Source: an uncultured Acidobacteriota bacterium (GTDB lineage Bacteria > Acidobacteriota > Thermoanaerobaculia > Multivoradales > JAHEKO01). Taken from it: a DNA stretch of 64,000 bases. The notes below the pieces were generated by a model. The model saw only the letters and a program-made list of their open reading frames with translations. It searched no databases and was not told the origin of the DNA. The stretch spans positions 352,001-416,000 of the forward strand of contig CAVQNG010000003.1 of NCBI GenBank assembly GCA_963713825.1, written 5' to 3'. Shown here in pieces: positions 1-64,000 of this stretch (position 1 is its first letter; each line of letters starts with the position of its first letter). The position numbers were made by a program, and so were the translations under genes.

Positions 1-657
1 CTGGAACTGGGCGCTAGGAACTCCCGCGGCACTCACCAGACAGCCTTCGATGCTGGCATTGGTATCTGCGCCGGAAGAATTGGCGCTTCTCCAAACAACG
101 GCGTAGCCACCCGCACTACCGTCGGTCTCTCGCAGAGCTGCCACATCGGCATAAACATTGGTGGCGGTGTTGGTTGCGACGGTGCTCAGCCGCTGCTCGG
201 TGCCGACCGTATTGCCGGCAGCGTTGTAGGCCTGACTACGAACCACGATGCGCTCGGCGCCGCCACCGACATCCTCCCAACTCTGGAAGATGACCAGGAA
301 CGTGCCGTCGGCCGACACCGCGACCCTCGGATAGCGCTGGATGTCGAGGGTGGTGGTGTTGACCTGCACCGGGGCGCCGAGCGGATTCCCCGCCGCGTCC
401 CACCGCCGGACAAAGATCTCACCCGCAGAGGATCCCCCTACCCCGGTTGCGACCCAGACATGGATCCGCAGGCCTATCTCATTAACCGCTACGTCGGGGT
501 AGGTCCGGCCGGTGCCCGGCTGAACGCCGTCAGGTCCGTCGATCCATAGCTCAGGACCGGCGATATCGGGAAAAGGGGGTAGGACAGGCAAGGGCACGGC
601 CCCTGCTAGCCCGGCGACTGCAAATGACAACATAAGAAAACTGATGGCTCGCTTCAT
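1..657 (-). CDS. Secreted repeat protein (QVNT-type beta-propeller-like repeats); 3' end runs off the window
   Basis: Not in the ORF track. Manual translation from ATG 657 (GAGGAG RBS upstream): MKRAISFLMLSFAVAGLAG... signal peptide, then YPDVAVN, EIFVRRWDAAGNPLGAPVQVNTTT, YPRVAVSADGTFLVIFQS, QAYNAAGNTVGTEQRL. Frame open to position 1. Confidence 0.8.
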   Translation of the reverse strand, partial: MKRAISFLMLSFAVAGLAGAVPLPVLPPFPDIAGPELWIDGPDGVQPGTGRTYPDVAVNEIGLRIHVWVATGVGGSSAGEIFVRRWDAAGNPLGAPVQVNTTTLDIQRYPRVAVSADGTFLVIFQSWEDVGGGAERIVVRSQAYNAAGNTVGTEQRLSTVATNTATNVYADVAALRETDGSAGGYAVVWRSANSSGADTNASIEGCLVSAAGVPSAQFQ

Positions 658-1037
658 CTTTCAACTCCTCCATTTCTGTCCCGATACACCCACTGACACC
701 TCGACCACGCAGTGGCGAGAACCAACTCGAGGCTGTTGGCCGAATTCAGATAGCGAGGCGTGGCCCGGCGTGTGACCGCTACCGTCGCGAAGGCGCTAGT
801 TGATTTCGGTCGCAGTCTCCGCCAACAGATCCTGGCACCCGCGCCACTGGGTTGCCGAGGCAAATTGGCACTCGACCGAATCCAACTTCAAGCTCTTGAG
901 CGACCTTGTCGTTGGCCGGATTATACACAGGGAGGACGAGACCCACCGCAGCCTGGCGTCGATTGGAGGAGTTGGTCGAAAAACTCACTTGCGTGATCTG
1001 CGCCGTGGCCGAGAAGACGCAGCGCCGCCCCCATCGA

Positions 1038-2633
1038 TCAATGCAGCGGAATCGTAGCCTGAAGGAACGGCGTCTCGATCGAAAGGGTCACGCCTTCGCC
1101 ATCGTGAAACGACAGGGTCCACTCCTCAGGTATCGCCCACGCCGACAGAACCGTCAGGACCAGCGTCCGATCATCCTTCCAGTGGCCTTTCGCAGAGAAC
1201 GGCACCTTGCCGATCTCATCGTGATCGACCATTACCGTTCGGAATCTGCCATCCAATCCGATGGACACCTGCAACTCCCGCTGCTCCTCCGACAAGTCAT
1301 CCCTTCGGAAGACGATGTCCATCCCCCAATCGGCGTCGACTCCTGTTCCCGAGTACACGATTCTCATGAGGGCTTCAGCGTCCTCAGGAAACGTGATCGA
1401 CAGTTGTTCGATCCCGAGCACGTTGTCCCCATCCTTCACATCGAAGGTCGAGCCCGAGAATTGTCTTGCGTGCTCAGGCAGCTCTTGTGCAGTCGCCGGC
1501 AGGCCCGCTGCCACGGTATCGAGCGACTTGGTCAAATTTGAATTGGGTGGCAGCGGAGTATCCGATACCACCGCGGGAATCACCATCTCCTCGAGGAAAC
1601 GGTAGGGGGCAGCCATTTCCCTTCCCATGAGACCACCCGCAAACACGACAACCATTTCCAGATCCGGGACCACAAAAGTGAAGTTCCCTCCCAGGCCCTC
1701 GGCACTGTGCACCTTGTGCCCCGCGAAATGCTTCGTGTACCACTGATATCCGTACTCCTCCTCGAGGAACTCCACATCTGTCTCGATGTACTGCTGCATC
1801 GAGGCCTCGATCCACTCGGCGGGGAGGATCTGCTCATCTCCCCATCGCCCTTCGTTCAGCATGAGGTAGCCCACCTTCGCCATCTCTCGTGGGCGAAGGA
1901 ACAGCTCCGAGCCCCCATTGTTGATGCCCTGGTAAGCCGACCAGCCGGCATCGTCGATACCCAACGGATGAAACAGCCTTTCGTTGGCATACTCCAGGGC
2001 GGTCTTGCCCGTCACTTCCTGGACAATGGCGGTCAAAAGATGAGAGGCACCGCTGTTGTAGTTGAAGTGAGTCCCGGGCTCCTGGACGATCGGCTTGTCG
2101 AGGATGTAGCGAACCCCGTCGGAGGACGCCAGGAGTCGCGAAAAGTCACCCTCGGCCCTGATCCCGTATGGCCAATCCTGCCATTCGAAGCCATCTGTCA
2201 TCGTCAAGAGATCCTCGAGTGCGAGCTGTCGCTTCCAGTCATCGAGGTTCTTGATCTCTTCACCCTCCAGAGGAAGCAGATCGAGGACCTTCGCCTTCTC
2301 ATCGAGGATGAGGCCTTCTTCGATCGCGAGTCCAACCAGGAGCGCACTGATGCCTTTGGTTGCCGAATAGATGATGTGCCGGTGCTCCCTCTCGTAGGGA
2401 GGAAGGTAGGCCTCCATCACCAGATAGCCGTTCCTCACGACGATCACACTGTCGATTCGCAGCTCCTGTTTCTGGATCTCACGCAGCATGGCGAGTAGAG
2501 GTCGTGAGTCGATCCCCTGCTCCTCTGGGGTCGAGATTCGCCATCCCGCGATCGGCGCGGCGAGCTCTTTTTCCCTGTGGCCACATCCAAGCAGAAGCAG
2601 GACGACGAGGCATGCCAACGACTTCGCTCTCAT
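1038..2633 (-). CDS. Serine hydrolase (class C beta-lactamase / 6-aminohexanoate-dimer hydrolase-like) lipoprotein
   Basis: SxxK (YSATK), LLTM, FNYNSG and YGYQW motifs; lipobox LLLGC after MRAKS start at 2633. Confidence 0.85.
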   Translation of the reverse strand: MRAKSLACLVVLLLLGCGHREKELAAPIAGWRISTPEEQGIDSRPLLAMLREIQKQELRIDSVIVVRNGYLVMEAYLPPYEREHRHIIYSATKGISALLVGLAIEEGLILDEKAKVLDLLPLEGEEIKNLDDWKRQLALEDLLTMTDGFEWQDWPYGIRAEGDFSRLLASSDGVRYILDKPIVQEPGTHFNYNSGASHLLTAIVQEVTGKTALEYANERLFHPLGIDDAGWSAYQGINNGGSELFLRPREMAKVGYLMLNEGRWGDEQILPAEWIEASMQQYIETDVEFLEEEYGYQWYTKHFAGHKVHSAEGLGGNFTFVVPDLEMVVVFAGGLMGREMAAPYRFLEEMVIPAVVSDTPLPPNSNLTKSLDTVAAGLPATAQELPEHARQFSGSTFDVKDGDNVLGIEQLSITFPEDAEALMRIVYSGTGVDADWGMDIVFRRDDLSEEQRELQVSIGLDGRFRTVMVDHDEIGKVPFSAKGHWKDDRTLVLTVLSAWAIPEEWTLSFHDGEGVTLSIETPFLQATIPLH

Positions 2634-2706
2634 GATTGTTCTCCCAATCGGGGGTGCCGCGACCCGGCTCATCTGTGCGGCAGGCCAGTGTTTCTCTACA
2701 TGCAGC

Positions 2707-3192
2707 TCAACTCCTGGTCCAAACGCCGAGCGCGATGCGAAGGTCGATGATCTGGCCGGCGTGATAACCGTTGTGATCCAGGAGGATCAGCGCAGCTCGC
2801 AAAGTGTGGTGGTGGCTTTTCTCGGCGGAGGGCACGGTTGCGTAGAGGTCATGCTCGCGATCGTCCACCATCATAGCCATGGCATCGGTGGCCTCGAGTA
2901 GCCTATTCACGCTTTCTCGCCATGCCTCCTCGCTGGGTGGCTCCGCCGTCGCCGGCCAGTATCCCTCCGGCCATGCGAGCTTCTCGTAGTCGGCGTCACG
3001 GCAATAGGAAACGAGATCCTCCGCAGCGAGCCTCAGATGCTCGACCAGCTCCCAACCTGTGTGCCGAAAGCCCTCCACCGACTGCCCGGCGAGAGTGGCG
3101 GGAAAGCCCTCCACCGCCCGGCTCAGCCCGGCACCTGCCTGACTCTGTCGAAGTAGCTTGGAAAGGGTTCCACGTAGCTCGTCTTCACTCAT
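2707..3192 (-). CDS. DinB family protein
   Basis: WELVEHLR, WPEGYWP and DHNGYHAGQI motifs of the DinB four-helix bundle with His triad. Confidence 0.85.
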   Translation of the reverse strand: MSEDELRGTLSKLLRQSQAGAGLSRAVEGFPATLAGQSVEGFRHTGWELVEHLRLAAEDLVSYCRDADYEKLAWPEGYWPATAEPPSEEAWRESVNRLLEATDAMAMMVDDREHDLYATVPSAEKSHHHTLRAALILLDHNGYHAGQIIDLRIALGVWTRS

Positions 3193-3201
3193 GAAGCGAG
3201 G

Positions 3202-5523
3202 TTACCGCGCGATGGGGGCTGCCAGCACCGGATCGGGAATGCCGAAGGCGTCGACCAACGGCACGGCCTGCTGCCGGACCTCTAGACAGAGCTTGTCGAC
3301 CTGTTTGCGGATTGCCTTGGCTTTGGCGCTCTCGAGGTAGCCGTGCTCCAGAAACCAGCCACGGTCGGCCTCGATGCGGTGCAGAGCGTAGAGATCGCAG
3401 AGCGTACCGAGCACCGCTTTCAATGAGGCGTCTTCACAGCCATCGATACCGGAGGCGAATTGCTCCAAGACCACCCTCTCGGTATGGGCCTTGGCCAAGG
3501 CAACGACGTGATCCTGCACCTCGACCAGCGCGTCGAAGCTGTCCATGCCGGCGTCGAGACGCTTCTTCATCCGGCGCGCGAGGGAAGTCAGCAAGTGCTG
3601 CTCCCTCCACACGAAGGCGGCCAGCTGGAAGTCTCGGTCACAAAGGTGCTCTTCGTCGGTCCTACGGGTCGCCACGGGGTTGAGCTCGGCAACGGCCGTG
3701 GCCGCCTGGCCGGCGAGGTACTTTGCCAGTCCGAACGCGTTCATCTCCCCGAACTGCCTGGCATAGCCGGTGAGCAGGCTCTTGGCTTGCAGCTGCAGCA
3801 GCACGGTGTTGTCGCCCTCGAAGGTCGTGAAGACATCGCTGTCGGCCTTGAGCGCGGCGAAGCGATTGACGGCCAGGTATCCCTGCCCACCACAGGTCTC
3901 ACGGCAGGTCTGGATGGTGTCCGTCGCGTTCCAGGTGGAATAAGCCTTCAATCCAGCCGCCAGGGACTCCACCTCGCGGCGATTATCGGCCGATGAGCCG
4001 ACGTACTCGGCCGCCAGATGAGAAAGAGCGAAGTCGAGAGCGTAGGTCGTGGCCAACCGGGGCATCAGACGCCGCTGGTGAGTGCGGTAGTCCAGCAATA
4101 CCGTTTCCGCCGCACCATCCGGTCCGAACTGCCGCCGGCCAGCGCCATAGCGTGTCGCGATCGTCAACGCCGACTTGGCCGTGCTCAGACCTGCGAGCGC
4201 CACGCTCACGCGACCACCTACGAGGGTCCCCAGCATCACGAAGAATCGCTTGGTCGGACTCGAGATCGGGCTACTGTACGTCCCGTCGGCAGCGACCTGT
4301 GCGAAGCGATCGAGAAGACTCTGGCGCGGTATCCGAACCTGGTCGAACCAGAGCCTGCCGTTGTCGATCCCATTGAGGCCGAGCTTCTCACCGCAATCCT
4401 CGACGCCGACCCCAGCGCACACCGTGCCGTCCTTTTCACGTATCGGCACGAGAAAGGCGTGGACCCCGTGGTGCTCCGAGCCGATCTCGAGTTGGGCGAA
4501 AACCGTGGCCAGGCGCCCGTGCAGCGCAGCGTTGCCGATGTAGTCCTTGCGCGCCGCCGGACTCGGAGTGTCGAGGACGAAGTCTTCTGTCTGCGGCTCG
4601 TAGCGCGCCACGGTCTCCAGATCGTGAACATTGGAGCCGTGCCCGGTCTCGGTCATCGCGAAACATCCTGGTAGCTCCAACGTGCCAACGAGGGGCAGGT
4701 ACTGCTCGTGATGTCGCTCCGTTCCCAGTTGCAGGATGCTGCCGCCAAACAGACCGAATTGCACCCCCAACTTCACCAAGAGGCTCAGGTCGTGAAAGGC
4801 CACGGTCTCGAAGGCGGCGATGAAGGCGCCCAGGTCACCGCCGCCCCCGACCTCCTTGGGGAAGCTCAAAGCACCAATACCCTCCACCGCTAGAGCCTGG
4901 GTCCAATCGAGCACCAGTGCGCGGTAGCTTTCTCTGTCCAGGTCGTAGCGGTAGCCAAACTCGGGACGGCTCAATATGCCGCGCACCTGGTCGCGAACAG
5001 CCCACTGATCACCATCCAGAAGCCGCGTCATTGCGGCCACGTCGAAGGCAGGTGGTGGGCCAACGGTTTCGGGTGCGGTGCGCTTGGGACTCAGCAGTCG
5101 ACGGACCGCCTCGGTACCACCGATACCGAGACTCGATTCGATGGCCTCCAGGGCCTGCCTTTCCGCAGCCGAAGCCTGATGCCCTGCGGCCGCCGCAAGC
5201 TCCACCCCCAACTCGGCCAGCGTACGACGCTCGCCGGCGGGCATGAGCGTCGCCGCGGTCCTAATGGTGGCCAACAGCGTCGTCAGATCGGTTGCCGAGG
5301 GCGGGCTCTCAGGATCCAGCCAACCCTCCAGGAACCGCTGACAATCTTCATCCATCCCTTTGGTCGTCCCGATTCGAGTACAGATGGCTCGAATCTCGAC
5401 GGGCTCCAATTCGCCGTCCGCCCAGGCAACATAGAGCATCGGAAGGTAGGGCAGCAGCTCGGGAGCATCAGCGACACCCGCGCCTCGAGCGTCGATCGGA
5501 TCGGAAGGCGACGAATTCGTCAT
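3202..5523 (-). CDS. Acyl-CoA oxidase/dehydrogenase with N-terminal TerB-like domain
   Basis: GCFAMTETGHGSNV, KLGLNGIDNG, CRETCGGQGY, TFEGDNTVL; N-terminal VAWADGELEPVE. Start uncertain (5523 or 5574). Confidence 0.88.
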   Translation of the reverse strand: MTNSSPSDPIDARGAGVADAPELLPYLPMLYVAWADGELEPVEIRAICTRIGTTKGMDEDCQRFLEGWLDPESPPSATDLTTLLATIRTAATLMPAGERRTLAELGVELAAAAGHQASAAERQALEAIESSLGIGGTEAVRRLLSPKRTAPETVGPPPAFDVAAMTRLLDGDQWAVRDQVRGILSRPEFGYRYDLDRESYRALVLDWTQALAVEGIGALSFPKEVGGGGDLGAFIAAFETVAFHDLSLLVKLGVQFGLFGGSILQLGTERHHEQYLPLVGTLELPGCFAMTETGHGSNVHDLETVARYEPQTEDFVLDTPSPAARKDYIGNAALHGRLATVFAQLEIGSEHHGVHAFLVPIREKDGTVCAGVGVEDCGEKLGLNGIDNGRLWFDQVRIPRQSLLDRFAQVAADGTYSSPISSPTKRFFVMLGTLVGGRVSVALAGLSTAKSALTIATRYGAGRRQFGPDGAAETVLLDYRTHQRRLMPRLATTYALDFALSHLAAEYVGSSADNRREVESLAAGLKAYSTWNATDTIQTCRETCGGQGYLAVNRFAALKADSDVFTTFEGDNTVLLQLQAKSLLTGYARQFGEMNAFGLAKYLAGQAATAVAELNPVATRRTDEEHLCDRDFQLAAFVWREQHLLTSLARRMKKRLDAGMDSFDALVEVQDHVVALAKAHTERVVLEQFASGIDGCEDASLKAVLGTLCDLYALHRIEADRGWFLEHGYLESAKAKAIRKQVDKLCLEVRQQAVPLVDAFGIPDPVLAAPIAR

Positions 5524-5632
5524 ACCCAATGGTACTCCGGAGGCCCGCATTCGGATTGGATCCACCGCGGCCAACGGGCCTTTTCCATCCTGGTGTCGCT
5601 GTGGAGCGGCTGAATCGGCGCCAGGGATCCCG

Positions 5633-6286
5633 TCACATCGGCACGGGCTCTGAGCGCAGCGACAGAGACCTCGACAGTGTCACGAAGAAGAAGAGCACCG
5701 CGCCAAAACCAACGGCCACGAGCGGTAGGGTGATCCAGGCGATGGCCGGCCCCCTCTGGGTCAGCCAACGCAGCTCTCCCGAGCTCATGTAGAGCGCGAG
5801 TACAACCAGATTCAGCACTGTGAACAGAGCATAGGCCCACATAGCGGCACTGGTGGCGATTTGGAGCTGTGCGTCATCGGGCTTGACCAGCTCACGCCTA
5901 TACACCGCAAAGAAGATCAGGATCGCCACTGTGGCGATCAGGGGTGCGATGGGTTCCAGCCATGGAGAGCGGACGAATGTCGAGAAGGGGGCGACATCGG
6001 AGATTCGCAGCAAGATCTGAAGTGGAACCAAGAGTGCCATCGCGGCTCCGGCCGCCGCCGTGGCGGTTGCTCGGCGAAGAGGCGGACGCTCCGGAGTCGT
6101 CATTTCTCGCCAGAAGGCAAGAAAGAACCAGAGCATGGTGGCCGCACTGAACAGGTGCGTCCATAAGGCCGCCTGGGCCACCATGGGGGAGGTGAACAGC
6201 TGTGTAGAGAAGGTCGCCGCCGTGCGAAGCACGAAGGTGGCGCAGAGACCGAGAATTGCGGCGAAGGTCGCGATACGGAGGTTCAT
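5633..6286 (-). CDS. Integral membrane hypothetical protein (~6 TM helices)
   Basis: AAGGAGG RBS before MNLRIATF at 6286; alternating hydrophobic segments. Confidence 0.7.
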   Translation of the reverse strand: MNLRIATFAAILGLCATFVLRTAATFSTQLFTSPMVAQAALWTHLFSAATMLWFFLAFWREMTTPERPPLRRATATAAAGAAMALLVPLQILLRISDVAPFSTFVRSPWLEPIAPLIATVAILIFFAVYRRELVKPDDAQLQIATSAAMWAYALFTVLNLVVLALYMSSGELRWLTQRGPAIAWITLPLVAVGFGAVLFFFVTLSRSLSLRSEPVPM

Positions 6287-6603
6287 CCCTGCCTCCTTTC
6301 GATTTGGCGGAGCGCCGCCAGTGCCCTGACCACTCAGCATATACCGGCATCGTTTCTCGCGGTGCACCGCTTCGCCGTGACCGGTTCCTCTGTCTGGAGC
6401 TCCAGAGCCCTCGGGACACGGCAGCGCTCCTGGAAACGAAATTCAAAGCCCGCTGGCCCAAGTGATCATGCGCGGCCTGCTGACCTGGACCTTCCTCAAT
6501 CTAGTGGTGGTCCTTGTGCTGTATCTGCGGCCAGGTTCCGATCATGACTAGTTGGGATGACATGATGACTCACTTCGATGCACTTCGACGACTCGAGAGA
6601 ACG

Positions 6604-7539
6604 ATGATGCACTCACTTCGATTCACTGTTGCGACGGCACTGGTCCTCGCGCTCGCAGGTTGCCACCTCCACTCCGGAGTACAACAAGCGGATCTGTCCT
6701 TCGAGCCCGAGATTCCGCAGCCCGCCTACTCCCAGGGCCCAGGCCCGGTGGTCCAGATCGACGAGGCCCACTTCAACTTCCACACGCTCGAGGGGCGCTA
6801 CGCTCCCTTCGCGAAGCTGCTGCGCCGCGACGGATATGTGGTGCAGGGTCTCGCCGAGACCGCGACTGCAGACTCGCTTGGCCAGGGAGACATCTACGTC
6901 ATCGCCAACGCCATCGCCGAGTCGGACCAGAAGGGTTGGAAACTGCCCGCGGAACAGGCCTTCACCGAGATCGAAATCGAGGCTATTCGTCTCTGGGTCG
7001 AAGAAGGTGGCTCGCTGCTCTTGATCGCGGACCACATGCCGTTTCCGGGCTCGGTTGCAGACCTGGCGGCCGCGTTCGACATTCTGTTCGGCAACGGCTT
7101 TCTCTATGACACCGAGGACAACTCCAAGCTCGAGTTCACTCGAGAGGCAGGACTCGCCGATCATCCCATCACCGCGGGCCGAGATGAGAGCGAGAGGATC
7201 GACTCCGTCCGTACGTTCACCGGCCAGGCGTTCCGCGTCGAGCGCGAGTTCGAGCCCCTATTGACGCTCCCCCCAGGGAGCACGTTGAAACTGCCCATCG
7301 AAGCCTGGGAGTTTAAGAAGACGACGCCAACCATACCGGCGGCTGGCATGCTGCAAGGTGCGGTCCTCCGATTCGGAGAAGGTCGCGTGGCTGTGTTCGG
7401 CGAGGCCGCGATGTTCTCGGCCCAGGAGTGGATCACCAAAGACGAGCGCGTCCTGATGGGCATGAACCGGCCCGATGCCGCCCAGAACCCGCAGTTCCTA
7501 CTCAACGTGATGCACTGGTTGTCCGGCTTGCTCGACTAG
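6604..7539 (+). CDS. DUF4350 / GATase1-like domain lipoprotein
   Basis: Lipobox LAGC; IDEAHFNFHT, WVEEGGSLLLIADHMPF, GEGRVAVFGEAAMFSAQ, FLLNVMHWLS. Confidence 0.75.
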   Translation: MMHSLRFTVATALVLALAGCHLHSGVQQADLSFEPEIPQPAYSQGPGPVVQIDEAHFNFHTLEGRYAPFAKLLRRDGYVVQGLAETATADSLGQGDIYVIANAIAESDQKGWKLPAEQAFTEIEIEAIRLWVEEGGSLLLIADHMPFPGSVADLAAAFDILFGNGFLYDTEDNSKLEFTREAGLADHPITAGRDESERIDSVRTFTGQAFRVEREFEPLLTLPPGSTLKLPIEAWEFKKTTPTIPAAGMLQGAVLRFGEGRVAVFGEAAMFSAQEWITKDERVLMGMNRPDAAQNPQFLLNVMHWLSGLLD

Positions 7540-7562
7540 CGTCGCCCTCGGCTCGACTCGCG

Positions 7563-8297
7563 TCACTGGATCTCGATGGCGCTCTTCGTCTTCTCGCGTC
7601 GGGACCTCTCCTTGGCATCGTACTCGGCCATGCATCCGTCCTGGCTAACCATGGCGCAGTCGAGGTAATCAACGATCTCGATCAAGCAGGCTCGGATCGC
7701 CTTCCCGGTCGGGGTCTTCTCGTACTGAGCCAGATCACCGTGAAACCCGGACTTCCAGACCCCGACATCGAACCCCTTGCTGCCGGCTCGTGCTTCCACT
7801 GTGCGCACGAACTCGAGCTCGCCCGTGGTGGTGTTGACCACCCTGAGGTCGACCGCCATGTAGGCCTTGCCCTTCTTGCCACCAATTCGAATTCCCTTGT
7901 AGCCGATGCCGCCGCCTGTACCCTTGACGTTGTCCTCATAAGCGCTGACGGAACCGAGCACCAGGTATGTCGCTCCGGTCAACTTTCCGACCTCGGCACC
8001 GGTGCCTTCAGCCACACGCCCGTAGTCAGCCAGATCCTGCTCGGCGAGGATAGGCTCGAGCTTGGCGCGCTCCACGACCCGGAAGGACCCCGTCGCTGCC
8101 AGCTCGTTCGACAGCATGTCCGAGAGATCCCAACCGACGCTGCCGGTGCCATACCACCAATAGGCAGCCTGGCCCACTTCGTTCCGGAACTCAGCGACCC
8201 CCAAGACCGGCTTATCAGCCGCCGCAACCGGAGACGTGAAAACCAGCAAACTCACTACCAAACACAATCCAGTCACAACCATCGATTTCATCTCCAC
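7563..8297 (-). CDS. CsgG/HfaB family protein
   Basis: Signal peptide; FRVVERAKLEPILAEQDL, GKLTGATYLVLGSVS, VDLRVVNTTTGE. Confidence 0.85.
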   Translation of the reverse strand: MEMKSMVVTGLCLVVSLLVFTSPVAAADKPVLGVAEFRNEVGQAAYWWYGTGSVGWDLSDMLSNELAATGSFRVVERAKLEPILAEQDLADYGRVAEGTGAEVGKLTGATYLVLGSVSAYEDNVKGTGGGIGYKGIRIGGKKGKAYMAVDLRVVNTTTGELEFVRTVEARAGSKGFDVGVWKSGFHGDLAQYEKTPTGKAIRACLIEIVDYLDCAMVSQDGCMAEYDAKERSRREKTKSAIEIQ

Positions 8298-8476
8298 CTC
8301 CTTCGCTCGAAGTACCTATCGCCTGCCGGAGGCTTCCGGCAGGAGCATCGTCATGGATATCGCTCTTCATCTTCTACCACAGAATCCGGGCTCCTTCGAT
8401 GTCGGTCCGAGCGCGGTCGGCGACGGCATCTACAAAAAGACCCTTCTCCAGACCGCGCATTCGCGCACCGATAGTC

Positions 8477-8854
8477 CTACCCAAAGCCTTCCAACTGCTC
8501 CTCGATCGACTTGGTGATCTCGGACTCCGTGTCACCGAGATGAGCCGTCGACTTGTTCTCGACCAGTAAGATCGAGCACTCCTCGGTCGAGGAAACCCGG
8601 TGGTTGAGGCCGCGCTTGACGATATAGAGGTCGCCCGTCTCCATAGTGAAGGGCGCTTCCCCTTCGATCTCGAAGAGCAGACTGCCGTCGATGATGTAGA
8701 ACAGCTCGTCCTCCCCGGCGTGGTTGTGCCAGGGGATCTCTTCGCCCTTGATCTTGGCTACCTTGACGAAGACGTCGTTCACCTCGCCGATGACTGTCGG
8801 CGAGAAATACTCGGTCAGGGCCGTCGCGCGGGCGAGAAGCTTGATGGCTGGCAT
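8477..8854 (-). CDS. Cupin domain protein
   Basis: VKVAKIKGE, WHNHAGEDELFYII, GDLYIVKRGLNHRV; probable start MPAIK at 8854. Confidence 0.85.
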   Translation of the reverse strand: MPAIKLLARATALTEYFSPTVIGEVNDVFVKVAKIKGEEIPWHNHAGEDELFYIIDGSLLFEIEGEAPFTMETGDLYIVKRGLNHRVSSTEECSILLVENKSTAHLGDTESEITKSIEEQLEGFG

Positions 8855-8927
8855 GGCGACGATTTTACAGACCCACCTTGGTAGAACTGTGTCCGCGGCT
8901 ATAAATCTGGCGCCGACGGTGCGCCTA

Positions 8928-8953
8928 CGCGAGGGGGCAAGACCCTCCCCTAC
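8928..8953 (-). repeat. GTAG-type REP-like palindrome
   Basis: GTAGGGGAGGGTCTTGCCCCCTCGCG; 24/26 identical to the copy at 35904-35929. Its GTAG supplies the TAG stop of the upstream gene. Confidence 0.7.
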
Positions 8954-9399
8954 TTGAAGACGTCCTTCAGAACACCCGAGATCGACATATCCGCTTCGAA
9001 GACGAGGGCGAGGTCGGACCCTGCAATGCGCCACTCATAGCCCTCGTGGGCGGGTAGTCTTTTCAGGAACGAGGATGGCATCCTCGTCTTGGCGATCCCG
9101 GGGGGCATCGGCTTGCCTCGCGCCAGGTTCTTCCTGATCCCCGGTGGCAAGGGCTTGTAACCGGTCAGATTGCTATCGACCGCGAACCGGCGGGCATCTC
9201 CGTAGCTGAGACGAATGCCCGCAGACGCCACCGCGATCACGTCCAGCGAGTCGCCGTGATCCTTGTGATCGACGCTCTTCTCGTTCTTCGCCTTGTCTGG
9301 CTTCCCCTTGTCCTGCGGCGGATCCAGAGCCAACAATGTGGCTGGCACCGACATGACAAGAAGAAACACTGCGACCCCCTCTAGCCTTGAGATGCGCAT
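8950..9399 (-). CDS. CigR/RcnB-like secreted or inner-membrane protein
   Basis: GYKPLPPGIRKNLARGKPMPPGIAK and LPAHEGYEWRIAGSDL; N-terminal signal peptide. Confidence 0.8.
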   Translation of the reverse strand: MRISRLEGVAVFLLVMSVPATLLALDPPQDKGKPDKAKNEKSVDHKDHGDSLDVIAVASAGIRLSYGDARRFAVDSNLTGYKPLPPGIRKNLARGKPMPPGIAKTRMPSSFLKRLPAHEGYEWRIAGSDLALVFEADMSISGVLKDVFK

Positions 9400-9459
9400 A
9401 GTGAAATCAGTGTAGCTGTCAGCGATCGCCACCGATGTGGATAGCTCCACTGAGGCCAA

Positions 9460-11284
9460 TCATGGGCAAGGTATGCGGTCCGCTCCACGGCAGGCGATGC
9501 ACGTCGCCCGGACGAGGGCGCGCTGGATGCGGTTGGTCTCGCGGAGCAGCTCGGTCTCTATGAAGCCGGCTTCATCGGAAGCCGGATCCATCTTGGCGAG
9601 CTCATGGACTGCGGACAGTCCCGGGAACAGTGGGAACTGACGAGCCGGGTCGTGGTGGAAGGGCCCGGCGATGGTGAAAAGGACGGGGTTGATGGTTCGA
9701 GAGACCGCCATCGCGTCCTCGTTGACAGCCGCGACAGCGTCGCCCTGGGCAGACTCGCTCCAAATCTTCAACATCTGGGCGGCAACAGAGAATACCCCGA
9801 TGCTCTCCATGAGTGGACCGAAGTCCCAGCTCTGCCCTGCTGCCTCTGCTAGCTCGGCCAACCGCGCTTTCATCTGCGCGGCGACAGGCTCGAAGTCGTA
9901 CGGCAGTACCTCCTGCGTCGCCAACGGCCAGAGCAACGCAAGGAAGATCTTCGTATCGCGAACCATCAGCTCGCGGTCAGCCTTGTCGAAGGAGTCCTCG
10001 GAGGTGTGCCACCAGTAGCCATAGGCCGAGCCGCCGGCGTCCTTGGCCCGGTCTGGGCTATCGAGTGGGATGGCCGGATAGACGGTGAGCGAGGGCACCC
10101 CGATACCCCACATGGCCTCGTCGTTGTAGCGGTAACTCCGGTTGATCTCGCCCTTGAACTCAGTCCGCTCGAGCATCACGCTCTCGATGAAGCCCTTGAG
10201 CTCCCACATCCCTTCGGGCTCGAGCTCGGTGGCGCTGCGCACGCCCGGCGAGTCGATCGCCATGTAGCCGATGGCGTTCTGGTACAAGTCTTCGTAGAAA
10301 TTGTCGGCGTACCACGTCGAGCCGCTGTATCGCCCCGTCGAATGGCCCGGCCACCATGCGATGCGCACGCTACGGCGCAGGTCCTCGCGGTTCTCGTTCA
10401 GCACTCGCGCCACCTCCAGCAGCGAGGCGTTTCCAGTTGCGGTGTCCGTGACCCCTTCGTGCCAAGAGTCGATGTGATTGGCGATCAGAACGAACTTCTC
10501 AGGCTCTACAGTGCCGGGAATCTCGACCATCACCAGCGGGATCTTCTTCCAGCCGGTATCGGTCTTGGCTTCGAGTTGGACCTGAACCTCTCCCTGTCGT
10601 GCGAGATCTTCCAGCTTCCTCCCGTCCGGCTCGGTGATCGAAACGATCGGGATCTTCGGAAGACGCTTTGCATCCTCTCGCGTCGGATGACCCCAAACCG
10701 ACGAAACGATCATATTGACCAAGCGGGGCGACGGCGCGATGCAAACCGCACCAACAGCACCTGCGCGCTCGGCCTGGAAGATCAACTCCGGACTGGGATA
10801 GCCCCGCATCAGTGCTATCCGACCCTCCAGGTCGACACCGGCAAAGTCCTCGTCGCGGGTAGTGACAATCTCCGGGTCGGTCGGGCCAACGTAGACCAGC
10901 TCGCCGGCGATCCCATCCTTCCCCGTCGAAGTGGAGAACGCCGGCACAAGAGCTGGAACGTCGAGAGCTTCCGGCGCTGTCACGGTCAACGAAGCCGAGA
11001 CGGGCAGGCTCAGATAGGAGTCGAACTCGTACCGCCGATGGGGCACGCCGAGCGCCTCGAGCTGCTGCTCCAGGTAGTCGGCGGCCTGGCGCTCGCCCTC
11101 GGTGGAAGAAGTCCGATCGAGCTTCGAGAAGACCTCGGTGAGACGCCACATCTCATCGGGGCGCACCTGGTCGAGGACCTCCTCGAGCGGCTGCGCTCGG
11201 CCGGCCGGTGTGAAGAGAAATGTAGGTAAGAACCAGTGCCGCTGGAACCCGGTGATTGCCGGTCGTCGAAGCCCGATATTTCAT
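9460..11284 (-). CDS. M28 family peptidase with PA domain (frameshift in signal peptide near 11225)
   Basis: ANHIDSWHEGVTD, DSPG, WWHTSEDSFDK and a PA insert. ATG 11284 forms an ATGA overlap with the upstream stop at 11281. Confidence 0.8.
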
Positions 11285-12685
11285 GGTCTTGATCGTAGCA
11301 CCGGGCTCTTGCCTGTTACCTCTGGCAGGCTTGATCGAGTAGCCAATTTACCGCGGGTCCGCCAGAGACCCTGAGCCGACGACAGCATTTTGCGCAACGC
11401 CTCATAGACATCCGGGTGGTTGACGATGTGAGCGTGGTGCATTCCAGGGAACACAGCCCCGCTGGCGAAAGCGGACACGGCGGGCTGGTTCGGCCGCCTC
11501 ACCGGAGGCGCTCCGCGAGTCGAACCATCACGTCGCCGAGCAGCCGGCCGAGCGGATGATCCGGGTCGCGCGAGATCGTCGCCGCCAGAAAGTAGTATCC
11601 GACCCCATCGACTGAGCGGCAGGTCTCGCCGGCGATTGGCAAACACCTCGTCCGGGTCCATTCCGGCCCATTCTTCGTCCACGGTGTAGCCATAACGGAG
11701 GTCTTTGACACCGGCGCTGCGAGCTATCGAGTAGCACTGCCGGCACTTGCGCACCCGCTGCTTCGAGGTTTCTCAGCACCCCGGTCAGTAGGTTCACGGC
11801 CTTTTCGAGAGGCGCACCGAGATGTGGCGAGCCGATGCAAGCCACATGGCGAAGACGGGTGACCCAAGGCTCATCATGCTCTTTCGCGTAGTGCGCTGCG
11901 CTTCGTGCGACCAGACCGCCCATGCTGTGCCCAACGAGCGCGATCTCTTCGATCGGTACGGGATACGCCTCCAACACCTGGGTGAGCAGCGTCGCCAACG
12001 CGCGCCCGTTCTCGGAGATGTGCCGACCTGTGTTGTAGCGCAGGTAGATCGGCGTGAACTCGAGGTCGGCATGCAGCCGCGTGCCGAAGGTCACGGCTGG
12101 ATCGCCGTAGTGCTCCTTGGAGGACAGGCTCCATAGCCACTCGGTCGCGGCCAGGCCGTGCACAAAGACACAGATCTTGTTCGTCGGACTTGGAAAGGCC
12201 GCCGCGCAAGCCTCTGTCGTGACCGGAAGATCTCGACCATGGAGGCGCAGCGTCATCCCGAGGTCGAGGCGACTGCTCTTCTGGCGCAGGTAGTCACCCC
12301 AAAACCCATTCAGCGATGCCTGGAGATGGTCGACATACCAACTCGCGGTTCTTGCCGCGGAAGAGTCGATAGGCGTTGCGAGCTCAGGTCCGGCCGATTC
12401 GTAAGCCGGTTGGAGACGATCTTCGGCGATTTCGGCGGCAGCATTCACCGAGAACCGGGTTGCCCCGTTGATCGCCCGAATCGACTGGAACACGCCGCTG
12501 GATATGGCCGAATGGATACCCGTGACAACCTTGGCGGCCCCTTTCGCAGGCTCAATCGGCGCGAACCTCCGAGCTGAGCGCTGGACCACCGCGTCGTGCG
12601 TCCGCTCGACGAGGTTCGTCGTCTCGTCGACCAGATCGAACGCCAGATCGACGAACCCTCGTGCGACCGACGGCTCGATCTTCAT
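11281..12685 (-). CDS. PGAP1-like alpha/beta hydrolase (lipase/esterase), multiply frameshifted at 3' end
   Basis: FVHGL, LRYNTG, VGHSMGGLVARSA, IGSPHLGAPLEK. The C-terminus (SAGVKDLRYG; GDVMVR; HHAHIVNHPDVYEAL) is split over three frames. Confidence 0.8.
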
Positions 12686-12708
12686 GGCCTGGGCTCCAGA
12701 GAGCTCAT

Positions 12709-14316
12709 CTACGGCCTAATCTGCTTCAGGAAGTCGGCGGCCTGCTTCTTCATTCCCGCATCGGCCGACTCTGCGACGACCTTCTCCAACAGGGTCGCTG
12801 CTTCATCAAGCTTCTTCTCTCGGGCCAGAGCGACCGCGTACTGAAAGTCGAGTTGGAGCAGCGTTTGGCGGGCCGGGGCCAATTGCTCCTCAGTAGCGCC
12901 TCGTGCTTCGGCGGTGGCAACCAGATCGATCGCTTCCTGCCGTTTGCCTGCCCGCGCATAGCCCAACAGGAGGTTGTAGGCCACGTCTCCCCTGCCGGGG
13001 AGCATCTCGTAGGCCTTCTCCAGGGTCGGCACAGCATCCGGCGACGGCTTGGCCTCGAGGTTGTAGGAGTAACCCAGTAGGGCCCACCCCTCACCGTAGC
13101 CCGGCCTCAGCTCCACACTCTTATTGAACGCCGCGATGGCCTGGTTCAGGCGGGTCTGCTCTTCGGGAGTCTGCGGGCGCCTCTTGCCGAGCAGGGCGAG
13201 CTCGACCTCCCCGAAGAGCACCTGCAGCCTGAAGGCATCGGGCAACTGATCCAGGGCCTGTCTGTAGTACTTCTCGGCGGTGCCCAGGTCACCGGACATC
13301 TCGCTGACCAGTCCGAGGCCCGCCGTCGCGGGGGCAAAATCAGGGGTCAACTGAAGAGCAGCTTCGAAGTGAGCCTTGGCGTCGGCTTGGGCATCCGGAT
13401 TGGTGTGGATCAGCAGGTCTCCCAGGTGAAACAGTGCCACGTCCGGCGCCAGTGACGTCAGGCTCACGTCTGTGGGTACGCCCGCTGGAACCGGGATCTC
13501 CCGATGTGGCAGCGGAGTCTGGGCCACGTAGGCCCCCACCGCGGACTGCAGAGCCTCCACATGCACCCCCAGCGTCTCGGCAATGGAGATGTCCGCCGTG
13601 GGATTCTGCGCCAACTCATCGACAAATCGCCTCGTGGCACCGAAGCGCTCATCGTCATCCACCAAGAGATAGTGCATCAGTGCCCACGAGCCCTGGACAA
13701 AGGCATTCATCTGCCCCGGATCGGTGGGAAGAGTCTCGGTAGCCAGAACCTCCGAGACCGACATCCGTTCCCCACCCAACAGACCCATCTTCTCGGCCTC
13801 GGCACCGCCAGGGGCCAGGGCCACCTGTGCGATCGAACCGTCGGACTGGAAAGTGCTGAAGATCTCAGCCAGGCCATGCTTGAACCACAGCGGCACCTGG
13901 GGGACATTGTTATTGATCACGTCGTGTAGATACTGCCGGTAGACCACGGGCAGCGTGTCGTCGGGAGTGCTCCCCACCACGGCTGCGAAGTTCGCATGCT
14001 TGTGTGGAGCGAAGTAGCCGGACTGGCCTCCCGGTAGCGCATAGGGCTCGAAGGACTCACGGTCCTTGAAGAGATAGAGCAGCGTGTCCAGGGGCGAATC
14101 GAACTCGGCTCGCGGGAAGATCTCCTCGAGCACGGCTTGCAGCCGTTCGAGGTCGAGGCCGATCTCCTTCGTTGCCGCCTCGTTCAAATTGCTGAAAATA
14201 ATGAAGTTATCGGTCTCCGCTTGCTCCCAGCCAGCGCCAGACGGCACGGCTGCGGGAGAGGGGATCGCCACTGCCCAGACGACAAGGGCCAACATCAGGG
14301 TCGAGATTCGTTTCAT
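12709..14316 (-). CDS. Secreted TPR protein with N-terminal DUF1570/peptidase-MA-like domain
   Basis: Signal peptide; ETDNFIIFSN and PLWFKHGLAEIFSTF; several TPR-like helical repeats. Confidence 0.75.
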   Translation of the reverse strand: MKRISTLMLALVVWAVAIPSPAAVPSGAGWEQAETDNFIIFSNLNEAATKEIGLDLERLQAVLEEIFPRAEFDSPLDTLLYLFKDRESFEPYALPGGQSGYFAPHKHANFAAVVGSTPDDTLPVVYRQYLHDVINNNVPQVPLWFKHGLAEIFSTFQSDGSIAQVALAPGGAEAEKMGLLGGERMSVSEVLATETLPTDPGQMNAFVQGSWALMHYLLVDDDERFGATRRFVDELAQNPTADISIAETLGVHVEALQSAVGAYVAQTPLPHREIPVPAGVPTDVSLTSLAPDVALFHLGDLLIHTNPDAQADAKAHFEAALQLTPDFAPATAGLGLVSEMSGDLGTAEKYYRQALDQLPDAFRLQVLFGEVELALLGKRRPQTPEEQTRLNQAIAAFNKSVELRPGYGEGWALLGYSYNLEAKPSPDAVPTLEKAYEMLPGRGDVAYNLLLGYARAGKRQEAIDLVATAEARGATEEQLAPARQTLLQLDFQYAVALAREKKLDEAATLLEKVVAESADAGMKKQAADFLKQIRP

Positions 14317-14341
14317 GAGAAGTCCTCAAAGCCTTCTATTG

Positions 14342-14399
14342 GGGGGACACAATACCCATTTGAGTACCCGTTCTCTTCGAAATGAGGTTTGTGTCCCCC
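14342..14399. repeat. Intergenic inverted repeat (REP/MITE-like hairpin)
   Basis: GGGGGACACAA (14342-14352) pairs with TTGTGTCCCCC (14389-14399), with inner CATTT/AAATG pairing. Confidence 0.65.
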
Positions 14400-14448
14400 G
14401 CGCATTGTATCCACCGGGATGCCCAGCGCTGAGTGCTAGGCTCCGACC

Positions 14449-15733
14449 ATGCACATTACACTGGATCGGCTCGTTCTTTGGCTGATCGTCTTAGCGCTTG
14501 CGGTAGTGGCAACCCGAAGAAAGCGCTCTGACCGCCGATCTGTCTTCCACCGTCCCTACCAACCTGACCGTCTCAGCACCCGTTCACCACATCGACAGCG
14601 TCGCCCGCGAGCCGATGCTTGTAGAGCACCCGACCGGCGCGCTCTTCGTCTCCGGCTACGGCTCCCAGGTCACAGGAGTCGACCCGAAGGCACCTCCCAA
14701 CCTATGGCGAAGCGACGACGGCGGGGCAACATGGAGTCGAGTCGACATAGGCACCCCTGAGGAGGGTGCGATCGGCAATTCCGACATCGACCTGGCTGTC
14801 GGCCCCGATGGCACGCTCTACTTCGTGACCATGGGCTTCGATCGATCGGCAATGGAGGGGACACACGTCGCGGTCGGCGTCAGTTACGACATCGGCACCA
14901 GTTGGTCGTGGACTCTGCTCTCCGAGACTCGCTTCGACGACCGGCCGTGGGTCGCAGTTGCGCCCAACGGAACGGCCCACGTCGTTTGGAACGACGGCGC
15001 CGGGGTGAGCTACGCGGTCAGCACCGACAACGGCGAGACCTGGGAAGAACGCGACAAAGTGCACCCCCGCGGCGGCTCGAGCCATTTGGCCGTGGGGCCG
15101 AGCGGCGAGCTGGCGGTGCGCATCACACCGATATCGGCCTCGGCCAACAATTTCGATGCAGGGCTCGAGTTGATCGCCGTCAGCACCGACGGTGGCGAGA
15201 CCTGGAGCAAGAACCCCGCACCCAGCAACATCGAGTGGGACCCGACCTTCAGCGACCCGAACGGAGTGCCACGGTGGGTCGAGCCACTCGCCTGGGACGC
15301 CAGCGGAGACCTCTACCATCTCTGGAGCGAAGGCCAGGTCGTCAAGCTGGCCCGCTCGAGGGACCATGGGGCGTCCTGGGCGGAGTGGGTCGTCGCAGAG
15401 GAAGATCAGCTGGCCTATTTCCCCTATCTGGTGGCGCGAGGTCCAGGCGAGCTGGCGGCGACCTGGTTCTCGGGCGGGGGCGACATGATGGCCGTTCGAG
15501 TCGCTGACTTTTGAAGTCCCCGATGAAGAGGGCTCTGAACCGCGAGTTCTTCTTGCAGACCCTTCCAGCCTGACTGCTGGCAAGAGAGGGAGGATCAGAA
15601 GATTCGCGATCCGGGCGGCGAATATGTGCCGGTTGCGTTCCTTTCAGATGGAGGGCTAGCTGTCGCCACGCCGATACAGGACAGCCAGGGCGAGCGCTTC
15701 GGGTTCTCCTGGTGGAAACTCGAAGAGCACTAG
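14449..15733 (+). CDS. BNR/Asp-box repeat (sialidase-like) beta-propeller protein, frameshifted
   Basis: Repeated SxDxGxTW boxes (RSDDGGATW, STDNGETW, STDGGETW, SRDHGASW). Signal peptide from 14449 and C-terminus ...GFSWWKLEEH* (15733) lie in other frames. Confidence 0.7.
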
Positions 15734-15853
15734 CTGGACACCGAGATCCCGTCAGGATCTGTGGCCGGCCTCCGCATCCTGCTAGGCTTTCAAACGAGCG
15801 CGGTATCCTGCGCACGATTGAAGATCCCTGTTCACCCTCGGAGGCAACCAACC

Positions 15854-17548
15854 ATGCTCCTCAACCCGAAACGGGGTGTCCGCGAGTATCCCGACGAGGC
15901 GAGTCGCGAGCTGATGCTCGCGGTCATCGACTTCTTCGAGAGCAAAGGCCTGGCACGCATCAAACACGACGACCACGAGCGGGTCTGGTATCAGGACTTC
16001 CTCGAATTCGTGAAGGAAAACGGGGTCTTCTCTACCTGTCTCACGCCTCCCGAGTACGGCGACGAGGGCTGCCGCTGGGATACCTGGCGCAATTGCGAGC
16101 TCAACGAGATTCTCGGCTTCTACGGCCTGGCCTACTGGTACACGTGGCAGGTGACGATCCTGGGGCTCGGTCCCATCTGGATGAGCGGCAACGAGGAAAT
16201 CAAGCGGAAGACGGCCCGGTTTCTGAAAGAGGGTGGCATCTTCGCCTTCGGGCTCTCGGAGCAGGAGCACGGCGCTGACCTCTACTCGAGCGAGATGATG
16301 CTTTACCCCCAGGGTGACGGGAGCTTTCTTGCACGGGGCGAGAAGTACTACATCGGCAATGGCAACGAGGCGGCGCTGGTCTCCGTCTTCGGCAAGGTAG
16401 CCGATTCCGACGACTATGTCTTCTTCGTTGTCGATCCTCGTCACGAGAAGTACGAGTGCGTGAAGAACGTCTGCAACTCCCAGAGCTATGTCGCACACTT
16501 CGCGCTCCGCGACTACCCCATTGCCGAGGCGGACGTCCTGTCCCTCGGGCGTGAGGCCTGGGATACATCTCTCAATACGGTAAACGTGGGCAAGTTCAAT
16601 CTGGGGTGGGCCTCGATCGGCATCTGCACGCATGCGTTCTACGAGGCGATCGATCACGCCTCCTCGCGGCGATTGTTCAACCACTCCGTTACCGACTTTC
16701 CCCACATCCGGCAGTTCTTTACCGACGCCTACTGCCGGCTCGTCGCCATGAAGCTCTTCGCGCTGAGGGGCTCCGACTACCTACGGACGGCCTCACCGGA
16801 TGACCGTCGCTATCTTCTCTACGACCCGCTGGTCAAGATGAAGGTGACGAGCCAGGGCGAGGAAGTGATCGACCTCCTGTGGGACATTGTCGCGGCCAAG
16901 GGATTCGAGAAGGACATGTACTTCGAGATGGCAGCTCGGGACATCCGGGCACTGCCCAAGCTCGAGGGCACGGTGCACGTCAACATGGCGCTCGTCATCA
17001 AGTTCATGAAGAACTACTTCTTCAAGCCCGACGACTTCCCCGGCATCCCGGAAGTCCGTGAGCCACGTCACGACGCGTTTCTCTTCGATCAGGGCCCAAC
17101 CAAGGGGTTGGGCAAGATCCGCTTCCACGACTACCGAGAGATCTACGACCGCGTGGACCTGCCCAACGTCCGCATCTTCAAGAAGCAGATTCGGACCTTC
17201 AGGCATCTGCTGATGGTAGGGCGCCCGAACAAGGAGCAGATCAAGGACATCGACTTCCTGCTCATCGTCGGCGAGCTCTTCTCCCTCGTGGTTTATGGCC
17301 AGCTCATCCTCGAAAACGCGCCCGTCCACTCAGTGGAGGACGACGTGCTCGACCAGATCTTCGACGTTCTGGTGCGCGACTTCTCCAAGTTCGCACTGCA
17401 GCTCTACTCGAAGACCTCGAGCACCACGACACAAAGGCTCTTCTGCCGCCGCATGATCCGCAAACCGGTGGTCGACCACGCCCGATTCGAGCGGGTCTGG
17501 GAAAATCAGGTGTATGCGCTCGAGGGCGCCTATCGAATGAACGAGTGA
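15854..17548 (+). CDS. Acyl-CoA dehydrogenase family protein
   Basis: FAFGLSEQEHGADLY, GEKYYIGNG, LPKLEGTVHVN; probable start MLLNPK. Confidence 0.88.
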   Translation: MLLNPKRGVREYPDEASRELMLAVIDFFESKGLARIKHDDHERVWYQDFLEFVKENGVFSTCLTPPEYGDEGCRWDTWRNCELNEILGFYGLAYWYTWQVTILGLGPIWMSGNEEIKRKTARFLKEGGIFAFGLSEQEHGADLYSSEMMLYPQGDGSFLARGEKYYIGNGNEAALVSVFGKVADSDDYVFFVVDPRHEKYECVKNVCNSQSYVAHFALRDYPIAEADVLSLGREAWDTSLNTVNVGKFNLGWASIGICTHAFYEAIDHASSRRLFNHSVTDFPHIRQFFTDAYCRLVAMKLFALRGSDYLRTASPDDRRYLLYDPLVKMKVTSQGEEVIDLLWDIVAAKGFEKDMYFEMAARDIRALPKLEGTVHVNMALVIKFMKNYFFKPDDFPGIPEVREPRHDAFLFDQGPTKGLGKIRFHDYREIYDRVDLPNVRIFKKQIRTFRHLLMVGRPNKEQIKDIDFLLIVGELFSLVVYGQLILENAPVHSVEDDVLDQIFDVLVRDFSKFALQLYSKTSSTTTQRLFCRRMIRKPVVDHARFERVWENQVYALEGAYRMNE

Positions 17549-17564
17549 CGCTGGAGGACAGTCG

Positions 17565-18212
17565 TCAGCGATCCCCTTCAGAGGAAACCCAGCCGGGGAA
17601 CTCGGCCGATTTCCCACGCCTTGCCCGCCACCAGACGAGAAAGGCGGTGGCAAAGCGCTGGGTGACAATCAAGACCGCGAGTCCCAACGCGATCAGGATC
17701 GGCATGATCCAGTAGCCACCCCAGATCACGGCTCCTTCGGGGAGATCCGAGAAGACCCCGAGAGCTCGAGGAACCCCATCCACAACCGCCAATCCCGTGT
17801 TGTTCGGAAAGACCGGCTTGAGCAGAGCGGTCAGCAACGCCGCGAAGCCCAGCATGTATCCGAGCAGCAGGCCGAGGGCTGGAAAGAACCCGAGCAGTGA
17901 GGTGCTGGCCAGGTTCCAGAACGCCCGCACGGTCGGAGCGACCCGACCTGTGGTGATCGCTTCCTCGATCGTGATCTCGGCGGAATAGGCTTGAGCCACT
18001 CTCTGCGGCATCCCGATCTCCTGCAGCACCCGCTCGAGGGCGGTGCGCTCGTCGGGCTCAGCCTCGGCTTCGTCGACGCGCTCCCGAATGTGGGACTCCA
18101 GCTCCTGGACCGCATCCATGACCACGGCACGTGGCAAGAACGACTTGAGAGACTGTCCGAGTACGAACAGATAGCCTCGCACCCGAGCTTCGCCGGCTTC
18201 ACTGAGTTTCAT
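17565..18212 (-). CDS. HAAS/DUF1700-type membrane protein (PadR partner)
   Basis: YL..L..., ELESHIRE, LQEIGMPQRVAQAY HAAS signature followed by TM helices. Confidence 0.75.
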   Translation of the reverse strand: MKLSEAGEARVRGYLFVLGQSLKSFLPRAVVMDAVQELESHIRERVDEAEAEPDERTALERVLQEIGMPQRVAQAYSAEITIEEAITTGRVAPTVRAFWNLASTSLLGFFPALGLLLGYMLGFAALLTALLKPVFPNNTGLAVVDGVPRALGVFSDLPEGAVIWGGYWIMPILIALGLAVLIVTQRFATAFLVWWRARRGKSAEFPGWVSSEGDR

Positions 18213-18215
18213 GGC

Positions 18216-18586
18216 TCAAACCCTCCCTGCTGCTTCAACGAGGTGGTCGATCTTGCTTCGATAGGAGTTCCAATGATCGAGCATGTCGTCCAGGCTTCGG
18301 CGGCCCTGGTTGCTCAAGCCGGTAGTACTTTCGGGGGTGGGGAGTTTCACTCGGAGACCCACTCGGCCTCGACGACCCCGCTGCGAGTGAGCCTCCCCAG
18401 AATGGGGTAGATCGTCCCTTCCGTGACCACGAGATCCGTGGACTCCTGGAGATAGCGAATAATCTCGAGGCCGTATCTGGGCGTCGAAGAAACCGAGAGC
18501 AGGATAGCCAGCTCCAGCCCCCCTCTTCGAAGTTGCTCTCTCCACTTGTCGAGGGGATCGTCGGCTTCTATTGGCTTCTTCTTCAT
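18216..18586 (-). CDS. PadR family transcriptional regulator (frameshifted near 18350)
   Basis: QLRRGGLELAIL, YGLEII, EGTIYPILGRL; HPRKYY and the C-terminal helix (GRRSLDDMLDHW) are in other frames. Confidence 0.85.
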
Positions 18587-18608
18587 CGTGGTTATCCTGG
18601 CTTGGCAT

Positions 18609-18631
18609 TATATCTTGCGCTACAAGGTATA
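18609..18631. promoter_or_regulatory. Putative PadR operator
   Basis: Palindrome TATATCTTG-cgcta-CAAGGTATA just upstream of padR. Confidence 0.55.
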
Positions 18632-18771
18632 TACGCAAGTTCTCGCACCAGGTTGCACACTGCAGCCATACCGAGTGGTTCAGCCGGTAGACGCCAGTAG
18701 GAAGCCGGGCCTTCCCCTATACTTCAGATACATAAGTTTCTCGAGAGATCACCGGGCTGGAGACTGGGCCG

Positions 18772-20106
18772 TTGAGACCGAAGACTCGCTACGCAGTGAA
18801 TAAGGAAGGGCAGTCTGTCGCATACCAGGTTTTCGGTGACGGGCCGCGTGACATCGTCTTCATTCCCGATTGGGTCACGAATCTCGAAGATCATGTGGGA
18901 AGAGCCGACCCTGGCTCGGTTTCTCGATCGCCTGGCGTCGTTCGGGCGCCTGATCTGCTTCGACAAGCGTGGCACCGGGGTCTCCGATCCGGTTCCCCTC
19001 GGCGCCATCCCCACGTGGGAAGAGTGGATGGATGACGTGGGGACCGTCATGGATGCCGTCGGCTCCGACTGTGCCACTGTCTTCGGCCACGGAGATGGCG
19101 GGCACATGGCCCTATTGTTCGCCGCAACTCATCCGAATCGGACGTCGGCGCTGGTGCTGGCTGACGCCTACGCTCGGCGCCACCGGGCACCCGACTACCA
19201 CTGCGGCGTACCGCCCCAGATTGCCGAGCAATTCATCGAGCTCATCCTGTCCACCTGGGGAACGGGGAAGGCGGTCGTCCACGGATCGCCCGACCTGGCG
19301 AGGAATCCGTCCTTCGTGGAGTGGCGGGGACGCTATGAACGCCTGTCCATGAGCCCTGGACAGTTCAAGAGCATCTATCCACTGACCTACGAGTTGGACT
19401 TCCGGCCCGTGCTCTGGAGACCATCCAAGCTCCGACTCTCGTGCTCCATCGTGCCGATAACCTCTACGTCCGCCCGGACAACGGCCGTTATCTCGCCGAC
19501 CATATCGAGGGTGCCCAGTTCGTCGAGGTGCCGGGCGAGGATCATCTGTTTCATGGTGGAGACATTGAAGCTCTTCTCGGGCCGGTTCGGGAGTTCGTGA
19601 CCGGAGCCAAGGAGGCCCCAGTGGAGGACCGTGTTCTGGCAACGGTCTTATTCACCGACATCAAGGGGGCCACCGAGCACCTTGCACACCTGGGTGACCG
19701 AGCCTGGGGAGATCTGCTGGAACGGCATCACGCCACGGTACGCCAACAATTGGAGCGCTTTAGAGGCCGAGAGATCGATACTGCCGGCGATGGCTTCTTT
19801 GCGACCTTCGATGGGCCGGCCCGGGGCGTCCGTTGCGGCCTTGCAGTTCGCGATGCGGTTCGGTCACTCGGCCTCGAGATCCGAGCCGGGCTTCACACCG
19901 GCGAATGCGAGCTGATCGGCGATAAGGTGGGCGGCATCGCAGTCCACATTGGCGCTCGCGTGATGAACATCGCGAAAGGAGGCGAGGTACTGACCTCCCG
20001 CACCGTCAAGGACCTGGTCGCCGGCTCGGGCCTCGAGTTCACCAGTCACGGCATCCACACGCTCAAGGGTGTCTCCGGCGAATGGGAACTGTTCGCCGCC
20101 GGCTAG
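18772..20106 (+). CDS. Alpha/beta-hydrolase-fold plus class III adenylate/guanylate cyclase (LipJ-like), two frameshifts
   Basis: AYQVFGDGPRD, FDKRGTGVSD; cyclase TVLFTDI, DTAGDGFFATF, GLHTGECE, AVHIGARV. Joined from ORFs 18772, 18836 and 19441. Confidence 0.85.
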
Positions 20107-20175
20107 ACAGTTCCTCAACTGACGAGCGGGCCTCTGGCGAGACCATCAGGGGCCGCTCGCGCAGTTTCGGCTACC

Positions 20176-21327
20176 TCAAGGGTTGATGTTCTCGCCCTTT
20201 TCGAGGCGCTCGATTTGGGTCTCCAGATTCTGCTTCTGGGGACCATCCGGCGCACGCTCCAGCGAAATAGCGGCGTGCTCAAGAGCCTTCTCGAAGTTTC
20301 CTTCCTGCGCGTAGACGCGAGCCATTCCGAAGTCGACGGGCCACTCACCGGCATTCATCTCGTAGTTCTTGCGGAAGAGCACGTTGGCATCGTCCAACTG
20401 CCCCTGAGCCTGCAGTCCGCGAGCGGCCATGTGCACGGCGACCGCGTTCGCTGTCGGATGCTCCATCGCCTGGTCGAAGATCTCCATCGCCTCTTCACTG
20501 CGACCGATCTGATTGAGGATTTGGGCCTTGTTCGAGATCGTCCCAAAGGTCGTATTCGCCGCAATCGCGGCGTCCGCCCAGCGAATCGCATCCTCGTGAT
20601 AGGCGTCCTGCTGAGCCGCCCATTGCGAGGCCTGAATCCAGTTCTGGAAGTTGAAGCCGGCGGCACCGGTCAGCTCCATTGCCATCGTGTCGTGGTAGAG
20701 CTCCACCTGGTTGGGCACTGAGATCCGAAACGGCACACGAAGATTTTCCCAATGCAACACGGCCTGGGCGGTATCGAGCTGGCGATCGTCGAACTCGTAG
20801 GTCAGCCACTCGCGGAAGAAATCGGCCTTCGCGGGCTGAACCTGGACCTGCAGGGCGTCGAGGCTCGGCTCATAGAAGAAGCTGCCCCATGCCGAGCTGT
20901 TCTTGTTGAAGATGATCGTCCATTCGGTCTCTCCGGGTGCCATGAACAGAGCGTAGGTCCCGGCGGCGAGCGGCTGGCCCTCGATCTCGACATCATGGGA
21001 GAAGGTGATCGTAGTGTTCTGATTCGCACCGGCCCGCCAAGGCATGTTCTCCGCGGTTCCGAATCCCGGATAGAAGGGATTAGGGGCGATGCCCCAGGGG
21101 ACCAGCTGGCCCCAGATCTTGCCCGTCCGGTCTTCGCCGGCAGGACTTGTGACATCCGGGGCGTTGTAGTCGATGGTCACGGAGACCATTCCGAGGTACT
21201 GCGTGACAACCGCGCGCTGATTGGCTCCTCCCGGCGGGGTGGTCAGGCCTTGAGCGACAAGGGACCCCGCGCTGGCCACCACAACCAGCAGGGTAAGGGT
21301 GGAAGACGGAGACAATGAAGAACGCAT
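20176..21327 (-). CDS. DUF2911 domain protein with TPRs, secreted
   Basis: VTIDY, IWGQLVPWG, WRAGANQNTTITFSHDV, GTYALF; AAGGAG RBS before 21327. Confidence 0.85.
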   Translation of the reverse strand: MRSSLSPSSTLTLLVVVASAGSLVAQGLTTPPGGANQRAVVTQYLGMVSVTIDYNAPDVTSPAGEDRTGKIWGQLVPWGIAPNPFYPGFGTAENMPWRAGANQNTTITFSHDVEIEGQPLAAGTYALFMAPGETEWTIIFNKNSSAWGSFFYEPSLDALQVQVQPAKADFFREWLTYEFDDRQLDTAQAVLHWENLRVPFRISVPNQVELYHDTMAMELTGAAGFNFQNWIQASQWAAQQDAYHEDAIRWADAAIAANTTFGTISNKAQILNQIGRSEEAMEIFDQAMEHPTANAVAVHMAARGLQAQGQLDDANVLFRKNYEMNAGEWPVDFGMARVYAQEGNFEKALEHAAISLERAPDGPQKQNLETQIERLEKGENINP

Positions 21328-21439
21328 CGAAACTCTCCTTTCGAGACTCATGGGGCGGGAGCGAATGGCCCGGGCTTCTTGGATACTTTCTTCCTTACGG
21401 GATTGGCGACCCAAGGTTGCTGCAATCGTGCAGATGAGC

Positions 21440-21910
21440 GCCTACGAGTCGAAGCCGGTAGCACCGGCAGTGACGCCCGAGTGATGGCGTTCTTCCTGCT
21501 TGAGGCAGAAGGAATCTGTATACGTCGAATTCGGACAGCACGATCCGATGACGACCGAAGATGTTCTGGAGTTGGCACAAGAGGACCGATTCGCGGCCTT
21601 CATCGCGGCTGGCGAGCCAGACTCGGAACTGATCGGCGGTTTGCTCAGGTCTCCCGATCTACGGGCGATGTCCGTTCAGCGAGCCGATGCGTTCGCAATC
21701 GAGTATCCATTCCTCAGGGCCGTGCGGTTTCCGGAGGGTGCGTACGATATCGCGGCCAACATCCCGGGCCAGGATCTACAGCTGCTGGCTGCACGCGTGC
21801 AGCTTCTGGTATCGGCCCCCTTCCCGCCAGCGCTGGCGGACCTGCTGTTACAGGCTGCATCCGAGACCCATGCCAACGCAACACCGTTCTCGTCTCGAGG
21901 AGGGCTGCTG
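21440..21910 (+). pseudogene. Internal fragment of a TAXI-family TRAP solute-binding protein
   Basis: VEAGSTGSDARVMAFFLLEAEGI, then a frameshift to RADAFAIEYPFLRAVRFPEGAYDIAANIP...PALADLLLQAASETH. No N-terminus or normal C-terminus. Confidence 0.55.
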
Positions 21911-21924
21911 TCGAGCTCCCGGGG

Positions 21925-22576
21925 TCACGCCTCGCTCGCCTTCAAGGCCTCCCGGCCCCTGGGCATCTCGAAGCGATCGCGGGTCCTGCAGTACTCGAGG
22001 CCTCCCATCCGACCGATGGCCTGAAGCCGGTCTGCGTCGACATGGAATCGATCGTTGATCAGCGCCTCATCGACATGGATGTAGACCACCCTGCCCATCA
22101 CCACATTGCCACTCGCCGGCTCACCTGGCGCCGTGCGCAAGATCTGCACGGTCTCGCATTCGAAGGCGACAGGAGACTCCGCCAGACGCGGGGGACGCAC
22201 CTTCGAGCTCGGTAGAGGGGTGAGGCCGGTCAACTCGAACTCGCTCTCGCCGTAGGGCAGCATCTCGGCCGCGGCAGCCACCTTTCGCGCATAGGTCTCG
22301 GTAGCCACGTTGACCACGAATTCGACCCACCCCGCCCTCCTCGGGAGGCAGACAATTCTGCAGCGTGTCCTTGTCTGAGCCGTCAGGCAGGGTCGCCGGG
22401 CAGAAGAGCAGGGTCATCGGATTTGAGCCCACCGCAGTGAAGAACGAATACGGGGCGAGGTTGTGAGCTCCCGCTGGCGAGATGGTGGACACAAAGGCGA
22501 TGGGTCGCGGCACGACGCTGCCGATCAGCAGCTTGTAGCGATCGCGGACATCGAGACTCTCAGGCTGGAATTCCAT
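21925..22576 (-). CDS. Flavin reductase family protein (frameshift near 22325)
   Basis: YKLLIGSVVPRPIAFVST, NLAPYSFF, KDTLQN, then EFVVNV, SPVAFEC, IGRMGG. Confidence 0.88.
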
Positions 22577-22728
22577 GCCGGGAGCCTACCCGATCGATCC
22601 ACGAGTCGGAGTAGACAAAGCCTGTCCGCGATGGGCCGCCTCGACTGGCAAACACTTTCTCCCTGTTGGGCGTCCAATCACTCGAGAACAGCCTGTTCCA
22701 CGGATCGTTCGAGAAAAGGAGCCCCCGC

Positions 22729-23474
22729 GTGATTCCTGTCAGCAAGCTCGTATTGTCCCTGTCTCTGGCTCTCCTGCCCGCCTCGGCGAAGGCCGCATCT
22801 GATCTCTCGCTCGAGGAGTTGATCGAACGCCACACCCTAGCTCGCGGCGGTCGGCTCGCCATCGAGTCGGTTGAGAGCCTGGAGATCGAGCTCGACATTG
22901 TCGAGCCGACCTTCGAAGTCCGAGGGCTCTATCGCGCGGATCGGGCCGAGCGGATGCGCATCGATATCTTCAGCGACAGCGAACGCGTCTTCTCAGAGGG
23001 CCACGATGGTTCGACCAGCTGGCAGTGGAAGGGGGGCGCGGAGCATTCCGAATCGACCACTCCCGAGGCGGCCGCCACACTCCGGCATGGAGCAATCCTC
23101 AACCTGCGCGGTCTACATGAGCTCGAAGAAGCCGGTCACAAGCTCACCTATTTGGGGCTGGAGACCCTGGAGGGGGTGCGCCTTCATACCCTTCAGATCA
23201 CTCTCGACGATGGCTTCGTGCTCTATGACTATCTCGATCCCGAGAGCCTTCTCGTCGTTCGCAGCCGGTCCTTTCGCGCCTTTCATCCGGACGTCATCCA
23301 AGGAGAAACGGAGACGAGACCCGCTACTCCGATTTTCGAGACGTGGGCGGCCAGAGACGGCCTTTCGTCACAGAAACCGTCGATCTGGCGACCGGAGAGA
23401 CGATCTCGAAAGTGACGGTCAAGGAGATCCAAATGAATCCGGTCCTCGAGGCGGCGATCTTCGAGGCACCCTGA
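22729..23474 (+). CDS. Secreted hypothetical protein (LolA/lipoprotein-sorting-like fold), frameshifted 3' end
   Basis: AAGGAG RBS + GTG; LEELIERHTLARGG motif; C-terminus VKEIQMNPVLEAAIFEAP* in another frame. Confidence 0.6.
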
Positions 23475-23526
23475 CTCAGTAGCCTGCTGTACTCGGACGC
23501 AGTTTCACCCTTTCAAGGAGGTTGCT

Positions 23527-24078
23527 ATGCGTTGGTCGAGGACAATATTCGTGTCCGCAGTCGTGCTGGGCTGCCTGGCTGTTGCAGGCTGGATGACTCC
23601 CGCGTTGGCCGATCACCACGAGGCCGGCTTGATCGAGGAAGCCCTGAGCGCTGCACCGCCTGAATTGCGCGACGGCGCGACTGTCATGGATTGGGAGAAC
23701 AACGTTCTCCGAGAAGGCGACAACGGCTGGACTTGCATGCCGACCCCGCCGAACCTTCAGGGGACTGCACCCATGTGCCTCGACAAGGTGTGGATGGAGT
23801 GGGCACACGCCTACCTCACCAAGACGGAATATGCAGGAGGCAAGTTCGGACTCTCCTACATGCTGGCCGGCGACGAACGATCGAGCAACATCGATCCCTA
23901 CGCCGAAGGACCGACCGAGGACAACCAATGGGTGGTCGAAGGCCCACACCTGATGATCCTGGTTCCGGATCCGGCGTTGCTGAAGGGTATCTCGACCGAC
24001 CCCTGGAACGGTGGACCGTACGTGATGTGGAAGGACACCTCCTACGTCCACATCATGGTGCCGTTGGGTAGGGACTAG
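23527..24078 (+). CDS. Conserved secreted hypothetical protein
   Basis: AAGGAGG RBS, signal peptide; ALSAAP, GWTCMP, PMC, YMLAGD, GPHLMI, GPYVMW, HIMVP. Confidence 0.8.
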   Translation: MRWSRTIFVSAVVLGCLAVAGWMTPALADHHEAGLIEEALSAAPPELRDGATVMDWENNVLREGDNGWTCMPTPPNLQGTAPMCLDKVWMEWAHAYLTKTEYAGGKFGLSYMLAGDERSSNIDPYAEGPTEDNQWVVEGPHLMILVPDPALLKGISTDPWNGGPYVMWKDTSYVHIMVPLGRD

Positions 24079-24284
24079 ACCTGTAGCATCAACGGCCAGG
24101 TGAACAGCCAAAGCGCTCCCAAACCGAGCGCTTGCTCTGAGCTTCCGCGGGCTCTACGTGGAACAGGACTGGTCTGCGCGCTGCCTGCTACAGCCGCTAC
24201 GACAACGGCGTCGGTCAGCACGCGGGCCACTCGGCCGAGCAGCTCTTCTTCTCTTCCTATTCAGATGGGCTCAGCCTTCAGTGG

Positions 24285-25697
24285 TCATCCGCCCCCTTTG
24301 GGAAACTTCTCCGCCTTGGGCGCCTCCCAGGTCTTCATCTTGTCCAGGTCTGGCTCGTAGATCCGCAGGATGATGTCCATGTCCTCGTCCTTGCGGTTGA
24401 TCGGCAGCCAGTTCTCCTCGGGCACGCCCTCGGGCTTCTCGGCGGCGACATAGACCTCGATGCTGCCGTTCTCGTCCAGCTGCATGCCGGCGTTCTCGCC
24501 CACGCTGTACTTCTTGCGGTCGTTGGGGATGAAGAAACCGTTGTTCAGGTCGTAAAGCGTGAAGGACCAGAACACCTCCGTGGGAGGCATCTCGTCCGCC
24601 GCCATGCGGATCACGTAGTCGTTCATCGCGTTCATCTGCGAGCCGTCGATGGTGGTGACGGCAGGATAGACCGCCTCGACCGCGGGCAGACCGATCGGAC
24701 CGAGCACCGACTGGAACAGCAGCAGTTCCAGGGGCATCTCCCCCTTCGGCTTGAACTTGCCGAAGCGCTCTTTCTGGTGAAACGCCGCGTCCGAGGCCTT
24801 GGCCATCTCTTCGCTGAAGATTCGTTCGGAGACTGCGCGGACCTTCGCGCCGTCGATCTTGGCCACCCTGGCGGCATCGTAGGGCTGGCCCGGTACGACC
24901 CCGAGCGGCTCGTAGGCAGCCAACAGCTCGCGGTCGAGCTCGTCATTCGGGTCGAAAGTGGTGTGATTGAACACGAACTGCATCACTTCGAGCAGATTGT
25001 TCCCGAAGACGTCCGCGTCCTTCTGACCGACCGGCGGGAACGCGATGTCGTCGATCGGCTTGGCCGCCTGCCCGTGGAATTCGGACAGGGTGACCGCCTT
25101 CACCTGCTCCATCTGGCCGACGATGCGCTCGAACCGCGCCTGATCGCTGGCGTGGGGCATGATGCGCAGGACCGCGGAGATGAAGTCGCCGGAGGCCTCG
25201 AAGACCTGGTCGACGCCTTCCACCGGCTCGCCGTCGTAACCCTCGGTGCGAGCGCTGTAGAACAGCATCTTCTCCGGCTTTTCGAAGTCGTCGAGCCGGG
25301 TCGACATCGGCACGTTCACGTAGTGGTCGTAGGCGGTGACCATCAGCGACACGTAGTCCGAGTCGAAGGCCGGCATCTCGAGGATGACGGGGTCCTTGCG
25401 CAGGTCCAGCAAGCAGCTGGTGTAGAGCGTGTCATTGTTGGGCCGCGCGATCTCGCGCATGGTGTGATCCTTGAGCTGGGTGTCGGCATCACAGGTATTC
25501 CACCCACCGTGCTTTAACGCGAACTTGTTGTTGACGTTGTACATGGCCACGTACTGGTACGACCGCTCGACGAGGTTCTCGACCTCCTGGTCGCTCAGCC
25601 CGCTGCTGACGACAGCGTCTTCGGGTGTGGAGCAACCAAGCATTACGGTGGCGAGTGCCACGAGAATGATGGACAGAAACGTCAAATTCCTCTTCAT
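24285..25697 (-). CDS. DUF1254/DUF1214 domain lipoprotein
   Basis: Lipobox MLGC; RPNNDTLY, FWSFTLYD, ENWLP, LRIYEP. Confidence 0.85.
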   Translation of the reverse strand: MKRNLTFLSIILVALATVMLGCSTPEDAVVSSGLSDQEVENLVERSYQYVAMYNVNNKFALKHGGWNTCDADTQLKDHTMREIARPNNDTLYTSCLLDLRKDPVILEMPAFDSDYVSLMVTAYDHYVNVPMSTRLDDFEKPEKMLFYSARTEGYDGEPVEGVDQVFEASGDFISAVLRIMPHASDQARFERIVGQMEQVKAVTLSEFHGQAAKPIDDIAFPPVGQKDADVFGNNLLEVMQFVFNHTTFDPNDELDRELLAAYEPLGVVPGQPYDAARVAKIDGAKVRAVSERIFSEEMAKASDAAFHQKERFGKFKPKGEMPLELLLFQSVLGPIGLPAVEAVYPAVTTIDGSQMNAMNDYVIRMAADEMPPTEVFWSFTLYDLNNGFFIPNDRKKYSVGENAGMQLDENGSIEVYVAAEKPEGVPEENWLPINRKDEDMDIILRIYEPDLDKMKTWEAPKAEKFPKGGG

Positions 25698-25787
25698 AAT
25701 AAGTCTCCCGTCTGTTCAGGTGCGGCGGTAACAGGCCCGCTGCCCTTGCATTGTCGTGCTCGAGCTAACAAGCCGCCCCCCATCCGA

Positions 25788-28185
25788 TCAATCATCGTCT
25801 GGCGAGCGCTTGAATGCAGGCCGCTCGTCCTGCAGATTCTTGAAATAGAGTCGCTCCAAGGTTCCCTCGAAGGTGAAGGGGGCCCTGTCGAAGTAGGCGT
25901 CGGCGACCGGCGAGAGTGTGTCCATGCCGACGTCGAAGGTCTCCGAGGCGGTGAAGGTCAGCGGAATCGTGCGCTGGACCGTTCCCCCGGCGGCCTCCTT
26001 GCCGTTGATCCAGAACTTGAGCTCCGCGGGGGCGGCACGCTCGAGGGGCGTCTTCATCTCGAGGGCGATCTGCACCTCCCCGGCCGGTAGCTTGCCGACC
26101 TCGATCTTGTCGCGCTTGAGCAGCAGCGCGCTGTATTCGTAGTAGAGAGTGCCGTCGACGGCGAAGAGGCTGACGCCGCCGGCGTAACCGCCCATCGCGA
26201 AGATCACCCCATTGACCCCCTCTGGCACCTCGGCCTCGATCTCCACCCGGATATTCCCGTTTCGCACATTCGGCGCCTGGCTTTCGGGGATGCGCGTCAT
26301 CCCATCGAACAGAGTCCATTCGGTGTTGGTGGTGCGCTGCTGCTCCTGCGGGTTGAGCGGGGTGAACAGGCCGCCGCCGATCGGCAAGACTCTTGTTTTC
26401 CTCGGCCACCTGCATGAAGAGCGCCTTGAGTTCCTCCAACTTGTCGGGGTTGTCGGCGGCCAGGTCGTTCATCAGCGAGTAGTCCTTGCGGGTGTCGAAC
26501 AACTCCCAAGAATCCTGCATCGGATCCCATTGGCTGATGTCGATCACCTCCGCCACCCATGGTTTCCGGGGCCCGAAGGTGTTGGCCATCCAGCCCTCGT
26601 GGTAGATGCCGCGGCTGCCCATGATGTCGAAGTACTGGGTCTTCTTCCGTTCCGGGGCGCTTGGGGAGTCGAAGGTGTAGGCAAAGCTGACGCCGTCGAT
26701 GGGGTCCTGCTTGTGGCCGTCGACGACCTTCGGTGGCTCGATGCCGAGGATTTCGTAGAGGGTGGGAACGACGTCGTTGACGTGAGTGAACTGCGGCCGC
26801 GGTGTCTTGTCGGGCTTGATGCGCTCCGGCCACGAGATGACCATCGGCGTGCGGGTGCCGCCCCAGTCGGCGGCGATCAGCTTGGTGTAGCGGAACGGCG
26901 AATCACCGGCCCAGGCCCAGGCGGAGTGGTACATGTTGTCCATTTTCGGGCCGCCGATCGCTTCCAGTCCGCCGAGTTGCTCGGCCACCGCCATGTGCTC
27001 CTCAACGGTGGACGGAATCCCGTTCTGGGCGTTGAGCTCGGCGACACTGCCGTCCATGCCTTCGGCCGAGGCGCCGTTGTCGGAGAGGATGTAGAGAACC
27101 AGGGTGTTGTCGCGGATGCCGCGTTCCTCAAGGGCGTCGATCAATCTGCCGACCTGGACGTCGGTGTGCTCGAGGAAGCCGGCGTAAACCTCCATCAGGC
27201 GTGCCTGGAAGCTGCGTTCATTTTCAGAGAGGTTGTTCCAGGCCGGCATCCCTTCAGGACGTGGTGCGCGCTTGGTGTTGGCCGGAATCCAGCCGATCTC
27301 CTTCTGGCGATCGAAGACCCGCTTTTGGTAGGCGTCCCAGCCGTCGTCGAACTTGCCCTTGTACTTGTCGGCCCATTTCGCGGCGACGTGGTGCGGACCG
27401 TGGACTGCGCCCGGCGTCCACCACATCAGGAAGGGACGGTCGGGGTTGATCGCGAGGTGGCGGTTCATCCACATGATCGCCTTGTCCGCCATGGCCTCGG
27501 TGAGGTGGTAGTCCTCGTAGTTTTCGACGTGGGGAGGGGAGATTGGGTTGTTGTTCTCCCACAGGGCGGGTTCCCACTGGGAGCTCTCGCCGGCGATGAA
27601 GCCGTAGAAGTAGTCGAAGCCGCGGCCGACCGGTGTGCGGTCATAGGGGCCGTTGGCGAGCTGGTCGACCGGGGTGTTGTGATCCTTGCCAAAGGCGGCG
27701 GAGGCGTAGCCGTAATAGCCGAGCACCTCGGCGATGGTGGCCGAGGACTTCGGAATGATGCCGGTGTAGCCGTCCCAGTCGTTGGCGAGTTCAGCGATCT
27801 GACCGAAGCCCACGCGGTTGTGGTTGCGGCCCGTCATCAGGGCAGCCCGGGTCGGCGAGCACATCGCGGTGGTGTGGAAGGCGTTGTAGGAGATGCCCTC
27901 GCTGGCCAGGCGCGTCATCGTTGGTGTCTCGATCTCGCCGCCGAAGGCGCTGGGCTGCCCGAATCCAGCGTCGTCGAGCATGACGATGAGGATGTTGGGC
28001 GCGTCCGCGGACAGGTGGCGCGGCGCTTCACGCCACTTGTGGACGGATTCCTGCATGGTCGGGCCGACCTTGCCGCCCATGGGCGGCGTAGGAAAAGGGA
28101 GGACATCCTGGGCGCTCGCCGACATGGCGAGGAGCGCGGAGAATGTCAGCCCCATAGCTATCTTCGGTAGCTCTATCGTTCTCAT
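25788..28185 (-). CDS. Arylsulfatase (formylglycine-dependent), frameshift near 26390
   Basis: PNILIVMLDDAGF, CSPTRAALMTG (CxPxR), SDNGAS; C-terminal domain continues in ORF 25788..26387. Confidence 0.92.
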
Positions 28186-28279
28186 GCTGTGGGTCCTTTC
28201 TGATGCAATGGAGAATTCCGTAGAAACCCCAGGGGCCGCGCGCTGCCGCCTAGGGGGATTCGATCTGTCAGGAAGCTGA

Positions 28280-30013
28280 TCATCGATCCTCCAGGACCTC
28301 GACGAGGACCTTGCCGCGGGTCCCGGAGGGCGGCTTGGTACCCGCCACGGCGGCGAGGGTCGGGGCCACGTCGATGGTGTGGATCTCCCGGAAGACTTGC
28401 CGCGGTTCGAGTCCGGCCCCAGCGAAGATGACCGGCACGAAGGTGTCGTAGCGCCAGGGCGATCCGTGGGTCACCGCCACAGCGAGGCCGTCGAAGTCAT
28501 TGATGAACCAGTTCGGGGCGAACACGACGTAGATCTCGCCGGAGCGCTGTGGATTGTAGTTGTTCAACACCGAACGCAGTAGCGGCGTGTCGGGCAAGCG
28601 GCCTTGCGTCATCGCGGTGCTGGAGACCGCCAGCGCGACGCCTTCGAACTTGACCAGTTCGGCAGCGACCGCCTCCTCGACCTCAGCCAGCGAGAGCCCT
28701 TTTTCCGCAATGAGTTCACGGTTCAGGTAGAGGTAGGGGTGGGAGTATTGCCGGATAAGCGGTTCGGCGATACCGAATCGTTTCTTCAGCGCCTCGAATC
28801 CCGCTTCCTTCTCCCAGGTGTCCGGCATCACATATTGGGAGTCGAAGCCGTAGCGTTGAAGATCCGGCGGCGCCTCGGGTCCGCCGTGATCGGCGGAGAG
28901 CACGATCAGGGTGTTATCCAGTCCAACTTTCTTGTCGATGTACTTGAAAAGGGCGGCCAGGGTCCGGTCGAGGCGTAGCAGGTTCTCCTCGGACTCAAGG
29001 CTGGATGGGCCGAACACGTGCCCGACGTAGTCGGTGGAAGAGAAACTGACGGCCAGGTAATCGGTCACCGCGTCGGCACCGATGTTCTCACTCTCGATGA
29101 GGGCCTTGGCAAAATCGAGTGTCAACTCGTCGCCGGCGGGGCTCATGGTGAGAAACGTTGAGAAGCCCTTTCCATCCGCCGGTCCGAACGGGTGTGGGAA
29201 GACCCTGCCGTACGGTTCCAGGTTGGTTTCCCACTCCTGGTCGTCGCGGTCGCCGAACAGGTAGGTCGAACGTTCATTCGACAGTTCCCAGGCCGTATCG
29301 CCGAAACGTTTGGTCGGATCTGCCTCGTTAAAGGAAGTCACCCATTCCGGATAGTCCTTGTAGTAGAACTCGCTGGTGATCCATTGCTTGGCGGTTTTCG
29401 AAAACCAGAATGCCTTGCCCGCGTGGCCTGCCATCGAAATCGCGCCGCGGTCCTTGACGGAAACTCCGAACACTTTCGCCTTGCCGGCGGTGCTGATCGC
29501 CAGTTCGTCGCCGAAGGTGGAGACGAGAATCACCGAAGGCGAGCGGCCTTCAGTCGTCGCGATCTTCTGGGTCGGATCGATCTCCGACGCCTTGTCGACG
29601 TCCGCTCCCTGGGTCAACAGCCCATAGCGTCCGTCCTCGACGTTGTAGATCATCTCGCCGCTGCCACGGTCGAACCAGACGTTGCCGATCATGCCGTGAA
29701 CCGCGGGCTGTGCCCCGGTCGCCAGGGTGGTGTGCCCCACAATGGTCTCGGTGTTGGCGTGAGCGTGGTGGGCGTTTGCGAAGACAACCCCTTCCTCGAG
29801 CAGGTATCGGAAACCGCCTTCGCCCATGCGGTCGAGATACCGCCCCGGCAAGTCGCCGCGCAACTGGTCGACGGTGATCTGGAGAATCAACCTCGGCTTT
29901 TCCGTTTCCGCCAACGCGGCACCCTGGAACAGGAAGCCGATGCTGGCGATGCTGACCATGGCCGGCAGGTGTGCCAGCCGCGCCATTGAGAATCTCCGCG
30001 TTATAGCTGTCAT
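28280..30013 (-). CDS. Alkaline phosphatase / nucleotide pyrophosphatase family (PafA-like)
   Basis: ITVDQLRGD, TETIVGH (Thr nucleophile), KDRGAI, TDYVGHVFG, LSADHG, THGSPW. Confidence 0.9.
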   Translation of the reverse strand: MTAITRRFSMARLAHLPAMVSIASIGFLFQGAALAETEKPRLILQITVDQLRGDLPGRYLDRMGEGGFRYLLEEGVVFANAHHAHANTETIVGHTTLATGAQPAVHGMIGNVWFDRGSGEMIYNVEDGRYGLLTQGADVDKASEIDPTQKIATTEGRSPSVILVSTFGDELAISTAGKAKVFGVSVKDRGAISMAGHAGKAFWFSKTAKQWITSEFYYKDYPEWVTSFNEADPTKRFGDTAWELSNERSTYLFGDRDDQEWETNLEPYGRVFPHPFGPADGKGFSTFLTMSPAGDELTLDFAKALIESENIGADAVTDYLAVSFSSTDYVGHVFGPSSLESEENLLRLDRTLAALFKYIDKKVGLDNTLIVLSADHGGPEAPPDLQRYGFDSQYVMPDTWEKEAGFEALKKRFGIAEPLIRQYSHPYLYLNRELIAEKGLSLAEVEEAVAAELVKFEGVALAVSSTAMTQGRLPDTPLLRSVLNNYNPQRSGEIYVVFAPNWFINDFDGLAVAVTHGSPWRYDTFVPVIFAGAGLEPRQVFREIHTIDVAPTLAAVAGTKPPSGTRGKVLVEVLEDR

Positions 30014-30297
30014 TGTCGAACTCCTGTCCCTCTACCACTGGGTGCAATGTCCATCGCCTCCAGCCAGGTCTCGATTTCGCGGCCGAGCTCCATCATCAAG
30101 TCGGTGTACTCCTGCCGGCGATGGTTCCCCTCGGCCGCTGTCGATTTCTTCCAGCGATGGAGCGCCGCAACGCATCTGCGGTAGTCCTCGCACAGATCCC
30201 GGAAGGGTCGGCTCTCATGGAAGGCGTGCTCGACAAGCTGGTCCCTACCAGGAAACGAGCTCTGGATCAGTTTCAACGTGTCGAGTTCACGACTCAT
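30010..30297 (-). CDS. Small helical hypothetical protein (FRDLCEDY motif)
   Basis: Protein-like ORF, with ATGA overlap into the phosphatase start at 30010-30013. Confidence 0.7.
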   Translation of the reverse strand: MSRELDTLKLIQSSFPGRDQLVEHAFHESRPFRDLCEDYRRCVAALHRWKKSTAAEGNHRRQEYTDLMMELGREIETWLEAMDIAPSGRGTGVRQ

Positions 30298-30356
30298 GGC
30301 TCGGTCCTCATTCGGACCCATGCATCTCGGCCAAAGGTCAGAGCTCGACTGGAGCT

Positions 30357-30788
30357 CTAATCTTCGATGGCCTCCGGAGCGATGTTGGAGAAGGCCTGTA
30401 AAAGGGAACGTTCAACGACACCGGCAAGGAGCATGCTCGGATTCTCTTTGCAACGCCGGCCGATTTCGCTGTAGTACTCGACACGAAGCGCTTCCACATC
30501 CTCTGCAGAATGCCCATAGACATCCTCGATGTCGAGATCGTGGTTGAGAAAAGTGATCGCGCTCACCTTGTCCACGATCTCGATGTAGGTTTCTGGAACC
30601 TCTCCGGCCTCCACCCAGGCGGCTTCGCAACTCATATAGAGATACGGTCGGGCCAGCTCGACGTACTCTTCGGCGGTCAAGTACTCTTTCGTTGCTTCCT
30701 CCGAAGAACTCGAGGCTGGTATCAGCAGGACGAGTGCTACCGCGACGAGGGCCGGGGCGCACCACAGGATTTCGTTTCTGAACCTCAT
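30357..30788 (-). CDS. Secreted hypothetical protein with two Cys
   Basis: GAGGAGG RBS before MRFRNE; signal peptide; MSCEAAW...RCKENPSMLLAG. Confidence 0.7.
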   Translation of the reverse strand: MRFRNEILWCAPALVAVALVLLIPASSSSEEATKEYLTAEEYVELARPYLYMSCEAAWVEAGEVPETYIEIVDKVSAITFLNHDLDIEDVYGHSAEDVEALRVEYYSEIGRRCKENPSMLLAGVVERSLLQAFSNIAPEAIED

Positions 30789-30870
30789 AGCTACCTCCTC
30801 AATGGCTTTCAGGCGAATTCGTTTCAGGTTCAACCGCAGGTCTCTTTGGAGCGCAACCTGTCTCCCTTGC

Positions 30871-31242
30871 TCAATTCCCGTCCCTCTTGTCCTTGTCCTT
30901 TTCCTTGCCGATGATCGCGCCGGCAGCACCGGCGTAAATGGCTCCCTTCGCCGCCCCCTCGAGTCCGTCGCCCTTGAGCAGGCCTACCCCGGCGCCGATA
31001 GCCGCACCCTTCTTCGCGTAGTCCTGAGCCTTCTCTCTCTCTCCCTTGGTCGCCATCGCCCCGGCGCCCGCGCCGACCAGAGCTCCTTTGGCCGCTCCCG
31101 AGCTTCCACCGGTGAGCAGGCCCACCCCGGCGCCGATGGCGGCCCCTTTCCCTCTCTCGTCTTTCGCTCTCGACGGAGCAGGAATGGACACCGCTGCGAT
31201 CACCAGGATCAAGATGATGGCTAGTACAGTTCTACCGTGCAT
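30871..31242 (-). CDS. Glycine-zipper (YMGG-like) secreted protein
   Basis: Duplicated KGAAIGAGVGLL...GAAKGA glycine zippers; signal peptide. Confidence 0.8.
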   Translation of the reverse strand: MHGRTVLAIILILVIAAVSIPAPSRAKDERGKGAAIGAGVGLLTGGSSGAAKGALVGAGAGAMATKGEREKAQDYAKKGAAIGAGVGLLKGDGLEGAAKGAIYAGAAGAIIGKEKDKDKRDGN

Positions 31243-31497
31243 CTCTCGTCCTCCTTCCTGTTTTCGTATCGTCCGTTTCCAGAGCGTCGTGTCAGGAACC
31301 TCGAGCCTTCCTGGGAAACGGATCCGACACTGCGACCCAGGCTGTCTTTCGCCTGCGGTCTCGCGCTAGCTTTTCCGATGGACTGCAGTCTGGCTCGAAT
31401 CGAGCCGTCAGATAAGGGATTTAGGTTATCGAAGGGTAAACTAGGTGCTCCGTAGTCGAGTGCTCCACTCTGAACCGAGACTGGAAAAGGCCTGACG

Positions 31498-33144
31498 ATG
31501 GAGAAGGATTCGCCCAACCAACACTCAGCTCCTCGGGAGCCCCTTAGCGGGCTCTCCCACGATGCGATCGGCGAGCAGCTCGAGCGGATCCTCGGGAGCC
31601 GGGAGTTCCACGCCACGGAGAAGATGCACGACTTCCTGCGCTTCGTCGTCGAGGAGACTCTCGCCGGGCGAAAGAACCGCATCAAGGGATATACGATCGC
31701 GACCCAGGTTTTCGGGCGCAGCGACGACTTCGACGCCTCGCAGGACCCCATCGTCAGCATCCAGGCGGGCAGGCTGCGTCGCGCCCTCGAGCGCTACTAC
31801 CTGGTGGCAGGTGGGCGCGATCCGGTCATTATCTCTATCCCCAAAGGACACTACATTCCCCGCTTCGCGGCCCAGACAGTCGAGCTCGAGCGGAGAAAGG
31901 CAATCGGGCCTGCGAGGGGAAGTGTGGACGAGCCTGTGGCGGTCGGACCCTGCATCGCCGTGCTGCCGTTCGAGAACCTGACCGACGATGCGAGCCAGCT
32001 CGTTCTGGCGGTCGGTATGACCGACGAGGTAGCCACCGAGCTGAACCGGTTCCAGGACCTCGTCGTCATTCCCTGCCAACTAGCTCACCCGAGCGACGGC
32101 GGGCTGCCGAGCCCGATGGAGCTCGGCACGGAAACCGGCGCGCGCTTCCTGCTGCAGGGGACCATTCGCAGGGATCCGAAGACGGTGAAGGTCTCGGCGC
32201 ACCTGACCGATGCGAAGAACGGCCGGCAGATCTGGGCCGAAGCCTATTCGCACCCTCTGGACGCAAGTCGCCTCATCGCGACGCAGGAAGCGATTGCGCG
32301 CAGTGTCGTCGAGGCGATCGGCGGCGAGTACGGAATCATCGCGCGACGGTTGTCGGCCGAGTCCCGGAGAAAGTCTCCGGCTGAGCTGGACACCTACGAA
32401 GCCATGCTCCGCTACTACTCCCACCAGATCGCGCCCTCGCCGGAGTCGAGTGAGGCCTGCTTCATGGCGCTACAGAAGGCCGCGGAGCGAGAGCCGGACT
32501 ACGGCCCGGTCTGGTCGGCGTTGGCGACTCTCTACAGTCAGATGTACTCGGTGGATGCTCCAGGGTTCGACCGACCGCTCGAGACCGCCCTGCGTTACGC
32601 CCGCCGGGGGGTCTACCTGGAGCCTGGCTCCCAGCTCGCCCGCCTCATCCTGGCTTATGCCAGTTATCTGAGCGAGGACTCCGAGGTTTTTCAGCAGGAG
32701 ATCGAGACGGCCCTGACCCTGAATCCCAACTCCCCTTACACAGTTGGAACAGCCGGCTACTTCCACGTGATGCGCGGGGACTTCGAGCTCGGTCTGCCGC
32801 TTCTGGACCGGGCCATCGCGATGAACCCCTGCCATCCGAGGTGGTTTCATGGCGCCTATATCGTCGACGGCCTCCATCGACGCGACTACACCCGTGCCCT
32901 GCTCGATCTCGAGAGGCACCGGCCGTTCCTGCGCTTCTGGATCCCGGTCGTCTACGCCGCGATTCTGGGCAAGCTCGGGCGTATCGAGGAAGCGAACGTC
33001 CATCTCCGGAAGTTGGAGGAGCAGAAGCCAGAGTTTGCTCACCGGGCCCGAGAGCTGTTTCGTCGAACTCTGAAGATCGACTCGATCATCGACGACCTGA
33101 TCGATGGGCTCGGCAGGGCGGGCCTGTCGATCGACGACAGCTGA
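31498..33144 (+). CDS. Winged-helix-like / TolB-N / TPR regulatory protein (often annotated adenylate-cyclase-like, but has no cyclase domain)
   Basis: QLERILGS, KGYTIATQVFGR...DPIVSIQAGRLRRALERYY, IAVLPFENL, TPR repeats. Confidence 0.8.
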   Translation: MEKDSPNQHSAPREPLSGLSHDAIGEQLERILGSREFHATEKMHDFLRFVVEETLAGRKNRIKGYTIATQVFGRSDDFDASQDPIVSIQAGRLRRALERYYLVAGGRDPVIISIPKGHYIPRFAAQTVELERRKAIGPARGSVDEPVAVGPCIAVLPFENLTDDASQLVLAVGMTDEVATELNRFQDLVVIPCQLAHPSDGGLPSPMELGTETGARFLLQGTIRRDPKTVKVSAHLTDAKNGRQIWAEAYSHPLDASRLIATQEAIARSVVEAIGGEYGIIARRLSAESRRKSPAELDTYEAMLRYYSHQIAPSPESSEACFMALQKAAEREPDYGPVWSALATLYSQMYSVDAPGFDRPLETALRYARRGVYLEPGSQLARLILAYASYLSEDSEVFQQEIETALTLNPNSPYTVGTAGYFHVMRGDFELGLPLLDRAIAMNPCHPRWFHGAYIVDGLHRRDYTRALLDLERHRPFLRFWIPVVYAAILGKLGRIEEANVHLRKLEEQKPEFAHRARELFRRTLKIDSIIDDLIDGLGRAGLSIDDS

Positions 33145-33217
33145 GATCTCCCCGAACGCTGCGCTAGCGGACCCACCTCGATCTGGAGAAGGGTCGCGGA
33201 CTCGCTCCGTCTTGTTT

Positions 33218-33236
33218 TTATCTGTTTCAACAACTA
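33218..33236. promoter_or_regulatory. Putative MarR operator 1
   Basis: TTATCTGTTTCAACAACTA immediately upstream of marR; matches the site at 33730. Confidence 0.6.
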
Positions 33237-33246
33237 ATATCGAGCA

Positions 33247-33711
33247 GTGACTGAAAAACTCTTAAAAGAGCTCAAGCAGAGTCGCCCCTTCGGTAGCCTC
33301 GAGGAGGCTACTTTCCTCTCTTTGCAAAGGACGGCGAGCACCTGGATGCAGGCCCTGGCCCACAGACTGCGGCCCTTCGACCTCACACCGACTCAATACA
33401 ACGTCCTGCGGATTCTTCGGGGAGCTCATCCCGGGTCGCTGACCTGTACTCAGATTGGGGAACGCATGGTCACTCCGGTTCCCGATGTCACAAGACTTCT
33501 CGACAGGCTCTTGGCACGTCACCTGGTGTGGAAGGCCCGAGACGAAACCGACCGCCGCATCATGAGGGTGGAGATCTCTGGCCAGGGCCTCGAGCTACTC
33601 GCATCTCTCGACGAGCAAGTGCTTTCCTGGCTCCAGGAGCTCCTGTCACCACTCGAGCAGGAGGAAATGCGGACTCTCGGCGCTCTGGCAGCCAAAGCGC
33701 GACACGCGTGA
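33247..33711 (+). CDS. MarR family transcriptional regulator
   Basis: LTPTQYNVLRILRG, DVTRLLDRL, DRR. Confidence 0.92.
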   Translation: MTEKLLKELKQSRPFGSLEEATFLSLQRTASTWMQALAHRLRPFDLTPTQYNVLRILRGAHPGSLTCTQIGERMVTPVPDVTRLLDRLLARHLVWKARDETDRRIMRVEISGQGLELLASLDEQVLSWLQELLSPLEQEEMRTLGALAAKARHA

Positions 33712-33729
33712 GTGGAATTTCTCGGCTAT

Positions 33730-33748
33730 TTATCTGTTATAACAAGCA
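33730..33748. promoter_or_regulatory. Putative MarR operator 2
   Basis: TTATCTGTTATAACAAGCA (TGTT-NN-AACA core) upstream of the dioxygenase. Confidence 0.6.
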
Positions 33749-33777
33749 ACTTGGAAACACTAGCTATGGAGGTCTCT

Positions 33778-34740
33778 ATGAGCCAAATAGCCCAGGGAAT
33801 TCACCATGTCACCGCCATCGCCGGCGATGCGCAGCGCAATCTCGACTTCTACGCCGGACTCCTCGGCCTGCGCCTGGTCAAGCGGACGGTCAACTTCGAC
33901 GATCCGGGTACCTACCACCTCTACTACGGTGACGAAGAAGGCCGGCCGGGAACCATCATGACCTTCTTTCCCTGGAAGGGAGCGCCGCGGGGAAGCATTG
34001 GCGCCGGTCAGACCAGCGCCACCGCCTTCTCCGTGCCCGAAGGGTCCCTCGGATTCTGGGAGGAGCGCCTGAGCACCGCCGGTCTGCCAGTGGAGAGCCC
34101 TTCGAGTCGCTTCGATGAGCAGGTGCTCGCCTTTGCCGACCCTGATGGTCTCCGACTCGAGCTGGTGGCCCATGCAGGGGTTGCAGACCTGCCGCCTTGG
34201 CAGGACGGTCCGGTACCGTCGGTCCACGCGATTCGCTCGTTTCACGGTGTCACTCTCGTGGAGCGCTCCCTGGAGGCGACTGCCGAGATCCTCACCAATA
34301 GTCTCGGTTTCGAGGCCGGCCACTCCTCCGAGAGTAGGTACCGTTTCAATGCCCCCGACGGAGGCCCCGGGTCCCGGGTGGACATCGTCGTTCGTCCCGA
34401 ACAGGCCTTTGGACGAATTGCCGTCGGTTCCGTCCACCATGTGGCCTTCCGCATCGCTGGAGACGAGGAACAGATCCTCTGGCGTAGCGAGGCGCTCGCC
34501 AGGGGACTGCAGGTGACTCCAGTGCAGGATCGCAACTACTTCCATTCGGTCTACTTTCGTGAGCCCGGCGGTGTGCTGTTCGAGGTCGCCACGGATCCGC
34601 CCGGCTTCACAGTGGACGAGAGCGTGGCTGAATTGGGCGCCTCGCTCCGTCTGCCCGATTGGCTCGAGCCCGAGCGCGAGGTTCTGGAAGCGAAGCTTCC
34701 TCCTCTCGACTTGCCGTCAGTCGAGCCGGTGGCATCATGA
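33778..34740 (+). CDS. Ring-cleaving dioxygenase, MhqO-like VOC/glyoxalase family
   Basis: GIHHVTAI, KRTVNFDDPGTYHLYYGD, VHHVAFR, DRNYFHSVYFREPGGVLFE. Confidence 0.92.
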   Translation: MSQIAQGIHHVTAIAGDAQRNLDFYAGLLGLRLVKRTVNFDDPGTYHLYYGDEEGRPGTIMTFFPWKGAPRGSIGAGQTSATAFSVPEGSLGFWEERLSTAGLPVESPSSRFDEQVLAFADPDGLRLELVAHAGVADLPPWQDGPVPSVHAIRSFHGVTLVERSLEATAEILTNSLGFEAGHSSESRYRFNAPDGGPGSRVDIVVRPEQAFGRIAVGSVHHVAFRIAGDEEQILWRSEALARGLQVTPVQDRNYFHSVYFREPGGVLFEVATDPPGFTVDESVAELGASLRLPDWLEPEREVLEAKLPPLDLPSVEPVAS

Positions 34741-35381
34741 GCGCCTTCGGGCCTCACGCGGCACAGCCGACAGCCTACGGCGGCCTGCCGCCGGAAGAGG
34801 CTACTGTGGCCTTGGTGTTGGTGCACGGTCGCGGCGGCAGCGCCGAAGACATTCTCGCCCTTGCGGAGTTCGTCGACCCTCGGAACCTCACCGTCGTCGC
34901 ACCACAAGCCGCGGGCCACACCTGGTACCCGCAGAGCTTCCTCGCACCTGTCGCCGCGAACGAGCCCGGCCGCAGCTCTGGACTCTCGGTCCTCGAGTCG
35001 ATCGTGCAAGAGCTCGCGGCTGGAGGAATCCCGCCTGAGAGACTGGTCCTGGCCGGCTTCTCTCAGGGAGCCTGTCTGACCCTCGAGTTCGTCGCTCGCC
35101 ACCCGCAGAGATTTGGCGCCGTTGCGGGACTGACAGGAGGGCTGATCGGTCCTCCTGGCACTCTCGGTGGTTACCAAGGCTCGCTCGAGGGCACACCGAT
35201 CTTCCTCGGGTCGGGTGATCCCGATCCTCACGTGCCCTGGGCCCGAGTCGAAGAGACTGCCGCCATCCTGGAGCAGCTCGGAGCACAGGTCGAGCTCGCG
35301 CGCTACCCGGGTCGCGCCCACACCATCAGCGAGGACGAGGTGCGGCACCTGGGCTCCCTCGTCGAGCTGGTCAGAAACTGA
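34737..35381 (+). CDS. Phospholipase/carboxylesterase (MhqD-like)
   Basis: VHGRGG, GFSQG, DPHVP, AHTI; ATGA overlap with the dioxygenase. Confidence 0.9.
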   Translation: MSAFGPHAAQPTAYGGLPPEEATVALVLVHGRGGSAEDILALAEFVDPRNLTVVAPQAAGHTWYPQSFLAPVAANEPGRSSGLSVLESIVQELAAGGIPPERLVLAGFSQGACLTLEFVARHPQRFGAVAGLTGGLIGPPGTLGGYQGSLEGTPIFLGSGDPDPHVPWARVEETAAILEQLGAQVELARYPGRAHTISEDEVRHLGSLVELVRN

Positions 35382-35665
35382 AAGGGGGTCCCGATCTCGA
35401 CATCTGGGACGCCAGACTGGTCAAGGCCAGAGGCGAGCCCCTGGAGCACATCGACGACAGCGAAAAGGCGGATCGCTGACCACCCACACCTGCCCAGCTC
35501 CAACCTCCTCGACGCATAGGTAGACCGAGCTAGCGAGCTCACAGGATTCTGCGCCGGACCCGCAGACGCGATGGGCGTAACGCGGCCCTTTGGATCAGCA
35601 CGGAACCACCACCTGTACAATGAGATGACCTTCTCGACCAGGTTGACCGGGAACGATCCGACTTC

Positions 35666-38399
35666 ATGATCGGCCAGACTCTCTCTCACTTCAAGATCAC
35701 TCGCCAAGCTCGGCGAGGGTGGTATGGGTGAGGTCTATCGAGCCGAAGACACCAAGCTCGGTCGCGATGTTGCGATCAAGGTGCTGCCCGAGGCGGTCGC
35801 CAGCGACCCTGAGCGCCTGGCTCGGTTCGAGCGCGAGGCCAAGCTGCTGGCCTCGCTCAACCACCCGAGTATCGCGGCGATCTACTCCTTCGAATCTACC
35901 GAACGGGAGGGGGCAAGCCCCTCCCCTACACCTGATGAGCTTCTCCTGAGCCCTACTCTCCACTTTCTCGTCATGGAGCTTGCTCTGGGCGACGATCTGA
36001 CCCACTACATCAGCCAGGGTCCCTTACCGATTCAAAGGGCACTGCCCATTGCGAAGCAAATTGCCGAGGCGCTGGAGGCGGCGCACGAAAAGGGGATCAT
36101 TCATCGAGACCTGAAACCGGCCAACATCAAGGTAGACACCAATGGTCAGGTGAAGGTGCTGGACTTCGGACTGGCGAAGGCGCTCGACCCTTCAAGAGCG
36201 TCAGGACCCCAGGACCCCAGGACCTCTCCATGTCGCCGACCCTGACCGCCCAGATGACCCAACCAGGGATCGTCCTTGGCACAGCCGCCTATATGAGCCC
36301 GGAGCAGGCGCGAGGCCAGAGCGTCGATGAGCGCACCGACATCTGGTCGTTCGGATGCGTGCTTTGGGAGAGCTTGACTGGCGAGACGTTGTTCGGCGGC
36401 CCAACGGCATCCGATTCGATCGGGGCCATCCTGCAAACCGAGCCAGACTGGGAGGATCTTCCGGCGGACACGCCATCGACCGTGAGGCGCCTGCTGAGAC
36501 GGTGCCTCGCCAAGGATCCACACGACCGACTGCACCACATCGCCGACGCGCGGATCGAACTGGAGGACACAGAACCCCCGTCTGAGCCCACCGCAGTGCG
36601 TTCGACGCGCGGCTACAGGATCACCGTCGCGATTCTGGCGATCGCTCTGATCGCGAGCCTGGCCGCTTGGCTGCTACCTGTCTGCGCAACCGGCAGCCGA
36701 CCAGGCCAGCTCGGAGAGAGACAATCCTCTCGCCGGCGCCAGGTTCAGCAAGGTCACCAACTTCGCAGGGTCCGAGTTCGATGCCGCGATCTCACCAGAC
36801 GGCAGATTTGTCGCTTTTGTCTCCGATCGAGACGGGCCGTTCGAGGTTTTCGTAGGTCAACTCGGGACGGGCGAATTCCGCAACTTGGCGTCCGGCGCGG
36901 ATGAGGCCACGGTCCAAGACGCCCGCGCACCGGTACGCAGCGTCGGGTTCAACAGCGACGGGTCGGAGATCTGGCTTGGCGGTGGCCCGTGGCAAAGGGT
37001 GCGATCGATTCCCCTGCTGGGTGGCCCGATGCGCAACTTCCTCGGAGAAGACGTCGTCAACGTGGATTGGTCGCCCGACGGCGAGCGCATCGTCTATCAC
37101 GAGCGTCTCGCGGGAGACCCGCTCTATGTCGCTGACCGCAACGGAGCGAATGCTCAACTGATCCTCGATCCACCTGCGGGAACACACCAGCACTATCCGA
37201 CATGGTCGGCCGACGGAGAGTCGATCTACGTCGTGCGCGGCCGACCGATAACCCTCGAAATGGACCTTTGGCGTGTGCACGCGGACGGCGAGGGATTGGA
37301 GCAACTGACCTGGCGGAAGCTGGACGTGCGATACCCGACACCGATCGATGAAAGGACCGTGCTTTACAGCGCGCGCGATGCGGACGGCGCCGGGCCGTGG
37401 CTGTGGGCGGTGGACGTGGAGACCAAGGTCTCGCGACGGGCCAGCGTCGGGCTCGAACAGTACGCTTCCGTGGCGGCCAGTGCCGACGGAAGCCGTCTGG
37501 TCGCAACAGTCCAAGATCGTCGAGCAGGCCTGTGGAGTGTGCCGATTCTCGACCGTCTGGCGGCCGAGAGTGATGTCAAGCCCTTTGCCGACCTGTCGAC
37601 GACGCGTGCGCTCGCGCCGCGCTTCGGTGGTTCCTCGCTGTTCTATTTGTCGTCGCGGGGCAGCGGCGATGGATTGTGGCGTTACGAGGGGGGAAAAGCC
37701 CGGGAGATCTGGCGAGGCAGCGAGACGGCATTGCTCCAGCCGGCTGCGGTCTCGCCCGACGGCGATTCGGTCTCACTGGTGCTGCGACGCGATGACGGAT
37801 GGCACTTGAGCGTTCTCAGCGCCGACGGTGCCGAGATCAGGGCACTATCGAAGAGCGTGGATGTCCGGGGCGCAGGCGCATGGTCGCCAGATGGGAAGTG
37901 GATCGTCACGGGAGGCATCGCAGACGATCAACCAGGGCTATTCAAGATCCCCGCGGACGGCGGCGAACCGATGCGAATCGCCAACGGAGAGGCGACGAAT
38001 CCCGTGTGGTCGCCGGACGGGAACTTGATCGTCTACGCTGGTGCACAGGTGAACGTGGTATCACCGCTGTTGGCCGTCAACCCCGATGGAGCTCCGGTCG
38101 AGCTGCCGGAGATCAGGGTTTTTCGAGCCGGCGAGCGCATACGATTCCTTCCCAGTGGTACGGGACTCGTCTACATGCGAGGCTTCGGGCTCACTCAGGA
38201 CTTCTGGGTGCTCGATCTCGCCACGATGGAGAGCCGCCAACTGACCCAACTCGACTCGACAGCCAAGATGCGCACCTTCGACATCACCCCTGACGGAACT
38301 CAGATAGTGTTCGACCGATTGAGCGAGGATTCCGATATTGTGCTCATCGAGTTGAGCGAGCCCTCTGCGAACCGACGAGAAACCCCACAGACCGACTAG
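35666..38399 (+). CDS. Hanks-type Ser/Thr kinase with TM segment and PD40/TolB beta-propeller (three frameshifts)
   Basis: MIGQTLSHFKIT, GEGGMGEVY, VAIK, HRDLKPAN, DFG, YMSPEQ, repeated WSPDG. Breaks near 35700, 36200 and 36680. Confidence 0.88.
35904..35929 (-). repeat. GTAG-type REP-like palindrome inside the kinase CDS
   Basis: Reverse complement GTAGGGGAGGGGCTTGCCCCCTCCCG, same family as 8928-8953. Confidence 0.7.
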
Positions 38400-38420
38400 G
38401 CTTCGAACTGCATCTCGTCA

Positions 38421-38463
38421 CAAGAAACAACCGCCGGGCAACTCGTCATGAGTCACCCGGCGG
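38421..38463 (-). terminator. Rho-independent terminator between convergent genes
   Basis: CCGCCGGG...CCCGGCGG stem with inner ACTC/GAGT pairing, followed by TTGTTTCTT on the minus strand. Confidence 0.6.
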
Positions 38464-38495
38464 CAAGAGAACATCGATCTCTTGGCGGCAGGCCT

Positions 38496-39308
38496 CTACT
38501 GGGTCTTGCGCAGAATGATGTCGCCGTGGAAGGTCTTGAACCGCAGCTCGGGGCCGCCCCCGCCGATCGAGCCCTCGACCGCCTTCTCCATGCGGACCCG
38601 GTAGCTGCCACCACCCTCCTGCTCGCGGGTCACCTTCGCCTGGGTTGGCTGCAGCTGCAGGTCGAAGTCCGTGTACACATCTCCCTGACCCGACTGCATG
38701 AACAGGTTGGCCTGGACCGCCGCTGGCAGGGTCACTTCGACATCGCCGTTGAAGGTACTGAACGACATGGGCGTGTCGGCATCGACCTCGAGCAACTCGA
38801 CCACAACCTCTCCGTTCGTCGTGTTGGCGACGACCGAGCCACGCATGTTCCTGGCCGTGATCTCACCGTTGGTGTGGCTCAGCTCGTGGGTGCCCTGGAC
38901 CCCTTCCACCTCGATGAAGCCACCATTGACAGCGCTGAGGCGTAGAGAGGTCTGATAGGGAACCTTGATCGACAGAGCAACTTCTTCCTTGGACCAGTCG
39001 GTACCGATCTCGACCTTGTTGCCCTTCTCCTCGACGGTGACGCCCGCCGAATAGCTGGGGATGCGCGTCAATCCCTCGCGCTCCTCCCCATCGGACTCGT
39101 CGTCGTGCTCCTCTTCGAAGGTCACTTCAACCTGGACTTCGGCCCCTTCATAGCCCACCACTGTGATGGAGCCCATCAATACCGAAGCCTCCAGCACCGC
39201 GGGTTGCCCCGGATTGCTCAGCGGCACCACGAAGTTCTGTGGCTGGGCTGCAAGAGCACCACACATCAGGGTCATACAGGTCAGGATCATCAGGCTCGTT
39301 CTTCGCAT
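38496..39308 (-). CDS. DUF4097 (adhesin-like beta-helix) secreted protein
   Basis: Repeated T(V/T)NG motifs, STFNGDV, KTFHGDIILRK; RBS before MRRTS. Confidence 0.85.
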   Translation of the reverse strand: MRRTSLMILTCMTLMCGALAAQPQNFVVPLSNPGQPAVLEASVLMGSITVVGYEGAEVQVEVTFEEEHDDESDGEEREGLTRIPSYSAGVTVEEKGNKVEIGTDWSKEEVALSIKVPYQTSLRLSAVNGGFIEVEGVQGTHELSHTNGEITARNMRGSVVANTTNGEVVVELLEVDADTPMSFSTFNGDVEVTLPAAVQANLFMQSGQGDVYTDFDLQLQPTQAKVTREQEGGGSYRVRMEKAVEGSIGGGGPELRFKTFHGDIILRKTQ

Positions 39309-39322
39309 GGTTTTCACCTCTT

Positions 39323-40189
39323 TCAACTCGTCCCCTTGCGGACGTAAATGTTGCCGTTCAGTGTTTCGAAGGAATGGGTCGGGCCTCCACCGTCCACCCG
39401 CACCCGCGAGCCACGCTGCAGCTCGATGACGGTACGCCCGCCTTCCGTGCGTTTCGTCGGCGGCGGGGAAGGCAGTGCTTCGACTTTGTACTCGCTCCAC
39501 AGCTCCCCCCACCGTGCCACCATCTCGAGGTCGGCTGAGAGACCGGGCTGAAAGCTCACGTCGATCTTGCCGTTGATGGTCTCGAAGTGGCTGTTCTTCT
39601 TGGGATTCGAGACAAAGCTCGCCACCACAGGGCCATTGACCGTCGTCGCTTCGCCGGATCCAGCCAGCCCCGAAAGCTCGATGGAACCGTTGACGTTGTT
39701 GACGACAAAATCTCCGCGCACGCCAGAGACCTCGATGTCGCCGTGATTTACGGTTCGCACCTCGATATCGGTGTCATGAGGCACACGGATCCGAAAGTCG
39801 TAGATCACTTCATAGCGGTCATGCCAGTTGTTCCAGCAGTTCCCTTGCTCGGTCCTGTCATGACAGCGGAAGGGACCATCGACGTAGAACTCGACCTCGC
39901 CGTCCTGCTTGTTGACTTGTAGCTCGACCTCACGCCTCGCCTGGTCGATCCGCTCTGCCGTTCTTGCGCGGACGGTCTCGACGGCGGTCATTTCGACCGT
40001 CTCGCCTTCATAGCCTTCGACTGTGATCGAGCCCCAGACGTTGTCCACGATGACGCGCTGAGGCCCAGAGCGCTCGAGCGCAATCGACCGATTGAGGGTC
40101 CGACTGTCGCTCAGCTGCTCGGCCGAACTGGGTATCGCGAGCGTGAGGGCAATCAGAACTACCGATAGATTTCGATTCCTTTGGCGCAT
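39323..40189 (-). CDS. DUF4097 secreted protein
   Basis: NNVNGSI, TTVNGPV, ETINGKI, ETLNGNIYVRK. Confidence 0.85.
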   Translation of the reverse strand: MRQRNRNLSVVLIALTLAIPSSAEQLSDSRTLNRSIALERSGPQRVIVDNVWGSITVEGYEGETVEMTAVETVRARTAERIDQARREVELQVNKQDGEVEFYVDGPFRCHDRTEQGNCWNNWHDRYEVIYDFRIRVPHDTDIEVRTVNHGDIEVSGVRGDFVVNNVNGSIELSGLAGSGEATTVNGPVVASFVSNPKKNSHFETINGKIDVSFQPGLSADLEMVARWGELWSEYKVEALPSPPPTKRTEGGRTVIELQRGSRVRVDGGGPTHSFETLNGNIYVRKGTS

Positions 40190-40989
40190 TACAGGCTCTC
40201 CGCTTGGGCTGCGTAGTACTCGAGTAGGGTCTGGTCGACATCGCTGGCCTCTCTCAGTCTCTGCAGCTCACCATTGCGCAGCCCCTCCTCGCCAGCGACA
40301 GCCTCGAGCACTGCCAGCTGCACGAGAGGAGATTTCTCGACTTCGAGGGAGTTCATCAAACTGGTGCGGACGGCTCCCTGGTCGACATACCCCGCCAGGG
40401 CGTCCACAGCTGCCAGCCGCACGTTGACGTTGGGATCCGAGCGGGCCGAGTCCAACAGCGCGGTCAGGACCTGCTCATCGCCTCCCGCCATCCGACTCCA
40501 GCTGACTGCTCGAAGACGCTCGGAGGCCGACTGGTGCTGTAGCAGTGAGACCGTGACAACGCGGCTCATCGTTTCGACTTCGGCCCTGAGCTCGGCGAGA
40601 TCCTCGTTCGTCGCCTGGCGCCAAGTCATGCCAGCACCCAGAAAGACACCCACGAGCAGAACAGCAGCCGAAAACGCCGCCTGCCATGCTGGCCGTGCCG
40701 TCCACGGACCGGCCCACCAATCGCTGAATCCGGGCCGGGGAGTCTCGTGAAGATTGGTCTCGAAGTCGGCCAGAGCCAACTGAAATCGGCGAGTCAGCTT
40801 CTCACTGGGGACTTCTTGTGGCGATTCGTCGAGACTCCCGAGCTCATGCCACAGCGTCTCCATCTCCGTCGCTTCCTCGCCGCACCGTTCACAGGACGCC
40901 AGGTGCTCGTCGAGCTCCCGCCGATCCTCGGTACCCAGGGCGCCCATCAGGGAGTCCATCAGCAGCTTGTCGGCTTTGTCGCAGTTCAT
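40189..40989 (-). CDS. Anti-sigma factor (zf-HC2 + TM + HEAT repeats)
   Basis: MNC...HLASCERC; TM helix; SASERLRAV, DPNVNVRLAAVDAL. Confidence 0.88.
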   Translation of the reverse strand: MNCDKADKLLMDSLMGALGTEDRRELDEHLASCERCGEEATEMETLWHELGSLDESPQEVPSEKLTRRFQLALADFETNLHETPRPGFSDWWAGPWTARPAWQAAFSAAVLLVGVFLGAGMTWRQATNEDLAELRAEVETMSRVVTVSLLQHQSASERLRAVSWSRMAGGDEQVLTALLDSARSDPNVNVRLAAVDALAGYVDQGAVRTSLMNSLEVEKSPLVQLAVLEAVAGEEGLRNGELQRLREASDVDQTLLEYYAAQAESL

Positions 40990-41543
40990 GACTCGCCCTC
41001 TTTCAACATCTCGCTGTAGGTGTCGCGCAATTGATTCATCGCCCGGTGCACCCGCACCTTGACCGCCCCGACCGAGCAGCCCAGAAGCTCGGCGATCTCG
41101 TCGTAGTGGCGAAACTCGAATCGACTCAAGATCAACACCTCACGACGCTCGACTGGCAAGCGCAGCAGGGCCTGGCGCAACAAGCAGACCTGCTCCCTTT
41201 GTTGGGCGGCGTCGAGGGCGCTGGGGTCGGGACTGATTGCCTCGACCAAGTCCTCCCCTGTGATTGGAAAGCGTTGGTTCTTGTGGAAGTGGTCGTTGCA
41301 TACGTTGCGCGCCAGCCGATAGAGCCAGGGCAGGAAGTCAGCATCGCCACGAAAGGTCTGGCGGTACTTCAGGGCCCGCATGAAGGCCTCCTGCACCAGG
41401 TCCTCACTCGCTGCCGGACTGCCCGTCATCCGCAGGCAGAAGTTGTAGATCCTCTCGTGATGACGCTCGAAAAGAGTTCCCATTCCGCCGACTTCGCCTT
41501 TTTGCACCGCGATCATGAGCTCCAGGTCCGTAGGTTGATTCAC
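40986..41543 (-). CDS. ECF RNA polymerase sigma factor
   Basis: EDLVQEAFMRA, WLYRLARN, VKVRVHRA. Probable GTG start at 41543 (GGAG-rich RBS); the track gives 41594. Confidence 0.92.
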   Translation of the reverse strand: MNQPTDLELMIAVQKGEVGGMGTLFERHHERIYNFCLRMTGSPAASEDLVQEAFMRALKYRQTFRGDADFLPWLYRLARNVCNDHFHKNQRFPITGEDLVEAISPDPSALDAAQQREQVCLLRQALLRLPVERREVLILSRFEFRHYDEIAELLGCSVGAVKVRVHRAMNQLRDTYSEMLKEGES

Positions 41544-41583
41544 GCTCCGTTCGCTCCCTCTCCCATTCCCGTCTTCTGTAGTG

Positions 41584-41611
41584 ATGACCGTCATAACAAG
41601 AAAAGGTTACA
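41584..41611 (-). promoter_or_regulatory. Putative autoregulated ECF promoter
   Basis: TGTAACC-N16-GTCAT on the minus strand upstream of the sigma gene. Confidence 0.55.
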
Positions 41612-41710
41612 GGTGGCCTTCTCCCGGTCAAGAAGCAGATCCAGAACAGCCCTGGAGAGCCGCTGTACCGTGGTGGCCCGGAACACTGCCGCCCGGACCC
41701 ATCAGGCGCC

Positions 41711-43216
41711 CTACCGTTGGGGAGCTGGAGTCTCGAGAAGGATGTGAAGCAGGTTGTTCTGGAAGGTCGGATTGCCCAGCAGGGTGCGGTGCATATCCGT
41801 CAGGAAGATCTTCCGGTTCCACGGAATGGGCGAGCTGACGAATCCCGTGTCGCCACCGAGAAGCCGCTCGTCGGCTACTGCAGAGGCGCGGGTGACGGAA
41901 CCGTCGCCCGGAGCCTTGAGAGTCAGGGCCTTCGTGTTGTCGAAACGCAACACCAGCTTGCCGTCTTTCTCGGTCACCCACGCTCTTGCCGGCGTCGGCT
42001 GCACATCGGCGGCAAACAGGGTGAGCTCTGCGGGACAGGGCTCATCGGCGTGCTGGTCCATGACTCCGAAAAACTGACGGGCTCTTGTAAAAGCCGCTTC
42101 CATGAAATCGCGAATCTTCTTCTCGCGCTCCTGCGCGGAAGGCTCCCCAGGAAAGACCCACGCCAGATACTTGTCTTGTCCGGGAGCAAAGGGTCCCCAG
42201 TCATTCTCGAACCAGGTTTGGGCTGAGAGGAAATCGATCTCGATGGCATCGCCCGCCGCATCCACCCAGACCTTCTGCCCCTCTCTGGGCACCATCTGGT
42301 AGGCGGATACCCAGGTCGCGATCATGGCGGGCTCGAATTTGATCCACGGATAGCGCCGACCGAGGACCATCTCCTTGAAGACCCGCATGGAACCGAAGTT
42401 GGGTGTCGAAATCATGATCAGCCGGTCCAGGTAGTCGGCTCCGGCCCAGGTCACAGTGGGTTTCGGGTCCTCCAGAACGTCTTCCGCTCCGTATCGCAGG
42501 AAGTACCGGGCCACCAGCCCCCCCATGGAGTGGGCGATAAGGTCGAACCGGACTTCCTCGTTGCCTCCTGTGCCTGCAGAGCTCGCGACCTCGGCTATCT
42601 GCTGACGCGCCTTTTCGAGGAACCGTCCCAGTCGAATCGCATTGCCCACGTTGTCCTGGCGCCAGTCATAGAAGAAGGTCAAGCAGGGCGGGGTCTCGAG
42701 ATTCGCGATCGCTGTCGGATTTTCCTGGCATGAGCCATAGCCGGACTCCTCCATCAACTCGACCAGCGCCGCGTAGATGCCGATGTTGACATCCATCACG
42801 CCGGCATCGGCTGTGACTTCCTGGAGTAGCCCGACGGCCTGGGTGTCGTCTTCGATGAAAGCCAAGCGGCCCGGATCCAGCGGAGGCTGCAGCCGATCGA
42901 CGTCCAGGGCGATGGCCTCCAGGCCACCCGGTTTCGAAGGCAGCAGAGAGTTTTTCGTAAAGAGGGTTCCCCAAACCGTGGCGCCATCCTCGACTCGACG
43001 CAGCGTGGAGCCGGCGAAGCCGTGAATCAGCACCACCGGGTTGCGCTGCGCGTTGGGCAGGGCGGCTTTATAGATGGCCTCCATATCCGAGCTCGGATAT
43101 TGAGCCGCTACCTGACGAGCCGTCTTGCACCCTGCGCTGAGGACGGCCGTGAGCAGCAGAACCGCCACGGCTAGAGCACGCTGTTTGGCTTTCGCTGAGA
43201 CCACCGGCAACATCAC
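41711..43216 (-). CDS. Lipase/acyltransferase (LCAT/PGAP1-like) lipoprotein
   Basis: Lipobox SAGC; VVLIHGFAGS, FFYDWR, IAHSMGG, TPNFGS, PGDGSV. Confidence 0.85.
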   Translation of the reverse strand: MMLPVVSAKAKQRALAVAVLLLTAVLSAGCKTARQVAAQYPSSDMEAIYKAALPNAQRNPVVLIHGFAGSTLRRVEDGATVWGTLFTKNSLLPSKPGGLEAIALDVDRLQPPLDPGRLAFIEDDTQAVGLLQEVTADAGVMDVNIGIYAALVELMEESGYGSCQENPTAIANLETPPCLTFFYDWRQDNVGNAIRLGRFLEKARQQIAEVASSAGTGGNEEVRFDLIAHSMGGLVARYFLRYGAEDVLEDPKPTVTWAGADYLDRLIMISTPNFGSMRVFKEMVLGRRYPWIKFEPAMIATWVSAYQMVPREGQKVWVDAAGDAIEIDFLSAQTWFENDWGPFAPGQDKYLAWVFPGEPSAQEREKKIRDFMEAAFTRARQFFGVMDQHADEPCPAELTLFAADVQPTPARAWVTEKDGKLVLRFDNTKALTLKAPGDGSVTRASAVADERLLGGDTGFVSSPIPWNRKIFLTDMHRTLLGNPTFQNNLLHILLETPAPQR

Positions 43217-43339
43217 TTCCTCTCCCGGTCAACCTCTTCCCCGGGGCGGGCCCAGATGCTAGCAGCAACGGCATGGCCGATCAGAACGTCCTGCCCCCCC
43301 GGCGATGCCGACTGCGACGAGGTTCGAACGGTCTGGAAC

Positions 43340-43517
43340 GGCATGAACGACCGACGGCGTGTACTCCAACTACATGGATGGCGACGAAGATGGGCGCGCG
43401 GTGGCGGCCTTTGCAGACAACCTGGAGCGACTGAAGGTCATCAAGGCGAAGTACGATCCGGACAACTTCTTCAACGCCAACCAGAACATCGTCCCGGTCG
43501 CGACGGCCGTCGACTAG
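43340..43517 (+). pseudogene. C-terminal BBE-domain fragment of an FAD-linked oxidoreductase
   Basis: Frame not in the track: GVYSNYMDGDE...NLERLKVIKAKYDPDNFFNANQNIVP...*; no upstream FAD-binding domain. Confidence 0.75.
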
Positions 43518-43633
43518 GTCGGCACCTGTTTCGACCCCTCACAAACTCGTGTGGCACCGAGATTCGTCCTCTGGCCATCGAGACAAATCGGGGGCTTCAC
43601 CAACAGGCGGATGCGCTACAATCCGCTGCACAC

Positions 43634-46096
43634 GTGATTGGACAAACGCTTTCTCACTACAAAATCACCGGCAAGCTGGGCGAAGGCGGTATGGGGGCGG
43701 TCTATCGAGCCCAGGACTCCGAGCTCGACCGCGAAGTAGCCCTCAAGGTTCTGCCTGCCGAGATGGCGGAAGATTCTGATCGGCTCGAGCGCTTCCAACG
43801 CGAGGCCAAGGCGGTCGCTGCTCTCAATCATCCCAACATCATCACCATCCACTCGATCGAATCTGCCGTAATCGAGGAAGAAGTCGGAGAGGAGAGCTCC
43901 GCCGCCTCGAGAACAGTTCATTTCATGACCATGGAGCTGATCGATGGCGACAGCCTCGATGGCCTACTGCCGCCAGGCGGCCTATCGCTATCGAGGACAT
44001 TCGACATCGCGATTCCACTCGCCGAAGCTCTGACGGTGGCCCACGAGAAGGGCATCGTTCACCGGGATCTCAAGCCGGCGAACGTCATGCTGACCAGAGA
44101 TGGGAGGGTCAAGGTACTGGATTTCGGGCTGGCCAAACTGGCTGCTGGGGGAGACCCGGCCGCAGACGGTGAGGCCACCGAGATGGCGACTCGAACAGCC
44201 CTCACTCGGGAAGGCGTGGTCATGGGCACTGCGCCCTATATGTCGCCAGAGCAGGTGCAGGGTGAACGGGTCGATCAGCGCACAGACATCTTTTCGCTGG
44301 GAATCGTGCTCTACGAGATGGTCACCGGACAGCGGCCCTTTCAAGGCAGCAACTCTGCGGCATTGGTGTCCAGCATTCTGAAAGACACTCCGCCCCCAGC
44401 CATCGAGGTGCGCACCGACTTACCGCGCCACCTGGGCCGGATCATCCAGCGCTGTCTGGAGAAGGAGCCCCGGGAGCGCTATCAAACAGCCCTCGATGTG
44501 GGAAACGAGTTGAAGGGGATCCGCAAGGAGTTGGAATCGGGCGAGCTCTCCAAGGCGAGTGGGACGCAACCGGCAGCACCGCAGTCTGCCGAGGTCTCAG
44601 CGGCGACAACCGCACACTCCGACTCGATGCCACAGGTCCATGCACCTCGTCGTGGTCTTTGGGCAGCAGTGGCGGCTGCAGTAGTCGTGCTGGTGCTGGC
44701 CGTTGGCTGGTGGCTCGGCCGTGGCTCTGGGCCCGATCGACCAGCGAGCGAATCAACCGATCGAGCCACGGGTTCCGCCTCGACCATGGCGACCAGACCC
44801 TCGACCGAGCCCTCAGTCGCAGTGCTGCCCTTCGCCGACTTGAGCCCGAACAAGGACCAGGAGTACTTCACGGACGGGTTGACCGAAGAGCTCATCCAGG
44901 CTCTCGCCAAGGTCGAAGGGCTCCAGATTCCTGCCCGCACTTCGGTCTTTGCTCTCAAGGGCACCAACCTGAGTGTCCAGGAGATCGGCGATCGCCTGGG
45001 TGTCGAGAACGTCCTCGAAGGCAGTGTCCGCAAGTCGGGGAATCAGCTGCGCATCAGCGCCCAATTGATCAAGACGTCGGACGGTTTCAACCTCTGGTCC
45101 GAGACCTACGACCGTGAGCTCGAAGATGTCTTCTCGATTCAGGACGAGATCGCGAGCAACATCGTCGGGGCTCTACAGCTGACCCTGAGTCCAGGCGAGA
45201 AGAGGGGGATTCAAGCCGAGCGCACTGCCGACGTCAGGGCGTACGACCTCTACCTGCGGGGCAGGGGATTCTTTCGGCGACGCACGATCGAGGGCTTTCA
45301 GTCGGCCCGTGATTTCTTCTCCGATGCCATCGAGCTGGACCCGGAGTTTGCCGCAGCCTACGCCGGACTGGCGGACACCTACACCGAGATCTGGACCAAC
45401 TACGAGGGGACCGACGAGAACCTGGCCAAGGCGGAGGAAGCGAGTCGAAAGGCAATCGAGCTCGATCCCAACCTCGCGGAGGCTCACGTGGCACGAGGCT
45501 ATGCCCTCGGGCGACAGCAGTACGGAGAGGCCGAGCGGGAGTTTCAGATCGCCATCGAGCTCAACCCAGGGCTCTTCGAAGCCTATTATTCCTATGGTCT
45601 TTCCGCCTTCGCGCAGGGAGAAATGGAGAAGGCGGCCCAGATGCTGGAAAAGGCCCATGAGGTCGCTCCGGAGGACGAAAGAGCCCTGCGACTTCTGCCT
45701 CAGGTCTACCGCAGCCTCGGCCGTCTGGAAGATGCGAGCAAGGCCAACGAACGCCGACTGGTTCTGGCGGAGAAGCGCCTCGAGCTCCATCCCGAGGATG
45801 TCTATACCCTCCTCGACGGAGCGTACTCGCTGGCCGATCTCGGCAAACGGGAGCGTAGCTTGGAGTGGGCTGCCCGGGTGTTGGAGGCGCAAACGGACGA
45901 CGGTCTGATTCTCTACAACCTCGGCTGTTTCTTCTCCATCGCCGGCGAAGCCGAGCCTGCTCTCGATGCACTGGAGAGGTCCTACGAGGCGGGATTGTCC
46001 GACCCCGATTGGATGGCCCAGGACAGCGACCTCGACAACATCCGCGACCAGCCCCGGTACAAGGCTCTCGTCGAGCGCATGGAAGCCGACAGGTAG
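43634..46096 (+). CDS. Hanks-type Ser/Thr kinase with TM, TolB-N-like and TPR domains
   Basis: GTG start VIGQTLSHYKI; HRDLKPAN, DFG, SVAVLPFADLS, TPRs, C-terminal YNLGC...DSDLDNIR. Confidence 0.92.
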   Translation: MIGQTLSHYKITGKLGEGGMGAVYRAQDSELDREVALKVLPAEMAEDSDRLERFQREAKAVAALNHPNIITIHSIESAVIEEEVGEESSAASRTVHFMTMELIDGDSLDGLLPPGGLSLSRTFDIAIPLAEALTVAHEKGIVHRDLKPANVMLTRDGRVKVLDFGLAKLAAGGDPAADGEATEMATRTALTREGVVMGTAPYMSPEQVQGERVDQRTDIFSLGIVLYEMVTGQRPFQGSNSAALVSSILKDTPPPAIEVRTDLPRHLGRIIQRCLEKEPRERYQTALDVGNELKGIRKELESGELSKASGTQPAAPQSAEVSAATTAHSDSMPQVHAPRRGLWAAVAAAVVVLVLAVGWWLGRGSGPDRPASESTDRATGSASTMATRPSTEPSVAVLPFADLSPNKDQEYFTDGLTEELIQALAKVEGLQIPARTSVFALKGTNLSVQEIGDRLGVENVLEGSVRKSGNQLRISAQLIKTSDGFNLWSETYDRELEDVFSIQDEIASNIVGALQLTLSPGEKRGIQAERTADVRAYDLYLRGRGFFRRRTIEGFQSARDFFSDAIELDPEFAAAYAGLADTYTEIWTNYEGTDENLAKAEEASRKAIELDPNLAEAHVARGYALGRQQYGEAEREFQIAIELNPGLFEAYYSYGLSAFAQGEMEKAAQMLEKAHEVAPEDERALRLLPQVYRSLGRLEDASKANERRLVLAEKRLELHPEDVYTLLDGAYSLADLGKRERSLEWAARVLEAQTDDGLILYNLGCFFSIAGEAEPALDALERSYEAGLSDPDWMAQDSDLDNIRDQPRYKALVERMEADR

Positions 46097-46318
46097 AGAG
46101 CGTCTGATCGGGCGAACGCTCCGGGCTCGCTCTGGAGACGCAGCATTTTCCTGACTCTCCCAACCAACCTGGCTTCCCTTCAACGGTGTTGCTTCCCGGA
46201 GAGACGTACGAAACCACGACAATCTTCGCGCTCTCCGCGCATCGAAGCGCACCACCCGAACCCTGAAGAGAGTCTAGGACCGAGCCATAGCTGGTCGAGC
46301 CGGAGACCGGCCGGTCGA

Positions 46319-47008
46319 TCAGTCCTCCGTGCCGCCGATGAACTTGTAAACGGCCGCTCCCAGGAAGGCACCCGCGATTGGAGCGACCCAGAAGAGCCAC
46401 AACTGGGCAGTCGCCCAATCGCCGACAAACAGAGCAACACCGGTGCTCCGCGCTGGGTTGACCGATGTGTTGGTGACCGGGATGCTGATCAGGTGGATCA
46501 GGGTCAGCCCTAGACCGATGGCCAAGGGAGCGAAGCCTTGAGGTGCTCGCTTGTCCGTTGCACCGAGAATGATGACCAAAAACGCCATGGTCATGACGAC
46601 TTCACAAACCAGGGCAGCCAGCAAGGTGTAACCGCCTGGAGAGTGGGCGCCGTAACCATTGGAAGCGAAACCGTCGGACAAGCTGAAGCCGGCTTGACCG
46701 CTGGCAATGACATAGAGGACACCGCCCGCGACGACAGCACCCAGGACCTGCGCGATGATGTACGGCAGGAGTTGCTTCGCCTCGAACCGACCACCGGCCC
46801 ACAGCCCGATCGAAACCGCCGGATTGAGGTGGCAACCTGAAATGTGCCCAATCGCGTAGGCCATCGTGAGTACCGTCAGGCCAAAGGCGAACGCGACACC
46901 TAGCAGGCCAATCCCCACTTCGGGAAAAGCAGCGGCCAACACCGCACTGCCGCAGCCGCCCAGAACCAACCAGAACGTTCCAAAGAACTCCGCGCCGTAA
47001 GCCTTCAT
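46319..47008 (-). CDS. aqpZ: Aquaporin Z
   Basis: [45 protein letters not shown]. Confidence 0.95.
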
Positions 47009-47264
47009 CGTCTCCTCCTCCCGGTTGTTGAAGAACGGGCCCATTCTAACCGTGTCGGCACCTGAGCCGAGGGTCTTGGAGCAGCAACTCCTCCCTCGGG
47101 GCCCGTCCGGTCAGTTTTCAAAGGAAGATCGCGAACTGCGGAGAATTCACCCTCGCGACGCGTTTCCAGACAGGACGGGGTTCACGCCCGAGACCGCCAG
47201 TAACTCTGGCGGACCTACCCATGCGGACGGTTCGTCATCGGGGATAATCTGATACGCAGACGTC

Positions 47265-48545
47265 ATGAGCTCTCGGCTTCGATGCCTCGCCCTGATCACC
47301 GGCCTCCTGCTGGGTTCGGAAGCGTTCGCCCAGGCAGTTCTGACTCTGGAGCTCGACTACTCGAATCCCGGTGCTCGGAGTCTCGGTTTTGGGGGGGCGT
47401 TCGTTGGCCTGGCCGATGACGCCACCGCGGCCTACGCCAACCCGGCTGGTCTGGTCCAACTCTCGCGTCCGGAGATCTCGATCGAGGGGCGGTCCTGGAG
47501 CTACGCGACGCCCTATGTCTACGGCGGCCGTGCCAGTGGCGCCCCCACGGGGATCGGCATCGACACGACACCAGAATTGCGTTGGAGAGATTCAACGGCC
47601 GACTTCACCGGCCTTTCGTTTCTCTCCTACGTCCATCCCCTGAAGAAGTGGTCGCTGGCAATCTACCGCCATCAACTAGCCAGATTCGCGTCGTCCTACT
47701 CCACCAACGGACTCTTCGCCGAGGGCTCGACCTATCTCGATACCGACCGCTGGATCGACAGGCCCGGCTCCACCGACCTCGGTGTGGTCAGCTGGGGCTT
47801 CGCCGCCGCTCGCCGCATCAACGACTCGTTCAGCCTGGGCTTGACAGTCACCTACCTGGAAGTCGACCTCGATCTCGAGACCATCGCCTATCTTCCCGAC
47901 AGCGACACCCTGGAATCCTTCTTTTCGACCAACTCCTACCTCCCAGAGCGGTCGGCGTGGCGCACCTCGACGCGAGCGCACGACTCGGGCGAGGGGGCGA
48001 CTCTCGGATTTCTGTGGCAGCCAGCCAAGCGCTGGAGAGTGGGTGGCTTCGCGCATACGGGTTTCGACGTCCTCGCACGCTGGGATGGCTGGCTCGGACC
48101 CGCCTACACACCTGACAACCCGGGGGAGTGGAATTTTACCGGCCGCTGGGAGTTCCCACCGGTGGTCGGCCTGGGCTGTGCCTACACCTCCCGAGACGGA
48201 CGTGCCACCCTGAGCTTCGAGTGGGACTACGTGGCCGCTCTCTTCGAGGGAGATCCCGACGAGGCGATTCCCGACGTTCACGAGCTTCACCTGGGTGGCG
48301 AGTACGCCTTTCTGCAGAGTCGTCCCGTCCTCGCCGTGCGGCTCGGCGTCTGGCTCGACCCAGACCATCGTGTCCACTCCACAGTCGATGACGATCTATT
48401 CAGCGCGGTCCTCTCCCCCGGATCCGACACTCTCCACTACGCTGTCGGCCTCGGCGCTGCCTTCGAACGCGTTCAACTCGATCTGGCGGCGGATTTCTCG
48501 GATCTCCGCGACACTCTCTCGCTATCGGCGATCTTCTCGTTCTGA
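47265..48545 (+). CDS. FadL/OmpP1-family outer-membrane beta-barrel
   Basis: NPGARSLGFGGAFVGLADDATAAYANPAGL; C-terminal Phe. Confidence 0.85.
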   Translation: MSSRLRCLALITGLLLGSEAFAQAVLTLELDYSNPGARSLGFGGAFVGLADDATAAYANPAGLVQLSRPEISIEGRSWSYATPYVYGGRASGAPTGIGIDTTPELRWRDSTADFTGLSFLSYVHPLKKWSLAIYRHQLARFASSYSTNGLFAEGSTYLDTDRWIDRPGSTDLGVVSWGFAAARRINDSFSLGLTVTYLEVDLDLETIAYLPDSDTLESFFSTNSYLPERSAWRTSTRAHDSGEGATLGFLWQPAKRWRVGGFAHTGFDVLARWDGWLGPAYTPDNPGEWNFTGRWEFPPVVGLGCAYTSRDGRATLSFEWDYVAALFEGDPDEAIPDVHELHLGGEYAFLQSRPVLAVRLGVWLDPDHRVHSTVDDDLFSAVLSPGSDTLHYAVGLGAAFERVQLDLAADFSDLRDTLSLSAIFSF

Positions 48546-48556
48546 TCTTCTGCTGC

Positions 48557-50296
48557 CTACTCTTGATCCGTCCTGACAAACGCCAGGCCTCGGACCATGT
48601 CGCAGCTCAGGCTCAATCCCGTCACCTGATTGGAATCGTCTCGCTCGAGCAGAATCCGCACGTCCTGCGGATACCAGGGAACGGCAACAAAATGCCGGGC
48701 CAGGAGGTCATCAGGTCCGATCTGGACCGTCGGCGCAACAAGAGCATCGTCAGCCCATCCCAGGTGAATCCTCCCATCCTCGACCTGGAGCCGCAGCTCT
48801 CTCTCGAGCTCGTCGCTCCAGTATCTGCCTGCATAATCGGCAAGCGAACCTACAGGCAAGGACTCGAGACGCTTGAACTGCGTCGGTTCCTGTTCCTCGA
48901 TGGTGACCGTCATCGAGCGGGCTTGGATCCCGTTTCCAGTCGCGAACTCCACTTCAACGTGCCCTCCAACGTCGATCATGACGAACCGACCCGCTTCGAG
49001 TGCACCGAGCTCGGTCGAGTTGTCCTCTCCCCGGACGTAGTGAAGCACGCCGTCGCGAACTTCGATTGTTCGCAAGAGCAGATCGGGCTCGCTCCAGTAG
49101 GTGCCTTCGTACTCCGCCAGGGCGTCGAGCGGCAGGTCGACAGTGCCCGGTGCCTCGGATTCGGACGGCCGCGATTCTGGGGTCGCAGGCGCAGCCTCTC
49201 GTGTCGCACCCCCCGGAAGGAGATCGGCAACGCTCGACACCGGCATGTCGATCGACGAGGCGTTGGAGAGGAAGATGACGGTCAGGCGTCGCTCTGGGAA
49301 CCGCGATACCTGGGCCCGATAGCCCATCCAGGCCCCGCCATGCTCGATCACTGCTTGGCCTCCATAGTCGGAGACGAACAGACCGGCAGCGTAGTCGGCG
49401 GACTTGCCATCATTGAGAGTCCCCGGCGTGACCATTCTCTCGATCAGCGCGGCGCCACCGCTCAGCTTGTTGTCGTAGAAGTTGGCGTCCCACAGGGCCA
49501 GATCCTGGATGGTCGTGTACAACCCCGAGGGGCCTGCGAACGGTAGATACCACAGCGCCATTTCATAGCTGCCATCCGGGCCGGTTGAGTAAGGGATGGC
49601 GCGATCCTTGATGATCTGCCCAGGGGTGTCCCAGTAGACCGTGTGGCTCATGCCCAGCGGGCGGAAGATCCGCTCGTCGGCAAACTCACGCAGCGTTTGG
49701 CCACTGACCCGCTCGACCATGTAGGCCAGCAGGAGATAGCCGGAGTTGCTGTACAGGAACTGGCTCCCGGGAGCGAAGTTGAGCTCCTTCTGGCGGGTGA
49801 TGAGTTCCAGTTGTCGCGCCGGCGGGTAGTAATTCGTGTAGTGCCATCCAGCCAGGGGAATCAGCGTCTCGATGTCGCGCATGCCGCTGGTGTGATGCAG
49901 AAGGTGCCGGATCGTGATTGGATGCTCGTACTCCGGCAACTCCGGAAAGTAGTCTCGGACGTCGTCATCGAGCGACAGCTTGCCATCCTGTTCGAGCAGC
50001 AGGATGCACATGGCCGTGAACTGCTTGGAGACCGAGCCGATCTCGAAGACCGAGCGTGGCGTCAGGGCGACACCACGTTCGAGGTCGGCCATGCCAAACG
50101 CGTTCTCGTAGACGATTCGACCGTCCTGGATGACCGCCGCGACGACCCCGGGAGCAGCGCTGTTGTTCCGATCCGCAAAGAGCTCATCAATCTGGTCCGA
50201 CAGTGTTGGAGTCGCGGGCTCCGCCCCGGCTCCCAGCGCGAGAAACACGCATCCAATAGCCAAACAGGCCCATACCCTCGAACGCAGTCTCTTCAT
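48557..50296 (-). CDS. Secreted serine hydrolase (beta-lactamase / D-aminopeptidase-like)
   Basis: GSVSKQF (SxxK), LLHHTSG, YSNSGY, HGGAW. Confidence 0.9.
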   Translation of the reverse strand: MKRLRSRVWACLAIGCVFLALGAGAEPATPTLSDQIDELFADRNNSAAPGVVAAVIQDGRIVYENAFGMADLERGVALTPRSVFEIGSVSKQFTAMCILLLEQDGKLSLDDDVRDYFPELPEYEHPITIRHLLHHTSGMRDIETLIPLAGWHYTNYYPPARQLELITRQKELNFAPGSQFLYSNSGYLLLAYMVERVSGQTLREFADERIFRPLGMSHTVYWDTPGQIIKDRAIPYSTGPDGSYEMALWYLPFAGPSGLYTTIQDLALWDANFYDNKLSGGAALIERMVTPGTLNDGKSADYAAGLFVSDYGGQAVIEHGGAWMGYRAQVSRFPERRLTVIFLSNASSIDMPVSSVADLLPGGATREAAPATPESRPSESEAPGTVDLPLDALAEYEGTYWSEPDLLLRTIEVRDGVLHYVRGEDNSTELGALEAGRFVMIDVGGHVEVEFATGNGIQARSMTVTIEEQEPTQFKRLESLPVGSLADYAGRYWSDELERELRLQVEDGRIHLGWADDALVAPTVQIGPDDLLARHFVAVPWYPQDVRILLERDDSNQVTGLSLSCDMVRGLAFVRTDQE

Positions 50297-50473
50297 CGAA
50301 TCCCCTCCAGGAAGATCGAGGACAAATCCTTTCAGTCCTCGAGATTCACTACGAGTCCCCGATAGCCAAAGTTGCGACGATGGTTCGGGGCTACGGACAA
50401 CCCGCCGCCCGAGATCATCGAGCGGCGGGGAAGTGAATGCAGGCCGAGAACTGAAGAACGACGTTGGTGTCGG

Positions 50474-52630
50474 TCACTCGTCTTCGTAGTAGCTTCCCGC
50501 AGCAGGGGTGAGACGCCGGGCTTGTCCAATGAGGGTCACGAGATCCTGCACTCCCCGGTCACCGCGGAAATCAGCGGCGACAACCGCCGCCCGCTGCTCG
50601 AGCCTGTCGAGGCTGCCATCTTTGGCCCAGTAGGAGCCCTTGAGGATCTCGGCGAACTCCGCGACCACCGAGCTGAGACGTAGAGCCGGCGAGGCGTTCT
50701 CCCAACGGTTGGAGATATTCCTTCGCGTCAGATCGACGGCAGTTTCGACGACCTCACCAGAAGCCTTGGAGCGATACCGCAGCCGCAGTATGGCCAGAAG
50801 GTCACGCTTGCCGACATCCTCCTGGAGCTTGATCTCATATAGCGCGGTGATCTCGTGGCCAACACCGATCTCACCGGCGTCGACGCTGTCGTCGCGAAAT
50901 CGATCGTCGGCAATGTCCCGGTTCTCGTAGCCGATCAGACGATACCGGCTTACCGTTTCGGGATTGAACTCGACCTGGACCTTCGCGTCGGAGGCGATGG
51001 TCTGCAGAGTCCCCGTGAGGTTCTCGACGAAGATCCGTCGGGCCTCGTCCAGGGTATCGACGTAGGCGTAAGAGCCGTCGCCCTGATCGGCGAGCTGTTC
51101 CATCAACAGATCGTTGTAGTTGCCCATGCCGAAACCAATCGTGGTGAGCTCGACACCCTGGTCGGCACCGTTCTGGATGCGTTGCAGGATCGATTCTGGC
51201 CCGGTACGGCCGACGTTGGCGACGCCATCCGAGCACAGGATGATTCGGTTTATGGCGCCCCGGCGCCGGTAGCTTCTGGCGAGATCGTAGGCCAACGTCA
51301 GACCCTCCTCGGCGTTGGTCGAGCCATTTGGAACGAGACGCTGGATCGACCGCTCGATGGCGTACTTGTCACTGGTCGGCTCGAGTAGTATCTGCCCCCG
51401 GCTGCCGTAGACCACCAGACCGACCTGATCCTCGGGCTGCAACTGATCGAGCAGAAGCTCCAGAGAGCGCTTGACCAGACCGAGCCGATTCTCCTGCTGC
51501 ATCGAACCCGAGACATCGACCACGAAGATCAGCATGGCGGGCTGGCGCTCTGCGTCACTGATCTCACGACCCTTGATTCCAAACCGAACCAGCTGGTAGC
51601 GCGGCCCGGCGGCGAAGGGCGATGGCCCTCCCTCAGCGGTGATGGTGAACTCACCCCGGCGAGGGGCTGGATCGCCATAGTCGAAGTAGTTGATGAACTC
51701 CTCGACCCGGATGGCCTCACTCGGCGGCAGGTGACCTCGCTCGAGATAGCTGCGTGCAAGGGTGAAGGAGCCCGTGTCGACATCGAGCCCAAAGGTCGAC
51801 TGCGCATCGTCTTCGGTGTCGATAAACGGATTGGTGCCGTAACCCTTGAAGAACATGTCTCCGAAGGGATCGTCGTTGGGCTCGCGGGTTCCGCCCGTCG
51901 AAGGTGAAACGGTTGACTGGCTCTCCGGCGGCACTTCTCGAACTCTCCTTTGAGGCGCGTCAAGCATTCGCAGTGCCTCACGCCCTTCCTGGCTGCCGAG
52001 GTAGCTGTCGGTATCGACCTCATAGAAGCGGCCTGCGCTGGTATCGGCCATGTTGGAAGATTTCAGCTCTTCGGCCATTTCCGCAGCGGTTGGGGTTTCT
52101 TGCGGACTTTGCGTCTCGCTTCGTTTTGGCTCGATCGCAGATTCCAGCTCCACCCGCTCCCCATGTTCGCTCTCCGAGACATAGCCGAGGGCTTTCAGTC
52201 GCGTCTGCTCTTCAGCGGCCGCGGGGGGTGGTGGCGACGATGCGCCTTCGGTATCCACCGTAGTGACTGGATCGGCCGGGTCTGCTTCTCTGGCGACTGG
52301 CTCGACGGCATCTCTTTCGATGACAACTGGATCGACCGGGCTTGTCTCGGTGACGACTCGGCCCTCTGGCGCTTCTCGGCCTCCCAGCTGCGGCATAGAG
52401 GACTTCAAGGTCACTTGGAGGGCTAAATAGCCGCCCAACACCACAACAGCGATCGAGGCAGCGATCAGGCGGAGACGTCGGGCAGAAAAGGTGGCCTCCC
52501 GTTCGTCCTCGACCAGGTGAAGGTGGTCGGGAATCTCTTTCTGGATGCTCTCCAGAAGCCCCTCAGGCGGCTCGGGAGCTGCCGGCGGCGTCAGGCGATC
52601 TTCTATTCTCTTCATTTCGTTGCTATTCAC
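50474..52630 (-). CDS. YfbK-like vWA/DUF3520 membrane protein with anti-sigma-like N-terminus
   Basis: PPEGLLESI + TM helix, low-complexity linker, STFGLDVDTGS, DVSGSM (MIDAS), SDGVANVG, DAGEIG. Confidence 0.88.
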   Translation of the reverse strand: MNSNEMKRIEDRLTPPAAPEPPEGLLESIQKEIPDHLHLVEDEREATFSARRLRLIAASIAVVVLGGYLALQVTLKSSMPQLGGREAPEGRVVTETSPVDPVVIERDAVEPVAREADPADPVTTVDTEGASSPPPPAAAEEQTRLKALGYVSESEHGERVELESAIEPKRSETQSPQETPTAAEMAEELKSSNMADTSAGRFYEVDTDSYLGSQEGREALRMLDAPQRRVREVPPESQSTVSPSTGGTREPNDDPFGDMFFKGYGTNPFIDTEDDAQSTFGLDVDTGSFTLARSYLERGHLPPSEAIRVEEFINYFDYGDPAPRRGEFTITAEGGPSPFAAGPRYQLVRFGIKGREISDAERQPAMLIFVVDVSGSMQQENRLGLVKRSLELLLDQLQPEDQVGLVVYGSRGQILLEPTSDKYAIERSIQRLVPNGSTNAEEGLTLAYDLARSYRRRGAINRIILCSDGVANVGRTGPESILQRIQNGADQGVELTTIGFGMGNYNDLLMEQLADQGDGSYAYVDTLDEARRIFVENLTGTLQTIASDAKVQVEFNPETVSRYRLIGYENRDIADDRFRDDSVDAGEIGVGHEITALYEIKLQEDVGKRDLLAILRLRYRSKASGEVVETAVDLTRRNISNRWENASPALRLSSVVAEFAEILKGSYWAKDGSLDRLEQRAAVVAADFRGDRGVQDLVTLIGQARRLTPAAGSYYEDE

Positions 52631-53226
52631 TGCAAACCCCCTTCGAGGGTTGTTGCCAGTTGTTTGTAGGCGCGCGCGAGGCGCTTGCGGATGCCGACGG
52701 GGGAGAGCCCTTGGTGTCTGGCGATCTCGGCGACCGACAGCTCAGCCCAGAACCGCGCTGTCACAGCGAATCGGAGCTCATCGGGAAGCTCCAGAACAGC
52801 ACGTCGAAGCCGTTCGGCCTCGGCGCTCCTCGCTGTCGCTTCATCGGGGGTCTCGTCTGGATCGAGGAGTTGGTCGATCTGCTCCTCGGTCATCGGCTCG
52901 AGCCTTCTTGGACCCCGGATGTGATTCAGAAAGGTGTTGTACGCGATGCGATACAACCAGGTAGAGAACTTGCTGTTACCCCGGAACTTGCCGATCGACC
53001 GCCAGGCTTTGCGGTAGGTCTCTTGAGTGAGGTCGGCAACCAGCTCCTCGTCGCCGCCAGTGAGTCGGCACAACGATGCGAAGACGGCACGGTACGTACA
53101 GCGTGCCAGCGCATCCGCCGCGTCGAGGTCTCCCTTCGCGGCTCTTGGCCAGAGGACTGCCTCGTCGTCGGCCATCGGAGGCGGGCCACCTGGGTCGGGT
53201 GTTTCCACTGCGCTTATGCTCTCCAT
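52627..53226 (-). CDS. ECF RNA polymerase sigma factor
   Basis: DLTQETYRKAW, FSTWLYRIAYN, IRKRLARA; ATGA overlap with the vWA gene. Confidence 0.92.
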   Translation of the reverse strand: MESISAVETPDPGGPPPMADDEAVLWPRAAKGDLDAADALARCTYRAVFASLCRLTGGDEELVADLTQETYRKAWRSIGKFRGNSKFSTWLYRIAYNTFLNHIRGPRRLEPMTEEQIDQLLDPDETPDEATARSAEAERLRRAVLELPDELRFAVTARFWAELSVAEIARHQGLSPVGIRKRLARAYKQLATTLEGGLQ

Positions 53227-53232
53227 GCCTAG

Positions 53233-53261
53233 TTAGACATAGAACGAGGCGAAAAGGAAAC
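53233..53261 (-). promoter_or_regulatory. Putative ECF promoter giving a leaderless transcript
   Basis: GTTTCC-N17-GTCTAA ending 6 nt before ATG 53226; no RBS. Confidence 0.55.
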
Positions 53262-53363
53262 TCGCGGTCGGAGCTGATCAGCCGATGCTCCGGGCTCGAT
53301 CACCAGGTGCAGAGGCCGAGGTGGAGATCCGACTTCGTTTCAGCAGCAATGGCGAAATCAGGA

Positions 53364-53416
53364 TTACTGAAAAACGATGAGGATTTATTGTTTATCAATA
53401 ATTTCTTAGATATAAT
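53364..53416 (+). promoter_or_regulatory. Sigma70 promoter with tandem operators for the DUF2975-XRE operon
   Basis: TTGTTT-N17-TATAAT; palindrome TTATTG-N5-CAATAA (53385-53401) and degenerate TTACTG-N5-CGATGA (53364-53380). Confidence 0.7.
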
Positions 53417-53445
53417 GGCACTTCCTGACACGGGAGGGTATACCG

Positions 53446-54126
53446 ATGAGTGCCAAGAGCAAGAATCTGCCCGTTCGCGTTCTGAAGATCTGGTTCGACG
53501 TCGCGCTTGTCCTTGGTGGCGCAGCCACTGTCGTCTTTCTGCTGTGGTTGACACTCTCACCGTTTCTGATGGCCGGCGGCGACCTGCAAGCCGACGCCAC
53601 GGTGCGCGTGGTTGTGGGAGAACGAAGCTGGATTCCTGTCTACGCGCTGGAGTTCATCCCGATGGGGGACTCTGGCGATTTCTGGATGGAAGAGGCCCGC
53701 CTGGTCAAAGCCGGCGGGGAGCTACGGTTTCTCACCACGAGCTGGTGGCTACACTTCGCCTCGCTCGGCGAAATCATGCTGGGCGCGATCATCGTCCTCT
53801 ACATAATCTGGAGCCTGCGCAAACTCCTTGTCAACGTGCTCGATGATCGGCCGTTCGCAGCCGCCAACGGGCAGATCCTGCGCCGGTCCGGCTTCATCAT
53901 CTTGATTGTGGGCGCTGTTTGGCCGGTGGCGGACTTTGCTCTCTCCGACTACGTTCTGTCGCGCATCGATGTCGCCAACATCGATCTTCGCCCGGCCATC
54001 ACTCTCGACAAGAACGTCTTCGTCGTCGGTCTCTTGTTCCTCGTCTTCGGCGCCATCCTGACTCACGGCCACGAGCTCCAGGAGCACGAACGGGCGCTGG
54101 AAGAAGAGCAGGCCTTCACCATCTAG
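53446..54126 (+). CDS. DUF2975 family membrane protein
   Basis: Four TM helices, PFAAAN, C-terminal GHELQ...EEEQAFTI. Confidence 0.85.
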   Translation: MSAKSKNLPVRVLKIWFDVALVLGGAATVVFLLWLTLSPFLMAGGDLQADATVRVVVGERSWIPVYALEFIPMGDSGDFWMEEARLVKAGGELRFLTTSWWLHFASLGEIMLGAIIVLYIIWSLRKLLVNVLDDRPFAAANGQILRRSGFIILIVGAVWPVADFALSDYVLSRIDVANIDLRPAITLDKNVFVVGLLFLVFGAILTHGHELQEHERALEEEQAFTI

Positions 54127-54143
54127 ACGGACGAGCGATCACA

Positions 54144-54356
54144 ATGCCCATCCAAGTGAACCTCGACCTGATGCTGGTGAAACGCAAGGTGTCGCTCACC
54201 GAGCTCGCAGATCGCGTCGGCATCACCATCGCCAACCTGTCGATCCTCAAGACAAACAAGGCTCGGGCGGTTCGCTTCTCCACTCTCGCGGCGCTTTGTC
54301 GCGAGCTCGATTGTCAGCCGAGCGATCTGCTGGAATACGTTGACGACATTCAGTAA
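54144..54356 (+). CDS. XRE/Cro-CI HTH regulator (YozG-like)
   Basis: MPIQVNLDLML, ITIANLSILKTNKARAVRFSTL, CQPSDLL. Confidence 0.92.
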   Translation: MPIQVNLDLMLVKRKVSLTELADRVGITIANLSILKTNKARAVRFSTLAALCRELDCQPSDLLEYVDDIQ

Positions 54357-54419
54357 GCCGACTGCAATCTGGCCTCCGCTCACTCTGCTCCGAGACACTC
54401 TTGTGCAGTCGGGAAGATC

Positions 54420-56003
54420 CTATTCCTGGCGACCGAACAGGCCCATGGACTTGACCAATCTCGACTCGATCGGCCATCGGGTCTCGAGGTTGGAGACGCG
54501 ATACCGTGCCACCGGGTAATAGAGCTTGGCCAACGCGACCACCAGGGGATTCGTCTTCTTGTACGGATTGACGAAGTGTCCCTTGCCCAGGAACATCAGA
54601 GGAAAATCAAGCGCCGTGATCATCTTCTTGGTGGCAGCCGGCAGCCAGGGTGAATCAGCTGCCACGTTGCGGAAGTTGAAGTGCCCCCACCCCTCGAGGG
54701 TTGCGGGCTCGCGCAATCCCTGCTCGACACAGACGTCGTACAACTGTGTTCCCGGGTATGGCGTGTAGATGTTGAAGGTCTTGACGGCTCTGGGGTTCTC
54801 GTCCGTGAGCTGGACCGCCAGCTGAATACTCTCTTCGAGCTCTGCGGGGGTCTCCGAGGGCAGTCCCATCATGAACAGGTAGATGGGCACGATCGGATAG
54901 GGAATCAGCTTCCTATTGGCCTCGATTACCTGCTCTACGGTGACGTCCTTCTTGATCAAGTCGAGAAGCCGTTGGCTGCCGGACTCGACCCCGACTGTGA
55001 GGCGCTTGACCTTCGCCTGAACCAGGAGCTCCAGAAAGTCCTCATCCATCTTGCAGATGGTGTCCGCTCGGATCTGCAGCTTGCTGATGGAGATGTCCAG
55101 GTCGGCACGAACGATGGCCTCCAAGATGGACCGCGCCCGCTTCATGTCGATGAAGAAGTGGTCGTCGGTAAACAGGAATCCACGGATGTCGTGGTCAGTG
55201 ATGATGCGTTGCAGCTGCTCGAGTACGGTATCCGGCTGCATCGCTCGCCATTTCCGCTTGTGCATCACCGGGTCCCAACAGAAGTTACAGCGGAAGGTGC
55301 AGCCCCGGCTGGAATTGAAACTGACGTGATCGATGCCAAAGAGCCGCCGTCGATAGCGGTTCATGTCGATCAGATGGTAGGAGAGAGGCGCCTGCTCGTC
55401 CATATTCACGAAGGGCCGCTCGCCGGTCCACCGGAAGCCGTTGGACTCCACCACTGGACCAGCGCAGGAGCTGTCGGCTTGGGGTTTCAGGACAGGCAGG
55501 ATCGATCCAGCCTCGGCGCGCACAGTGCCGGAAGCGGCGGAAGTCTCTCCATCTTCCTTGTACCAGATGCCGGCGACCTGGCTCAGCGGCGTCCCTGACT
55601 CCAGAGCTTTGACCAACTCCAGAAACGTCTCTTCGCCCTCACCCACGACGACGATATCCACCAGGGGATGCGACAGGGTCTGCTGCGGCATCAGGCTGGC
55701 GTGAACGCCTCCCCAAACGATCGGCACGTCAGGGTGTCGCTTGCGCACCAACCTGCAACCTTCGAGCGCATGCCAGATCTGAGGTCCCGTCATACAGGTG
55801 ACACCGAAGCAAATCGGCCGCTCCTCGATGCCAGCCAACAACTCCTGCTTCCAATCTGGATTGGCAAACTCGTCGATGATCTGGATGCGGTAACCGAGGC
55901 GATCCAATGGCGTCGCCGTGCACAACAGGCTCAAGGGCAGCTCCACCCGTCGCTGCACTTGCTTGCCTGCCCTCGGCGCTGGATTGAAAAGTACGATGTC
56001 CAT
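54420..56003 (-). CDS. B12-binding radical SAM protein
   Basis: B12 domain (WGGVHAS, GEGEET), SSRGCTFRCNFC (CxxxCxxC), GVESGS, PYPGT. Confidence 0.92.
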   Translation of the reverse strand: MDIVLFNPAPRAGKQVQRRVELPLSLLCTATPLDRLGYRIQIIDEFANPDWKQELLAGIEERPICFGVTCMTGPQIWHALEGCRLVRKRHPDVPIVWGGVHASLMPQQTLSHPLVDIVVVGEGEETFLELVKALESGTPLSQVAGIWYKEDGETSAASGTVRAEAGSILPVLKPQADSSCAGPVVESNGFRWTGERPFVNMDEQAPLSYHLIDMNRYRRRLFGIDHVSFNSSRGCTFRCNFCWDPVMHKRKWRAMQPDTVLEQLQRIITDHDIRGFLFTDDHFFIDMKRARSILEAIVRADLDISISKLQIRADTICKMDEDFLELLVQAKVKRLTVGVESGSQRLLDLIKKDVTVEQVIEANRKLIPYPIVPIYLFMMGLPSETPAELEESIQLAVQLTDENPRAVKTFNIYTPYPGTQLYDVCVEQGLREPATLEGWGHFNFRNVAADSPWLPAATKKMITALDFPLMFLGKGHFVNPYKKTNPLVVALAKLYYPVARYRVSNLETRWPIESRLVKSMGLFGRQE

Positions 56004-56015
56004 TGCGCTCCTGAC

Positions 56016-56996
56016 TCAGTCTTCCGACGTTTCGCCTCTATTGGCCCCCGCCGGTGCGCTCTGAAGGCGACGCTCGCCGCCCACCAGGTCGGGATTGAAC
56101 GCTTCGAACTCGGCGGGCTCGGCAAGATGGCTCGGGGATCGATGATCGAAAGCGTACTCTCCTACCACCGGGGCCAGGCCAGACACCGGAACACCGCTCC
56201 TTTCAGCGACCAATTTGGACACGGGACGAAGCTGAGACAGGTCGATTCCGGTCTCGAAGCCCTCACGCCCGAGGAGCACCGCCACCTGCTCGAGACTGGC
56301 ATTGCCCGCCCGGTCGCCCAGTCCATTGATGGTCGCATCGATAACCGACGCACCCGCCAGAACCGCGGCCAAGGAGTTCGCGGTGGCCAGGCCCAAGTCG
56401 TTGTGACCGTGAAAGATCACCGTCGTACCCAGCTCTCCGACCAAACGGCCGACGATCTCGCGAACGCCAAACGGCTCGGCGCTGCCGTTGGTGTCGTAGA
56501 AAGTGATTCGCCCGGCACCGGCAGCGGCCGCCTGGCCAGCGATGTCAACGACAAAATCCTCATCGGTCTGGCTGGAGTGGGGAAACCCCACACCGACGTC
56601 GGAAAAGTGCTGGCAGGCCCAGGACAGAGCCTCCAGCATCATGGATACCTTGCCCTTGCGGGATGTGGGCTCACGCCTGGCCGACAACGGCACGAGCAGG
56701 TCGATACGATCGAGAAGGGCCGCAGCCTGCTCCACCTCACCTCGGAACTCAGGGGACGAAGCGTAGATCAACCCGGAGAGACGCAGACCGACCGCCGACT
56801 CCCGAAGCGCGCGGACAACTTCGAGGTCCGCCTCGACGCGGCTTGGCGCGACGACCTCTGCCTCCGCAACACCCAGCTGAGCCAAGGCCGTGGCAATCTC
56901 AGTCCGAGCTGCCATGTCGAACCACACCCCAGGGGTGTCCATGGCCTCCCTCAGGGTCGAGTCTCGCAGGATGATATGGCGCTTTGAATCCGGCAA
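56016..56996 (-). CDS. DRE-TIM metallolyase, homocitrate/isopropylmalate-synthase-like (divergent)
   Basis: DSTLREAMDTPG, DTNG, FHGHNDLGLATANSLAA, NGLGDRAGNA; probable TTG start at 56996 with GAGGAG RBS. Confidence 0.85.
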   Translation of the reverse strand: MPDSKRHIILRDSTLREAMDTPGVWFDMAARTEIATALAQLGVAEAEVVAPSRVEADLEVVRALRESAVGLRLSGLIYASSPEFRGEVEQAAALLDRIDLLVPLSARREPTSRKGKVSMMLEALSWACQHFSDVGVGFPHSSQTDEDFVVDIAGQAAAAGAGRITFYDTNGSAEPFGVREIVGRLVGELGTTVIFHGHNDLGLATANSLAAVLAGASVIDATINGLGDRAGNASLEQVAVLLGREGFETGIDLSQLRPVSKLVAERSGVPVSGLAPVVGEYAFDHRSPSHLAEPAEFEAFNPDLVGGERRLQSAPAGANRGETSED

Positions 56997-57031
56997 TGGA
57001 GAATCTCCTCGGGAGAACGGCCCTGCTCGGG

Positions 57032-58219
57032 TCAGTCCCCCGCCTCCCACTCCTCGGCCCACGCTTCCGGAACAACCTTACCGTCCGGCCTACCTGTACC
57101 GCTGGTGAGACACACCAGGACTCGGGTGCCGGCGGCAATCCGGCCGGCGGCAATCTCTTTCAGCGTCCCGGTCAGTGCCAGCAGGCCCGTCGTTTCCACG
57201 ATCTCTCCTTCTCGGACGAATATGTTCACGCCTGCTGCCGCCAGGACGTCCAAGATCCCGGCACCGTCGAATTCGTCCTCCAGTAGACGTCTGAAGTCTG
57301 CCGAGTCTACAAGAGTCAGATCACCTTTCGTCTCGCCCAGAATTCCGCGCAACTCCTCGACCGTACCGTAGCTTTGCGGGCTGGCGTCATACATGACACG
57401 GGTCAGGAGCCGCCCCGTTGAATCGATCTCTGAACCGACCTCTCCCGCTCCGGCGCCCGTGTCAGTACCCCGTAGGGCGCGATACATGGGGCAATTGGGG
57501 GCTTGCTGGACACCGAGAAAGCTCGGCAGTCGACCCAGGTCGTGCTTGTGCTGGCGCAGCACCCGAAAGATGCCGATGGGGGCAAAGGCTGCGCTGATGG
57601 TCTGGGCCAGAATGTCGAACCGCAACCCAGAGAGCATGGCTTCGAGCAGGAAGCTGCCGATGAACGTCGATGCCTCCAGGCGCCACTCGGGCTGCGGAAC
57701 CTTGGGGAGCCCCTCGCGCTTGCGAAGCTCACTGGCCACTTGCTTGACGCGGTGACGATCCCGCACAGCAATGAGATGCGTGGTCGTAGCCTCGAAGGCG
57801 GCACTGTCCAGGAGACTGAGATTCTCGCCTGGGAGAACCAGGTACGTCTCCAGTCCGACCCGCCTGCCGTAAATGGAAAGTGCTGTACCAGTGTTGCCGC
57901 CCGACTCGAACGCGACCTTCTGATACCCCCGCTGCAGCGACCTCGCGATCGAGACCGCTCCGTCGATCGACTTCAGGGTGTGCGTGTGCATCAGGGAGGT
58001 CTCATCCAGCACCGAAATCTCCACGTCGCGGTAGGTAAGGAGCGGCAAGATCCTCAGCCCCTCACGGATGCTCGTGCGTTCCAGGAGCCCCTTGAAAGCC
58101 TCATCGTCGGCTGGCGACTCCTCGAAGCGCAGGCAGTTCCGATACCGCAGAACCACGCTTTGCTCGCCGCTATGACGCCGATCGATAGCGCCCAGAAACT
58201 CACTCGCCGAAGAATTCAT
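57032..58219 (-). CDS. PLP-dependent fold-type II enzyme, threonine/cysteate-synthase-like (divergent)
   Basis: EGLRILPL, HTHTLKSIDG (PLP Lys), ESGGNTG, GVQQ, VLVCLTSG. Confidence 0.8.
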   Translation of the reverse strand: MNSSASEFLGAIDRRHSGEQSVVLRYRNCLRFEESPADDEAFKGLLERTSIREGLRILPLLTYRDVEISVLDETSLMHTHTLKSIDGAVSIARSLQRGYQKVAFESGGNTGTALSIYGRRVGLETYLVLPGENLSLLDSAAFEATTTHLIAVRDRHRVKQVASELRKREGLPKVPQPEWRLEASTFIGSFLLEAMLSGLRFDILAQTISAAFAPIGIFRVLRQHKHDLGRLPSFLGVQQAPNCPMYRALRGTDTGAGAGEVGSEIDSTGRLLTRVMYDASPQSYGTVEELRGILGETKGDLTLVDSADFRRLLEDEFDGAGILDVLAAAGVNIFVREGEIVETTGLLALTGTLKEIAAGRIAAGTRVLVCLTSGTGRPDGKVVPEAWAEEWEAGD

Positions 58220-58772
58220 GATGCGTCATCTCTGCCAGAGGCCGTAGTTGTTTGGTCGGGGGCGTCTCGTCCGGATAGCCAAGAGGGAGAAGGGTCACCA
58301 GCCGAATCCCCTCGGGTAAACGCAGGAGCTTACCGAGCTCCACTTCGAGGCCGCGATCGTGTGGCTGGTAGGCCGACAGATAGACGCTGCCGAGCCCCTT
58401 GTCTTGCGCCGCCAAGAGCAGCCATGCGGTGGCCAGAACGCCATTCTCCAGGTCGCGGCCAAAGGACCGGTCCTGATCCACCCCCACCGCCACAATCACC
58501 GGGGCCCGGGAAACAAAGTCGGCCAGGAAGGAGCTCTTCTCAGCTGGGCAGAAACGGTTCTTGAGCTCGCTGATCCGCCTCTTGGTCTCGGCATCACGGA
58601 CAACGACAAAGCACCACGGTTGCCCATTCATGGACGAAGGTGCCTGCCTCGCTGACTCCAGGATCTCTGTTATCACCGCCTCCGGCACGTCTCGAGTCTG
58701 GTAGCGGCGAATCGACCGGCGTTGCAGGACAACCTCTTCGAAATTCTGGGCTGACACAGTTCTCTCTCCCAT
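58200..58772 (-). CDS. Nitroreductase family flavoprotein
   Basis: RRSIRRY, APSSMNGQPWCFVVV, GLGSV, LGYP. Confidence 0.92.
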   Translation of the reverse strand: MGERTVSAQNFEEVVLQRRSIRRYQTRDVPEAVITEILESARQAPSSMNGQPWCFVVVRDAETKRRISELKNRFCPAEKSSFLADFVSRAPVIVAVGVDQDRSFGRDLENGVLATAWLLLAAQDKGLGSVYLSAYQPHDRGLEVELGKLLRLPEGIRLVTLLPLGYPDETPPTKQLRPLAEMTHHEFFGE

Positions 58773-58798
58773 CCGTGAAGATTCTCGATCCTGGAGGA

Positions 58799-60019
58799 CT
58801 ATAGTCGCAGTGACCTGCGAAAGTACGGCTTGGACAGAGCTCCCACCAGGGACACCGGTAGCCAGCCACGGCGGTGGCCTTCCAGTGCCAGGTTCATCAA
58901 ACGGGAGCTGGCCGAAGGATTCTCTGCTGCAGCCCTCACCGCCTGGTGTCGCTCCACGGCGATCGGCTCCGCGATCGAGCGCACGGTGAGCCCGCGGCTG
59001 TCGGCCTGCTCGAGAAGATCCGTCATCATTCTTCTCATCCAGTTGTCGATGAGGTTCGCTGCCTCCTGCAGGGCGATGCCGGCAAAATCCATCGTGCCGC
59101 CCAGGACTCCACCGCTGTTACACACGAAATCGGGAAGGTAGAGGTGGCCGCGATCGAAAAGAGCCGCCTCGGCTTCTGGAGTCGCCGGATTGTTGGCACC
59201 CGGACAGATGATGGGAGCAGCGATCCGAGAGACATTGTCCTGGTGCAGTGAGTAGTGCCGTGCACAAGGAAGAAGCAGGTCGACGGGCAACTCGAGCAGC
59301 TCATGGCGTTGCAGTACGAGCTTGGGGTCGTACTCTTTGACGATTCGGCTGCCCATTTCCCTTGCCATGCCCCGTAGTCGATCGATATCCAAGCCCTCGG
59401 GGTCGTAGAGAGCTCCCTGCGAGGTAGATATCGCCACCACCTTTGCACCGCGACTGCTAAGCAAATCTGCCACCACAGAACCCACACTTCCGAAGCCTTC
59501 GATCGCGACCTTGCTGCCTACAAGGCTGCCCTGCCGCCACTCCACGGCTGCCTGAGCGGCCGCCACACAGCTCACCGCGGTGTAGTAGCCGGAGTCCCTC
59601 CCACGCCACTCGCGGTGCTTCACCGCTAGACCGATGGAGCACATCATCGAGCGTATGTCCTCTCCTCGGGTGCCCAGGTCGGCATCGGGTTGATAAACCC
59701 TCTGCATGAGATAGGGACGAACAGCAGCTGCAAAGTCGCTCAACAACCGCTGCCTTTCCTCTGGTGGCGCTTCGGCATCGCCGCGAATTCCCGCCTTGGC
59801 TCCTCCCTGAGGCAATCCAAGGAGACCGTACTTCAGCGTCATCGCGCGGGCTGCCACGCACAGCTCGACCTCGCTGAGATCAGGAACGATCCGCAGGCCG
59901 CCCCGGGAGCACTCACCAATTGTGGAGTCGATGACGATGAAAGCCGCCGGGGACTCCCCGCCTCCGACCTCGATAACGCGCTGCTCGTCGCGCTGACGGC
60001 TCTCGACTTCCCAGGTCAT
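58799..60019 (-). CDS. Glu/Leu/Phe/Val dehydrogenase family protein (divergent)
   Basis: RGGLR, MTLKY, GGAKAGI, IEGFGSVG, GANNP, PDFVCNSGGV. Confidence 0.88.
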   Translation of the reverse strand: MTWEVESRQRDEQRVIEVGGGESPAAFIVIDSTIGECSRGGLRIVPDLSEVELCVAARAMTLKYGLLGLPQGGAKAGIRGDAEAPPEERQRLLSDFAAAVRPYLMQRVYQPDADLGTRGEDIRSMMCSIGLAVKHREWRGRDSGYYTAVSCVAAAQAAVEWRQGSLVGSKVAIEGFGSVGSVVADLLSSRGAKVVAISTSQGALYDPEGLDIDRLRGMAREMGSRIVKEYDPKLVLQRHELLELPVDLLLPCARHYSLHQDNVSRIAAPIICPGANNPATPEAEAALFDRGHLYLPDFVCNSGGVLGGTMDFAGIALQEAANLIDNWMRRMMTDLLEQADSRGLTVRSIAEPIAVERHQAVRAAAENPSASSRLMNLALEGHRRGWLPVSLVGALSKPYFRRSLRL

Positions 60020-60198
60020 GACGGAACCTGCCGCACCACGAGCTTGAACTTCCGGGATTCTGGAGGTGGAAAGAAGTCAGTCTGGACCAGAGAAACATCC
60101 ATGTCTTCGTGTGTGAGGCGCCACAAAATCTGGAGCAATCACCACCGACTCGCCTCTGAGGCACTGTCTGGGTTCGCGCCTCCGTAGGGGAGAGCCAT
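60016..60198 (-). other. Candidate short ORF with an in-frame TGA, coupled to the dehydrogenase start
   Basis: MALPYGGANPDSASEASRW-[TGA 60139-60141]-LLQILWRLTHEDMDVSLVQTDFFPPPESRKFKLVVRQVPS*; the stop overlaps the next ATG (ATGA). Confidence 0.3.
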
Positions 60199-60316
60199 CA
60201 GGAATTCGGCAGTCAATTCAAGTGCGAACTGTACCAGTCTCTCTGGTTCCCTGGGACAGTAGATCCGGGTCGCCAGGAGAGACTTCCGGATCGATGTCGA
60301 TCAGTACGATCAGGCG

Positions 60317-61666
60317 TCAGTCGACCGCGGCACCAACGGCGAAACCCGGATCGCTGTCCGGGTCGAACCCGAGCGCGTCTCGGTCCAGGATCCGGCCTCC
60401 CCGCATCACCATGTGTATGTCACGAGTCCGACGGATGTCCCGGTCGGGCCGACCCTCGACGACGATCAGGTCGGCCACCTTGCCGGCGGTGATGGTGCCC
60501 CAGTCGTCGGCACCGATCAGAAGCGCTGCGTTCCGCGTCGCAGTCGTGATGGCTTCGAGAGGGGACAGCCCCGCCTCCACGAGTAGCTCGAGCTCCCGGT
60601 GGATGCCCTCCCCCTGAGCCACACCCGGATAGGGAGCGTCGGTGCCCGCGACCAACAGAATACCTGCTCGGTGCAGCCTTTGGACGTTCTTCGTGGCGAT
60701 GTCGAGCTTCACTCCGCTAGCCGCGGCAACCTTCTTGTCCTCGTCCGTGAGGTCCTGGGTCGCGTGCTCCCGCAGGGCAGCCAGAAAGGCGGGCGGAGTG
60801 GTGTTCGCGATCAACGGGTGGTCGAGGAAAGCCGGCTCCTCGAACCGCCGCCGCGAGTGCGACTCCTGCACCGCCAGGGTGGTGATGACCATGGTCTTCT
60901 TCTCGACGATCAGGTCGAAGCTGAGCTGGTCGATCTCGCGCGTCGGCGCGTGGGCAAGTGCGGCGATCCCGGCGGCGGTCACGTCATAGGAGCCGTTGCG
61001 ACTCCAGAGATCGGCAATCACGGGAAGAGAGCTCCCAGAGGCGACCTCGACCAGTTCACGAAGAAGTGGAACCGAAAGTCCCCCGTACGCTTTGACAGCG
61101 TCGACGCCGGAGCGCTCCAGCATCGCGACCACATCGGCTACCTGGGAGTCGATGACAAGACCGACTGAAAACGGCGGCCATGATGGATCGGCATCGTCCA
61201 CCAGCGGACCGACACAGTAGATCCGGGGACCGGCGATGGTGCCTGCCGCGACCTCGTCCCGGAGCTGCAGAACAAACGGCATGATATTCCCAAGATCGAA
61301 GACAGTGGTGACCCCGGAGTACAGAAGGGCATTCAGATACCTTTGATAGCCGAGCCAATCCGAACCGACGCCATCCCACCCGCCCATCAGATGGACGTGC
61401 ATGTCAGCGAGACCTGGCATCACGGCTCTTCCCTCGAGGTCGATCACTCTTGCGTCAGTCGGGAGGCGGACCCTAGCCGCCTCACCCACGGCCTCGATCC
61501 GCCCATCACGCACCAGGACCACGCCGTTCTCGACGGGCGTTCCACCGTTTCCGTCGATGACCACGCCACCAATGAGGGCGACAGGGCTTTCACCGAACAC
61601 CACTCCGGGGCACACGAGTGCCATGACAAGGCTGAGCACTCGCACGATCCTCTTGCCACTGGCCAT
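60317..61666 (-). CDS. Secreted amidohydrolase family protein
   Basis: Signal peptide; MPGLADMHVH, GVTTVFDLG, VAGTD, GKVADL. Confidence 0.88.
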   Translation of the reverse strand: MASGKRIVRVLSLVMALVCPGVVFGESPVALIGGVVIDGNGGTPVENGVVLVRDGRIEAVGEAARVRLPTDARVIDLEGRAVMPGLADMHVHLMGGWDGVGSDWLGYQRYLNALLYSGVTTVFDLGNIMPFVLQLRDEVAAGTIAGPRIYCVGPLVDDADPSWPPFSVGLVIDSQVADVVAMLERSGVDAVKAYGGLSVPLLRELVEVASGSSLPVIADLWSRNGSYDVTAAGIAALAHAPTREIDQLSFDLIVEKKTMVITTLAVQESHSRRRFEEPAFLDHPLIANTTPPAFLAALREHATQDLTDEDKKVAAASGVKLDIATKNVQRLHRAGILLVAGTDAPYPGVAQGEGIHRELELLVEAGLSPLEAITTATRNAALLIGADDWGTITAGKVADLIVVEGRPDRDIRRTRDIHMVMRGGRILDRDALGFDPDSDPGFAVGAAVD

Positions 61667-61796
61667 CTTCAGGTCCTCCTCAACTGGTGGGTCCGCTCGT
61701 CGCCGTGCATTTCTCCGTCAGTCTCGTTAGATGCACCCGACTCCCAGTTGGTTGCGCACCCATTCCAGGTGTAGACGCTCCTTCCACCGGCGGGGC

Positions 61797-61829
61797 AAGA
61801 AAAAGCGCCGGGGAGTTGCCCCCCCGGCG
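61797..61829 (-). terminator. Rho-independent terminator after the TonB-dependent receptor
   Basis: CGCCGGGG/CCCCGGCG stem followed by CTTTTTCTT on the minus strand. Confidence 0.75.
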
Positions 61830-61861
61830 ATAAAGCGTGTGGCCTGGTTTGAATGGACGAC

Positions 61862-64000
61862 TTACCGCCAGTTCAAGCGGACACCGAGTCGGAAGACCCG
61901 AGGTGCCAGCGAGGTACTGATCCACCCCACGTTGCTGGAGGTGGTGTTGCGGAAGCGATCCAGTACGACACCGTCGTTGAAGATATTAAAGGCATCGATC
62001 GAGAAGGTCAGGCCGAGGTTACCCGTCGTCCTGAATTCTTTCTCGAGCCGCATATCCATGGAGAAGAGATCCTCCAGGCGATAGTCGTCGATGTTCGGAG
62101 CGGCCTGAATCGACCGTGCGATTCCGTCCAGACCGGTTCTGTTCCCGTAGTACGGAATCGGATAGCCATTGCGGCCGGTCATGTTGGCGGCGACGTTGAA
62201 GCCCCAGGGCTTGTCAGGCGCCACCTGATACATGCCGTTCAAGTTCCAACCCCAGTCTGACTGCAGCCACGACTCGTTGCGGCCGGAACCGGTCGACTGC
62301 ACGACGTACTTCGAGCCGTCGATCACAAAGCCCTCTTGAGGCACTGTCGGCAGCGCTCGGTTGGGATCGTTGTTGTTGAAGTAGCTACCCGGCACGCTCC
62401 AGGACTCGTCGAAGTTGTACTGGATGTAGCCACGCATCATCCACTGGTTCGCCAGTCGCTTCGTGAAGCCGATGGTTGCACCGAGGTAGTCGATCTCACG
62501 GTCACCGTTGGTGAACAGCTGACCACCCGTGTAGTTCCATTTCGACGGATCCGCCGAAAAGGTGTCATACGAGTAGGTCGCAGCAGGTCCACCAATGCCC
62601 GGCACCGTGATGTCGAGTTGCGTCGGGTCCGTGATGTACTCGCTGGCCGGAAGCGTCCTTGGCGTTGCCTGATCGTCGCCGACCGGCGTGAACAACCGCT
62701 GGAAGTCCTGTACATCCGTGACCTTACGCCAGGTGAGGGTACCGCTGACCACGAACTCAGGCAGGAAGGCATGCTCGGCACCAAGGATCAACTCGTTGGT
62801 GAGCGGAGCATCCATGCCCGGGTCGTTCTTGTTGGATGACGACAGGGCTGTCGGGTCATTCGGGTTGAAGCCCCAGTATCCCGCCGCTACCGAATACTGC
62901 TCACCGTCATCGTAGAAGCCGGGGAAACCACCCGTATCGTCGACGAAGACGATGTACGCCAACTGAGCGGACAAGGGGTTCGTCCGGCTGATGTTGGTCA
63001 ACGACATGACATCCGGGAACTGCGAGAAGCTACCGCGCAGCAGCGTCTTGCGCTCCTCACCGAGGGCGTAAGTGACACCCAGGCGAGGAGTGATACTCGA
63101 CCAATCGAGTCCGTCGGCATCGTTGCCCGCGAAATCGATGGACGGCATGACATTCGGGAAGCCGGGGTTGGCGTCCACGACACCAGCCGTGTTCTCACCG
63201 TTCTGCTTGTCGTATCGGAAGCCGACGTTGAAGGTCCACTGGCCCATCGTCATCGTGTCCTGTACCCACAACGAATCGTAATTCGTGATGACAGGTACGG
63301 GACCCTGACGGTAGGCGTAAACCGCAGCGTAGTCGTCCGCACGGTTCACAGGCAGTCCGAGCGAGGCACCCAGAGCAACGTCGCCCGCCACTCCGGCATA
63401 GGTGCCGTCGTAGTGGAAGAGGTTCCGACCAGGATACGACCAGGCGCTCTCGGTGGAGGCTTCACGCGTCCGACCACCAAACTTGAGCTCGTGGTTCAAG
63501 CTCGAGGTGGTGAAGAAGTAGGAACCGTCGATCTTGATCTCCTCGGTCGGACGGCTGTTGCCGCCGGAAGCGTTGTTGGTCACGAAGCCGTTGCCGTCCG
63601 TGTACTTCTCACCGCCGGGGAACGGATCCGCAGCGTTGCCCGTACCGGCACCACCCTGCGCCGTCAGCGAGAAACCGCCGTCGACGAAGGAGTACTGACC
63701 GGTCAGGAACAGGTTCGAGCCGAAGACGTGCGTGTCCTCGATCTTGGTGATCCCCGTCGGACCACGCTGGTTCCAGGTCGCCGAGGGGTCGTTGTTCGGC
63801 GCCGCACCACGGCCGATCTTCCGTTTGTCACCGTTGTTGAACGAGGCAACGAAAGAGTTGGCATTGGTGAACTGCGCGTTCAGCTTGATCGCGGTGCCCT
63901 CGAGGATCGTGCGGTCGGACTGACCACCACCGGTGATCCGGTTGATGTCGTTCTGACCCCACGAAGCCCACAGCCAGACGCGATCCCGCCACGCCGGACC
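61862..64000 (-). CDS. TonB-dependent receptor (Oar-like); 5' part outside the window
   Basis: Frame open from 64000 (GPAWRDRVWLWASW...); WVQDT, FNVGFRYD, PRLGVTYAL, DAFNIFN, PRVFRLGVRLNWR. Confidence 0.9.
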   Translation of the reverse strand, partial: GPAWRDRVWLWASWGQNDINRITGGGQSDRTILEGTAIKLNAQFTNANSFVASFNNGDKRKIGRGAAPNNDPSATWNQRGPTGITKIEDTHVFGSNLFLTGQYSFVDGGFSLTAQGGAGTGNAADPFPGGEKYTDGNGFVTNNASGGNSRPTEEIKIDGSYFFTTSSLNHELKFGGRTREASTESAWSYPGRNLFHYDGTYAGVAGDVALGASLGLPVNRADDYAAVYAYRQGPVPVITNYDSLWVQDTMTMGQWTFNVGFRYDKQNGENTAGVVDANPGFPNVMPSIDFAGNDADGLDWSSITPRLGVTYALGEERKTLLRGSFSQFPDVMSLTNISRTNPLSAQLAYIVFVDDTGGFPGFYDDGEQYSVAAGYWGFNPNDPTALSSSNKNDPGMDAPLTNELILGAEHAFLPEFVVSGTLTWRKVTDVQDFQRLFTPVGDDQATPRTLPASEYITDPTQLDITVPGIGGPAATYSYDTFSADPSKWNYTGGQLFTNGDREIDYLGATIGFTKRLANQWMMRGYIQYNFDESWSVPGSYFNNNDPNRALPTVPQEGFVIDGSKYVVQSTGSGRNESWLQSDWGWNLNGMYQVAPDKPWGFNVAANMTGRNGYPIPYYGNRTGLDGIARSIQAAPNIDDYRLEDLFSMDMRLEKEFRTTGNLGLTFSIDAFNIFNDGVVLDRFRNTTSSNVGWISTSLAPRVFRLGVRLNWR

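What the first reader, a model, noticed from the sequence alone, without database searches (positions are those of the whole stretch)
54420..60019. Candidate novel biosynthetic operon: amino-acid dehydrogenase, nitroreductase, PLP synthase, keto-acid condensing enzyme and B12 radical SAM
Seen: five co-oriented genes with gaps of 26, -20, 35 and 12 nt, three of them with clearly altered active-site motifs. There is no NRPS/PKS, PEP mutase or LeuB/LeuCD in the window. Established: fold-type II PLP enzymes such as cysteate synthase do beta-replacement on phosphoserine; DRE-TIM synthases add acetyl-CoA to 2-oxo acids (PMS/FrbC in phosphinothricin and FR-900098 pathways); B12 radical SAMs methylate unactivated C or P (PhpK, Fom3). 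Inference: the set could build a heteroatom-substituted alanine (S, P, As or other), deaminate it to the 2-oxo acid, chain-extend it and methylate it. That parallels phosphinothricin-type logic for an unknown non-proteinogenic amino acid or lipid head group. I know no described cluster with this composition.
Basis: partly seen in the sequence, partly recalled or inferred. Interest (0 to 1): 0.85.

Follow-up and report, generated by a model that had tools for sequence, protein, structure and literature searches.

The report
Conserved five-enzyme acid-building cassette, product unknown
Five neighbouring genes in this sediment acidobacterium form a real, widely shared but uncharacterised enzyme set that probably makes an unusual methylated amino or keto acid, which in most other bacteria carrying it appears to be attached to cell-surface sugars.

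Summary
Five co-oriented minus-strand genes lie at 54420-60019 with gaps of 26, -20, 35 and 12 nt. They encode a GDH-fold dehydrogenase, a nitroreductase-fold flavoprotein, a ThrC-fold PLP enzyme, a short LeuA/NifV-type DRE-TIM enzyme and a B12 radical SAM. None reaches any NCBIfam equivalog cut-off, and all are under purifying selection within the genus (dN/dS 0.09-0.20).

In 81 related loci the flavoprotein-PLP-DRE-TIM trio is nearly invariant (62 of 63 and 57 of 57 loci with room). A B12-rSAM is present in 33 of 36 loci, and all five genes in 13 of 16 large loci. MAG labels span five phyla, but only 5 of 401 sampled Acidobacteriota genomes carry the cassette.

Elsewhere it sits inside co-oriented Wzx/glycosyltransferase clusters. 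These also carry methyltransferases, a second B12-rSAM and varied carboxylate-activating ligases (PaaK-like, Mur-ligase, NRPS) plus an AsnB-type amidotransferase.

The PLP clade is tiny and pairs with three unrelated flavoprotein folds. The DRE-TIM family has replaced a conserved Glu with His.

Best reading: a building-block module for a modified, C-methylated acid that decorates glycans. The product is unknown. In this genome the adjacent ligase survives only as a 50-codon remnant.

The parts
58799..60019 (-). GDH-fold (ELFV) NAD(P)-dependent amino-acid dehydrogenase, 406 aa (P0001)
   Evidence: Pfam ELFV_dehydrog 145 bits plus the N-terminal domain 49 bits. The best NCBIfam hit is 145 bits against a cut-off of 620. 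Alignment to T. maritima GDH 1b3b and to 21 orthologues shows MTLK, GGAKAG and the Asp conserved. The position before GGLR (Lys in GDH) is variable, and the Ser of 'VSYFE' is Gly within a conserved GGVLGGT.
58200..58772 (-). Nitroreductase-fold FMN flavoprotein, 190 aa (P0002); overlaps the next gene by 20 nt
   Evidence: Pfam Nitroreductase 84 bits. The best PDB sequence hits are uncharacterised nitroreductases 4dn2 and 4g8s and a bacterial iodotyrosine deiodinase. It lies directly upstream of the PLP gene in 62 of 63 loci with room. The two ORFs overlap in 57 of 58 loci.
57032..58219 (-). ThrC-fold (fold-type II) PLP enzyme of a small separate clade, 395 aa (P0003)
   Evidence: PALP 39.8 bits. 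ThrC and cysteate-synthase models score 28.5 and 21.8 bits against cut-offs of 303 and 325. The AF2 model has pLDDT 87. Its nearest structures are threonine synthases, TM 0.58-0.74 at 15-20% identity. K83 is invariant in M-x-T-x-T-L-K-S-I-D-G. The family profile finds only 485 of 1.84 billion representatives at E<=1e-3.
56016..56996 (-). Short LeuA/NifV-type DRE-TIM (HMGL-like) enzyme without a regulatory domain, 326 aa from TTG 56996
   Evidence: HMGL-like 168 bits. NifV model 217 bits against a cut-off of 463. Best PDB hits are homocitrate synthase 6ktq and IPMS 3rmj. The R-E, H-x-H and NGLGDRAGNA motifs are kept. GEQ reads AMD here (family consensus GLD), and the LeuA 'F-S-x-E-D-x-x-R' stretch reads G-F-P-H-S-S-Q-T, with F-P-H in at least 90% of 58 sequences. 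Start codon.
54420..56003 (-). B12-binding radical SAM enzyme (class B type), 527 aa (P0005), with a genus-specific insertion of about 36 aa at residues 153-188
   Evidence: B12-binding 67 bits and Radical_SAM 85 bits. The CxxxCxxC motif is seen in the translation. The best NCBIfam hit is BchE at 152 bits against a cut-off of 481, and the PhpK family scores 90 against 600. It is the most conserved of the five genes (92% within the genus, 61-69% across phyla). The insertion shows.
60019..60168 (-). Remnant (last ~47 codons, with an in-frame stop) of the PaaK-like adenylate-forming ligase gene that abuts the dehydrogenase gene in congeners
   Evidence: tblastn of the L020 ligase (416 aa) gives 66% identity over residues 370-416 at window 60168-60019, with one internal stop. 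No credible match to the rest of the protein was found in 59800-64000. The intact gene overlaps the ELFV start in L012 and L020. Its best NCBIfam hit is the DVU_1553 family AMP-dependent CoA ligase, below cut-off.

Best explanation
The five genes are one functional module: a laterally distributed 'building-block' cassette that makes a modified carboxylic acid, either an amino acid or a 2-oxo/hydroxy acid, from central metabolites. What is shown: the genes are intact, constrained, non-housekeeping paralogues. They travel together across distant lineages. Their invariant heart is a translationally coupled flavoprotein and ThrC-fold PLP enzyme, followed by a remodelled LeuA/NifV-type DRE-TIM enzyme. 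One or two B12-radical SAM enzymes and a GDH-fold dehydrogenase nearly always accompany them. What is inferred: the dehydrogenase interconverts a 2-oxo acid and its amino acid. The PLP enzyme, helped by its flavoprotein, remodels the side chain at C-beta or C-gamma. The DRE-TIM enzyme makes or breaks a C-C bond at a 2-oxo acid. The B12-rSAM(s) methylate an unactivated carbon. In most lineages the acid is then activated by PaaK-like, Mur-ligase-type or NRPS enzymes, with an AsnB-type amidotransferase often encoded alongside. It is probably attached to a Wzx-exported surface glycan. In this genome the module is stripped down: the neighbouring ligase is a 50-codon remnant and no glycan genes flank it. 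Here the product is therefore either a free metabolite or is coupled by enzymes encoded elsewhere.
For: Domains. None of the five reaches any equivalog cut-off.

Purifying selection: dN/dS is 0.09-0.20 against three congeners and 0.13-0.30 against a Vicinamibacteria locus.

Synteny: all five genes lie in the same order in same-genus loci and in a Vicinamibacteria MAG at 49-61% identity, while the flanks differ.

Counts over 81 loci (L016-L096; 73 have under 60% PLP identity to the window):
- Flavoprotein directly upstream of the PLP gene: 62 of 63 loci with room.
- DRE-TIM directly downstream: 57 of 57.
- B12-rSAM in the locus: 33 of 36.
- All five genes: 13 of 16 large loci.
- The dehydrogenase sits either upstream or displaced downstream, so the genes co-occur despite rearrangement.

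When unlinked, the rSAM is still in the genome: 4 of 4 carrier genomes tested.

A distant variant in G080 (PLP 35% identical) keeps DRE-TIM, PLP, B12-rSAM, ELFV, a methyltransferase, Wzx and a PaaK-like ligase. It swaps the nitroreductase for a Flavin_Reduct protein. A third subclade of the PLP family is fused to an acyl-CoA-dehydrogenase-fold flavoprotein (2 of 2 scanned).

Recurrent co-oriented neighbours: methyltransferases in 39 loci, Wzx/GT2 in 22, rSAM-SPASM in 14, PaaK-like ligases in 7, cupins in 7, AsnB-like in 6 and GT4 in 6. Mur ligases, an NRPS C-A-T module with a PPTase, and a polysaccharide deacetylase also occur.

Distribution is patchy: 5 of 401 sampled Acidobacteriota genomes.
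Against: No chemistry, expression or structural data show what is made.

In the window itself no glycan, ligase or methyltransferase gene flanks the cassette, and the ligase is degraded. The glycan link therefore rests on other lineages.

Surface-polysaccharide regions often collect accessory genes, so adjacency there is weaker evidence than the core synteny.

The DRE-TIM family lacks the Glu and Gln found in the aligned homocitrate and isopropylmalate synthases, so it may not condense acetyl-CoA at all.

Three loci lack a B12-rSAM (L028, L054, L058) and three large loci lack the dehydrogenase (L037, L057, L058). Not every component is obligatory.

The loci are related sequences, and several come from sister samples, so the counts are not independent events.
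Confidence: 0.55

Rival explanations
1. The PLP enzyme does a cysteate-synthase-like beta-replacement on O-phosphoserine with a heteroatom nucleophile. The dehydrogenase deaminates the product to the 2-oxo acid. The DRE-TIM enzyme adds acetyl-CoA for chain extension, as Pms and FrbC do. The B12-rSAM then methylates C or the heteroatom, following phosphinothricin-type logic.
For: The family assignments fit. A cysteate-synthase model and the CapA2 cysteate synthase structure are among the weak relatives of the PLP enzyme. The PLP family's invariant Arg180 aligns with the Arg of the ThrC 'P-x-R-x-E-G-Q' stretch, which I recall as a phosphate ligand. The dehydrogenase pocket differs from GDH. SsuA/NMT1-like and alkaline-phosphatase-superfamily genes occur in some clusters.
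Against: No PEP mutase lies in or near the window. The PhpK family model scores 90 bits against a cut-off of 600. In 88 related loci only one distant LeuC-like hit was found and no LeuB-like hit, so iterative chain extension is not encoded. The motif Glu and Gln present in the aligned homocitrate and isopropylmalate synthases are replaced across this family. The scheme gives no role to the flavoprotein, which is the PLP enzyme's tightest partner. No kinase or phosphoserine-supplying gene is in the cassette.
Confidence: 0.15
2. The genes are not one pathway to one small molecule. The B12-rSAM(s), with the flavoprotein as their electron donor, modify the glycan or a lipid carrier directly, for example by C-methylating a sugar. 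The PLP, DRE-TIM and ELFV enzymes separately supply or recycle a common amino acid or keto acid.
For: B12-rSAMs need a reductant, and flavoproteins are plausible donors (general knowledge). Two rSAM paralogues, an rSAM-SPASM protein and several methyltransferases accompany the cassette in glycan clusters. In G196 the rSAMs are unlinked from the other genes.
Against: The flavoprotein stays coupled to the PLP gene in the loci that lack any rSAM: L028, L054 and L058, and L104 within the 20 kb fetched. In one subclade a flavoprotein is fused to the PLP domain itself. In the window's genus the five genes stand alone with no glycan genes nearby, yet they stay under purifying selection.
Confidence: 0.12
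3. Ordinary amino-acid metabolism: a redundant or alternative route for threonine, leucine, lysine or glutamate metabolism, or a catabolic operon.
For: All five families have housekeeping members.
Against: Scores lie far below every equivalog cut-off. The genome's thrC-model search does not pick up this PLP gene and finds better candidates elsewhere. Separate HMGL-like, LeuC and LeuB genes exist elsewhere in the genome. Only 5 of 401 sampled Acidobacteriota genomes carry the cassette. The PLP clade is minute compared with the ThrC family.
Confidence: 0.05
4. Cofactor biosynthesis, for example a cobamide lower ligand. This is suggested by the BluB-like score of the flavoprotein and the BzaD-like score of the rSAM.
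For: BluB is the best NCBIfam hit of the flavoprotein, at 70 bits against a cut-off of 150. The BzaD model scores 92 bits against 450 for the rSAM.
Against: Both scores are far below cut-off. No ThiC/BzaA-like or CobT-like partner was seen among the recurrent neighbours. The recurrent context is Wzx, glycosyltransferases and ligases.
Confidence: 0.03

Closest known systems
2-oxo-acid elongation modules (LeuA-LeuCD-LeuB; AksA/AksDE/AksF; and Pms/FrbC in the phosphinothricin and FR-900098 pathways). The pathway descriptions are recalled, not tested here.
   Same: A LeuA/NifV-type DRE-TIM enzyme sits beside enzymes that interconvert amino and 2-oxo acids. The best family and structure hits are homocitrate and isopropylmalate synthases. 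It is a short form without a regulatory domain, like HCS (passages of PMC9860122).
   Different: The cassette encodes no isomerase or dehydrogenase partner, with only 1 LeuC-like hit in 88 loci. No PEP mutase is nearby. The family replaces the motif Glu with His, and GEQ with GLD or AMD.
Threonine synthase and cysteate synthase (fold-type II PLP enzymes)
   Same: The fold matches: threonine synthases are the best PDB fold matches, and CapA2 cysteate synthase appears lower in the list. The Schiff-base Lys, the S-G-G-N-T carboxylate loop and an Arg aligning with the ThrC 'R-x-E-G-Q' stretch are present.
   Different: Identity is only 15-20%. Model scores are about a tenth of the cut-offs. ThrC's N-S and G-N-A-G-N stretches are not kept. 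The clade is tiny. It always comes with a flavoprotein, in three different folds.
Class B (cobalamin-dependent) radical SAM enzymes such as TsrM, TokK, OxsB, Fom3, GenK and PhpK. Their functions are recalled; TsrM-type (6wte), TokK and OxsB are hits.
   Same: An N-terminal B12-binding domain plus a radical SAM core with CxxxCxxC. The PDB sequence relatives are a Trp C2-methyltransferase, AprD4, TokK and OxsB.
   Different: No equivalog model is approached; the best is BchE at 152 bits against 481. The substrate is unknown. The gene is often duplicated in tandem within the cluster.
Exopolysaccharide and O-antigen loci that carry their own acyl or amino-acid decoration genes, for example XrtA/PEP-CTERM loci with an AsnB-type amidotransferase and an acyl-CoA ligase. 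The family names come from NCBIfam; the biology is recalled.
   Same: Co-oriented Wzx flippase, GT2 and GT4 glycosyltransferases, a polysaccharide deacetylase, an AsnB-like amidotransferase whose best model is the XrtA/PEP-CTERM amidotransferase, and PaaK-like ligases.
   Different: My ten literature searches found no described locus with this five-enzyme supply module. The amidotransferase scores below its model's cut-off (475 against 817). The window itself has none of the glycan genes.

Membership tests
Glutamate dehydrogenase (ELFV family) | ELFV catalytic and dimerisation domains, with the catalytic Lys in G-G-x-K-x-G | tested here: met
   Pfam 145 and 49 bits. GGAKAG aligns with GGGKGG of 1b3b and is conserved in 21 orthologues.
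Glutamate dehydrogenase (ELFV family) | Glutamate-specific pocket: Lys before G-G-(I/L)-R and Ser in 'VSYFE' (roles recalled), plus an equivalog score | tested here: not met
   The position before GGLR is Arg here and variable across the family. The Ser position is Gly within a conserved GGVLGGT. The best equivalog scores 145 bits against a cut-off of 620.
Threonine synthase / cysteate synthase | Fold-type II PLP fold with a Schiff-base Lys | tested here: met
   PALP 39.8 bits. ThrC structures are the best fold matches, TM 0.58-0.74. K83 is invariant.
Threonine synthase / cysteate synthase | Score at or above the equivalog cut-off; recognised by the thrC model | tested here: not met
   28.5 bits against 303 (ThrC) and 21.8 against 324.9 (cysteate synthase). 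A TIGR00260 search of the genome lists 8 places, none of them this gene.
Threonine synthase / cysteate synthase | Phosphate-binding residues for an O-phospho-amino-acid substrate | tested here: inconclusive
   Invariant R180 aligns with the Arg of ThrC 'P-x-R-x-E-G-Q'. The N-S and G-N-A-G-N stretches of ThrC are not conserved. Which ThrC residues bind phosphate is recalled; the search found no source.
LeuA/NifV/HCS-type Claisen-condensing DRE-TIM enzymes | HMGL-like TIM barrel with an R-(D/E) metal/substrate pair and an H-x-H metal pair | tested here: met
   HMGL-like 168 bits. TLRE, FHGHND and NGLGDRAGNA align with 6ktq and 3rmj and are conserved in 58 sequences.
LeuA/NifV/HCS-type Claisen-condensing DRE-TIM enzymes | Conserved Glu of the 'E-D-x-x-R' strand and Gln of 'G-E-Q' (catalytic roles recalled), plus an equivalog score | tested here: not met
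   Glu is replaced by His (G-F-P-H-S) and the Arg by Thr. GEQ reads AMD here and GLD in the family. The NifV model scores 217 bits against 463 and the LeuA models score at most 204 against 517 or more.
Class B cobalamin-dependent radical SAM enzymes | B12-binding domain plus a radical SAM core with CxxxCxxC | tested here: met
   Pfam 67 and 85 bits. C-T-F-R-C-N-F-C is seen in the translation.
Class B cobalamin-dependent radical SAM enzymes | Methyl transfer to an sp3 carbon or to phosphorus | not testable with these tools
   No equivalog is reached (BchE 152/481, HpnJ 120/578, PhpK family 90/600). Some members of this class are not methylases (BchE, OxsB and AprD4 are among the hits).
Phosphinothricin / FR-900098-type phosphonate pathway | PEP mutase with Pms/FrbC and PhpK orthologues in one cluster | tested here: not met
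   PEP_mutase family hits in the genome lie only at C5:374764 and C3:1440829, far from the window. The PhpK family model scores 90 bits against 600.
Characterised biosynthetic cluster (MIBiG entry) | Match of gene content to a catalogued cluster | not testable with these tools
   No MIBiG or antiSMASH resource was available. Ten full-text searches found no description of this gene set.

The most novel reading that the evidence does not exclude
The ThrC-fold PLP clade may be a new kind of flavin-coupled PLP enzyme. Its flavoprotein partner comes in three folds: nitroreductase-fold, Flavin_Reduct-fold, or a fused acyl-CoA-dehydrogenase fold. That partner would take a hydride from, or give one to, the PLP-bound amino acid. 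This would create the alpha,beta-unsaturated intermediate that threonine synthase normally reaches by expelling phosphate, so an unactivated amino acid could be functionalised at C-beta without a leaving group. Together with a His-for-Glu DRE-TIM enzyme and one or two B12-rSAM C-methylases, the module would build a previously unknown, heavily branched acidic amino or hydroxy acid. That acid would decorate the surface glycans of uncultured sediment bacteria from at least five phyla.
Probability: 0.2. Interest if true: 0.85.

Novelty: new variant of a known kind. Interest (0 to 1): 0.66.

Why it matters
If the reading holds, this is a compact, portable pathway to an undescribed non-proteinogenic acid. 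It recurs in uncultured Acidobacteriota and in MAGs labelled Nitrospirae, Gemmatimonadota, Thermodesulfobacteriota and Dadabacteria. It would therefore point to an unknown chemical decoration of bacterial cell surfaces in sediments.

It also isolates three enzyme puzzles that can be tested at the bench:
- a minute ThrC-like clade that never travels without a flavoprotein;
- a LeuA/NifV-like enzyme family that has exchanged a conserved active-site Glu for His;
- an uncharacterised, very well conserved B12-radical SAM subfamily.

Each could extend the known reaction range of its superfamily. The five-gene form in this window is the minimal version and so the most convenient one to express.

Tried and rejected

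Complex prediction: the PLP enzyme with the nitroreductase, both as 16-row alignments, returned 'no answer' (score 0.01). It counts neither for nor against binding.

Expression: no RNA holder was listed for the stretch. The DNA is held by sediment, salt-marsh and marine-sediment runs from 13 studies.

Apparent nitroreductase-PLP fusion: P0150 (680 aa) matches the two proteins in separate blocks joined by Arg-rich filler. I take it for a frameshifted gene call and do not use it. P0201 was not examined further.

Longer fused forms: a search for forms of 693-2000 aa found none, which is weak evidence.

More distant hits: the PALP proteins fused to ribulose-phosphate epimerase, PRK or RpiB score like ordinary fold-type II enzymes. 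I set them aside as outside the clade.

Protein Atlas: it gave only generic names. DUF6002, carried by 44% of one neighbouring Atlas cluster, has no literature in the library.

Literature: ten full-text searches found nothing on this gene set. Of the listed papers I read only passages of PMC9860122. That paper says the accessory domain is needed for IPMS catalysis and that HCS lacks the regulatory domain. The other papers I saw only as search listings. Supplementary files were not consulted, and no claim here depends on them.

O-antigen acyl groups: I considered heavily methylated 5-oxoproline acyl groups, recalled from the Vibrio and Pseudomonas O-antigen literature, as a possible product type. 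The gene content would suit them (methylases, a GDH-like enzyme, an amidotransferase). I could test nothing, so this stays a lead only.

Composition: the region shows no atypical base composition. The terminator and promoter scans were uninformative: 0 promoter-like sites, and 2 terminator-like sites against 4.2 expected.

Unpublished genome: G006 gave only a weak hit (E 3.4e-4).

Full report
WHAT IS THERE. Five intact ORFs lie head to tail on the minus strand:
- a 406-aa ELFV-type dehydrogenase (58799-60019);
- a 190-aa nitroreductase-fold protein (58200-58772);
- a 395-aa PALP protein (57032-58219);
- an HMGL-like protein (56016-56996);
- a 527-aa B12-binding radical SAM protein (54420-56003).

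For the fourth gene the mechanical ORF starts at GTG 57062. TTG 56996 has GAGGAG 8 nt upstream and matches the 326-aa orthologue of L012. Pfam confirms every family. No protein reaches any NCBIfam equivalog cut-off. The nearest models are GdhB 145/620, BluB 70/150, ThrC 28.5/303, cysteate synthase 21.8/325, NifV 217/463, BchE 152/481 and the PhpK family 90/600.

In the whole 5.4-Mb genome, the Aconitase, Iso_dh, PEP_mutase, Condensation and ketoacyl-synt families hit only outside C3:352001-416000.

The immediate flanks are unrelated genes. Upstream lie an amidohydrolase and an ORF without a Pfam family. Downstream, on the other strand, lies an HTH_26/DUF2975 pair, followed by an ECF sigma factor, a VWA/YfbK_C protein and a beta-lactamase-fold protein.

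THE GENES ARE NOT HOUSEKEEPING COPIES AND ARE MAINTAINED. A thrC-model search of the genome lists eight places, and none is this gene. Other HMGL-like genes and the only LeuC/LeuB pair lie elsewhere. Against three congeners, dN/dS of the five genes is 0.09-0.20. Against a Vicinamibacteria locus it is 0.13-0.30.

SYNTENY.
- The PLP protein has close orthologues in 5 of 5 same-genus genomes and a partial one in one other genus of the family. It is missing from most relatives searched: 11 of 41 genomes match at E<=0.001, and only seven of those strongly.
- Named MAG contigs place the genus in Acidobacteriota/Thermoanaerobaculia.
- All five genes occur in the same order in these loci and in a Vicinamibacteria MAG at 49-61% identity. 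None of the window's flanking genes is shared.
- In a sample of the phylum, 5 of 401 genomes (4 of 227 genera) carry the PLP gene at E<=1e-40. The cassette is therefore a rare accessory element in this phylum.
- Across all sources the PLP protein has 415 relatives at E<=1e-5 among the 8000 candidates scored. More than 100 of them are 49-56% identical. Where sources give names, they are MAGs labelled Nitrospirae, Gemmatimonadota, Thermodesulfobacteriota, Dadabacteria and Thermoanaerobaculia. The annotations are only 'threonine synthase', 'PLP-dependent enzyme' or 'hypothetical'.

A metagenome scan with a 20-sequence alignment kept 80 loci of 231 confirmed relatives. Together with L016 these make 81 loci. 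Two are at least 99% identical to the window, six are 70-98% identical, and 73 are under 60%. In these loci:
- the nitroreductase gene ends within 150 nt upstream of the PLP gene in 62 of 63 loci that have at least 650 nt of room;
- the DRE-TIM gene starts within 350 nt downstream in 57 of 57 loci with at least 1200 nt of room;
- a B12-rSAM is in the locus in 33 of 36 with at least 3 kb downstream, and directly after the DRE-TIM gene in 29 (missing in L028, L054 and L058);
- all five genes are present in 13 of 16 loci with at least 2.5 kb upstream and 6 kb downstream (L037 and L057 lack the dehydrogenase; L058 lacks the dehydrogenase and the rSAM).

The dehydrogenase gene is sometimes upstream, as in the window, and sometimes several kb downstream. 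That is co-occurrence surviving rearrangement. Fifteen loci carry two paralogous B12-rSAMs, which are 48% identical in L036. Using the most upstream start codons, the nitroreductase and PLP ORFs overlap in 57 of 58 loci, typically by 23, 20 or 4 nt. In G196 the trio, with a divergent methyltransferase and dehydrogenase, is on one contig and two tandem rSAMs are on another. All 4 carrier genomes tested have an rSAM of at least 60% identity. These loci are relatives, and some come from sister samples, so the fractions describe conservation, not independent events.

CONTEXT ELSEWHERE. I clustered the other ORFs of the 81 loci and scanned one to three representatives per cluster. Recurrent, almost always co-oriented neighbours are:
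- class-I SAM methyltransferases (39 loci);
- Wzx-type flippases and GT2 glycosyltransferases (22 loci; one single-linkage cluster merges both);
- an rSAM-SPASM protein (14);
- alkaline-phosphatase-superfamily 'Phosphodiest' proteins (8) and FAD amine oxidases (8);
- PaaK-like adenylate-forming ligases (7), cupins (7), AsnB-type amidotransferases (6) and GT4 (6);
- a soluble 530-aa protein with no Pfam family (5) and polysaccharide deacetylases (5);
- NRPS C-A-T modules (4, two of them with a PPTase);
- in single loci, two Mur-ligase paralogues, a P450, a GT87 and a GFO/IDH/MocA oxidoreductase.

The best model for the PaaK-like ligases is the DVU_1553 family CoA ligase. The best model for the amidotransferases is the XrtA/PEP-CTERM system amidotransferase, at 475 bits against a cut-off of 817.

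Maps of 23 long loci show the cassette embedded in what look like surface-glycan clusters. L036 is an example: GT2, GT2, GFO, GT4, GT2, Wzx, MT, NTR, PLP, DRE-TIM, rSAM, MT, rSAM-SPASM, rSAM, cupin, cupin, ELFV.

The kind of carboxylate-activating enzyme beside the cassette changes from lineage to lineage: PaaK-like, Mur ligase or NRPS. I read this as a sign that the cassette delivers a carboxylic or amino acid that is then coupled to something else, although what it is coupled to, and by what bond, was not tested.

A DISTANT VARIANT AND THE FLAVOPROTEIN. Genome G080 has a PLP gene only 35% identical to the window's (E 3e-89 to the family profile). Around it lie a DRE-TIM gene (32% identical), a B12-rSAM (63%), Phosphodiest, an NMT1/THI5-like protein, the no-family protein, methyltransferases, a PaaK-like ligase, a Wzx flippase and an ELFV dehydrogenase. 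Between the PLP and rSAM genes sits a Flavin_Reduct (PF01613) protein in place of the nitroreductase.

The family profile, run against 1.84 billion representative proteins, finds only 485 at E<=1e-3 and 121 at E<=1e-30. Ordinary threonine synthases are therefore not even reached. Among the hits are four proteins of 742-757 aa. In the two I scanned, an acyl-CoA-dehydrogenase-fold flavoprotein is fused to the N-terminus of the PLP domain, which is 28% identical to P0003 over 346 residues.

So three unrelated flavoprotein folds are attached to this one PLP clade. The nitroreductase also stays with the PLP gene in loci that lack any rSAM: L028, L054 and L058, and L104 within the 20 kb fetched. I infer that the PLP enzyme's chemistry itself needs a flavin, rather than the flavoprotein merely reducing the rSAM.

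ACTIVE SITES.
- PLP enzyme. The AF2 model is confident (pLDDT 87, pTM 0.89). Its best structural matches are threonine synthases (TM 0.58-0.74, 15-20% identity). Threonine deaminases, O-ureidoserine synthase and CapA2 cysteate synthase follow. The Schiff-base Lys (K83), an S-G-G-N-T-G loop and a Q-Q-x-x-N-C-P-M block are invariant or nearly so. Invariant W179-R180 aligns with the Arg of the ThrC 'P-x-R-x-E-G-Q' stretch, while the ThrC N-S and G-N-A-G-N stretches are not kept. From recall, that Arg binds the substrate phosphate in ThrC. If so, a distal anionic group on the substrate, whether phosphate, carboxylate or sulfonate, is plausible. I could not confirm the residue roles from a paper.
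- DRE-TIM enzyme. R-E, H-x-H, Y-D-T-N-G and N-G-L-G-D-R-A-G-N-A align with homocitrate synthase 6ktq and IPMS 3rmj. 'G-E-Q' reads A-M-D here (family consensus G-L-D). The 'F-S-x-E-D-x-x-R' strand reads G-F-P-H-S-S-Q-T, with F-P-H in at least 90% of 58 family members. From recall, that Glu belongs to the catalytic base system of LeuA and HCS. Its replacement suggests altered chemistry or a different base. The protein ends soon after the H-x-S-P-x-H-L stretch, so it has at most part of the accessory domain and no regulatory domain. Passages of PMC9860122 state that HCS likewise lacks the regulatory domain and that the accessory domain matters for catalysis.
- Dehydrogenase. M-T-L-K, G-G-A-K-A-G, the Asp and the G-F-G-x-V-G nucleotide loop are conserved. 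The GDH Lys before G-G-(I/L)-R is Arg here and variable in the family. The GDH Ser in 'V-S-Y-F-E' is Gly within a conserved G-G-V-L-G-G-T. It is a working dehydrogenase with a non-glutamate pocket.
- rSAM. It has CxxxCxxC. It is the most conserved of the five genes (92% within the genus, 57-69% in most distant loci). In this genus it carries a 36-aa insertion.

THE WINDOW'S OWN VERSION IS REDUCED. In congeners L012 and L020 a 416-431-aa PaaK-like ligase gene overlaps the start of the dehydrogenase gene. In the window only its last ~47 codons survive at 60019-60168, at 66% identity and with an in-frame stop. No credible trace of the rest is found upstream, and an amidohydrolase gene follows at 60317. 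The genome has four other PaaK-like genes elsewhere at 32-37% identity to the cluster-type ligases.

HOW IT MOST LIKELY WORKS. What is shown is the gene set, its conservation and its partners. The chemistry is inferred.

I commit to a building-block module. A 2-oxo acid/amino acid pair is handled by the dehydrogenase. The side chain is remodelled by the flavin-assisted ThrC-fold enzyme. A C-C bond is made or broken at the 2-oxo carbon by the DRE-TIM enzyme. The B12-rSAM(s) add C-methyl group(s). The order of these steps is open. The product is an acid that ligases attach to a Wzx-exported glycan in most lineages. I put 0.55 on the module reading and about 0.4 on glycan decoration as the product's usual fate.

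It must rely on housekeeping LeuCD/LeuB, because 88 related loci (747 kb) hold only one distant LeuC-like hit and none for LeuB. It also leaves the flavoprotein idle.

NOVELTY. All five superfamilies are well known. What my searches did not find described is their conserved combination, the flavoprotein-dependent ThrC-like clade and the His-for-Glu DRE-TIM family. No MIBiG or antiSMASH comparison could be run. I therefore rate it a new variant of a known kind, meaning a glycan-associated small-molecule supply cluster, with interest 0.66. It is well supported as a real and widespread unknown, but no product is in hand.

Noticed in passing
window 60019-60168 (-): A pseudogene remnant of a PaaK-like ligase: the last ~47 codons at 66% identity to the congener gene, with an in-frame stop. 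It lies directly upstream of the dehydrogenase gene. The rest of the gene appears to have been deleted or replaced, and an amidohydrolase gene follows at 60317-61666.
   Followed up: yes
window 54420-56003 (-), residues 153-188 of P0005: The B12-radical SAM protein carries an insertion of about 36 aa between the B12-binding and radical SAM domains. The insertion is present in the same-genus orthologues, which align over residues 1-527. It is absent from the L036 paralogue aligned, and distant loci encode proteins of about 490 aa (for example L036, 491 aa).
   Followed up: partly
window 53446-54356 (+): A DUF2975 protein ORF (53446-54126) and an HTH_26 (Cro/C1-type) regulator ORF (53919-54356) lie in different frames and overlap by about 200 nt as the mechanical ORFs are drawn. 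They run convergent to the end of the cassette. The same pair follows the cassette in the near-identical metagenome contigs L018 and L019.
   Followed up: no
window 50474-53226 (-): An ECF-type sigma-70 gene (52627-53226) overlaps by 4 nt a 718-aa protein carrying vWF_A, VWA and YfbK_C domains. The arrangement looks like a sigma factor with a possible anti-sigma or partner protein.
   Followed up: no
window 61862-64000 (-): A long ORF runs off the window end (573 aa from the first start codon, 712 aa open-ended). The 573-aa form had no Pfam family at E<=0.001.
   Followed up: no
G000:C3:638194-638992 (outside the window): An HMGL-like paralogue matches the Pfam model in two adjacent pieces in different open frames (profile positions 4-144 and 148-258). 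It may be a frameshifted or split LeuA/CimA-like gene.
   Followed up: no
L028, L054, L105 (G080): A soluble protein of 467-539 aa has no Pfam or NCBIfam family and no TM-like segment by my hydropathy scan of three copies. It recurs beside the cassette: twice in L028 and once each in L054 and G080. It is often next to an NMT1/THI5-like protein and a methyltransferase. L028 and L054 are loci that lack the B12-rSAM. The window's genome has homologues of 30-38% identity on C25 and C34.
   Followed up: partly
P0150 (protein cluster representative): This 680-aa protein looks like a nitroreductase-PLP fusion. However, it matches the two proteins in separate blocks joined by Arg-rich filler, as a gene call running through frameshifts would.
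   Followed up: partly
L011:5560-6771 (+): In one congener a 403-aa double-cupin protein follows the B12-rSAM gene in the same orientation. The window has no counterpart at that position.
   Followed up: no
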